Shown here: positions 1 through 64,000 of the stretch, piece by piece
Numbering within the stretch: the stretch's first letter is position 1
How the letters are laid out: every line of letters starts with the position of its first letter
Origin: Psilocybe cubensis
Lineage: Eukaryota
Length of the DNA: 64,000 nt
Reading direction: 5' to 3'
Assembly (NCBI GenBank): GCA_017499595.2
Contig: CM038998.1
Span: 1,674,001-1,738,000, forward strand
Translations under genes and position numbers: made by a program
Notes under the pieces: generated by a model
The model's input: only the letters and a program-made list of their open reading frames with translations
The model's database searches: none
What the model was told of the DNA's origin: nothing

Positions 1-896
1 GGAGAAACAGCCCCTGAGATTCGATCCAGAAGGTTTAGCACCTTGTGAGAGAGACTGATTATGTGGACATGTAAGATGCAAAGCAAAGGCGTACTTTTTC
101 GAAGAATTCCCCTGTCTCTTCTTCCAAACCAGGGAGTAAGGAAAGAATGAAAGACTTCATTATAGGTCGCAAGCCTCCCTGTAGTGGAAGATAGTAGGTA
201 TCGTATATATTGAGAAGGGTCGGCTAAGATACGACATTTTAGTATAGTTTTGAAAACCATGTTCGAACGTTACCTTTACAGACGTTGCCGCATATTCAAA
301 AAATGGAAACAGACCAGAAGACCAAAGTGACAAGTCGCGCTTAAGACTTTCAGCCTATAATCTTAATTAACAGTGCTGTGGTGATATGATCATACGAATA
401 GGAACTTACACCCGATACAGCCAATATATGCACATAAACTTCCAGAGTAAGTTGATGGACGCCAGTTGGTAGAGCTGGGTTAAGACACTGTGCTAGACGC
501 TTCGCGACGATCAATTTCCGAGGAATTTCTTTGAATTGCATATATGATTGGAATGTCTTTACTGCACATCTTAGTTTAATCATTGTTGTGCACGATAAGT
601 TGCTCACCTTTAGAAGTTGCTTAAGAAACTTGATGAAGTCTGCCCACTCTTTGACGTCGTCAAACGAATTGAGGCACCGTTCAACTTGTTGTACATATTT
701 CTTGTATTTGGGATCAGATGCATATGTTTGAAGCGCTATAGCTTAAAACAGAGTGGTGGATTAGTATTGGTTGCAAAGCGATAAGATCTTGTTCTTTACT
801 GCGTTCACTGGTCTTCGCGGACACCCAGCTAGATCCTTGCTTGGGTACTTGGCCGGAACCTTCAACACCAGACACAGACGGAATTATTGTAGACAT
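1..896 (-). CDS. DOP1: Dopey/DOP1 family protein, 5' part (continues off the left edge); multi-exon
   Basis: Spliced exons read YASDPKYKKYVQQVERCLNSFDDVKEWADFIKFLKQLLK / TFQSY...KRLAQCLNPALPTGVHQLTLEVY / DLSLWSSGLFPFFEYAATSVK, the Dopey N-terminal domain. GT-AG introns; ATG at 896. Confidence 0.92.
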
Positions 897-1318
897 AGTA
901 GCTCAGTTAACTGATGCGTGTTATGTGCAGGGAAGGATTAGGTGGTGGTAGAGTACATCGACTCAGAACTAGACTGGTCAAGGCTAAGTCACTAAATCAC
1001 GACTGACGCGACTGTATGCTAACTTGCAACACCGAAGTCACGAGCGTGACACCGTCGCAGTCCCCCGTCCCCGTCTGGCAGTGTCCGCCATTTGGTTCGC
1101 AGGAGCTGGCACTGTAAAGGTTTGTATGATACGTAAAAATTCAAAAAATTATATTACACATAATACATGGTATAGTGACAATATCGCAAGCTATTAAGGC
1201 AACCCAAGTTAATCTCAATAAATAAAATTAACGAGAAGCTGGGTTTGCCAGACCGGATGTGAGTGAAGGGACGGCGAGTGCTAAGCGATGGAGTATAGAA
1301 ATAACTGAAGACCGAACA

Positions 1319-2795
1319 CTATGTGTCATGAGCGGGAGCCAAGTCGGAGTCGCCTCCTTCTGAAGAAGGTGCAAGCTGAAGAATGCGCATTTTTGTCGGC
1401 GCTCGTACTGTACTAGTAATTGGGATGCTTTGCGGTTCCGGGACGACGGAAGTCGCGCGAGATGCATTGGCAGAGGTTACAGTTGAACCAGATTTAGAAG
1501 AAACTTTCAACTTGTTCAAAGCCTTGCCAGGAACTGGGGCAGAGATGGACACTGATGACAGTTTCGGGATAGCGACTGTGTTGGCCTTCTCGTCTCCTCC
1601 TATTTTTGCTTGGTTCGTAGCAGCGACATGAGCGGAGTATTCAGACTCTTTGCAACCAACCCAGGAACGAGTAACCCAGTGGCCACCAGCAATGCCACGT
1701 ATTTCCCGGTTGGCCTCGCGCCAGTGCCTCACCTTCTTGTTACTTCTGTCAAGAGGTATCAGCGGCGCAAAGCCAGTTACTATTTTCTGCGGAGGTTGAA
1801 CAGGGAAGGGTTTTGTTGGTAAAGGGTATACAGGAATCGGCACGTTTTCAAGGTTCGGTTCCTCAATCAAGGGGGCAGATGCAGCATTGGGAGAGCTTGG
1901 AGCAATGTTTTCCGGTTCCGGAGAATTTTGCTCGAACTGAGCGGTGACAGGTGACGAGGCTGCTGTTCCGGCGTAACCTGAGGAACAATGTTCGATTCAA
2001 GTCTCAGAAAAATGGAAAAAAGACACACTTTCACTAAGCACCGCCGTGTCTTCGATGAGCAGGGGTGGAATTGCAGATTTTTGCCTGTCGAATAGTATTG
2101 AGGTAGACGTAAAAGCAATACATCAAACAAACGCACTTTGCCACTTTGGCCTTTGGCCGCGGGACAGTGGGAGGCTTGCGAGGGGAGGCCTTCTTCTTTG
2201 CCTTCGGAACAGAAGACTCGCCGCCGGGATGATTGGTCGGTGAGCTGTTTACGATTTCTATATCCTCGTGAGATTCCGCCAAATTTGCTTTAAAGCAGGA
2301 CATGGTTGGCGCAAGATTGTGCGCACCCGTTGGTTGAGAACCCTTCTCTTTTACCTTCTTTTCTCCCTCCGTCGTTTTCTTGTCGCTTTTGCGGGCCTTT
2401 TTCTTCACAGAAAGCTTGCGTTTTGAAGTGCTTTCCGTCGAACGTCCTGGTTGCGATGAGGGCGACGGCTTGGCCAATTCGTCATCGTCATCATCAATGA
2501 GCTCGTCGATGAGTTCCTCGTCTTCTTCTTCTTCGTTGCTCTCTTTCTTTTTCTTAGTGCCACTCCACGGCTCAGTCGACGCAGGAGTAGCAGCGGGTCG
2601 TTTCCGGGGATTGATGACCAACTTTTTGGGAGGCTGGGGAGGAGGAGTCTCCTCTTCCCGTAGAGTGGATATTTGGGGAGCTTCCATATCAATATCGTCG
2701 TCCATTTCGCTTTCTGAGACTTGTTGGCGGTTGGAAAACGATGTTGTTGTTGGTTCGTAAGTCACCCACGGAGAGGCACGAAAAGATGATGACAT
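1319..2795 (-). CDS. Low-complexity nuclear protein with Ies4-like (INO80 subunit) C-terminal motif; 3 exons
   Basis: Two GT-AG introns join ORFs 2034-2909 and 1319-1870 in frame. Acidic/Lys-rich N-half. PLDRSNKKVRHW...IRGIAGGHWVTRSW resembles the fungal Ies4 LDRSGKPCRKW...W..W motif; family assignment is by eye. Confidence 0.6.
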
Positions 2796-3074
2796 GGCCA
2801 GTGTTTGCTTATATTTCGGGTTTTGAAATTTGGAGGTTTCACGAAATGCCAGCTGGCAGAGACTATCTATGGTGGAGGTTGAATGTTTGATGAGTTGCTT
2901 TGTGAGCAATTTGATATCTAACGAGATTTACATATGCTCGGAATGGTCTCCGTCAGACACACTCTTTTGGGAGCCTCCGGTGCCTCGCCATGGAGATAAT
3001 ACACTTGATTACATACATTCCAACTTTACTTGACTTGGTTTATATATTACACGCTGAGTATGGCATTGCTGAGG

Positions 3075-3599
3075 TCAGGCCAGCCTTTCTGATACGCCCT
3101 CATATCCAGCCCACTTTCCTAAATCATCTTGAATGTCGATCATCTTTGTTTCGTAGAAAATATGGGCGGTTGGTTTGATTGTCTCCCATCCAATGATTTT
3201 GCCATTTTCATCACGATCAAATTGACCCCCATAGACGCTCCATTTATTATTCTGGAGATTGTTGCTTGCTATGCAGCATCCGCAATTCTTACAACGCCAG
3301 CGTATCTTCCAGGGTTTTGTACTGACGGAATATGATTCGATAGAATTGAGGTGTGGCTCATCATGCGTCCAAGAAAAATTGGTAGAAGAGAAATGGACGC
3401 TGAGAATAAAGGCAGAAGCTTGAACAGAGTTGAGTACAGAGAACCATGAAAAGACTCAACAAAGACTCAGCACACCGTTTAACCTTTGGCACAACGTGCA
3501 ATGACAGTATGCACTGAGTATTGGTCGGCCAGTTACTTGATATCTGGCAGCCCCGCAGAAGCAGCCACCATTGATAATAGAGGAATTGGCATCAGACAT
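3075..3599 (-). CDS. GFA / Mss4-like zinc-binding protein (glutathione-dependent formaldehyde-activating family); 2 exons; absent from the ORF track
   Basis: MSDANSSIINGGCFCGAARYQVTGRPILSAYCHCTLCQRLN, one intron, then ...RWRCKNCG...KPTAHIFYETKMIDIQDDLGKWAGY. CxCG, CHCxxC and CxxCG Zn motifs are present. Confidence 0.9.
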
Positions 3600-4051
3600 A
3601 CGGAGATGATGATAGTAACTGTGTAAGATTGGTGCGAAGAAAGTTGCTTCGGTTGAAAATGGCGTCCCGTTCCGTCAGCTCGAGAAGGATGATACTACCC
3701 CGAGCTGGAGACATCCCTTGGACAGTCGTACCATCGGAAGCCGTATGTTTTTGGTCGGAAGTGCATTTCTGAATAAACAGCTAGAACCTGGAAGATGGAC
3801 TGACGCGGACTAGGTAGACGAGAGCGGGGTCTGGTTATAGCGCGACTGATTCTTTTACGTAATCAACCACCGAAATTCTCCGCACCATCCACCTCGGTCG
3901 CGTACCTAAACTCTTTCCGTTCTCCAAATCAGGTCAGTGTCAATGTTCTTTTATATGTGTGTAGCTGAGTCTATGGAAACATATAGTGTTGAGCGCTGCC
4001 TAAAATCAACCTTAAATTCCGTTTAACTGGTTGAATTACCCAGGCATCGTC

Positions 4052-4475
4052 ATGGTCTCGTCAACCGTCAACGTGTGTCCGTCTTCACGTTGCAGCAGCA
4101 TTCTGTGCTAATTCAACATCCGTTTTGCTTTTTAGGTCGTTCGCTATACCGCCCTTTTTTCGGGAATCGCCTACGGGTGGTATCACCGTCGTTCATTACA
4201 AGCCTCGCATGACCAACATAAGCTGGAAGCCGCTGCTCACAGTCGGGAAAAGCTGATTGCAGATGCCAAGGAGGCATGGAAGCGAAGGAATGAAGCCGCT
4301 GATAGCAGCTGTGAGTATTTCTTTTTCAATCTCTTGACCTGAACACGTATCACCTTCGGGTTTGCCTCATACTTGGTTCACCATTCTAATCCTTATTTCT
4401 CCAGTGATTACCGACCCAGAGGATCCTCGTTTCGATCTAGAAAAGCTGATAGCCAAATGGGAGAAGAGCACATAG
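4052..4475 (+). CDS. ATP21: Mitochondrial ATP synthase subunit e; 3 coding exons
   Basis: Spliced: MVSSTVNVVRYTALFSGIAYGWYHRRSLQ...AKEAWKRR...LITDPEDPRFDLEKLIAKWEKST*. Has the RYxAL..G..YG and DPxFDLE signatures. Confidence 0.92.
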
Positions 4476-4869
4476 ATTTATGTTTAGTTTGACAAAACTT
4501 CGCAATAGATTTTCCCAACTTCCTGAACTTTCACCGGTGTGCACTCGGGTTACCCAACTGCTCCTTAATTCCTGCTCTACATACTCTGCATACTTATTGT
4601 CGGATTATTCGATTTTCTTATTGTGCTTCAACGAGATTTGTGTGCAACATATCTTTCAAAGATGAACTCCAAATGTAAACATAAGTGCATGCATATGACC
4701 ATGCTTGAAGTTAGTCAACCGTGAGAAATAGCGCGTCGCGTCTGTGTTGCCAATTACACTACCTGACTTGCTTTCAATCCACGCAATTATCTGCACTTGT
4801 TTCCAGTGGCTTACATAGCACGGGCTCATAGTTCCCCCCTTTTTGCCATTTTCCTTCGAGTAATTAAAC

Positions 4870-6775
<1,906 letters not shown>

Positions 6776-7017
6776 ACCTTGGAGCACTCGTTATCTGGCA
6801 TACTTCCCTAGTATTAACGATTCTTGTATTCTATCTTCTTTCTCAAATGTTGTCGTTTCTAATCAACCTGCCTGATGAGAATGCAATGCTAACGTGTTTC
6901 GTTGAGAATAAATGAATAATGATAGGTGTGTTGTACAAAATCTGATGGTGGTCAAGTCTCTCCACATTCGCATCCAATTCTCAGCAAAATAATAGTAAAA
7001 GCCACACTGTTAACGAG

Positions 7018-7326
7018 TTACAAGAAGATAATCTTGATCAACTCGAAGACAACTAAACACCAAGGTCAGCCTCAGCTAAGCCATAGACGCGGTGGATGCA
7101 TACCTCCGCCGATGACTACAAACACAATAACACCCAGTGCCCATAAATTAAGGGGGCTTCGTTTTGCCAGCTTGTCCTGCCGTGACTGGTGTGTGGCCTG
7201 TTTCCCTGCGCGAACGTCATTCGCGAATTTGTTGTTTCGCTTCCTCATTTCGAATTCGGTAGGCTATTAGAACAGTTGCAGTTTGAGTCGATAATTTGAA
7301 AACGAAAAAAAAATATTGCACACCAT
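7018..7326 (-). CDS. RAMP4/SERP1 (Ysy6-like) small ER tail-anchored protein; 3 exons
   Basis: ATG, intron, PTEFEMRKRNNKFANDVRAGK...SPLNLWALGVIVFVVIGG, intron, VFELIKIIFL*. Confidence 0.88.
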
Positions 7327-7595
7327 TTTGTTAAATTAGTGGTATATTGGAAAGCTGGGTGGTATAGATTGAATGAGCGCGTCTAGGGAACACGGTGGTA
7401 TTTATACAAAATGTGAACGTGGCAGCGTTGAACTTGGCCACTTCACTGATCAATGGCTCCGGATCTGGTATGCCCGTGACTTGTTCTGTTTGGTTTTGAT
7501 AGGCGAGGCTGCCCTGATCAACCTGAGAGCCAAAATTAACTCATCTGAGCCACCGCGTCCTGGCATAAAACTCCACAAGTCTTTGCAAAGTAACA

Positions 7596-8755
7596 ATGGG
7601 AAAGGCAGGAAAAGGTCTCAAATCAGCGCTACTGTCGCAACAGTCTCGACTAAAGGCCAAACAAAAGTTATCCCACGCCGCTCAAGTTGCTGAGCAAAAG
7701 ATTTTTCGCATGACCGGGAAACAACCTCGGCGAGACGCTGCGCGGATGGACCCCACAAGAGATACCAAAGGAAAGGGGAAAGCTATTCCACAGACTCTGC
7801 GTCCCACAATTCCATTCAATCCCACAGACAAAATACTGCTCATTGGCGAAGGCAATTTTTCGTTTAGCCGTTCATTAATTCTAGACGCTCCAATCCAGTT
7901 GCAATCACTTCCCCCGAACAATGTGACAGCGACTGCATACGATTCCGAAGAGGAATGCTTCTCCAAATACCCCGAAGCAGAGGGTATCGTTTCTTTCTTG
8001 AGATCCAAAGGCGTGGAGGTCATTTTTGGTGTAGATGGAACACGTTTGGAAAAACATCCCCGGTTGAAAGGACGAAAATGGGACCGCATCGTTTTCAATT
8101 TTCCGCATGCTGGCGAGTTGAACTCACTTTTTGTTGTACTTCCGAACTCAACCTCAGAATTTTCAGGAAAGGGAATTGCGGACCAGGATAGAAATATCCT
8201 ATCAAACCAAATACTCATCCTGGGATTCTTGCGTTCGGCACCCAAAGTGCTACAAGTCGGACCAGTGCCATCTATATACACCCCTAGAAAGAAAAAGCGC
8301 GGGGACGACGATGAGGATGAGGAAATGGACCCCATCAAAGACGTTGTGGAAGAAGTTGACGAAATGGGCAATCCCATACAATTTTTCGTTCCTTCTGACA
8401 ACGTTACTACGCGCGGAACTGTACTTATCACTCTCCGGAATGTAATTCCATATACGCAATGGTCGGTAGTTGTTCAAAGACCATTTTAAATAATCGCTAA
8501 TTCTTCGACGTTAGGGATGTTCCTCGATTAGCGAAGAATCCGCCACTCGTGCAAAATGGCAGTAATACCAAACCTAATCCAAAGTATACCCTTCTTAGAT
8601 CGTTCCAGTTTCACCGGAATATCTGGAAAGGCTACGAACATAGAATGACCAAAGGTGAGAGAGCACACGGTAAAGGGACGACTGGGGATGGAGGAGAAGA
8701 CCGAACTTGGGAATTCTGTATAAAAGATGAACCCGACAAGGACTCGTATCATTAG
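7596..8755 (+). CDS. BMT5: 25S rRNA uridine-N3 methyltransferase BMT5-like (DUF2431)
   Basis: ILLIGEGNFSFS, VDGTRL, FNFPHAG/KGIADQDRN and GYEHRMTKG motifs. Introns 8113-8166 (GC-AG) and ~8462-8514. Confidence 0.9.
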
Positions 8756-8991
8756 TGTTGCATAGAAATATTATTGTACTTGGTTTTTTGAAAGTCAATA
8801 AATTTCGGCGACACTGACCTTTTGCCATGCCTCTGAGGCAACTTTGTTGAGCTGGTACCAACTTGGCATGTACTTCAGTTGAACTTTGAAGCTTGAAACT
8901 TGAAGATGCATCAGTTTTGATCTATTTGGCAAGAGCTTCTGATGACACCCCACACCCACATGTGACCGCACTTTTCTTTCTATACGCCAAA

Positions 8992-9882
8992 ATGCAGACC
9001 GTCTGCACTCAACGTCTGGGCATATGTCGATCTCGAGTACCTTCAACGACGCGTAGCTATGCCATACAGGTCAAGGCCCCAAAACCTCTACCAGGAAAAG
9101 CTGTACCACGAGTCTTCAAAGACAAGAAAGCCTTCCAGTATAACTGGTACTCAAGGATTCTCAAAGCTAATACGACTTCACCTGTGATCATCCTCCACCA
9201 TGATGATTTCACCGCAGTGAGGCTAAAGAAACTTCGGGGAGATATTGCAGTCGCCGCTCAGAAGTTCATGCCATCTACGATCTCACCAGGACCTTCATTG
9301 CTTCCTGCCACGACATCTGGGCTTCCCGAAGCGACATTAACGGTTGTGCGTACCGGAATATTCGGAGCAGCACTCAGAGATATACCAGACGTCAACATGG
9401 CTGCCGTTGAGAAAATGTTAAACAAACAGGCCGGAAAATTCGCCGTCCTCTCTCTTCCATCTCTTCATCCACCACAGCTTAATGCCATTCTCCGCGCTAT
9501 GGACCGTAGTGTGCCCCCGAAACCACCAAAAACAGAGCAGGAGATCAAACAAGAACTTGATCAGAAGAACGCCGACCCCGAACAGCCAGGCCGGAGGATG
9601 AAACGCGTGAGGCAGGTGCGGATACCTGAACTGAAAGTGATGGGGGCTATTATCGAAAACCGGGTGTTCTTGCCAAACGACATCAAGGATGTATCGCAAT
9701 TACCGGCTCTGGACACTCTCAGAGCACAAATTGTGGGACTGCTCAGCGCTCCTGCTGCCCAACTAGCTGCTGTATTGGGTGAGGCGAGTGGAGGTAGACT
9801 TGCGCGGACGTTGGAAGGATTGAAGAAAGGCTTAGAGGATGATTCTACAGAACCACCGTCAGATACTGCTCCTACGTCATAG
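8992..9882 (+). CDS. Mitochondrial ribosomal protein uL10m, single exon
   Basis: Arg/Ser-rich presequence-like N-terminus. LKKLRGDI, VVRTGIF and C-terminal VSQLPALDTLRAQIVGLLSAPA are typical of L10. Confidence 0.8.
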   Translation: MQTVCTQRLGICRSRVPSTTRSYAIQVKAPKPLPGKAVPRVFKDKKAFQYNWYSRILKANTTSPVIILHHDDFTAVRLKKLRGDIAVAAQKFMPSTISPGPSLLPATTSGLPEATLTVVRTGIFGAALRDIPDVNMAAVEKMLNKQAGKFAVLSLPSLHPPQLNAILRAMDRSVPPKPPKTEQEIKQELDQKNADPEQPGRRMKRVRQVRIPELKVMGAIIENRVFLPNDIKDVSQLPALDTLRAQIVGLLSAPAAQLAAVLGEASGGRLARTLEGLKKGLEDDSTEPPSDTAPTS

Positions 9883-10274
9883 AGATACTCTTATAATCGT
9901 GTTCATTGTGTTATGCAATGCAATTAATTCTGTGCTTTACCTTCTGAGGGCCATCCAAGAGTCTGTAACTTCTGATTAATTTCTGAGGGACAATGTATGG
10001 TGATTTAAAAAATTCTTCTCCAAGGGCAATGGACTAAGAACTCAATTCAAACCAAATTATGATTTTGCGTCTATTGTACTGAGCATTGTCTTTCTACGTT
10101 TCTCTTCAGATATTGGCTTGAGTTGATTCGCTTTTGCGCACCGCGTCCTTGTACTTACCATAATGGGCAACAGAGTGAGAGTAACAAGAGATGAACTGGA
10201 CGTCACATGTTATCGTGACACCTCCCTCTGCTCATATCCTCATTAACCTCACTCCAAAACGACCAGACAGAGAA

Positions 10275-12590
10275 ATGTTTGTCTCGTCCATCTAAATACA
10301 AAGTGATGTGCTGATACAGTGTACTAAATCTTATAGGGATGAAGATGATGAATTTCTATACGGCGAAAAGTCCCAAACCTATTCCGAACCTGCACCTGGT
10401 AAGGCGCTTCCGCTGGGCACATATGTTTCCGTTCAACTGGGGTAGTGGTGGTGGTTGGCAATGCTCGGGTATTGCTTAACTTCTTTCAATACTTCTTTCT
10501 TCTTCATGTCGTTCTTTTGTTTTGGAATAACAAGACTTTGAGCTGTTGTGCTTACCAAAACGCGCGTGAACTATTTTAGAGCCCAAATCGTGAGTCTAGT
10601 CGTTGTCTGTCGCGCAATATTTTCGTCTTTTAACAGAAATGACGATTTGTTCAGCGTTTCTACGGAGCGAGGACCAGCGCCGAATGGATTTCCTGACTTT
10701 CTTGAGAATGATGACCCGGAACCTGAAGTAAATCGCACCCTGCCGACTGGGGAACGGCAAGCAGAGGAGGAGGATGAGGATGAGGATGAAGGAGATCAAG
10801 GTGACGACAGCGATGATGTGAGTATGGCTGCATGGTGCGTACGATGTTTTGTACTTATGCGCATTTCATAGGATATCGAAATTATATTGGAGCCTGTCGC
10901 TCGGTCCCTCGACTTCCGGTAAGCGTTGGTCTCTTCAGGGCTACAGGACAGATCGCTGAAAAACATGAAAGGAACCAAAACAAATCTTCAACCACACGAA
11001 CTACTTCGTCAACACCTGCTCCAACGAAAGGTAACAATGTAGCACGTTTTACAAGTGTTCAAAAATGACCGCGATACTTCAGCACCCCAACCGTCATTGA
11101 CAACAGAATATACACCAATACAACGAGGCGGCCCTCAACCTTCAGCGACCCCTTCCCAAAATCAAGCAGATACAAGTTTCTCGGGAACTACTCTAGCTAC
11201 ACCTACACCTGTGCAAGCACAACCATCCCCAGCCACCCAGCCCCCACAACCTTCAGAACCGCAAAATGCTGCTGTCGATGACGGTGTCGATACATCTACA
11301 CTTCCCGTAGCACAGGCGCCACCGTCTCACCCTCCCATAGACCCAGACGTCACTGCTGTGTTTGATGGACGCTCTATATTAGAATTGGACCTCGGCGCTT
11401 TAGCAGACAAGCCCTGGAGACGCCCTGGCTCTGATATTAGTGATTGGTTCAATTACGGGTTCGACGAGTTGTCCTGGGAGGCTTACTGCTATCGACGCCG
11501 TGATTTGGGTGATTTGGCAAACGTGCTGAAAACAAACGTCATTGTGAGCATCTGCTGCTGCTGGGTACGATTCGCGTGTCCTTTCAACTTGTTTTCCTGC
11601 AGGGGTTTTCTGCTATGCCAGAAGACCAGCTCATTGCGCTCCCTCCGGATATCCGTACGATGGTTATGACGGGTGCGAATGCGATGATGAACAACGCTGG
11701 CGCCAACGCGAACATGATGCCTATGATGGATATGTCAATGATGGGTCCCATGGGCATGGGCATGAATGGGGAGATGGGTATGGGCAACCCAATGATGCAA
11801 GGTATGATGTCGGACGGTGGCCAAGCACAGCAGGGCGTTGGTGTCGGTGTATTGCCTACCAACGCCCCGTCGGAGCAAGTCAACGGTGTGAATATGATGC
11901 AGGATGGGTTCAATCCAAATGCCCCTGGCATGATGAACATGGGCATGGGTGGCGAATTCATGCAGGTACGTAGTATGTTTTCTAATATTGAATGCTCTAT
12001 GGGATGACAGTTTATCTGGCTTTTGTCTAGGAACAAAATCAAATGCCACAGCAGATATACCCAGTCATGGAGCAGTCAAATGTCGCGCCGGTGTCGAGTG
12101 GACGCGGAACGCCTATCCCCTTCCGTGCTCGTGGCGCACCTGGATTAGGAGGGCGTGCAAGAGGGTTCCCAGGCAGAGGACGTGGACGTGGTGGCCTCTA
12201 TGGTGGCGACGGTATGTATAGCATTCGAATGATAAACTACGTTTTATTGAATTTGCCTTGTTGTCTAGCGCCCGTTCCTGTTCCTGTACGCCCTGCGTCG
12301 CCGCTCCCTCCAGGCGTACCTACTGGACCGCGAAACCAGAACAAATACAAGGACCGCGACGGAAATGCGCCTGCTGTCGACGGGTTGGACTATGGAGGGG
12401 GCAAGGAAGGCGGCATGAGTCGGAGGACTCCAAGCGGAGAGCCCGAAGAGCGGATATCCAGCCGGTATGGATGGTTTTTTGCAAGTAATTAGTTTTCGCG
12501 CATTTGTCTGACTTTTGTTTGTTTTTGAAAAGCAGGAAACGGAGGAGTTCACCTGGCCTCGACGACATTCGGAGTTCGAAGCGTCGCTGA
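10275..12590 (+). CDS. FIP1: Pre-mRNA 3'-end processing factor Fip1; ~10 exons
   Basis: Fip1 motif DKPWRRPGSDISDWFNYGFDELSWEAYC, acidic N-terminus (M)DEDDEFLYG, Met/Gly-rich and RG-rich C-half. Stop TGA at 12588-12590. Confidence 0.93.
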
Positions 12591-12885
12591 GAGCCATTAC
12601 TTTTGAATTGTCTATTTCTATTCGATTCCTTGTACCTATATATGTGCAAAATACACTACCACCTTAATGCATGCACATCGCCAGTTCAAAAGTGGCTCAA
12701 AGAGCCATCTCATTTTTACGTTTTACAGAGTAAGAAAATCCCTCGTTATCACAAGAAAAGAGATGATCCCAATAATACTGATAGCATGAAGAGTTACGAG
12801 ATAATAAATAATTAAATTAGTAGTAAGTAGTGGAAGCAGGGGATGGATGGTGTTGAGCGTAGTGTTTGTATTTGACCATCTCTGG

Positions 12886-14419
12886 TCAGCCTTTAGCAGC
12901 GACCCTGTTGCCGCCTGCCCGTCGCTTTCCACCTCGCACAGGCTTCTTGACTGTTTTCCTGCTCTTGCAGCTATCACAAAACCATCGACCTTCGGGGGGT
13001 ACCGTAAGGCCGATACAAGCGAGATGGAACTATAAATGGATTAACATCAGCGATCAACATACGGACCAGGGAGCGCGACATAGATAGAGGACTACTGACC
13101 CATTCTTTCTCACACCCTTTCGCATCGCAGGCGATCATCTCGCCGTAGCTGACCCTATCGCAGAAGCAATACGTCTTGTTATCGTCCGCTTCTCCATCGA
13201 CGTCGCCGGCGTCTGTCCGGTCGCCATTACTGTTCCCGAGGACGGCCACACTGGCTGCATTCGAGTGGATGGATGCGCTCCGGGCCACAGGCATACCGGG
13301 ACCCTCTAGCTGCTGTGCGCTCGGGATGTTCCAATCCTGCACACCAGGAATATGGGGAATACCATGCGCATCGTATCCGTTGCCCATATGTCCCGCGCCG
13401 TTCCCATTCTGGTACGGTACGGCGAGGGAAGGGTGGGATGCGGAGGGCGGTATGCTGTAGGCGTCGGCTGCAGCGCCGCCGCGCCGTGAACTGTTGGTGG
13501 AGGGATCATGGGGTGCTGGATAGACCTCGTTAGCAAGCGGAGTTGGATTCCTATTGTGGTTCCCGGCCCCAGCACGAGCCCGTTTGTTGTTGGCAGCACC
13601 GGTGCCTGTGCGGGAGCTGGCGCCGTTGCGGGAGTTGGAGTGGGCAATCTGGGGAGCGGGGTGGTTGGTGACAGAGACAAGGGAGTCGGAGGGGGAGATG
13701 GCGCGTTCGTTCCTGTAAGGTAGCATAATTAGAAACAAGCAACAACACGGGGAAAACGGGTGCACGGACTTTTTGGCTCTGGCATTGTTCCTCGAGCGGG
13801 AAGCGTTGTCTGCATGTGCAGCCTTTTTTGGGGTGCGTGAGGGGCCAACGTCGACGTCGTCGTCCCGGTTGACCTTTCGTCGCTTCGCGGGGCTAGGATC
13901 GGGGTTGGTCATGATAGAGCCCAGGACACCTCTCCTGCGCCTGCCGGTCTCTGTAGTGGCTGTGGGCATATACGAACGCTCAGAGACGTGCGGGTAGACG
14001 GTTGCCCTGTCCATGACGGAGGCGTCGAACGCGGGGATGTGCTCTGCGAGCTGTCTGAGATGGGTGGAGTGGCCTTTGAGATTGTCAGCAGCCTGGCAGG
14101 CGACGCGAATCTTGTCCTCGCCGCCGAGCTTGAGACGCTGAGCCTCCTCTGCGATCTCTGTGAGGAGCCAGAGACGGTCCTGCTTGGAAGCCTTTCCGTC
14201 CTCGATGAGGGCGGTGAGGTTCTGGATCTTTGCTGTTATGGAGAGAACGGAGGAAGAGAGGACGGCATCGAGCTCGCGGAGGTCGGCAAAGTTGCGGGAG
14301 AGGTCAATGGGGAGGGCATCGAGGGTGTGTGTGTACTCTGCGAGGAGGTCGAGAGTGTAGGGAGTGTCGAGGAGGGAGTCGGAAGGCATGGACGGAGCAG
14401 ACTTTGCAGGCGGGGGCAT
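12886..14419 (-). CDS. ING-family PHD-finger chromatin reader (Pho23/Yng2-like); 3 exons
   Basis: N-terminal ING coiled-coil (LDALPIDLSRNFADLRELD...EDKIRVA) and PHD finger YCFCDRVSYGEMIACD...EW/FHLACIGL. Confidence 0.92.
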
Positions 14420-14622
14420 AATGATACACAGTCAAGAGAGAAAAGGCTGATCACATGTCCTTTCACGCTCAAAATAGGTCTTTGAAATTTCGCCCCTCAA
14501 TCTGGGCATTGCTATTTAGGTATTGTACATGTGCCAATGATTGTAGTCTATGCTATTCGTATAATGCAATAAGGATATAAAAGAGTGTCGTCGTGGTGGG
14601 GGGTATGGAATGACATGACATG

Positions 14623-14832
14623 TTACAGCGAAAAGAGCCGCTTCAGCGATGGTTTTCCTTCCTGGCTTGCCGATGTTTTGCTCCCGCGCAGCGAGGCGAA
14701 CAGCGAGTACATGTTGTGCATGTCGCGCGGGTTCTGGCCCTGCACGCCGATAAGGGTATTGGGCGATGTTGATCCCGTAGGGAAGAAGCCCGACGTGGGT
14801 GAGGGCGGTGGGGAAAGGTAGGAGGAGGGCAT
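14623..14832 (-). CDS. Small hypothetical protein, 69 aa
   Basis: ATG in ACCGCCATG context; MPSSYLSPPPSPTSGFFPTG...KPSLKRLFSL*. Preceded by CGCGTC motifs like those in other promoters in this window. Confidence 0.55.
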   Translation of the reverse strand: MPSSYLSPPPSPTSGFFPTGSTSPNTLIGVQGQNPRDMHNMYSLFASLRGSKTSASQEGKPSLKRLFSL

Positions 14833-15533
14833 GGCGGTGGTGGGTATAATAAGAGCCGGTGGGTATGTGGTGTTAATTGGCGCGACGCGACGCGGTGTAA
14901 TTCTAGACAACAGTCAAGTCGTCAGGCAGTCAGGGACACGGCTGGACTTGCGGTGTCGTGGATGGGCGTCTATGTTTGACGCGCAGTTGTTGGCGATGGT
15001 GTTTATTCTCTCCTTTGGTCGAACAGTGAGAGGCGCCTGTATCAGATCAATGATGCGGCTGGGATGTCGACTCTCCATTGTTCGCCCAGTTTATATCCAA
15101 CCTCCACCAACTCCTCCAGAACAAGGTAATGTCTTGTTATGGCTTTCCCCTTGTCCCATTCTGGAAAGAAGCCCTCAATGTTCCCATCACCTGTCACTAT
15201 ACTTGCCTAGTTCGGCACAAGGCTCTCTCTCATTTATATTCAACACGAGGCACTCAGCGCTCTTGTTCGTCCACAAGGTCGTTAGCACTCTGGCGTATAC
15301 AAACGAACGCTTCTCTTGCAGCACAAGATAGACACCTCGCAAGCACTCGCGATGGCGACAAGCACAAGGGATTGGCTACAACAATTCGAAAGGCTGGACC
15401 CAATGTCATTAGATCATTCGGCAAGTAGCTGATACACACTCTATAGAATCAAGTAGGGTAGATCAGCATATAATCAATCTTAATCCACTAATGCCCAATA
15501 GGCAAACAGTCTACTCTTATCGATCCATGTAAA

Positions 15534-16873
15534 TCAGAACTTGAAGACCTGATTGCGTAGTAGATCATCAGCACTTGTAAATAAGAGCGCTGCCCTGCTT
15601 AATCTTACCTGGTCTTCCGAGTATCCGAGCTCCTTGAGGATTCCACCGAGCTCACCCTGCTTCATGCCAGCTTTCTTTCCAGCAATCGACGCTACCTGTC
15701 CAGGAGGTCCTACAGGGACGATATCAGGTTGGACTAGATGTCAAAAGCCAGACAAACTCACCACAGACGAAAACCTTGACTTTATCCTTGAGGTCAGCTG
15801 GACCGACGTGCTGCTTAATGACGTCAGCGTTAATGTAGCCGACAGGGCCTTTCCATCCTTCCGTTGGTGTATCGACGAGGTATACGGCGTCAAAGGTATC
15901 GGGGTATTTCTTCTTCAAGGCATCAAATTCTTTGCGAAGGAGAATGTCCTTTTCTGTGAGGTTGGAATAGATGAGCTTGAACTTTGTCTTGTTGTTCTTG
16001 TCCGAGAGAGCATGGGTGACGAGTTGGTAGAGAGGAGTGCTGCGGATTATATGAATAGGATAAGTTGCATGGCATGAGGAAACTCTTCTAGACCAACGTA
16101 CATTCCACTGCCTCCACCGATCAGAGCGACTTGATCAAATTCGTTTGCTAAGAAGAGAATGAATAGGTGAAAAAAGCAAAAGTGTGATTGACAAACCCTT
16201 GTAGGGGAACTTGAGGATAGGACCCTTGATAGCAAGAGTGTCTCCTTCCTAAAACTCCATGAGCGAAAGCAGGGATGGTGCAGGCACGATACTAACCTTG
16301 AGGTCAAAGATGTGCCTGGACATGTTTCCATTTTCGTAGCGCTTGACGAGAAGGGTAAGCTCGCCTGGGGCATCCGGAGCAGACACGGGGGTGTATGGGC
16401 GAATAACAGGCTTTCCCTTTGCGTCATTAAGAGCATCTGGGGCAGATGCCTTTACGACGAGACACGATGCTACTGGAATAAGCGAGGCCTCATCGTTGGG
16501 GAGCTCGAACACGAATCTGCAAGGAAGAGTTAGCGGGAAGAGCCGGAATAAAAAGAGAAAGACGGCTACTTTGACGAGTTGTGGTTGTATGGAATGACCT
16601 TTTTGAGCTTAAAGTCTTGGAAGTTCTGAGGGTCGAGGGGGCTTTTCTCCTGCTTGGGCTTGACGGGGGCAGTTTGGGAGCTGTCAAGGTACCAATAAGC
16701 AGCGCCGGCGGCGAGGCCAGCAGTGAGGAGGACAGCGGGGAGATTGCTCCTTGAAGGGGGAGGGGCGGTGGCATAGGCACGACGGCCAAGCTAAGGGAGG
16801 GAATGAGAGACAGATTAGAGGGGAAGAGAAGCGAATGACGTACATTGGCAAGAGATGTTCTTAAAAATGACAT
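15534..16873 (-). CDS. MCR1: Mitochondrial NADH-cytochrome b5 reductase
   Basis: RPYTP, LVKRYENGNMS, ALIGGGSGI, VFVCG/PPG and terminal QVFKF* motifs. N-terminal targeting/TM segment. Confidence 0.93.
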
Positions 16874-17236
16874 GGTCAGCGGGAGGACAGGCGAAGCAGT
16901 GCCAGATCCCTCTTTTGGCCCACTCTCCCACGCTCTCCCCCTACGTCATAGCAGGGCCCTCGCTCTCCCCCTCTGAAAATGCCTCGAAAATGCGCCAGAT
17001 ATTCACCACTCAGGCTATGGGCGTGCAAAAAAGTTCATTGTATGGAGGTGGTGACAGCGGGGGTATGTACGTGTGCTGGGGAGGATTGGGGCAATGGTCG
17101 AGCTGTTGGGAAGGAAATGAGATTGTGCAGTGTCCGGCGGGACTGAATTTGTCACAGGCCACTACATTGGTTCAAAAAGCGAAGAGGAAGTGCTCAGCGG
17201 GCTGTCCCCTCTTCCATCTCCACCCACTCCACCTAC

Positions 17237-18997
<1,761 letters not shown>

Positions 18998-19831
18998 AGT
19001 GTGATACCTTGTCCTTTTGATATCTTCATTCTGTGTAATATGTTGGCTTTGCTTCTTTCTTCATCCTGGACCAAGTTTCCCAATTCCTCTTGTTTAGAAT
19101 ATATGTATCGTTTATGTTCTTTCCTTCACTCATACCACTTATCCCTCCGGTCTGCTACGCCGCCACCCATTCAAGGCAGAGTCCCAAGTCCCCAACTGTA
19201 CCAAATGAAACCATACCTCGCCTCACGTCGCATTAACGACACTGTATCACACTACTCATCTCCCTCCGGCCACATTCTCCCATTATTTAAAAGCTTTACC
19301 CCCCACTTTTCATTCGCAAATGATATCCGGACTTTACATGACCATTCCTTTTCTGTCGTGCAGAGGATGTAGTGTTTTTTTGTTGCATAGTAATGTGTGT
19401 TTGGGGCTTGCGATTTGATCCCAATATACACGAAATGGGTGGAAGATAATCCATGACCTTTCCAGGTGTGCTAGTTTACTCCTTGGTGAACGGTTCGCAT
19501 AGTAATTTATATGATAATATCAAGAGTAATCGTTGATGCATACGTTATGGAGAGGCTATCGAGGCGGACAAACCAGACGCAATTGGCAATAGCGACATGT
19601 TTATTTTTGGCACGCGCCTCATTCCGCCTCAATTAACAGTAGTGAGCGCGTCGATCTAGTTCCCACGACTCCTTACAATTATCCCAAATTATCCCCTACA
19701 GTAATTCATCGTCGACTCCATTTGACTAGGAGAGCTCATCAGATCTCTCTCACCCCCCGAGTTTGGGACGGCACCCAGCACAAAAGGCTCCCTGAGCAAC
19801 TGCAACAAGTTGCACCGCTCCTGATACCATC

Positions 19832-22800
19832 ATGCCGCCTCGTCGACGGCCTACAGCGTTTGAAGTCTCTTTTCCTGGGGAAAAGGAGGACGAGGTGTCG
19901 TCTGACTCGGGCGTGGCGAAGCCATTTCCTTCGTTTCATCAGCAGTCGAGGAGTTCTTCTGTGACTTCGACGTCCAGTTTGGGAAAGAGGAAGGGCGAGG
20001 TGGTGGACAACAGGGCAAGTTGAATTGGATTGTAGGTGCTGTGTTTAACTGATGTTTTCTCGCTGTTATAGGAAGCTAAGCGCCACAAGCTTCCAAAAGG
20101 TAGTGTTGTTCATCTAGATAATGTCCGTCTGTACACAAGCTGAAACGCGTAAACGTTTTGGTTACAGACGCATACTACAAGGCTCTGAAGGACCCGATTA
20201 AAGAGACCATGACGTTGGTCATCACTGGAGAAGACCCCAGCGATGGCGACGACGACAAGCCCATTCGGGAACTGCACGAGTTCACGATCTTTGACCCGAG
20301 CCGTAGAAACGAGCTGGTCACTTTGGAGGCATTGGAGCAGGACGATGGTATCGACCGGGCTTTTGAAGCTGCTGGGTATGTGAAACCCCATTACCTGAGT
20401 GAAGAAGATGAGGGGCAGGAGGAAGAGCAGGAGGAGCCTCAGTATGTCCATTTGGGCGCTATAATGAGGTACACGGTGGATTACTCGCAGGAATCCGAGT
20501 GAGTTGCCCTGGTCGTATTCTGATCAGGTATAACACGAATACTGATATCAACTGACAAGGCCATTTTATATCGAAACGGAATGTGCCTGGTATATTCTTA
20601 GGGAGCCATCGAGCTCTTATAAAGTGTTTTACGAGCATTTCTATTCTCCAAGGCGTCTAGCCCAAATCATTATTTCTAGGGCGCTAAAACGTCCCAACGA
20701 AGATTTCAAGTCGTTTTTGGATCGATTGACGAAACGAGTCGATATGTTCGGCCGGACATATGTTCAAGAGCATATTTGGGATAATGTAAGTTTATTGCCC
20801 ATTCTCAGTATCAGGTATACCTAGATGATTCACCTCTTCACAAAGCTTGTGGACATCAATGAAATTATACGAGAGTCTGAACACGCAAAGAAAATCATGG
20901 CCGTCCCATTTGTTAAGACTATTCTTCAAAGAGCGCCTCAGAGTATCGAACCACAACGGATTCCGAGAAACACTCGCCCCTTGGTCAGAAAGCAGCCGAA
21001 GAACCTAATAGGAAATCCCGACATATCTGTTCTCAAGAGCGAAAATCAAAACACCACATGTGTGACACCGAGGATTGCAAAACTCGCAAAGGGACTGTTC
21101 CGCGAAGAAATGATGGTTCTTGGGCCGCCGCCTCCACCAGTCAACAAGGCTGAGGTTGAGGCTCTCAAAAATAAAGCTGCGCACAATTTACGGCAACTCA
21201 TCAGTAGGGCAAAGGCGGGCAACAAGAAGATCACGTATCGCAAGGATGATCGCATTAAAGTGGGTGGTGATTACTATAGCTCAATCACAATTGAGGGGGT
21301 AGAATATAAGGTGCGTGATCGACGATCGTGACTCTACCTACCTCTTGAATATGCCAATTATTTGTAGATGGGTGATGTTGTTTTGTTCCCGATTAAACTT
21401 GCTGGCGATGAAGTCAGGCTAAAAGCGGTTCAACCCGATAAGAGCTCTCGTGTTGACCATTTCTTTTGGTAAGATTAATCTTTATTTCATTTGTACCTCT
21501 GCTGAAACGAGTATCTAGGTTTGCGAAAATTATCTATATCATGGCTGAAAGCCACCAAGTGCATGTACAGTGGTTCAATCACGGTTCACAAACAATTCTG
21601 AATGAGTTAGCACACCCACAAGAGCTGTTTCTGAGTGATCTGTGCGGTCATGACACGGTTAACCACATTGTAGCGAAGGTTACAGTTCATTACTTGCCGA
21701 ACGAGGTTGATCCAAAGGTGAAAGCAGGCGAATATTTTTGCAAGTAAGGGATTATCTTTGCGCACATCATGTATACTCACTCAGATTTAGATTCTCGCAT
21801 GACATCAAAACAGGCGTTTTTGCAGATCTGGATACCAAACGCATTGAACTGTGTAACAGCCAGCGGCCACCGGATAACTGCCCTGTATGCCCTCTCCTTG
21901 AAGAAATTGATATGCAAAAAACGGTCATGCCTCTGAAGGACAACGCAGGGAATATCAACGGGCTTGCTTTCGCTGGTGTATCGTACCACCTTGAAGATTT
22001 TGTCTTGTATCGTGCCGAAAAAGGACCTGCCAACATCGGCTACATTACGCAGATCGTATTTCCATCTCGCATGCGGGACACAGCAAAAGTCACCATGAGG
22101 AAGGTTGGTCGTATATCCGACCTTGATGACGAAGTTTTACCTGAAGGGGTTTTGAGAGACGAGGTATGTGATAATCGATTTCGGACATGCCTCAAAATCT
22201 GACTTTATTCAAAGAGACACTTATTCATAACTGATGAGACAGTTAAAGTAGACGTATCAGAGGACTCTGCGTTGCTGCAAGTCATTTATGTACCTTGCAG
22301 TGAATCATTCGAGGACCCCAGTGCAAATTTGGAAGACTGGCTCGAACTCTCATACGATCACTTTTACGTGCTTTATTCATTCCCTCGCCTCGCTGTCAAA
22401 CATTGGGACGAAAGGAAGAAAACGCGATGGCAAAGGCACGAAGTATGCAGTCAATGCTGCAAGGAGATTCTTGAGAAGCGCAAAGGAATATATAAATTCC
22501 TTAAGCAAACGAAGCCCTTGGCCACATTAGATCTGTTTGGGGGTGTCGGTGCACTCAGTCGAGGCCTAGCTGATGGAAGTGGATGTCTTAAGGTTACTCA
22601 TGCCGTTGAGATTGCGCCGAGCGCAGCCAGGACATTTGCGTATGTTATTGATTTCTACACTGTTCAATATTCTCTAAATAAACACCAGGATCAATTCTCC
22701 AGAAACAACAGTGTACAATCAATGCGCCAATGAAATACTCCGCTATGCTGTGAAATCACAATTGAAACATGATATAGAAATTCCAAAGCAAATATATGAC

Positions 22801-24532
22801 AATAAGACTCCCATTTCAGCTCCACCGAAACCTGGAGACATCAAAGTCATTACGGCAGGTTTCCCCTGGTTTGTCCACCCCTCTAACCTTGGGCTTGGTT
22901 TACTAAATATCCAAATAGCCAGAGTCATTCGACGTTGAATATCTACAAGAACGCAGATGACCCAAAAAGCAATTTAATTCTAACCACACTTTCTTATCTT
23001 GATTACTACTCACCGGACTTTGCATATTTTGAAAATGTCCCGGGATTTTTGCGATTCTCTTTGAGGGCGACCCATGAAAATGAATATGGATTATCTGGGG
23101 ATGTGGATATGGGTGGAGTAAAGCTCCTCCTTCGATCGCTGATTGACATGCAGTAAGGCCGTTAAATATCCATTTGTCTGTCTATTAATTTGGCCTATAG
23201 TTATCAGTTCCAATTTGCATTATTGCAAGCTGCACACTACGGAACTCCACAGCGAAGGGTTCGCTTCTTCCTGGTCGCTGCCAAAACTGGGCAGGTGCTT
23301 CCTGCAATACCACAACCAACACATGACTTTCCGGACTCAACCAGCCTCAGCATCAAATTTGCTGATAAGCTAGATGTCATTGCACCTATTAGAATGGCAC
23401 ATGGAACAGCGCGCAATCGGTGTGTAACCATAAAAGATGCCATTGGCGATTTGCCTAGGTTTGACTGGTTGCGTAACTTGTTCTATTTTATTTGTTATTT
23501 AAATTTTGAATATCTGGAATCGTTTAGGAAACATCCATCACCCGATACGGAAGATAAAAAAAGGAAAGATGCAAGGCGAAGACGCGCGCGTGAAGTTGCT
23601 GCTGTGGATTGCAACGTCAAGGACACATATTCTGGGTTCTCGGGAAAAATTGGATACCATATCGATCCTAAGACGAGATATCAAAAGCAGGCCCGTCTCA
23701 AGGAAACAATTGATATACAGCATTATACACGGTGCTTATTGCCAAGAAAGGTGGAACGGTAAGATGACTTGTAATTTTAAACATTCTTATAGGTTGACGA
23801 TTACCAACGTCAGGGTACTGTGTATCCCCTTGAAAGCTGGAGCAGATTATATGAGTCAGTTTAGGGCATTTTTGGTTGTTGTGTTGCGCTGACCATTTGG
23901 GAACAGGTTTACCAGCCGATAGATATGAATGGCAAATTGCAGATCCTACATCGTCTGTGGGTAGACGGAATTATATTCGAGGTGAACCTTGGCTTTAATT
24001 TGCTTCTCTGGACTATGACTTATCGAGAATGTTTCCAGGTCTGTATGGGCGCCTTGATCAAAACAAGGTCTTCCCCACCACTGTTACAAATGTCGACCCA
24101 ACGGCAAAGCAATGTCAAGTTTTAAATCCTTGGGTAATTTTGGATGTATATATTATGCCTGAATAACGTTCTTATTTCACTGTTACAGTGCCATAGGATG
24201 GTTACCGTCCGAGAATTGGCAAGGTCCCAAGGATTTCCGGACAGTTTCGTGTTTAAAACAATTGGAAAGTTGAATGTAGTGACTGTAAGTACTGTGAACG
24301 TGCTATGACAAACAAACAGAATACTAAACATCGCCGTTAGATCCATCGACAGATTGGAAACGCGGTTCCTTTGCCTCTTGCGCACGCACTTGGGAGGGAA
24401 CTTCGCGAATCGCTATTCAATCTGTGGAATAGAAAACGAGAAGATGCCATCGTCATTGAGGATGATGAACTTGCTCGAGGAGTAGAACATCAGCATTTAG
24501 CGAATGATAGTGACGACGATATGTATGTTTAG
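19832..24532 (+). CDS. DNA (cytosine-5)-methyltransferase, DNMT1/Masc2-type (RFTS-like, 2 BAH, C5-MTase)
   Basis: Motif I LDLFGGVG, motif IV AGFPC/QSHS (Cys codon split by an intron), VI FENV, VIII YGTPQRRVRFF, IX-X TVRELARSQGFPD...RQIGNAVP. Upstream BAH-like segments (VQWFNHGSQT..., RKVGRISD). The frame stays open across all manually placed introns. Confidence 0.93.
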
Positions 24533-24659
24533 GAGTGATTCATGAATGAGTGTGTTTTATAAAAGCTATAGTAAATCACCTTTAGTTTACTCGTAGTGTT
24601 TATTAATGTATTATAACTACAGCCATTCACGTCTATACATGTATATAGTAAAATGGGGG

Positions 24660-25124
24660 CTACGTTTCGTGATCAGCTAACTCGTATCCCACCCAAACGA
24701 CTTCTGAACAGCTGTTGCAGGCGATAAGATGGTCGCCATTTTCCATCTGGGGTACTGTTATCCGGTACCAGCCTCCACAGCGGCATGAATATCTCCATGG
24801 GCCCTCTTCCGCGTCTTCTGGTGTGACAGAAGAGGATTCGTCTTGAAACTCTTCCAGAGAGATTACTTGTGCGGGACGAGGCGTCGTGCTCGACGATTTT
24901 TGATCAAGCGTGGCATCGTGGGCGTCTCGAAGCTGGCTATCTGATAATACGGCATACGCCTGTTTGATTAGAGAGATTTCAACACCATTGGTAGGATCGT
25001 GTGTGGCGCGTTTGTCGGGGTGGGACTTTAGAAGAGCGCGATGGTACGCGGCCTTGAGAACGGCGGGTGATGCATCTCTAGGCACCTCGAGCAACTGGTA
25101 GAAGTCTATTGTGCTCTCCGCCAG
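24660..25124 (-). CDS. DPH4: Diphthamide biosynthesis J-protein Dph4 (DnaJ + CSL Zn finger); start uncertain
   Basis: DFYQLLEV...LKAAYHRALLKSHPDK...AYAVLSD J-domain, plus YSCRCGG...ACNSCS CSL finger. No in-frame ATG (see findings). Confidence 0.88.
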   Translation of the reverse strand: MAESTIDFYQLLEVPRDASPAVLKAAYHRALLKSHPDKRATHDPTNGVEISLIKQAYAVLSDSQLRDAHDATLDQKSSSTTPRPAQVISLEEFQDESSSVTPEDAEEGPWRYSCRCGGWYRITVPQMENGDHLIACNSCSEVVWVGYELADHET

Positions 25125-26402
25125 TTTTAACCTTGAAATCTGAGGCTCAAGAGCTCAAACTCTTTGAGCGATTAATCTGGGCAAGGTAAGAGGTCAATGC
25201 AAGGAGATCAAGTGAGGAAAAAGAATTACATAGATGGCGGAGCGACGGAACGAAAGTGATCGATCATTCTCACGTGCATTAATCCGTATGTGGCTATTTT
25301 TAGTTTTCATTTTATGTGCCACAACCGACTCTCAATCCATGTAAATTTGTTGGAAACCTTCCTGAGAGTGTGTCAAGAAAGCTGGATCCGGGAAAACATG
25401 TACTGGAAATCGCCGCTCTACGTATAGAATCAAGCTGTAAAAGCGATTTATACCACTCTGGGCGTCCGAAATGCGACGTTTCAAATCTGGATGAAGGCTG
25501 TCACAATGAGCAGCACTATACAGTTTAGTTCAGCTTCTGGTACCCAGAGTGAATGGCTCATGAGGAGACGTGCGCTGACAGTCCAACTGGATCTTTGAAG
25601 GTTGAAACGAGGCTTGGAGCCGATCAACTGTTACGGTCAATCCCAGTTCTCTGACGCGCTCATCAGCAGGTCCTGATCACACGCCTTGTACAAAACATTA
25701 CATGTATATTGCGGCTCACCCAGAAACTGTTTCTGAAGATGATTGTGAGCAAGGCGCATGCAAATTGAAAATACAGAAACAAGTGCGGGCACGAGGGTGC
25801 AAAGTAGCCACGGACTGCCGGGATTGCACAGGGCCGATGTGAAGTACGACCTCATGTGTCCACGCCGCCATCTGACACTGAAGAATTGTCACCGTTCCAT
25901 AGACCTACTGGTTGAGCTTTATTGATTTACGTTGAAGACTATTGGTGCTGAACAATTTAGCGTAAGAAGTGAGTCAAAGTCAGCCTCGACTGGGAATGAA
26001 CTGACCGACCCATTTAATTGCAGTAGAGCCATAGACAAATAGGCGGAAGAGAAGGCTAAGCTTCTTGTACAATATGGTGCATTCAGAGACTCAGATGGAG
26101 GCTTGCTGGGCGTTTACTGGGCGCCTAGCGATGATTGGCTGGGACAGATTGGAGACGGAAGTATTTAGTGGCAAGTTTTTCATGTATCGGTTGTGCTGGC
26201 AGCAGAGAGGAAAAGGTATAAAATGAAAGAAAATTGTAAATGGACGGGAGAGGATAAGTAGTAGGCTGACAGAAAGAGCTGAGCTGATTGTTGCGAGGGA
26301 AAATGTATTTTTGTGTTTGTACAAAGTAGCCGGCTTGGATTTTGACAAGACAGCCTGTTAATGTCAATCTCTCCGCCCTCCAGCTAGCCTTCCTTTTCCG
26401 CA

Positions 26403-28815
26403 ATGGACGCACCCACTCTCATTCTTGTTCCCCCAACTCCTCTCAGGTTCGATACTCCCTCCGCTGCTCCTTCCTCGTCCTCCTCCTCGCCATCCAGCTC
26501 TGCCCACAGGCCAACCTCTGTCCACCAGCACAGGCTCTCAAGGCAGAGCCAGCCCACCAGAGACTCGTCAGACGCTATTTACTCCATTTATTCCATGTAC
26601 GGCGATGACACAAATGCCAGAGCGAGTGTAAGCTGGACAAACCCTCCCCACAACCATGATCGGACTCGCTCAAGGGACACTATTTCTCCCCCGACAGTCA
26701 AGATCGAGCTTCCCAGGGACCGCCCCATCTCTGCAGTGACAACCAGGAGCAATGATCACTCTGACCTGGCATACTATTCACCGGAACAGGACGAGCATGT
26801 TCCTCCAGCAGCATTGGAGAAGCTCGACTCCCAGCGCGGCATGGTCGGCATGGGCGATAGCCCTCGTGGATCTCTTGCTACCACTTCCTCTGCTCGCCCT
26901 CCTTCCAGTTATGCGACGCCTTCTTCCTTACGAGCTCAATCAGATCTTTTTGAAGACCCCGGATTAGCTGGTAGTTCAAATCTCCGGAAGAGTGATCTGT
27001 CTGCCTCATCTTACACCTCAGGGCCTTCGCAGTCCAAGGAATATCGAAGAAGCGTCTCAGTCCATTCCAAACGATCTTCTCGGGGCTCACCAAGCCCTCA
27101 CCAGCACTCATCTCTGCGCGACTTGCCTCCATTACCCCCCTCAGTTCGTAACACACCTTCTCCGACCCCTTCGCGACAACCCTCTCCGTCACCCGCTCAT
27201 CCGCACATCACACCCAAGACATCCATGAACTTGAATGGAAAAATCCCCTCACCCTTCAATTCTCCGTCAAGTAAAGTCTCCCTCGTGCCGTCAGAAGGCG
27301 AAGACTTGGATGGTTTTCATGTCCGAAACACCTACGCTCAGCTCGAGGCATCAGGTGTAAGGGGAGATGGATATGAAGAGGGTGTTGAACGGACACGCGC
27401 CAGAATTGGGACGAGTAGAACTAGTCAACTGCAGGCAGAGGCTGCTCTTGCGGACGGCGATGAGAAGAAGAGGCCCCTTGACGATAAAGAAATTCAGCTT
27501 CTTAGGAGCGTTGATCGGTGAGTTCTAATTATTTAGACAGCCACTCTTCATGCATAATTAATATCACTTTTAAGATACGGTTTCTTCTCTGTCACCTCTC
27601 ATGATCGACTTATTCTTCTTAATGCTACGCCTCTTCTTAAGAAACTGACCCATACTCCTGCCGGACCCCCTACTGCTTCTGCAAATGCTACGACAGTCAA
27701 TGCATTACCTCCTGTCACAATACCTCCCAAAGAACCTTCCAGGATAGCTAAATGGACACGTATGCTAGTACCACAAAAACGTCAGCATGGCGGCAACGTT
27801 GAAACTTGGACAATACGACCATCCAAGGAAGCCAAATTTAGAGAGCGGTTATACAAGGGTATTCCCGACCGTTGGCGGAGAGCCGCCTGGGATCTCTTGA
27901 TGTGTCGGTATTCGGGCTTACCACCCCGTACGTTCGAAATTCTGGCGTTAGAGTATCGCGAGGGTCTGGAAAGACCATCACCATACGACATCCAGATAGA
28001 CCTCGATGTGCCACGGACAATCAGTGGACATATCATGTTCAGGACGAGATATGGTGCTGGGTAAGATTGCCTCGTCTTTGAGACATGCGAGGTCGCTTTA
28101 ACCATCGTAATTTATATGTGCAGACAACGGTCCCTATTCCATGTGCTTCACTCATTTTCTCTCCGATGTTCGTCTTGTGGGTATGTTCAAGGTATGGGCC
28201 CGATAGCAGCTACATTGTTGTGCTACTTCGAGCCTGAGCGCGTATACTCCTCCCTCGTGATTCTGCATGACTCATACAAGCTACATGATGTGTTCAATGC
28301 TGGATTTCCTGGTATGCTGGAAGCGATATATGTGCAAGAACGTATCATGGCTTTGACAATGCCAGCTGTATACGAGGCATTCCGTAAAAATATGATATCC
28401 ACAACATCATATGCAACCAAATGGTACATCACGCTCTTTGCAAACTCGGTACCATTCCAGACACAGCTCAGACTTTGGGATGTGTTTCTGTTGGAAGGAT
28501 ACGACGTTTTCGTTGCAATGGCAGTAGCGATTGTGTGGGTTTATCGAGGTTCGTTGTTACCTATGTTTGGGAGAGTTATGACATTCCTTCTAACATTGCA
28601 GCTCTTTGCCAGATCACATCACATCAAGCTCTGCTAACTTTGAAACCATCCTATCCCTTCTATCATCCTTCTTCGTCCCTGAAGACGAAGATGCCCTCAT
28701 GTCTTGGATCGGAACAACCCTTGGGGACAAGAAATTTCGGGGCAACATGACAAACTGGCGGCAAGCTTGGAAAAAACTTGTCGCAGAAGGCAAAGAAGGC
28801 TCTGCCCTTCTATAG
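26403..28815 (+). CDS. TBC-domain Rab GTPase-activating protein; 4 exons
   Basis: YKGIPDRWR, IDLDVPRT (Arg finger), GYVQGM (Gln finger) and LRLWDVFLLEG motifs. Long Ser/Pro-rich N-terminus. Confidence 0.95.
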
Positions 28816-29349
28816 CATGCTGGAAAAACCGTTGGCCAAGGATGTGTTTCATTGATCAATGGTTTGACACCAACTATACGCGGCGACAATACCACATGAC
28901 TTATTTTTCTCTTACACTGGTGGATTGTATGTCGATTCACCATCCTTTTCAAGTCCATGAAGTCATAGAGAACCATGGATCTTTATTTACCGCAGTGCTT
29001 GCGTGTTCTTTTACGTCTCTGGCATGGGGTGTACTTCGGTACTGGTTGCATGGGGTTACAGTTATGCATGCACATGAAACTCACTACTCTCGCTATCACA
29101 TTCTTTATCATGGATCCTTTTATTCTGACTTTGCATCGATTCATGCTGTTTTAGTATTTAAAGTGATGATCGCTACTACTTATCGTTTCTCTCTATTCAC
29201 TGTATTTTTCGCCTTTCACTGGCTCGTTCAAACGATTATCATGCGAATTCGAGGAGGATACTTTACAATTTAGAGCAAAGACACAATATAATTACACGAA
29301 TGGAACAGATAATTTTCGGACCAACGATGTAGAAACAAGCTACATGCAC

Positions 29350-31074
<1,725 letters not shown>

Positions 31075-31300
31075 TATGTTTGAGAATGGGAAGATGTGTG
31101 AGCAGCGGTGTAGGCTTGATATATCGCTTGATATCTATTTTTAGGCCATATGTGACGCATGCAGTGAAACTGGATCGTAGACTGTCTGACGGAGGGGCAA
31201 GGTATTTCATTGGGATGATTGATACATTTGAGTTGTTATTCTATGCGAGCCAATACAGGGCCAGGTCGTGTTTTACAAGTTGTGATCGGATATTACTATT

Positions 31301-33015
<1,715 letters not shown>

Positions 33016-33408
33016 GGTGAGTAGGTGGTGGAGTAGTTGAAGAAAGGGTAAAGAGATAAAAAAGTTATCGCGAATCAATCTTAGTAGGGATTGCAAATTC
33101 CCACGATGAATAACGTCGATGAGCAAGGAATGACCGCCATCGTTCGTCTTCGGACTCCCGATCAAAACCCGACGGTCGGCTCTAGTTTGCGTACCTGAGG
33201 CCATTCTCGCATTAACCTGGGTTACTCTAGTCTTAGCCCGCGTATCCTTATCGCATTATCATTCTCCATAATCCAACCTATATCTACATGTGCAAAACAC
33301 TAGCAGCCTGTGCTCCAGTAAGCGCCACAGATCCACGAATAGACAGATATCATACCGTGTCCGTCCCCCAACTTGCACACTCATCTATCAATCATCTATC
33401 GTTCAACT

Positions 33409-35738
33409 CTACAAAGCACTCTTTCTGCCACCTTTCTTTCCGACTGGCAGCGTCCTCATCAGCGCCGCTTTCGAGCGGTTCTTGTTCTTCACATTGTTTG
33501 AGGTGTAAAAGTTTGCGGGTTTACGCTGGGTGGATAATAGAGTAAGGATCAATTCATCGGAAGACCAGAGATAACATGCCTTGTTTGTTGTCATCCGAGC
33601 CTCTTTTTTATTAGCGGTGTCTTCATCTTCGGATACGCCGTCTAGAAAAAAAGATATCAGTAATATGTATCAACTCGGGATATCTGACCCACTGTCAATG
33701 GCCGCTTCTGCAGGCACAGGCCCGGAATTGATGCCTTCAAAGACATCATTCCATTTCAAGTCATCCTCATCCTCCTCATCCTCGCTATCCTCCTCTTCCA
33801 CCCCTTCTTCAGCGACAGCTGCTTCCTCTTCGGGGGCTTCAAATTCTTCTTCAATTTTCTCGATATCCTCGGGCACAAACGTGTTTTTCTGTATCAAGGT
33901 CTTTAGGTTTTGTTTTACACCCGGAACCTCCTCATTTTGAGAAGCTTTCCCCTTTCCTTTAAGGTCTTTTTTCCTCTTAATTCTAGCCTCAGCCTCGTTC
34001 AACTCTTCGGTCCTTTCCGGAGGTGGCACAAAGAATGGAATACGTCCTCGAACCCAATCGCTGAGTACGATTTTTGCAACCGAATCCAGATCTGGCTCGC
34101 CCTGTTTTAGAAGACGTCCTTTTTTGCGCGCAAGTTTGTCCAAGAAATCCTCAGGTTTCCAGCACTCAGTCGGATCGTCCTTGTTGGGCAGGGGTATGTC
34201 GTATGTTCTAGATAGATAAATAGGTTTCACCCGTGCCATAAGTGCAGGGATATGCTCGGATGGTGTAGGAAGTGCTTCCACTCGAACAACACCCTTCAAA
34301 ACAATGGAGGACTGTGAATCGTTCGATGAAGCAGGTACAACTCCGGGACAGTCAATCAAGTAGATCCTCTTGGTGAGGGTAATATATTGCCAGACCTTGA
34401 CGAGCATGTTAGCCAAATGATTCCACGACGCACATGTCATAATGGCCCACCTTAGTTTCCCCTGGCACTGGCGCAACTGTGCAAACTTTGCTACTTTTGA
34501 TGGTGTTGATAACACTACTTTTACCAACGTTGGGATATCCAATGAAACCGACAGATATTTGTTTTTTGTCAGAATGAAGCTGAGAAAACTGTCGAAGTAG
34601 TTGAATAAGAGAACCTTTCCCGAAAGAGTGGTTGGGAGAAGCATGGAAAGCGATGGTAGGATAACGAGGTGTGAGATGTTTGATGTATCGAGCCTATATT
34701 ATAGTCAATAAAAAAATCATCGCCGAAGAAAAACACTCACTGTAACCCAATTCGGGACAAGATCACACTTGTTAATGACAAGCACGACTTGCTTATGGGA
34801 CTTCTCTTTTTTAATGGATTCGAGGACAGATTCACACATTGTTCCCAACGGATCGCGGGCGTCGAGAACATGGAGGATAACGTCAGAGGAATCGATAACT
34901 TTATAAAGTTCCCCAAAGATACGGCGAGATGTTCCTTTGGCATATATTGGCTCCTTGAAGTCAGCGTGGGTTTGAGGCTCAACAACAGTGGATGCAAGAG
35001 GTTCTGTGACCGAAAAAAAGATCAGAAAATGCGGTGACTACATGAACTGCACATACCCATGACACCGGAACCAGATATCGACGCTGCCAATTCTGCTGCA
35101 TCTGCTGCCGCTGCACCCATCTTTCCAAGTTCTTCAAAAGAACCGGCATCAATTCTAGGTTTTTTCCTCTGTGCCTTGGGTCCAAAAGTCTCTGCAAAAG
35201 GTTCGGTTTCTACGATATGAGGGCGCTGTTAAGATATATAACATTAGAATTGATCCAACAAAATAAATATCACACCAAAAATCACCTTACGAAGAGCAGG
35301 GTTGGCCGCATCATCTAGAAGCGCCATGGGCAGTTTATTTCTTCGGAGAAGGACAGAATATGGGTCATCCTTTTTGGCAGCAAGACTTGTTCTAAAGTGA
35401 TCCAAAGCTGTCTGAGAGATAACTCTGGTGTTTCCTGTCGGAAGATTCTGTTCAGTCCATATTCAAGGCAAGAATCAAAGAGACGCACCAAACCATCTTC
35501 GGTCCGGCTGCACTCTTCCAGGCTTCGTCTCGTCCTCTCCTTTTTGAAAGGCCGCAGCTTGAATGATCTTTCCATCCTTGTCGCGGACAGCCTTTCCGCT
35601 GTTCAGCATCTTTAGCCGACCGACTTGTTTAGCATTGCGATAGAAATTCTCTCCTTTGACTTTAGCTAAGGAGACATTGGAAGACGAGGTCGACGACCTC
35701 GTCTTCGACTGTGAGGCTGACTTTTTTGAAGTAGCCAT
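33409..35738 (-). CDS. NOG2: Nucleolar circularly permuted GTPase Nog2
   Basis: [36 protein letters not shown] and GEPDL...[10 protein letters not shown] motifs. Acidic C-terminal tract. Confidence 0.96.
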
Positions 35739-36053
35739 ATTGGAAGGAGACCTCGAAGATTTGTTGAGGTTCAAAGTTGGCCTGGACAGACAATATAGTC
35801 AGAAAATTCTTGATTGACTATATTTTTTCCCACGCTCTCACCATCCCATCAGGTCACCGGTCACCACCCTACTTACAACTTTTGGCTGTTTGATCGTTTT
35901 GCGTTGTATATACGTATTCAAAGAACGATGATTCTTTGATCCACAAACACTCCAAAACTAATTCAGAAATGGGATACCAGGGCGATTTACTGAGCGTTCC
36001 AATACTCGACTACAAAATAGATCTATTGTAACATAAAGTCTATGAGTTTACGT

Positions 36054-39000
36054 TTACAATGCGGCGCACAACGAGCATTTCTTCGGGAGATAATTGGTCC
36101 ACAAGAGAAGCAAAGTTGTTGTAATTGTGTGCCGCCGACTCTCGGATAAAAGACAATAAATGTGCCTGTGTACATGTTATTTAGAACGACTGACTTCGTT
36201 GCTAGACATTGCTTACCTGCATATCCATTTGTGAGACAGGGTCGTTTTTCAAGTCCTCATCGTCGTTGTCATCCAGGATCTCATCGTTGTCAAAAGCCAT
36301 ACCCTTTGGTCCTAGCATGTCGGAGAGCATTGCAAATTCGTCTTGTTTGAAGCCTTGATGTGTTTCTTCTTCAGTCCAGTCTTCGTCCTGATGAAATTGC
36401 TTAGTAAACTATCGATAGCATGCTTGAAAACTTACTCCATCATCAGAGTCCACATCAAATGTCCCTCCTTGAGCAGTCAGGGTCGCTGATTCTCCGCCCG
36501 ATTGAATATCATGGAGAATGATTTTAAGCGCCTTTGCCGGGAAAGAGATGGCGGTGAATTCGTGAGGAGCTGGCAGGTGCAGAACATGTTAATAATGAAA
36601 GGTTGAATATTATGATAAGCAAAGTGCATACTCGTCTTCGTCCGCGAGCGAGTCATAATGGCTGCGGAAACAGAGATGGTATCTATTTGAAACAACATGA
36701 ATAAAAGCACTCACTATTCTTGGTCTCAGGCTTAATGATAATATTTCCTTTGACAGTTAGGTTCTGCAAGCTCGGGCGTTGCGCAGTGAATAGCTGTGTT
36801 AACGCAAGTGTGCTAACACGGGAAGGCCAAAAGCCCTGGAAGGTCTCGGCATTTTCGCACCAAGTTTGTATCAATATATCTAAAGCCGAGCGATTATCGA
36901 TATTCATGGACTCCAAGAGGGAAAGGACAGTGTCACGTTGGTTGTTGATCAGGAAGGCGAACGGAATTACAAGGCTCTATAGAAGATATTAAGATCCATG
37001 AGAACTTTAGTCATTCTACGCACCTGCAAGAAGGTAGCAGTTTTAGCACTGGTCATACGTAAAATCATTGCTTGCAGGAGTTGAGGAAGAACAGGGAGGA
37101 CAGCCTCGCCTGCTCTTCGCAAGAGATGAATAATCAAATCGCCTATTTGTAATCCACCCGATTCATCCTGGCTCTGTAAGATTTGCGCTACGAGAGAAAG
37201 AACGTAGTCAAGGCCATTCCTCCCGTTATCATCTTTCCAGGAAAGCAACTGATTGCAATCTTTGCGAATAATTACTGTTAGGCAAGCAATACCATTCTGA
37301 ACAAAAAATAAGCAGATATACAAAAACGAGGGAAAAGATACCAACTTGTAGAACATCGCGATCCTCAGCAAGGTTTAAGCAAGCAAACAAACTTGGACCA
37401 AGTAAATTGAAAAAGCCGTCTCCAAGCCCATTGTTAGGGGCACCTTTTACTAGGCTGCTCACGAGATCGATGGCAGTACTTGCGACCCAGGATTCCTCTT
37501 TCTTCGCGGTCGATATGGACGCGCTTAGGATTGGCAAGGCCTGCTTTACAGAAGTTTCGTAGATACCTGGCGCTGGAGACGATGCCAAACTTCCCATGAT
37601 ATCAGTCAGTATCGATATAAAGATGGGATCTAAGCTAAGATGAATAAGTCTGTGTTAAACTGAACATAGAGATGTCAACCTTTCGTATTTTTACTCCACA
37701 CTTCTAGAGATGCAGAGATCAAATATTCTGTGAGGTCTGGAGTTAGCCATTTCCCTTGATCAATTTCAATGACCACTGATAATGTTTCAAGGATCAATGA
37801 CAATGTATCTTCTGAAGCGATCAATAAGAATGGGCCCAGGTCTCGCGCGATCCGCGGCGCGAAAACGATAAAGGCAGAGTCTTCTCCGTCTTGACAGAAG
37901 CTAATATGGGCATTAGTATGCAAACATTGTCGGATAATAAAGAACAATTACTTGTGTACTGCTTTTACTGCTGAGATTTTGACAGGGACGCCAGAGTCCG
38001 CCGATTCCAGTACTTGAATGGCAGCTTCCAGATAATGTCCAGCGGACTGGAGGGGTAAAAGTTTCGCATATTTACTGGCAAATACAAAACCTCGGCCCTG
38101 TAGGAATGGGAAATCTGAGAAAAACGGGTTAGTATGTCTTTCGTCTGGTGGTCCAATGATTTACCAGGCTGGCTGAGAACTGGAGGAATCACGTTCGCGA
38201 GAAGGTAATCAATGTCAATGGGCTTAGGATTTCCTGATTCTTGTTCGTCTTCAATACAATCTAGAACAGACTCGGCCTGCGACCCAACTGCAGCGAGCGC
38301 CGCTTCAAGAGGCCTCCACCTTCAAAAGAGATCCATATTTTGATTTAAATGAGTGTTATGAAACGACATACCAGTCACTGTCACCTGAATTGTGAGCCTG
38401 TTCTGAAGTTCGTATAACCTGTTCTAGGCTGAGTTGTATCGATTTTGTAGTTTGTAATGCTGTGCGTTCAATTAATGCCTGTAAAACGGATAAGAACGGC
38501 ATCAATTAAACAGAAAATTGACGTACCCCAAGCAGGTCAAACCCAGCTACTCTGACACTGTATGCCTGTGTTTCGTCTTCTTCTTGAGCAACAAAGTCAT
38601 TGGCGTTATTGGTCCATGTCTCCACCTGGAATAATAAGTCAGATACTCGCTTTCATCATCGGTTCAAAAACATTCACGTCGTCATCTGTCATTTGGACAA
38701 AGGCGAACACTGAGGAGACAACAGCTGCAACATTTTCGTCGACAATCCAATCCTTTCCTTTTCCACCTCTAATTACTGCAGCGAGGAAGTCGATGATTGG
38801 ACACAACAGTTGAGGGAGTTCAATGGGTTCATCTTCCGAAGAATTAGGGACGGATTCAGCCGCCGCCAGGTAGTAAGTCGAGAAGGTCGGGTACAGGGAA
38901 CGGAGATTGTTTAGCGATGCATTTAAGAAATCAGATAGGTGAGGGACAAGAGCCCTTGGGAAAGAGGTGTGCAATGTGTCCAGAGTCTGGAAGAAAGCCA

Positions 39001-40104
39001 TAAGCATACAGCATTTGATGAATTAATTATTTACCTTGAATACTTGTATTCTTACTGCTAGACCGTCCCAAGTAGAGTTGTTGGCAATATCATGGAGAGG
39101 ATCGATGTTAAGCAGAACCTTGAAGGCCTCTAACCAAATAGGTAGAACAGATGCAACAGCCTCTTTGACCGATTGCGGGTGTTGATCTTTCACCATGAAC
39201 AGGGCTGTGACGCATTGACGGAAAACGGATACTGTCCTTGCCCTGGTTAGTGCTGAATGAGCCTATATAACGTTTCAAGTTAGACGCAGGAAAGCGACAA
39301 GCGTAGAATCCATTACCTCCGATGCTCCTAATATACCAAGCAAAACAGGAAGAAGTTGACGAAGAACTGGGAGAATTTGATCTTCTGTCAGATCCGACTT
39401 GATGAACTCGGTCAAAACTTGCATAGCGCCATGTACGGAATCAGCGGAACCCGATGACAGAAGACCAATTAATGATGTCAATAGCTCTGGATATTCATCG
39501 GGCCAATCACAGTTTGCAATAGAAGAGAGGGTATGTGCCTGCAGGGTATCTGGTGAGTTAATAAGCTGTGAACGGGCGGAAAGCACTCACAGATAGGCTT
39601 CGTATCTTTCGATCTTGATCTGAGAGTCCGCGGAAGACAGCTTCTCGGATTTGTGATTTAATCTAGTAGGATATAATTCGAAAGGTAGAATAATACAAAG
39701 TGAATACATGAGCATACCTCTACATTAGGCGCCGAGCCTTTGAATGTTTGGAAATAAGGTGACCACCTTTCCCGAACATATTTTCGCAGTGCAATGCTAG
39801 CAGAGTAGAGAGAGATCGATCATCAGGATCTCGCGGACACGTAAACAGAAACATTGGTGACTCATCTGTCGGAGGGATTGTTCAGCATCTTGTGATAGAA
39901 CAAGGCGCGAAAGAGACAGTCCAGTATCTATTTGACGCGAATGGCCAGATACAGGTTAACAGTGCTCTGCAACTATAGAAGTACCAAAAAGTGCGCGCCT
40001 GAACGAGTGAAAAGTTCTGCCAAACTGAGCTCAGCCGCAATACGAGTATTTGTATCAGGACTCAGCGTCCCGGAAAGGGTTTGTGCAATCTCAGAGGTGG
40101 CCAT
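36054..40104 (-). CDS. KAP114: Importin-9 / Kap114 (importin-beta family HEAT repeats); many exons, first two introns non-canonical
   Basis: IBN_N domain LSPDTNTRIAAELSL...LRQ/SASIALRKYVRERWSP, IANCDWPDEYPEL, WTNNANDFVAQEEDE, and IMTRSRTK/..PHEFT near the C-terminus. Confidence 0.93.
39805..39865 (-). other. Predicted AT-AC intron (intron 2 of importin-9)
   Basis: CAG|ATGAGT...CCTGAT...CTCTAC|TCT. The only plausible splice that restores the frame LRQ-SASIALRKYV. Confidence 0.75.
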
Positions 40105-40222
40105 GACGCTAGAAATCCGAAGAACGTCTACAAAACAATCATTGTTGTGCCAAAATGTCAGCACAGATGGACACTACGGTCACATCACGTGAAGAGCGCG
40201 TCTCGAGTGTCACAACTCACAA

Positions 40223-40370
40223 TTTTTTTTGTTGTTGTTGTTGCAGAGTTGGTCTCCGACATCGGCTTACTCGACCGCACATATAGTGCCGTTTCACCGT
40301 AGGGAACATCTTAGCACGCTCGTTCTAGGGGCAGTGTAGGACTGAACCCCACTGTACCATCAACAGCCAC
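40223..40370 (-). mobile_element. Candidate SINE-like / retroposed structured RNA with (CAA)n-A8 tail
   Basis: A-box-like TGGCTGTTGATGG, B-box-like GGTTCAGTCC, consecutive hairpins, then CAACAACAACAACAAAAAAAA. No clear TSD. Confidence 0.3.
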
Positions 40371-40914
40371 ATTTAAGATTGGAGTTTTACTGCATAGTTG
40401 AAAATATTGTCAAAAAAGTCTAGATTGTGTGCCATTGTGTTTAATCCATCGTCGACATACATGTTTGGCATGTTCAAGGCTCAAGTCAATGATTACTTAT
40501 ATATTAACGATATGGTCTGAATTCGTTGACGTCTATTTGGTTCTCCGCAATTTCGACAGGTCCGCCCACTGAGCTTGGACCTTCTGCACCTGTTAAGGCT
40601 TTGGTAGACTAACTTTTCCTTTGGCGTGAATTGAATATGCGAAAAGGCGGGCAAAAGCGAAGCGTTGCCTGACTTGTATATATTCTTCGTTGCCTTTGGT
40701 TAGTTCCTTCAAATGCTACTAATGAACATCTGGTCAATGATAGTAATGTGTTATTGTGACTTATATGTTCGCATCACGTGAAAAATGTCACGCGCGATAG
40801 TGTAAATTGGCGTGGTGGGCCCTTCCTTCAATTACTTTTCACCTGTCTTCGCCATTACAGACAATCTGCCGAATTGTCTCTGGAAATTCATACACTTTCT
40901 GCATATATTTACGT

Positions 40915-43521
40915 ATGGCGTATTTATCGGAAAATTTTGATTTGCAGAGTTCCAACTCTACCACCTCCTCAGAGTTACAATCTGGCAGTGAAGTGCATAA
41001 AAGACGCAAAATCGACAGCACCCCTCACAACCCGAAAAGTCACGAAGATGAAACTCACTCCATTAAGCTACCGAATATGGGTCGTAGAAGAGGTAGGAGG
41101 CTTGCTGCGCTTCCCGGAATGCCCTTGGATATCTTGTTTGAGGTATAGTAATTTCTCCCTTTTGTACCGTTTGTTAACTTGCATGTTATTATTTGAAGAT
41201 ATTTGGACATCTTCACCCTTATGACCTTCTAAAGCTGTCGAGAATGTCTAAAGATTTTCGACGATTACTTCTTAGCAAGTCATCCGTTTCCGTATGGAAG
41301 GACAGTCTCGCAAATGTTCCCGGTTTGCCTGAAAGCTTTCCGGGAATGACAGAAGTGGAATGGGCAAACCTGGCCTTTTCCCCACATTGCCATGTACATG
41401 CTATCCGATTCTTTTAACGGGTACATCAATCTCTGATTTTTCGGTCTAGGTTTGCCTAGCTCCAAACATCAGGGCGGTTGAATGGCGTTTTAAAATACGG
41501 ATTTGTTCAAAATGTGCCAAGGACCAGTGAGAAACTCCAACCGTTCGCATTTCCTTGGGCACCTAAATGTGTTGCAGTTTCAGAGAATTTTCACGCATGC
41601 CCATGCTTGACCGCACCTTCCGTACCTTACTAGGCGATGTCATTCCAACGCGAAGAGCAAAACGTACGTTGTTGTTGATTCCTCATTATGCATCCCAGTG
41701 AAATCTGAGTTGAATTCTAGGAGGTCATGCAGTTTGTCTTGCCTCCGATTTCGATGCAGTAATGTCAGAGTACAAGGAAATCCAAGATGATGAATCTCGT
41801 ACACAATACATCAGGGGAAAAAATGCTACCCTTGACAAGTTTCTCAAAGTAATTTTCTTGACTCACGATCATTTTGTATGTTATTCAAAACATCATAGCA
41901 CGCCCAACGCTGTGAGCACTGGGAAGGCACCCAATCTCGAGATCGCTGTGAAGAGTTAGAACAGCTGAGGAAAGAAAGATTAGCCGCGTAAGGAATCAAT
42001 TACTTAAGACTGAAGCATATTCACTGACGCGCTGTGTAGTATTGAGAGGAAACTTATTGAACTCGGATGGGAGCAGGATGTTAGAGGCATAAAGTATCCA
42101 GACTCACTTGCTAGGCATAAGCTGGTGCACCGACCTCAACTTTTGACAGAAAGGAGTAAGTTAACCGCAGCAATTTTTTTCTGTCTTGCAAAAACTTACC
42201 TTTCCAAATATCCTAGTATGGACTAACATCAAGCCTGGTATTATAGAGTTCATGGAAGAGATGAAGGAGAAACGATTGAGACGCGAGATTGAATCAATAC
42301 ACGCAGCACGTCGCAAAATTTCACTCGATGCCGTTCGCACCTTCAAGAAATCAAAAATGAAAGACAATATCCTCATACCAACTAGTCTGGAACTGTGGCG
42401 ATACCAGCCTATCGAAGAAATCATCAATGCACCTCGAGATAAAAATATAACTGTTTCCAGCTTTGACGAAGTCATGCTTGATTTTCCGAAGTTTGTTAAT
42501 GAATGGCGTCAATCCATTGCTCAAAGGGTAACTTCTATTATAAAAAATATCCAAGGCGAGGTGCGGGAGGATTTTTGCTACGATGATTTCTCTGAACAAA
42601 CTTCCAATAAAACCAACAAATTATTTCCCAATGCCAATCTATCCGAGGACCAATTGTTAGCAAAAATGTCGCTTGCTTCCACAGTCTTTCGATGCAACCG
42701 CTGCAATCGTCCGAATTCATGGGATGATTGCGCCTGGGATCTCGACGACAACTGGGTAACGTTGTCCAATCCATTATTTTATCCTCATGTTCTTGGACAT
42801 CACTGCCTTTATGATGATGATGATATCTACATCTATGACCAACCACGAGGTCAGCTATGGAGCAGTACTTCCCTGGCCTATGACGCACTGTCCAGTAAAC
42901 ATGCCGAAAAACTTGTCGAATCGATCGGTGGTGATCCTGCGGTAACTACAACCGACGATATGGATGGCCTGAATCTCAGATTTCTCTGTCGCCTATGCCC
43001 AAAGTCGAAGGAGAAAGAACATGAAGAACCAGTTCTGCCTTTGTTTGACTGGCGCGCTGCGGTAAGACCTGAAGCCAAGTATCTTTTTCTCTCGATGCTA
43101 ACTTTATTGCTAGATCCAGCATATGACTGACTATCACTATTCCAAGTTTTCATTCACAATTGTCAAGCAAGTCAATTTGGATCATGAAATCATCGAAGCC
43201 GAGGCAGATTATAGGGACAAGGATCCAATATGGCGATGTATACATTGCTATGGCACAAACCAAGACCCTCAATCGCCAATGACCGTCGAAAACGTTGCAA
43301 GACATTTTTCCTACGTGCATCGGGATATCCTTTCACCAATTCGCCACGTAGACTATTATGAAGATTTCGCTTCCCCAAACTTGCATACCAACCACTATCG
43401 TCATCATATACTCTACGTCCGCTGCTTAAAAAGTGGACAATACAAACTGGCCACTGAATTTATGGAATTGTCGAATCCTGGCGTTATCGGCCATGTCAAC
43501 TACGGGTTTGACATCTATTGA
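40915..43521 (+). CDS. F-box protein of the agaricomycete-expanded type; ~9 exons
   Basis: F-box LPGMPLDILFE/IFGHLHPYDLLKLSRMSKDFRRLL followed by several CxxC motifs. GT-AG introns keep the frame. Confidence 0.85.
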
Positions 43522-43751
43522 ATCAAGTGCACACTCACTGTTGAATACCTACATTTCTAATCTGTCGAACTTCCAGACTTTTGGATCCTGAGTTCTGATT
43601 GAAGATGTATGATTCATTTTTTGCACAAGTCCTTTCACATAATAGGAAGTATTGACATATCGATACAAACATGTGGTCCTTCTTCTCCTTGTATAAAATA
43701 CATAATACATAGTTTTAACATACGAATTAAATTTACAATCATTGAACAAAG

Positions 43752-45263
43752 TTAAAACCCCTCTTTACCCATGTCCCACTCTCGTACAGACCCTCTCTTC
43801 TTGTACTCGATGTTCATTATACTGGCAGTCTCTCCTGCCCATCTATCGGCGACAGCTGGACCCGAATCAACTACAACGCCAGACTTCTTGCTCTTGCTCT
43901 TTTCTTTCGGTGGTAAGAGTCCAAGCCTTTCTAATCTCTTTTTCTCCTCTTTGTCTTCTCTCCGAATGCGAATGAGTTCTAGCATTGCATCCCAACCCTC
44001 GAACTCGGCGTTATCGATAAGGCCTGTCGCTGGGACTTTAGGCGCCGTGAGCGGGGCAACGTCAAGGCGTGGGTCGTAAGATTCTTCGAAATAACGATCC
44101 ATTTTTGAAGGAAGTTGAATGGCTGGCTGTGGACCGGGACTTGGGGACCTTGAAGGCGCCGGAGACGAGCTTCGTTTAGATGATAAAGCTACTGCAGGGT
44201 CGAAGTTATCCGCAGCGCCTGGTTGTTCATACCCTCGGCTGTCTGTCCTACGAGAACTCGGTCTCGACTCGGAAAGTAAGGAAGAAGATCTGCGGTCTTT
44301 CGAAGGAACATCGTCGCGTATGTCGTCTAGTGCATATTTTGGTGACCGTGAACGTTTGCGCTTTCTGGGGTTTGAATCTTCGCTTTGAGAACGCGAACGA
44401 TGTCGGCGGGCGGGTGAACGACTGTTGGATCGACGAGGATGGTAACGTTCTCGACTACGGTGATGTTTATGGCGACCAGAACCTTCGTCGTGGGGATCAC
44501 GACTTACGTTTGTGGAGTCAATCCTCCTGGGTGAAGTGCTTCGACTGTGACCACGCCTATGCCTTCTCCGATGTGAGCCCTCTTCTTTCTCATCATCTTC
44601 AAAATGATGAGTTCGTGAAGACCCGTCTTGTTTACGGGCTCTACTCTTCGACCGAGGCTTTGACCTGCTTCTGCGGCGTCTCCGAGGCTTTTCAGAGTCC
44701 TCGTCCTCATCATATCCGTCCCATACCTCCCAATTCCGTGATACTTTCTTCCGTTCAGCGGTCCTTCCGTCCCATCTATCCCAGCCGTCCTCATCATTTG
44801 CCCTCTTCCGCTTTGAACTCCTTCCAGATCGGCGAAGCCTTTCTGCCTCTGCCGCCTCCTCTGCCCTGGCTCGACGCTGTCTTCTCTCCTGTTCCTCCCG
44901 CTCTCTTTTGACTTCTTGGGCAGCCTGTGCCTGTGCCTTCAATATTGTCCTATTGTGGTCGTCTGTACTCTTGATAATGGAAGATAGGAAACGTTTGTTC
45001 GGCTTCGGGGCATTGGGGTCAGAACTACAAGGACAAATAAGTAACAAAGGTGAGAGCTTGGTAAAACGTAATGCATACACATTGCTGGAGATATAGGCAC
45101 GGATGCCCTGCTGGCCATAGCGTTCCGCTTTCTTCTTTGCCTCCCGTACTATGAGTTCAGCGACATGGCGATCGAGGTCATCGTCGGTAACGGTAGCCGG
45201 TACGGAGGTGCCCATTGAGGCCCGAACGAGGCTTGAGACGACTGACGACAGCGACGACGACAT
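43752..45263 (-). CDS. Arg/Ser-rich putative nuclear protein; 2 exons
   Basis: Ordered N-terminus (DLDRHVAELIVREAKKKAERY...PNKRFLSSII), long RS/RH-rich middle, C-terminal VREWDMGKEGF. Confidence 0.8.
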   Translation of the reverse strand: MSSSLSSVVSSLVRASMGTSVPATVTDDDLDRHVAELIVREAKKKAERYGQQGIRAYISSNVYALRFTKLSPLLLICPCSSDPNAPKPNKRFLSSIIKSTDDHNRTILKAQAQAAQEVKREREEQERRQRRARAEEAAEAERLRRSGRSSKRKRANDEDGWDRWDGRTAERKKVSRNWEVWDGYDEDEDSEKPRRRRRSRSKPRSKSRARKQDGSSRTHHFEDDEKEEGSHRRRHRRGHSRSTSPRRIDSTNVSRDPHDEGSGRHKHHRSRERYHPRRSNSRSPARRHRSRSQSEDSNPRKRKRSRSPKYALDDIRDDVPSKDRRSSSLLSESRPSSRRTDSRGYEQPGAADNFDPAVALSSKRSSSPAPSRSPSPGPQPAIQLPSKMDRYFEESYDPRLDVAPLTAPKVPATGLIDNAEFEGWDAMLELIRIRREDKEEKKRLERLGLLPPKEKSKSKKSGVVVDSGPAVADRWAGETASIMNIEYKKRGSVREWDMGKEGF

Positions 45264-45691
45264 CAAGACCAGCCTAATTCCGTCAGCGCTGAGACGGTTG
45301 CCTGTGGAATGCAAATAGATGGAGGGTCGACTTGGAAGACGAACACCAGCGTCGGGGACAACTCAGAAAGGACATGATGTGCTTGGTGTTATTTGGCTAC
45401 GGTGGCAGACCACGAGGTTAGGTTCAATGAGGAAAGAGCGTGGCCCATTTTGACTCAATACCATATCCAAATTGAGACCAGGCCCCTCGATCATCTACAT
45501 ATTTCTCAGTTTCCAACGCCGTGTTTCAAGAGGTTAGTCAATTGATGGCGCGCCGTAATGACAGCGGGCACAACTCCCGGCGTCACAGTTTCCCTGGAAA
45601 TTAGCTCTAATTTTCGTCGACGCTCCCTAACCTAATGCAGAATATGACTAGGAAATCAGAACAGGGCCACAAACCCTAATAATGGAATATA

Positions 45692-46283
45692 AGATTGGGC
45701 TCATCAGAAACCAGCACCCTTACGTAATCAATGGGCTTGGCGCCAAGAGCGGCCAAAATCCAGCTCGAAAAAAAAATCAAAAGTTATGTTGACGGAAAAT
45801 GGTTTCAGACAAAAAGTTTAAAAAAAAAAAATTCATAAATGTGCATATACAATCCTTACTACTAGCCTTTATGCCCACAATAATAGAATTACACCTCAGA
45901 GGTCAAATTGTAGTCTCTGGAAGTCCATAATGAGTCTGAGAGGTATTACTTAGGCGTGACTTATTGTCACGTGTGGTCACGTGTACCATTATATAAGCGG
46001 CCAAAAGAACATTGTCAAATTTTCGAAAATCTCCCAAACTCGAGAAAACACCATTTCTGACGTGTTAGACTAAAAAAAAAGGAAAAAAATTAAAATCTTT
46101 ATAACTTCTTGAGATCAAAATTTTTTTGAAAAAAAAAACCACAGATGTGTTCAAAGAAGCATAACCTACATATCTGTGGTTCAAAAATGTAGAATAGTGT
46201 GAGTGCAGAAGGGTTGAAAAGGTTCGGAGGTAAGCCAACTTTTGCTTACCTAAGGGGGTGCTGGTTCCTGATGAGCCCAATCT
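45692..46283. mobile_element. Non-autonomous DNA transposon (MITE), 592 bp, TA-flanked
   Basis: TIRs AGATTGGGCTCATCAG(A/G)AACCAGCACCC (27/28 identical, extending imperfectly to ~40 bp). TA at 45690-91 and 46284-85. A/T-tract-rich non-coding interior. Confidence 0.85.
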
Positions 46284-46325
46284 TATCTCTAAATCAAAGA
46301 TGATGTATCTATACGACTAGTAATG

Positions 46326-46343
46326 TATATATATATATATATA
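46326..46343. repeat. (TA)9 microsatellite
   Basis: tatatatatatatatata read directly. Confidence 0.9.
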
Positions 46344-46654
46344 ATAGTTATAAGTAGTTTACTAATATGATGGCGAATGTGCGAAAGTAGTGGTCTACTA
46401 TTTGAACAGGAATGTAATGGAGAACGAAATGAAGTAATCTTCGATTCACGGTGGATGAAAATGATGCATATTATAGATAGCAGTATTATATGAAGGCCAC
46501 AAGGTGTTGCGCCAATATAACAGTAGATAACGTGAAAAATTGCAGGAGAAATGAATTGCTTGATATACAGTGGTGTGATTCGTGGCGTCGTAAAATGCGG
46601 GCGTAACAGTGATCCTTAGCAGGCGGGGACAGTTTTAAGTAATCGGAAATCAAG

Positions 46655-47860
46655 TTACACTGGTTTCTGATGATACAAGTAAGCACATCGTTCCATGAAA
46701 GAAAAAGTTGAAAGGAAACGTACAGTCATATCCAGCGTGCGAAACGCCCGCAAATCGCTGGTGATCTTCAGTTCTATCCCTTGATATACACATGCCATTT
46801 TGAGAGAAGGAAGGAGAGAGTGGGAGCGGCCGCTTTCCCATTGTTGGACGTCGATGGTCTTCAATGATTCGTTCGTTTTGATAACATCAATGACAAAGTT
46901 TAGAGGTGTGTCACGGTCTAATCCAAATGCCAGATGTTCTACTTGTCGGGGGAAGCACTTGTAAAGGCTTGGAGGTAGCAAAGGGTTCTCTGTCCTCAGT
47001 TCCACTAGGCCATTGCACTTCGAAACAAGGTTGGGCAGCTCGGGTGAACCAAAAGCTGGCAATGACATCGATTTCAAGCTTGAACCATGGGCGTTGACTA
47101 GGTATTCAAGCGCCTCAACGGAGGGGTCTCGTTGGAAGTGCAAGGTTCGGAGAGAGCCGGTGGAATTATGGAGAAGCCACTTCAGAAAATCGACGGAAGG
47201 TGTCGTCTGGAAATTGAGGCGTAGCCCGCGAAGCGAGCAAGGGAACGGGGGCGGGGAACTCTGGAGATGCTTCGGTGACGTGCCTCCGATTGATAGAAAT
47301 TGAAGAGATGGCCAAATTTCGAGCAATTGGAATATGGACTGCTGATTTTCCGACCAGTTATCAAAATGAAGGTGATCGATCCTGGGTCCTGCTTTTAGGA
47401 GCGAAAGAGTTTGTTCATCGAAAGATGGTGCGGGTCGTCGTAAACGTGAAACATCTGGGGACCCGACAATATCTTGGCCGGGCTCTGCACACCCATACAG
47501 GGAAATATCAAGCTCTGCCAATTTGGGACACGCGTTGACGGCCAAAGCGAACGAGTGGGGGTGCAAACCAAGGGGCTGGTTGTGGTCCAAAACGACGCTT
47601 AGACGCTTGACCGCGTCTCCTAAAATAGCGCCATGGGGAGTGCTACGATCGACGGCGCTCATGAAGAGCTGATAGGAGCGCTGACTCCGGAGGGAAACCT
47701 GGGAAAACAATATTCTTTGGGCAGGGGTAGACCAGGCTCTGCAGACCAACGAACAGGCCCTGAGGAGAGCGACATAGGCGTGTGTGTCGACCTGGGTGGA
47801 GGCAGCCTCGATAAAGGACAAGACGAGCTCGAGAGGCATTCTAGGAGAGGTTTGGGGCAT
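46655..47860 (-). CDS. F-box-like / LRR (RNI-like) protein; 2 exons
   Basis: MPLELVLSFIE...LRACSLVCRAWSTPAQRILF F-box-like motif followed by LxxLxL repeats. A short in-frame terminal intron precedes KPV*. Confidence 0.82.
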   Translation of the reverse strand: MPQTSPRMPLELVLSFIEAASTQVDTHAYVALLRACSLVCRAWSTPAQRILFSQVSLRSQRSYQLFMSAVDRSTPHGAILGDAVKRLSVVLDHNQPLGLHPHSFALAVNACPKLAELDISLYGCAEPGQDIVGSPDVSRLRRPAPSFDEQTLSLLKAGPRIDHLHFDNWSENQQSIFQLLEIWPSLQFLSIGGTSPKHLQSSPPPFPCSLRGLRLNFQTTPSVDFLKWLLHNSTGSLRTLHFQRDPSVEALEYLVNAHGSSLKSMSLPAFGSPELPNLVSKCNGLVELRTENPLLPPSLYKCFPRQVEHLAFGLDRDTPLNFVIDVIKTNESLKTIDVQQWESGRSHSLLPSLKMACVYQGIELKITSDLRAFRTLDMTVRFLSTFSFMERCAYLYHQKPV

Positions 47861-49933
47861 AGGTCGGGACAGAGAGGGAGTTGAGAGGGTGGAGCAAGAA
47901 GAAACATTATGCTGGATAGGCCTCGGAATAGTATAAAAGCTAGAAAGAGAGAAGGAGCAGGCTCGTGTCGGAGAAAGTTGGAGAGAGAAGTCGAAGAAAG
48001 GCATTATGGCAGAAAGATTTCCGCCGGTGGATAGGGATACAGAGGCAGCAGAGGCGGAAGCATAGCAGAAGAGGAGCTGTATATAAGTAACAAGCAAGTA
48101 AAGGAGTCACTTCCGTCAACTCAGATCTCCGATGACATATACTACCGTGCGAATTCAAATATTTCCGCCTCCATTTCCAACTGCGGATCTTGCCCTTTCT
48201 CTTTTGTTCTCTTACCACCATCCTCAGGTTACCGTCACTACGGCATTAACCTCAAGGGTCACACAGAACCTTATGTCGCCCCTTGACACCTCCGAACAAT
48301 GCGCTGCCACCGTGCTTACCACCATTCATCTTGCCATAAATGCTCTCTTTTCTGAAATCCAATCCAATATTCGATTCTTCCACCTCGGGCAGTCACTAGA
48401 GTCCCATTCGTCTAATTTCATTCACATCATTCCCCAAGTTTCATCTTTCTCATCATTTCCCGTCATTCGTACCTTGCAGAATCCTGCTTTATACCTCCCA
48501 AAATAGGCTTTGCCCGAATGGCATCCAATTTATGGTTATTAACACAACGCCAGGGCCAAGGCCTTAGGTTCGTTTCATCCTCCACTATGTGGAGTTCACT
48601 AAATTACTGGACAAATCTTTGAAGATAGGTTGTTTCCTTCCTATCGCTCGGACTCGGATCTCAACAAAACACAAACAATCCCCAATGGTAAACGACTTCA
48701 ATGGGTTCTAATTTATGTCACCGCAGGCAAATGAAAATGTTGTCGCATGTGCAATGTTTCTACTCCTGTTCGTGGAACATCTCTCTATCAGCGACAAAGC
48801 GTGCTTCCACCGCTTTTGAGCGGTAACATGCCATTTCCTCGAGGCCGACTTCTGTCCATGCCCTCGCTTATCCCGCATACCTTTCCTGAATGCGATGTCT
48901 ATCTAAATACACCTAGCCTAATACTGTGCTCAGAATAAGCTTTTCTCTCTTTCCATTAGCTTTGGTGCTCGTGGCACATCGCAACTTTTATTGAGGTGCT
49001 ATCTATGTTTTTTTGGATCGTAAACTTTCAAAAGTTGCTCTTCAAAGGTAACCTGTATTATTACAAAGTTAGGCTCGCGAGAATAAAAGAAAAATGCTCC
49101 GCCCCGAGACTTGGCGTCGATTATGTTGATGCTATATATTGTCTGTGTAATAACAAAAAATTACGACCGTTTTTTACGGCCTCAAGTCTAGGATCGAGTC
49201 AATGCGCTCACTATCCTTACACCCATGCAATAATCCCGAAGTCCCGGTCTTTTTTGCATCCGCAAAAGGCAATTTGCGGCATGTTTTAAGTATACCATAA
49301 ACGTGGTCAATGGGTATAACGTACCGCAACTCTCACGCCAACTCTGAAAAACGGCGCATTGTTCTGTCAAAATAATTGAGATGATGCGTCCCGTGAGTCG
49401 TGTAGAATTGACAGAACAATAAGCCATAGGTGTTTTTATGCGGTAGTAGTCGGTTGACACCGATATACGCGATCGAGAACGCGTTGTACTACCGAGAAGT
49501 AGCGTGGTACTGACAGTGACAAAACCACGCGAAATTCTGCAGGGACCCTCTGATCTACACATTTAAACTTATCGCAGGCTAAAGTGTTTACGTTAACTTT
49601 TACAACACTGTTTCAGTGAAGCACCGACATCTGGTTGACGATGGAAAGAATGTGTAAGATTCTGAATGAACAAGGTGTTGATGGCTGCACCAGTACGTTT
49701 GCATCTTGTTCTTCAATAAGTTTGGAGAGTACTATCTGATATGAAAATTGGGGATAAAATCGGCAACTTGCTAATGAACGCATCTCGGTGTTCAAATATC
49801 CCGGATAAACGGACCGAAAATTTGACGCATTTTCGAGCTTTGCGAGAACTTGAATGCTTTCTCAAGTGGTACATCAACCACGTACGAATCCGTTTAATGG
49901 AATTGAAACTACACCCAAGAAAAAGGGCGGGCT

Positions 49934-51958
49934 TTATGATTCATCTCCGCTGTCTTCTTCGTTCTCTTCCAATACAAAGTCTTCCCAGTCCATTACCACA
50001 TTCGGTAGTGATTCACCACCGCCCTCAAACGAGGAGTCTAGCTTAACTCCATAGACGCCTTCTACCAAGGCTCGCCTCACAAACGGTATCAGAACTCCAA
50101 AGTATACCTGACCGAATGCCATAATCACCCTCTTCTCCTTTTCGTTTTCATCTTCTCCATCATCTGAATTGCTGTCATTTGCAATCGATGGCTCATCTCT
50201 GCAAAATGCTTTGATGTATGCGAGCAGAGCTTGACCTCCGTTGCACAGAACGTCATCGTCTAAGATACGAATCAGGGTTGGGAGGATATTTGTAGGAGCA
50301 AGTAGTCGCAGTCCGTTTAAAACCCCAAGAAGAGAATTGGTGTGTTCAGCGAGCGGTGGATACGATGCCAGCATCTGGGGTGGAATATGAGGGGGACTTT
50401 GAGAAAAGGTGGTGGTAAGGGCCGTGGCCGGTGTAACAGGGACCGGTGGTAACTCTGCAGTATCAGATATGATTAACCACTTCGAGGGTGTTTCCCACTT
50501 CGCCTTTAGTAATACGCCATTGGATCTTTGGGTATCTATTCGACTTGTGGCTGAGGGTACCTTAAAACGTGCAACGAAAGTATCGCTTGCAGATTTCATT
50601 TCATGACTGATGACTTCAGTCACTGCGTCAGAAAAAAGGCAGGAGAGGATGCTTCGAAAGTCTAGCCCTACCCGCGCGAAAGCAGTGGAGCAGTAAGACA
50701 GCTGAGTAAGAAAGGATGGTAACAAAGAGAGAGATAAAAGAGGGAGACTGGGGGATAGCAACGGCAACAGGTGCGTCGTAAGCGCACGAGAAGCGTAAGT
50801 CGTGATTAGAGAATGTAGTCGTATCCAATTATGACTGGCGTCGGTTGTCTGAACAGAATCCGATGTAGTTTTCGCGGAGGCGGGTTTCGTAGGTGATTGT
50901 GGTACTGAAGTGGTAGATGACTTTTCCAGGAAAATGGTCGAATACTGAGTGATGACATCATATACACCCTCTCTCCAGAGATCAATGTATTTCTTAAGAT
51001 ACCTTGCAAGGTCTTCCTTTTCTCGGTCGTCCAATTGTCCATGGTTCGTCATACGCAAAACATCACTCCCGCAAGGCTCCAAAGTCGATTTTAAACAGGA
51101 TTCTCGACCTACAAGGAAGGCTAGAGCGATCTGTTCCTCGCTGCTGAGATCCTCTCCAAAAAAATCACTGAATTTGTCGCGGTCTGACTGGGCAGAAACT
51201 GTCTTCAAGACTGCGGAGGTAAACGGGGAGGATGGGCCAAATACATCCATTTTTCGCAAGAAATTTACCGCTTTCCAGAGAGCCGGAAGCTTACGATTTG
51301 GTTCGTATAATGTTGTCAATAATGTTAGCAACATCTGCATGATGGAGTGGTGGACCTCCGAAAGAACAGAAGATAGTATGAGAGTAGGAGGTTTGTTTGA
51401 TAGCGCTGCATTCGCCGCTAACGACTTGGCGTGTGATACAAGAGAGAGCGCCTCTGAAAAATAACCATTCCGCACGCATGTATCGATGAGAATTGGAATC
51501 TCCAATAGGTCCCGTATCTTTTCGTGCTGTTCCAACACAATGCGAGCCTTGCTCCGCTCCTTCAATATTGTGTCTGTTCGTTCTTTCCATCCTGCTGCAC
51601 ATTCTTCCAAGGCCGGTAGGCTTGAGGTCAAAAGGGAGTCGAGAGACGACGAAAGGGTTGTGAGAGATGCAGTTAATGCGTTGGTGGTTTGGTGTAATGA
51701 CAAGAATGTGGGGTAAGAGGTATGCGTAAGAGACGTTAAACTTGATGTAAGATGATGTGACTGTGTTTGAAGAATAGCAGGTTCCGCCAGCAAGTCTTGT
51801 AAAGAAAATGTTGTCAAGTTGGAAAGGTATGCTTGAGACCTCTCTTTTGTCAATTCTTCGAGTGGTAATTTTGATGACGATGCGATAACGTCGGTGAGAA
51901 AAGACACGTCGACTAAACGAGACGTGCTGGACACTGGTGTAGTCGATTCCTGGCTCAT
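49934..51958 (-). CDS. COG8: Conserved oligomeric Golgi complex subunit 8 (Dor1), single exon
   Basis: 674-aa ORF with LLEIPILIDTCVRNGYFSEAL, LSYCSTAFARVGLDF and PPLAEHTNSLL...LNGLRL motifs. Confidence 0.92.
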   Translation of the reverse strand: MSQESTTPVSSTSRLVDVSFLTDVIASSSKLPLEELTKERSQAYLSNLTTFSLQDLLAEPAILQTQSHHLTSSLTSLTHTSYPTFLSLHQTTNALTASLTTLSSSLDSLLTSSLPALEECAAGWKERTDTILKERSKARIVLEQHEKIRDLLEIPILIDTCVRNGYFSEALSLVSHAKSLAANAALSNKPPTLILSSVLSEVHHSIMQMLLTLLTTLYEPNRKLPALWKAVNFLRKMDVFGPSSPFTSAVLKTVSAQSDRDKFSDFFGEDLSSEEQIALAFLVGRESCLKSTLEPCGSDVLRMTNHGQLDDREKEDLARYLKKYIDLWREGVYDVITQYSTIFLEKSSTTSVPQSPTKPASAKTTSDSVQTTDASHNWIRLHSLITTYASRALTTHLLPLLSPSLPLLSLSLLPSFLTQLSYCSTAFARVGLDFRSILSCLFSDAVTEVISHEMKSASDTFVARFKVPSATSRIDTQRSNGVLLKAKWETPSKWLIISDTAELPPVPVTPATALTTTFSQSPPHIPPQMLASYPPLAEHTNSLLGVLNGLRLLAPTNILPTLIRILDDDVLCNGGQALLAYIKAFCRDEPSIANDSNSDDGEDENEKEKRVIMAFGQVYFGVLIPFVRRALVEGVYGVKLDSSFEGGGESLPNVVMDWEDFVLEENEEDSGDES

Positions 51959-52528
51959 AGTCGATGGGATATGAATATTCTACTAGATTCTATTATGGTT
52001 GGAACGCGTGGTGGTAGCTTCGAATGGTGGATAGGTCGTTAGCAACATTTGGAGGGTCAGAGATAACTCAGAGAAGACACCCACCTCCTTATTCCTTATC
52101 CTAGTATAGGTCAAGATTGTGTGGGTTGTCGGGAATCATGACTGTGATCGCGGTGGGCACTATTATGTAACTACCCCTCTCTTTCCTCCAGACATCCATT
52201 GCGTTTCTCAAACAGAGCCTCAAATGATGTGCCTTGCGACTTAACTTTGTACTCCCTTTATAAATGGCACGCATATCTCCCCACCCTATGTGCCCAAGGT
52301 TTGCCCAGAATCTTGTTCAATGTTTACTACCTCACCGGGCCGCTGGGAAGGGTCACGGCTGCTGGCTTTTATTCGCATCCTTTTTGGTTTGAAGTGAAAC
52401 TGTGCCGCGATCGCATCTCCTCCTTTCGCTGGCATGTCTCATCACTATCCTTTATATTGGTCTAGTTGTGACTTTCTATTCGTCGACTTGACTCTACCCA
52501 CCCTCCTGTTTTTCCTTGGGCGGCAATC

Positions 52529-53726
52529 ATGTCTGCTGAAACGTGGAGAACGACATTGGCGGCGCTTCGTCTGAAATACAAGATGCCTACGACCATCAGT
52601 TACCGACGTCTGCTCCTCATTCGTATAGCAGCGGTCTTCTCATTTACGGCGTATGCTTGTTCTCAAGCCTATGCTTTGCATCTTCCTGGACCGGAACCAC
52701 CAAAGCCATATTCCCCGAATGACTCGTTCATCATCACCTTCTTCGTGCTGTCTGCGATTATAAATATTCACTGGCTTCTCCAATTGTTTTTTGAGTGGGA
52801 CATTTCTGGAACTACGCTTCCTTTGACATTTGGATGGAGCGAAGAGCCTTGCTGTATATCGGCGGACGATGAACTCTTAACATCGCCTAATCTCTCTGAA
52901 GAATTCGATCGTGACGCCCGTGTTTTTACCGCAAATCTCAGTTCCGCTCAAGTCAGGTGCATCCCTTTCAGTATAGCAGGCAATGTTTTCATGGGTGTGG
53001 ACTTTCAATCTGTCTTCTACTTTTGAATTCACACTGACCTACAACTTACAGCTGCTTGGGGATATGCCTGGTCAAATGAATACTACACAGTATCACAGAT
53101 CATGCTCACTGCCAACCTCGCTACCAATCTTTATGCTGTTTTCATGCTTCTACATGTCGAAAACGATGATCGCATTACTCCTGCCAACTATATTACCCAC
53201 TTTGTCATGAAAACGAATACTGGGCTTGCGGTGCTTTACATGTGGAAAAACTGGGGTGTTATTGATGTTGGTGCATTTTCTCCGATACAACACAAGCGGC
53301 TGATCGCAGCATTAGCCATCAACAACACCTTCTATGGCTGAAATGATCAATAGCTGTGTCATATTTCTTTTAATGGTGTGTTCCCCCATCCTTTTTTGTA
53401 GCCATATTTCTTTGATGCTCACTGACTTGTAGACAGTGGGGTCGGGTCCAGATCCGACTTTGGGCATCTGCCTGCTCTATGATCTAACAGCACTCATTTC
53501 TGGCGACACCACAAGCGAACTGTGGTATTATTCGTTCCATTGGACATCAATAGCTGTCAGCATGTGTCTCCTAATCGAACTCAAGTTATCACGGAGCAAC
53601 AACTTTTCCTGGTTAAAAGGATTCGACCAGCCAGTGGGCCTCTGGTTTCATCGAGACCGACCTGGGCGAATTTACCTCGAAAAAGATCTTGAGAAACGCG
53701 GCAACGTGACCTTCGTTCGTTCCTAA
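52529..53726 (+). CDS. Hypothetical multi-pass membrane protein; 4 exons
   Basis: ORFs 52529-53026, 53102-53341 and 53436-53726 join via three GT-AG introns. Several hydrophobic helices. Confidence 0.7.
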
Positions 53727-53873
53727 AATATCAACTACACTATATCATGCAGAATTGCAGTCATACATATGTATTTCCATTTTTTGCTATAAAACTCTCG
53801 GCCCTCTAAGAAGTTGAACGACCTTTTAAATGGCTTTACATAAGCCGAAATGAAGGCTGTCACCAGTCTTCGG

Positions 53874-54955
53874 TTAATCTTGCAGACACGATAATACATG
53901 GCCTATGAAAATGTCCCATGCAATGTTTTCCAGCACACCGGGGTATTTGTAAGTGAACTGATTGTACTCCTGTCTCAGTTTAACGGCACTTTCATGGAGC
54001 AACTCTGCATCGCGGAGGCGGAAGTCGCTGAATGAAATCTGGGCATGAGGGACATATATGTCGATGAGGGATAATGGATTACGGTAAGTTTTCAACGCAA
54101 TGTTTGGGAGAGAGGATATTGCAGTGAATATTTGCCTTAAACACTTGTTATTTGCGCGCATAACAATTAAAAGGTAGCATACTAAGCTCACCATAGCACT
54201 GAATGGTCCACATCGACTGTAGACTTCCTTAACTTCAGCAATCTGCATTGACCAATAATCATCGCAAAGGTACCCCTGTCATCTACCCAACTTCTCCGGA
54301 ACTCTGCGTTGAGTTGGCCAAAGGTATACATGCGGCCGTAAGGAGTAACAATGTTCCACTGTGACGTTGAACAGCGAGCTCGGAGCTCATTGTTAACCTC
54401 ACCTTCAAAAAGACCTTGTTCATCGATGGTTCCATCGCCATCTTCATCCACATCAAGTGATTTGGAGATTGTTCCAAAATACAATTTAGTAGCAATGGCG
54501 TGAAGAAGGACAGTTTCTCCATTCAGTATCGTAGAAATGAGGTTGCTGCGTACAGAGTTAATCCACCACGGCGCGTCTTTCGAACTCCATACATCAGCGG
54601 TGAAGCCGTCCAAGGTAGTGTCGATCCATGGTCCCCCGGAAAAGCCAAAGTGGGTCGGAAATATCCAAAGTTTGACCTGAAGGCAGTCAAGGGAAACATG
54701 ACATGCGCTATCTTGATATTCGTAGTTCTCTCCAACAATAACGGCCCAGTACGGAGCTTGTGGACAAGGGAGGTGAAGCCTTATAAATATCTTCTCCATC
54801 GAGATTGTGCACGCTTTGGTTTCATAGTGCAAACCATGTACACCGAACCAACTTAAGCGACGAATTTTGATTGTTCGATCATAGCAACGCGCAACAAGTA
54901 GAACAATAGTAATGCAGAGGGCGAGGAGAGAGCCAAACATGAATATGGACGACAT
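53874..54955 (-). CDS. Hypothetical protein with N-terminal membrane anchor; 2 exons
   Basis: 255-aa ORF with hydrophobic N-terminus spliced (TG|gtgagc...taag|G) to a terminal exon QIFTAISS...LSCLQD*. Confidence 0.7.
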
Positions 54956-55168
54956 CTAGCAAGTTACAAGTCTCAAAAGGTTATATATAGGATGACATCA
55001 TAACCTCAAACTGGTCTTTGCAGCTTGCAGCCAATCGTTCATTTGAGAGCTGCTATTCTGCTGCCATGGTCCGTTGTCCCATAACCTTCATCCATTCCGA
55101 AACCTATAAGGCAACGCCGACCTAGGATGGATGATTAGACAATGGTTAAAAGGCAGAAATGAACGTTA

Positions 55169-58094
55169 TTATACCTGGGGACTAGGACTCCTTGCTGTTC
55201 TAGCTGATTCCTGCCCAGATAAGTACAGTGTATCTGACCTTAAGAAACTGGTTCTGTGCGAATCCGAGGAATTCAAAATCGTGTTCGAGTTTTGAGGAGG
55301 TTGATACAATGGTGTTTTCGTCTGGATGATTTCATTCGAAGTCAATGTCTGGGGTTCGTCAATAGAGGCCATCTTGGAATAACGATAGGCAGCAACATTG
55401 TCAAAATCGCTGTAAAGTTGTTTTTCCATGGAAGAAGTTTTCCGGGCGACGCTTGGATGGCGAGACATGTAGGGAGTGGAATTATCCTTGGACAGATAGT
55501 TATAACTAGAATTCGGCATGCTTCGAACCTGGCCTTCGACGTCTAAGAAGTAAGGAGTCGTCGTAGCTTTCCAGCCGCCAGGAACGTAAACAGGTGGTGC
55601 TACGTTTCTGTCAGCATGGTAGCGAAGTAATTCCTTTTTGAGCTTCCGGTGTTTGCGTCGATAATAGAGTAGACCGAAGAGAATGAAAGCAATCAAAAGA
55701 ATCGTGAAAATAACTGCGATACATATTCCAATCACTGCAGGACCGGAAAGGTGGCTGTAAAAAGAAGCGTTATTGAGGCACACAGGGTCAGAGAGTCAGC
55801 TATGTTTACCTCGAAGGCTTCTGTGTATTCTGTGGTTTAGAATGGATACCCGGCCCCGATGGCACAGTCCCTGGACCTTTGGGCGGTTCAATGGAGGTGG
55901 AAGCACCGTTATCCGATGATGGACTCTGTTTATCTGCACCTCTGTCCTGAGGGCTACCCGAAGGTGCAGTATGAAGATTACTCGACGAAGGGTTGTAGGA
56001 AAATATGTCCAAAACTTTCTTACTAGGATTCGTAGAAGATTTAGTAACGGACACTCCAGGCATTCCCTCCCAAGTAACGAACTGTGTGATCGATTGAAAT
56101 TGGACAGAAGATGCAGCTAGAATAGGACTCGGAGTTGGTTCCACAGTAGTTTGTTGCGCAGAATGAGATTCAAATCCTCCTGTATCTGACACGCCCATGG
56201 GTAACACGCCATGTGAAGATGAGACGGTGTTGTGATTGTGAATGGTGGAAGCCCGATTAGAACCACTTTGAGATAAAGCCGTACGTTGAGGAGGCGAGTC
56301 TGTAGAATGGGTTGTTTTCGTAGCGGTGACCTTGGAGGGATGTGGCGTTTGACGAATCTGAGTGGTGACTGGAGAATGTTCTATGGATCTGTGATTGGAT
56401 GTACTTGTTTCATGTGGAGGCGCTGGCGCATGAGAATGGTTTGTGACTATAGCTGGACGGGACTGGGCCGGAGAGCCCTTGGTGGATATACGAGACGGTT
56501 CGGCAATAGTGAAATGTGACATGGCCTTGCCAGCAGAAGCCGTGTCCTTAGAGAGATGTGGCGCTTGATGGGTCTGAGTGGTGACTGGATGATGCTCTGT
56601 GGTTTTATGATTGAATTTACTTGAGGCCTGTGGGGGTGCCGACGCGTGAGTATGGTCTTGGCCTGCAGCTGTATGGGACTGGGCTGGAGATCCCTTGGTG
56701 GTTGTATGAGGCGGTTCTGCATTAGTATGATGCGACTTGGACTTGTCAGTAGAAGTTGTGTGCGTCTGGGATTGATGAATCTGAGTCGGAGCTAGCTCGC
56801 TGTGAGAATGGGAATCTTGCGTATGAGAAGGTGTGCCGTCACCGTGTGAATGAGTTGCGGAGGTATGTTTGGGAGGAGGAGGTTTCTGGGAATGGGGATC
56901 CGAAACTTGTTTGGAATGTACTACCGAAGTATGGGTAGGTTGCGAGTGGGAATGAGTATTAGAATGCAATATCTTAGTTGTATGAGAACGATCAGGAGGC
57001 GGCGTCTCTTTGGGGAGAGATTTGGAGTTGTTGATGTGCGATTTGGTCTTAAAACTGTGGTTATTAGGAGGTGTGGGAGAACTATGGTTCACGTCCGAGC
57101 TACGAGCAGGAGGAGCCTGGGTATGAATATCAGAGGCATTAGAACTATGAATATGACCGGGATGTGGGGTTTCTTGGGGACGAACCTTTGCGTTGCTGGT
57201 ATGGAATGCGGCAGAAGAACTGTGTTCGTGATGCTGAGAATCCTTGGAATGATTTTGTGGATTGTTATTGTGAAAATGAATGTCAGAGATATGGGGAGCC
57301 GGAATGTTATGGGAATTAGAAACTTTGGCCGGTTCAGGAGGTGAAGTTTTCTGAGGTGTAAATATCGAGCTGGTTATTGTATGTTGATGATCAATAGAAC
57401 TGCGACTAGGAGCTTTATGGGGATTGGAAGGAGCGACTTCGGTGGGACGAGCGTTATTCGAAACATGGGGCCGTTGAGATTGTGAGTTTGGGTTATGATT
57501 GTGAGTTTGGGTATCAGAGCTACTAGTAGGAGGCGCCAGATGATGGGTATCAGAAGCTTTCACTGGCTGAGATAGATTGGGAAAAGTTGTCCCTTTCGGC
57601 ACAGATGCTGAATGTCCGTTGTGCGACACAACTGCAGGTTTGCTGGTAAGAGACGCCACGCGAGTAGGAGTGGCGGTGACCTGCGCTTTGGGATTTGGGG
57701 TATTGTTGATCTGAGAGTTTCGAGTAAGAGGTTTTTCAGTGTGAGTAATAGGAACTTTGCTAGGCTGGACACGATCAGGGGGGGACGTTCCTTGAGGATG
57801 AGACTCTGAGTTGCTGCCAGATGGATGGACTACAGTGCTATGAGCTGCAGGGTTGATTGGTGCTACAGAATGACTCTGTGATAAATTAGTTTGTCCATGT
57901 TTCGACGCAGAGCCTGCCTCGTTATCAGACGATTGACCGGTATGAAGTTCTGAGATATCGGAAGTGCTTCCGCCAGTGTGAGCCTGAGTCTGGGTAGTTG
58001 TCTGATCATGAGCATCTTGTATCTCTGGAGAATTCGAAGTGCTTCCAGTGTATTGTTTGGGCTGAGAGGTTTCCTGAGCACCGTCTTTGGCCAT
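55169..58094 (-). CDS. Ser/Thr/His/Pro-rich mucin-like single-pass membrane protein; 2 coding exons
   Basis: 762-aa low-complexity exon spliced (AG|gtaaac...acag|C) to a TM helix AVIGICIAVIFTILLIAFILFGLLYY, then RRKHRKLKK and a cytoplasmic tail. Confidence 0.8.
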
Positions 58095-59448
58095 CGTCGA
58101 TGTTCACCGCAACGTTGTTGCTGTGAACAGATTGAAAATAAGATTCTTTGTTGATTGAAAGCAAAGCCACAATATATATCGAAGTAAAAAACCTGTGATT
58201 AATGTCGCCTTCGATGGTATTCTGAGAAGCAAAAGAACGAAGCGAGTTAGGGGACCAGCCAGAGGGTGAAGACGGGATGAGAAAAGCGCTGCTTTCCCTA
58301 CTTAGTACGAGACAATATGTGGTTTTAGTGAGGCAGAGAATGACTTGAGTTTATGAGATGTCAAGCTTTGATTGCATGCAGTCGAGAACCCGTTCAACCG
58401 CGTGTTGTGGTGAAGGACTCTTGTGGAACGATGTGTATCGGAGGCAAATTTGGAGAAGGATGGTTCACTGTGTCCTTGGTATCGAAAGAAAGAAAGAAAG
58501 GGAAGATGAAGAGGTTGTTATGATCGTGCTGCATATAAGTGGGAGCACAATTCCTATAAGCTAAATCACTGCAGTTGGATATCAATCATCAAATACCGAA
58601 GTGCTGTTGAACACAGCGTCGCTAAAGAACATGTTGGGAAGCATCAACCTATGAATATCAGCTGTTGTTTGTTCTGATGAGTCTCCCATCGCTCTGCTAG
58701 ATTATAAAGGAGAAAGTCTGGTTATTGAGGCGGACGAGCTTGAACGGGTGATCCATTGTATTAAAGTATATCATAAACAAGGTTATGTCACTTTACAGGA
58801 TGTCCCAGCCCTACAAAAGCGAAGAGGATGTGGTTGAGTTTAAACTCGAGACGACGAGATACATTCGCAGTGTGTATGCAGACGTACATCGTTTGATTGT
58901 AGCGTGATGTGTTGGTAGGCCTACATCGAAGACTGTGCGCTTATATATATGCCCTCGTTCCTGGCTAAAAATATTGAAACGGACAGATTCGCATAGCAGA
59001 TGATTTCCCAGTGACGCTCCGCTGGGTACGAGGTCTAGCTCAACCCATTAATTAACGCATCGGGGTTAAATAGACGCATGGAGGCGACTGTCGGTGGCAT
59101 CCCGGCGCTTAGACCAGGCTGATTGCAGTTGGCCGGGAACTGTGCACGGCGAACAGCTGTGGGCTCTGTCGCGGAGACGGTCGAGCGATAAAAACGGTGA
59201 AGGGGAACGATTAATGGGATTAAAGAAAAGAGATATAGAATAGTCGAGTCCCTGGAAGGATATATTGGTCGTGGTATAACATGTGTTCAGTAACCCAGAC
59301 GACATTCACGGCATGGAATGAGCATACTGGGACTCACGTGGCGTTAATTGCTCCCACCCTCCAGAGTCCATGGAACCTTCTCTGCTACTTTGTATATTCC
59401 ATATCTTCTTCTCCGCTCTTTGCTTTTCTCTCCCACTTTCTGCATGTC

Positions 59449-61864
59449 ATGCCCAAGGCAAAGTTCGAGCATCCCCACGCTCGTCGCAGGACTCTCTCAG
59501 ATCCTCTCGCCGCCGCCCTCCTCCCCCCTCCAGATGAGTCTCCCATTGACAGAGAGGTCCGCCTCAGGGCAGAGATAGATGCGAAGAAAGTCAGCGACTC
59601 TATCGACGACATGATTCGAATCGAGAGGAACGAGCGCAAAAAGTCAAAGACAGAGGTCAATGTCTTGTTGCTTGGTCAGTCGGAGTCGGGTAAGAGTACC
59701 ACTCTTAAACGTGAGTCTTTTATTCATTGGTATTGCATATCGTCTACATCTTGCGTCCAACTCTGTGTTTCGCTATTGGTGCTGGCACTCGCTGTCCAGC
59801 GCCGTTCTGGACCCCGTCGATACGCTATTGTGGAGGAAACATTGTAGCATTCGCTCAACTATTCTTTCGGACCTTCGGATGTTCAGCTGGACTAACAGAT
59901 TCCGATAGAATTCCAGTTGTTGCATTCGCCTTCTGCATTCCATGCCGAGAGGATTGCCTGGAGAGCTGTCATTTATTTGAATCTCGTTCGTTCTGTCAGA
60001 CGGTGAGCAGCAAGTATTTGTTCTCAATTTAGATTGATGGCTTATTAATTCCGCTCAAAGCATATTGGATGCGCTTGCCCCAGAGGAGTCCGATGTCCTC
60101 GACGAACATGATGACGGGGATTCATTAGAAACAGCTTCGGTCATAATTACTTCCAATGGTCGCCCGCCGTCGGCAATTCTAGGCACTCGAGTGTCTAACT
60201 ATGACAGCTATCGGCGAAAGCTCGAGCCTCTAATTGATCTAGAAGAACGCCTTATACGCCTGCTGTCCTCTCCGGATGAAGACGAGGCGACACATCTAGG
60301 ACCTCCGTGTCCCGGTTGGGATTCTTATGGTCACAGGGCCAACGAAAATATGCCTCCTCCCTCCCACTTTTCTCCCAGTATTAGCTCAAACGGACGGCCA
60401 GCGCCGACAATCACCATACCTCTCAAAAAGCAGACTTCGTCGTCTGCTGGAGTTAAATCCAACGGTCTATATCCCAATATTCCTTCATTGAAAGGCAAGG
60501 AGATTGTCGTTCATACTTCTACGAACTGGAAGAAGGCCTTTTCTCTTGGGAATAAATCTAAAAGTCCTAAAAGCGCCCATTCTGGCGAAATTGAAGGATG
60601 GTGGGAAGATCCAGATGATCCTGTTCATACCTTAAACGCATGCGCACCTGCTATGCAGGAGATGTGGCGGGATCCTCAAGTTCGAAAACGTCTTCAAGAG
60701 AAACGGTTGCGATTAGAAGAGAGCAGCGGCTTGTGCGTATCAAATATTTTGATTTCTTTCTTTGATATTGTTCATTCAAATATTTTTCATAGTTATCTTG
60801 ACGAAATCCCAAGAATTACTGCCAAGAAGTACATTCCCACCGATGGTGAGATGTCCTTTGTTTTTTTGTCAGTAAAGATGTACTTACAAATCGGCTAATA
60901 TAGCGGATGTTCTCAAGGCAAGATTGAAAACTATGGGGGTGGTGGAGCACACTTTTTCAATCCCATCGGGCAGCAACAGAGGGGTTGAGTGGCGTATCTA
61001 TGATGTTGGCGGCGCTCGTAACCAACGTCAAGCATGGGCTCCTTATTTTGAGGATGGTAGGTACTATCTTGAGAGAACGAAGTTTAACTGTTGACCACCT
61101 GTTAATGCAGTGAATGCCATTATATTTCTTGCACCGATATCCGTTTTTGATCAGGTAAAGTCTAACCTTGATATGAATCAACTTGACAACTAATAATATT
61201 CATAGGTTCTTGCTGAGGTGAGAATCGCGGGTTGTATTTTTGGTGGTCATATGCAGTATAATCAAATATCACATTAGGATCCTCATGTCAATCGACTGGA
61301 GGATTCACTGTTGCTGTGGAAAGCTGTTGTTTCCAACAAATTGCTTGCCAACGTTAACATCGTCCTATTTTTAAATAAATGTGACCTTCTTCAGGTAAGC
61401 TTTTTCTTTTGATCGACAAATAAATTCACTCACCATACCGGTTTAAAGGCCAAATTGGAAGCTGGGGTGAGACTTAATCACCACATGATCTCCTATGGCG
61501 ATAGACCAAACGATTATGATTCCGTATCAAAATGTAGGCTGCATTATTGCGTTCAGATGAACGACGTCCTGATTCCTTCCTACAGATTTCCGCAACAAGT
61601 TTGGTGTCATACATCAGTCATATTCACCTAATAAGGAACGAGAGCTGTACAGTGAGTCTTTCTTGTGATCTGGCAATTGAGATTGTTCGCAAATAATGCT
61701 GTATAGCTCATTTCACCGCCGTCACCGATACCAGGAGAACGTCGGTCATCATATCTGCAGGTATTTTTATTTCTTTAGGCTGTGTTGAATAAATCTAACG
61801 GAGGAGCGTTATAGTTCGCGACATTATCATCAAAGGAAACCTCCGGAATATGCGACTCGTTTAA
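59449..61864 (+). CDS. Atypical heterotrimeric G-protein alpha subunit with large helical-domain insertion
   Basis: G1 GQSESGKST, G2 ARLKT, G3 DVGG(A), G4 NKCD, G5-region TAVTDT. About 11 exons, including a 12-nt exon (VLAE). Confidence 0.92.
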
Positions 61865-62287
61865 TAACCAGAATGCGCTCATCCACGCTATTGAGATATT
61901 TGCACTCTTCATCGCTGTTACCCTTGCCCTTTATATGCCTTCCTCCTGCAGACGTTTTACCACCTACATTCTAGCCCTGGCGCTTCGCACTTAATTCTTC
62001 CACTATAAAACATTCCCTCCGTTAGGCTTTAGTTGCTCGCATACCTCATCCTGGCTAAACATGCCATGGAATTTATAACCCGACATCACTGAATAAGTCA
62101 GAATGTCATTAATTTGTCTTCCAGTATACCTATAGTTACCAAGGTCTTCATTGTAATAGCAATTATGCAAAAATATTTGATCCCCTTATCGATTTGGGTC
62201 CTTTTCTCTTATCACTGGTAGCTAAATAATAAGCGAGATCGGTAGCTTAATAGTCACAGTGTACATTGATCCTTGTTCAGTAGCAAT

Positions 62288-63063
62288 ATGTCGTTGACCA
62301 GATCGCTACACCGGTTCGTCCGGGATATCAAATCTTCCCCCGCCTTTTCTGCCTTTTCTAGTCGCCAATTTGTACTTAATTTGAATAATCAGATAACACC
62401 GACAACTGTGAAGCAAGTTCGTTTCGTCCGAACCTTTTCGTCCACCACTGTCACGACAATGTCTGCCCCCGCATCAACCCACGAATCTTTGGCCGTCGTC
62501 TCTACATCTCGTCTGTGGCTGTCTGCATGAAATTCGCAAATACAGGGCTAATTTTTTCTACTCAATGGTTACAGAAGCACCCGCAGCAATTGGGCCGTAC
62601 TCTCAAGCAATCAAAGTCGGCGACCTGGTGTTTTGCTCTGGATGCATTCCACTGGTTCCCGAAACAATGCAGATTGCCGAAGGAGGTGTTGAGGCTCAAA
62701 CCGAACAGGCCCTTAAGAATCTCAAGGCCGTGGTAGAGGCTGCAGGGTCCGAGTTGGGCAAAGTAGCCAAAACTACTGTGAGTTTCGGATCTCTTGCGTG
62801 GCAGAGGGGATGCCGTGAACATGTATTTCCATTGATGCATTTCCCTTTTGTCTCTCTATAGGTGTTCTTGAAATCTATGGACGACTTCGTTGCTGTGAAC
62901 GGCATCTATGCAAAATTCTTTGGAAATCACGCTCCTGCCAGGTCTGCAGTCGAGGTTGCGCGCCTGCCTAAAGACGTACTTGTTGAAGTCGAGTGTATTG
63001 CCAGGTGAGCAAAAAGCACGCAACACAACGACCTGGACTGATTCTTTTGACAGCTTGAAATAG
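62288..63063 (+). CDS. RidA/YjgF/YER057c (Mmf1/Hmf1-like) imine deaminase with putative mitochondrial presequence
   Basis: [26 protein letters not shown] and [23 protein letters not shown] motifs. Confidence 0.93.
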
Positions 63064-63180
63064 ATGCTCTATCTCTCAATTACATGTAGGATGCCTTTCT
63101 GAAACGAAAATAATGGTCCCTCCGTTTCTTCCTGAAGATAAGAAAGCACCAATTACAGAAATCCAAAATGATACAATGTT

Positions 63181-64000
63181 TTACATGGCTTCAATAACAT
63201 CCTTCAGGCTCGCCTCATCCAAAATTTCAAAGCCTTTGGACGTCGTCACCTGAATAATAAAATAAAAATCACATTGCGTAAAAGGCAACAGTAGAACGAA
63301 CCTGGGCCAACTGTACGTTGTGTTGGTCGAGCTTTTCTTCCATCACTTGCTTGAGCACGCTTAGAGTCAGTAGTTGTGCCTCCCGCAGTGTCATTTGCTG
63401 GATTAACATGGTCAATACTTGTGCTTCAGAAGCAAATACATTAATACATACCTTGTGCCATTTATCTTGTAGTTCGCTCTGCGCAGCTTCTGATCCTGAT
63501 CCAATAGCCTTGGCGTCATATCGTACAAAGGTTCCTGACGGGTCAGTGTGGTATCTGTTACAAGTCAACGATGTTCTGATTACGGAAATGCAATGGGCTT
63601 ACAGTTGAGGGCCGAGTTCATCGATCCCAGCAATAAGAAGTGCAACACCAAACGGCCTACTCATCATGGCTTCTTCATCATGAACGCTCTCTCCGAACCT
63701 CAGCGCAAGATCGCAAACGGCTTGTGTTACACTCTCAACCTTGATCTTTTCATCGTAAGTGAAGGCATGGTTCTGAGCAGTGACTCTCGCATGGTCGATC
63801 ATAGTTCTGGCATCGGCTGTGAGTCCAGACATAGCGCAGCCAAGGTGGTTATCAATTTCCATAATTTTCTCGATCGAACTCGATTCCAGTAGAGGTGATT
63901 GTACGCGTTTCTCTACTCCAAGAACTATACCTTCAGGTGTTCGAATACCGACAGTTGTCGAGCCAAGCTACATCACTTGTTAATGAGAAATGTATTCAGA
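63181..64000 (-). CDS. PUP2: 20S proteasome alpha-5 subunit, 3' part (5' end off the right edge)
   Basis: [54 protein letters not shown] and LKQVMEEKL. Confidence 0.96.

Follow-up and report, generated by a model that had tools for sequence, protein, structure and literature searches.

The minus strand of the 64,000-nt stretch of Psilocybe cubensis DNA analysed here (the window) carries a gene for importin-9 (KAP114 family), with its ATG at 40104 (Table 1). When exon 5 was used as a query, 228 proteins were matched. The best match was 'Importin-9 [Psilocybe cubensis]' (97% identity), followed by a P. cyanescens protein (92%) and, after Psilocybe, by a long series of Agaricomycetes proteins. 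Precomputed Pfam assignments place PF25018 and PF03810 (importin N-terminal and importin-9 central HEAT domains) in many of these relatives, and a Pfam search with single exons of the window returned no family at the cut-off. Because exon 5 matches named importin-9 proteins with PF25018 and PF03810, the gene is, as judged by similarity, an importin-9/KAP114 orthologue. An intron with AT at its 5' end and AC at its 3' end is located in its N-terminal importin domain.

The N-terminus encoded by exon 1 matches those of two relatives (P0001 and P0002), and the end of this exon was set by the first joint of an assembled contig described below (X10). The joint across intron 1 was found in the X10 contig only; its plus-strand ends are CT..GC, its shorter side is 25 nt long and its ambiguity is 2. 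Phase 1 is required by the frame for this intron. According to our own reading of the locus listing, a GC donor is present in 14 of the 37 representative loci having intron 1.

Table 1. Exons, introns and splice signals of the importin-9 gene, in window coordinates
Feature	Coordinates	Strand	Basis and remarks
Exon 1, coding part	39999..40104	-	MATSEIAQ...ELFTRS plus first base of an Asp codon; ORF and sequence
Intron 1, 71 nt, GC-AG, phase 1, donor GCGCGC, acceptor AAATAG	39928..39998	-	Joint 39927 to 39999
Exon 2, 62 nt (..TGLSLSRLVLSQDAEQSLRQ)	39866..39927	-	Ends CTC CGA CAG; joints on both sides, X10 record 1
AT-AC intron, 61 nt, phase 0, ATGAGT...CTCTAC	39805..39865	-	Joint 39804 to 39866 in X10 and X11
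5' splice site ATGAGT	39860..39865	-	U2-type GTGAGT with A at +1; sequence
Branch-site-like CTGAT (putative)	39822..39826	-	A at 39823, separated from the 3' end by 18 nt; motif match
3' splice site CTCTAC	39805..39810	-	Pyrimidine run plus YAC; sequence
Exon 3, 87 nt (SASIALRKYVRERWSPYFQTFKGSAPNVE)	39718..39804	-	Sequence, contig joints and splice-pair enumeration
Intron 3, 55 nt, GT-AG (GTATGC...CTACTAG)	39663..39717	-	Joint 39662 to 39718 in X10 and X11
Exon 4, 72 nt (IKSQIREAVFRGLSDQDRKIRSLS)	39591..39662	-	Sequence and contig joints
Intron 4, 52 nt, GT-AG (GTGAGT...CTGCAG)	39539..39590	-	Joint 39537 to 39590 ('cut +1'); coordinates from sequence
Exon 5 (AHTLSSIANCDWPDEYP...)	39317..39538	-	Low end from joint 39261 to 39316 ('cut +1')

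The AT-AC junction in contigs and DNA reads

Contigs from two sequencing runs (X10 and X11) were aligned to 39200-40300. Both runs carry the label of a closely related organism, with about half of the sampled words shared, and were taken to be RNA as a guess. The aligned contigs skip five stretches: the AT-AC intron in both runs, three GT-AG introns, and 39928..39998 with GC..AG ends in X10 only. Since a 3093-nt contig is without five introns and is cut at exact splice boundaries, we infer that the contigs derive from spliced RNA. The joint from 39804 to 39866 skips 61 nt and is present in X10 record 1 (3093 nt) and X11 record 3 (259 nt). Its plus-strand ends are GT..AT, corresponding to AT..AC on the gene strand, and its ambiguity is 0. 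The junction CGACAG|TCTGCT, predicted in an earlier note made from the sequence alone, was found exactly in the contigs of both runs. No intron-retaining form was found among the X10 and X11 contigs, from which rare forms are dropped and splicing efficiency is not readable.

Raw DNA reads carrying the same organism label (X14; about 26% of the run sampled) covered the region continuously, at about 40x over the AT-AC intron, and contained no joint. Differences between these reads and the window were limited to 39835, 39880, 40174 and 40193. The terminal A and C are not assembly errors: the reads carry no base difference at 39805 or 39865.

The sequence features on which the prediction had been built were confirmed as well. 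Exon 2 ends with CTC CGA CAG at 39866, and the frame restarts at 39804 with TCT GCT AGC ATT GCA CTG CGA AAA TAT (SASIALRKY). The 61 nt from 39865 to 39805 start with ATGAGT and end with CTCTAC, with a pyrimidine run downstream of CCTGAT (39827..39822). If exon 2 is read on into the intron, the frame shifts and TAG is met at 39799..39797. A listing of all GT and GC dinucleotides agreed with the claim that no phase-2 GT donor exists inside the segment: those at 39861, 39852, 39846, 39840 and 39834 are in phase 1, the one at 39838 is in phase 0, and none is in phase 2.

We then enumerated all GT-AG, GC-AG and AT-AC pairs from exon 2 to exon 3 that leave an open frame. There are six open in-frame solutions, four of them canonical. 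The canonical ones cut out 17 to 30 residues, the conserved LRQ among them, and a second AT-AC pair deletes 13 residues. The sole pair giving ...SLRQSASIALRKYV... (also written ...SLRQSASIALRKYVRERW...) is the AT-AC pair 39865..39805. GT-AG and GC-AG alternatives between exon 2 and exon 3 were rejected because each in-frame pair loses conserved residues. Exon 3 of the window begins with TCTG, which excludes a shifted GT-AG intron with its donor at intron position +5 and its acceptor 4 nt inside exon 3; such an intron could formally occur in the 16 of 54 loci in which exon 3 begins with TCAG.

Cumulatively, these results establish that the AT-AC intron is real and constitutive-looking. Its observation is placed beyond chance by the junction in transcript-derived contigs together with the occurrence of the same termini in 79 of 80 orthologous loci.

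Conservation of the termini and the splice signals

Those loci were obtained by scanning an alignment of nine N-terminal stretches, taken from correctly modelled relatives, against metagenome contigs. Exon 3 was located through the LRKYV..W motif and exon 2 through the RQ codons; 77 loci were parsed automatically, and L013, L045 and L048 were read by eye with anchors. The AT..AC termini stand at exactly this phase-0 site, between the RQ and SA codons, in 79 of the 80 loci. The only GT..AG locus (L073) has GTCAGT...TTTGCAG at the same phase-0 position and is 85-93% identical to Sporobolomyces proteins, placing it in Pucciniomycotina. One AT-AC locus (L045) is closest to Tulasnella (66% identity), a member of an early-branching order of Agaricomycetes, and among the other loci are, by best similarity to named proteins, relatives of Leucocoprinus, Piloderma, Suillus/Rhizopogon, Dentipellis, Hebeloma and others. 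The window and the loci together provide 57 distinct introns of 47-85 nt, which form 33 single-linkage clusters at 75% identity. The interior of the intron has diverged freely, as the number of clusters indicates, while its two ends have stayed the same. On this comparison of loci, the AT-AC intron is held fixed across Agaricomycetes.

The nucleotides flanking the termini were counted in the 53 distinct orthologous AT-AC introns. A at +1, T at +2 and G at +5 are present in 53/53, T at +6 in 52/53 and A at +4 in 40/53, with +3 being A in 22 and G in 31. At the 3' end, A at -2 and C at -1 are present in 53/53, and -3 is C in 33 and T in 20. The three exon positions before the intron (-3..-1) read CAG in 54/54, although CAA encodes the same glutamine. 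By the criterion of Sheth et al. 2006 (PMC1557818), applied as a consensus comparison, CAG|ATGAGT in the window equals the U2-type GT-AG consensus except at +1. The donor of GT-AG intron 3 in the same loci, used as an internal control, is far looser (A4 12/51, G5 36/51, T6 23/51), indicating that the 5' site of the AT-AC intron, leaving +1 aside, is a near-perfect one of the major type. A strong remaining 5' site has been described as compensation in animal U2-type AT-AC introns (PMC1557818, PMC5029451).

U12-type signals were looked for in the same introns. The U12 donor motif is absent, as had been claimed: the window has ATGAGT, and ATATCC occurs in 0/53 orthologous introns. Likewise, an ATATC start, the test for a U12 5' splice site (RTATCCTT), was found in 0/53 orthologous introns. 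The U12 branch consensus is TCCTTAAC. A branch site of this type is absent from the window, whose branch region reads TCCTGAT, and TCCTTRAY was matched in 1/53 orthologous introns (L079, TCCTTGAT). A branch-like NTRAY motif is present in 51 of the 53, typically 15-19 nt from the 3' end (median about 18), and the search for it gave no match in the other two. An AG stands 3 nt upstream of the AC in 28/53 orthologous introns, where the AC is probably the end in use. An Rfam search at the gathering threshold, confined to the 64-kb window, returned no match, a result of little weight for the genome as a whole. The central claim of the earlier note, that importin-9 has a natural AT-AC intron whose signals are U2-type, is upheld by the exact junction in X10 and X11, by the fit of +2 to +6 to the major-spliceosome consensus and by the absence of U12 motifs.

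Public protein models of the site

We examined the 112 models with at least 700 residues among the 120 matches listed of the 228. The conserved junction RQ|SA.. is present in 34 of them. Another 13 are of equal length with I or M, then T, S or P, replacing S-A; in 36, between 1 and 21 extra residues follow RQ; 17 are without the end of exon 2 and 12 without the start of exon 3. Gene predictors do mis-model the site, as had been anticipated: 78 of the 112 long models are without the conserved junction, including the closest two. In the P. cubensis model, exon 1 runs into intron 1 and exon 2 is skipped; the P. cyanescens model is mis-modelled too and is without most of exon 3. In all 49 models running past RQ, the first residue after RQ is I or M (ATN); the V expected from GT occurs in none. 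The residue before the start of exon 3 is H in 30 and Y in 3 of the 33 models that keep it, both from YAY codons, which fits an intron ending in ...YAC|. The ATN starts and YAY ends support both the conservation of the termini and their mis-modelling.

Models from further relatives bear on the age of the intron. The 17 named models of Sporobolomyces, Rhodotorula and Rhodosporidiobolus (Microbotryomycetes) are clean. The three Microbotryum models are disturbed (RQIS...DH|AAG, RQINH|AAG and HY|AAG), and their disturbance is compatible with an intron running from AT to YAC; in the models of Wallemia (RQITGI) and Kwoniella (RQMRV), RQ is followed by I or M. The models of Calocera, Cronartium and Violaceomyces are clean, and a clean model does not tell the termini. 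If these protein-model hints hold, AT-AC would be older than Agaricomycetes and Sporidiobolales would have switched to GT-AG; otherwise, AT-AC would have arisen from GT-AG at the base of Agaricomycetes.

Mechanism, origin and relation to known AT-AC introns

Animal U2-type AT-AC introns are reportedly the subject of original work by Wu and Krainer. U2-type AT-AC introns form a defined rare class, with 24 members among about 610,000 introns of five species, and their presence in some fungal xylanase genes had been put forward earlier as a hypothesis (PMC1557818). The animal examples (SCN4A and SCN5A) resemble the importin-9 intron in having AT/AC termini with an otherwise normal major-type 5' site, in the unusual strength of their 5' consensus (ATAAGT in animals versus ATRAGT here) and in the long conservation of their termini (PMC1557818). 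Unlike them, the importin-9 intron is short (47-85 nt in orthologues) and resides in a fungal host that, according to the literature, is without a minor spliceosome. Removal by the major spliceosome has an experimental basis for the animal introns, whereas for the importin-9 intron it is deduced.

In fungal annotations, AT-AC introns are rarer than in animal and plant ones (survey, PMC7072748), and the annotation of Coprinopsis cinerea names AT-AC among its splice-site subtypes (PMC12230235). The curated annotation of Ganoderma lingzhi contains 13 AT-AC introns among about 92,000, and one of them, in chr6g0094801, was confirmed by RT-PCR and Sanger sequencing (PMC11590231). The Ganoderma case is close to the one described here: it belongs to Agaricomycetes, has the same termini, shares its gene with a GC-AG intron, and its earlier gene model was broken by the unrecognised AT-AC intron (PMC11590231). 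It differs in the host gene, which has a DNA-polymerase zinc-finger domain (PMC11590231). A description of an AT-AC intron in fungal importin-9/KAP114 was not found in the literature searched, supplementary gene lists being outside its scope. The importin-9 AT-AC intron is a new and unusually well-conserved case of the known U2-type AT-AC class. It is not a new mechanism, because the U2-type AT-AC class is known and Ganoderma has provided confirmed AT-AC introns (PMC11590231).

An engineered AT-AC intron carrying the A(+1)/C(-1) double mutation is spliced in Saccharomyces cerevisiae, a yeast without a minor spliceosome (Parker and Siliciano 1993, via PMC5029451). This intron, which the major spliceosome alone removes, underlies the account of compensation between the first and last nucleotides (PMC5029451). 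It is an artificial construct, whereas the splice in importin-9 is natural, productive and conserved. The sole natural yeast case given in PMC5029451, inside the RPL30 intron, involves 1-2% of transcripts and a non-consensus donor.

We consider it very probable that the importin-9 intron is a U2-type (type II) AT-AC intron that is removed by the major spliceosome and whose two ends would compensate each other. In Ascomycota and Basidiomycota (Dikarya), no convincing minor introns are reported and minor snRNAs have been lost (PMC10639083; PMC2846911). From this reported absence in Basidiomycota, we infer that splicing of the intron depends on the major spliceosome (U1, U2, U4 and U6). U1, and later U6, would recognise CAG|AURAGU, which matches the normal 5' consensus everywhere but at +1, and U2 would pair with a branch site of the CTRAY type, located about 18 nt ahead of the 3' end. 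At the second step, the non-Watson-Crick contact between G(+1) and G(-1) would be replaced by one between A(+1) and C(-1), and YAC rather than YAG would therefore serve as the 3' splice site. With A(+1) and C(-1) compensating each other, reverting one of them alone should impair splicing of a needed gene. Compensation and harmful single reversions would be the simplest account of why Agaricomycetes have kept the pair in an intron that has otherwise diverged.

A different origin would make the intron a converted relic of the U12 type. A minor-class intron in an ancestor of Basidiomycota would have kept its AT-AC ends while its donor drifted from ATATCC to ATRAGT; with this drift of the 5' site after loss of the minor spliceosome, the major spliceosome would have taken over. 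We hold this history to be unlikely, and similarly so its further steps, in which the branch site was converted to the major type as well and Sporidiobolales later completed the switch to GT-AG. Consistent with such a history are the AT-AC ends themselves and an ancient site, common to the Sporobolomyces-like GT-AG locus in the same phase 0. The Microbotryum, Wallemia and Kwoniella models also hint at an AT start outside Agaricomycetes, an ATATGT donor is present in 10/54 distinct introns, and the intron belongs to the 5' part of the gene, the region in which conserved U12 introns are said to be most frequent (PMC2426677). However, ATATCC is found in 0/53 and TCCTTRAY in 1/53 orthologous introns, and the intron is in phase 0, a phase against which minor introns are biased (PMC10639083). 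No link of IPO9 to U12-type or minor introns was found in the literature searched, supplementary gene lists again lying outside its scope. If the relic reading were true, Dikarya would keep datable traces of a lost second spliceosome, and the gene would be a test case for the rescue of U12 introns.

It was also asked whether the AT-AC ends are themselves under selection, with slow splicing providing a rate-limiting or condition-dependent control of importin-9 output. Retention of the intron would indeed shift the frame into the premature stop TAG at 39799..39797, the termini do not vary among the 33 clusters of diverged introns, and CGCG-containing motifs enriched in introns 1 and 2 might mark some regulation. 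A fitness valley between AT-AC and GT-AG explains the invariance equally well, however, and the Sporobolomyces-like relative manages with GT-AG. The absence of a retained form among the X10 and X11 contigs also speaks against such control, though contigs drop rare forms. We regard it as quite improbable.

A true U12-type intron, served by a residual minor spliceosome in this fungus, is highly improbable. The importin-9 intron resembles U12-type AT-AC introns in its terminal dinucleotides and in its 5' location within a conserved housekeeping gene, and TCCTGAT agrees at 5 of 7 letters with the beginning of the consensus TCCTTAAC. It differs from them in its donor, which is ATRAGT and not ATATCCTT (ATGAGT in the window, with ATATCC in 0/53 orthologues), in having no TCCTTAAC branch site, in its phase 0 and in a lineage reported to be without minor snRNAs. 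Neither minor introns nor minor snRNAs are reported in Basidiomycota by PMC10639083 and PMC2846911. An artefact (an assembly error at a terminus, template switching by reverse transcriptase, or a decaying pseudogene) can be dismissed as next to impossible: non-canonical junctions from single data sets often are artefacts, but here both termini are confirmed by independent raw DNA reads, the two sides of the joint have no letters in common, the joint is present in two runs, the spliced frame restores a protein segment invariant in relatives, and the same termini recur in 79/80 orthologous loci.

As a U2-type AT-AC intron, the importin-9 intron provides a natural and long-lived case of the first-and-last-nucleotide compensation defined by yeast genetics, in a lineage reported to have the major spliceosome only. 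With a GT-AG relative at the same site, it offers a comparative and mutational system for studying the choice of the 3' site at the second step and the crossing of the fitness valley between AT-AC and GT-AG. This intron, which has a GC-AG intron as its neighbour, spoils the N-terminal Ran-binding domain in the majority of public models of a housekeeping nuclear import receptor across mushroom-forming fungi, and fungal annotation pipelines should permit ATRAGT...YAC introns.

Intron 1 of importin-9 and its donor

Upstream of the AT-AC intron, the importin-9 gene is interrupted by a second unusual intron, which possesses a poor donor. Its joint is represented by a single contig aligned to the window, the shorter side of which extends for 25 nt only. 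The intron has GC-AG ends, and its removal is required by the reading frame. When the sequences of 37 representative orthologous loci possessing intron 1 were read by eye, a GC donor was found in 14 and a GT donor in 23, the GC donors including GCGCGT, GCGAGT, GCTGGT and others. As intron 1 and the AT-AC intron are both non-canonical and consecutive, the N-termini of public importin-9 models are broken. Intron 1 has been lost in one lineage, with exons 1 and 2 continuous in 11 loci (L001, L004, L005, L009, L010, L012, L043, L044, L047, L051 and L052), all of which keep the AT-AC intron; this lineage has about 50% identity to named Polyporales proteins.

Intron 1 and CGCG-containing motifs in importin-9 of the window
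Feature	Position	Strand	Description
Intron 1 of importin-9	39928..39998	minus	GC-AG, donor GCGCGC (poor); one contig joint and reading frame
TTCGCGTCAA	39930..39945		inside intron 1
CGCG	39832..39836		inside the AT-AC intron

CGCG-containing motifs and sequence differences

Counting TTCGCGTCA, GACGCGTTT and CGCGTCTTGA as CGCG-containing motifs, we found enrichment at the end of intron 1 and in the AT-AC intron. Of 47 loci, 23 had such a motif within the final 45 nt of intron 1, a density of 12.8 per kb; for the AT-AC intron the figures were 18 of 54 and 8.0 per kb. By comparison, whole loci had 3.7 per kb, and intron 3 contained the motifs in 7 of 51. All of these counts are inflated by the shared ancestry of the loci. 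Those of intron 1 often sit exactly 12 nt from its 3' end. These intronic motifs are similar to the ACGCGT cell-cycle box of yeasts. In a closely related organism, the AT-AC intron carries G>A at 39835 in 34 of 46 DNA reads, a change that removes a CpG. At 39880, this organism, represented by two contig runs probably of RNA origin (X10 and X11) and a raw DNA run (X14), carries G>T on the plus strand in all reads, leading to a Gln-to-Lys replacement in exon 2.

The neighbourhood of importin-9

The gene downstream of importin-9 (about 34700..35800, minus strand) looks, from the peptide sequence of its ORFs, like nucleolar GTPase NOG2. In Cyclocybe aegerita, importin-9 and a NOG2-like gene are joined in a single model, 1675 residues long and bearing the name 'Nucleolar GTP-binding protein 2', indicating that the neighbourhood is conserved and that the model itself is a merge. 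An Rfam scan of all 64 kb (1..64000) at the gathering threshold found no RNA family.

Potential alternative splice sites around the AT-AC intron

Exon 3 begins with TCTG in the window (39801..39804) and with TCAG in 16 of 54 distinct orthologous loci. Together with a GT at intron position +5, a TCAG start creates a potential GT-AG alternative of equal length, offset by 4 nt, whose predicted product has M/I-T replacing S-A. A same-length start with I or M was found in 13 public models, 10 of which have T as the second residue. At the other side of the boundary, 28 of 53 orthologous AT-AC introns from loci L001-L080 have an AG 3 nt before their final AC (AGCAC in 25, AGTAC in 3); the 3' end of the AT-AC intron in the window (39805..39810) is without it. 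Clean gene models suggest that AC is the site used in the orthologous introns containing this upstream AG. If so, the A at +1 would override a nearby YAG.
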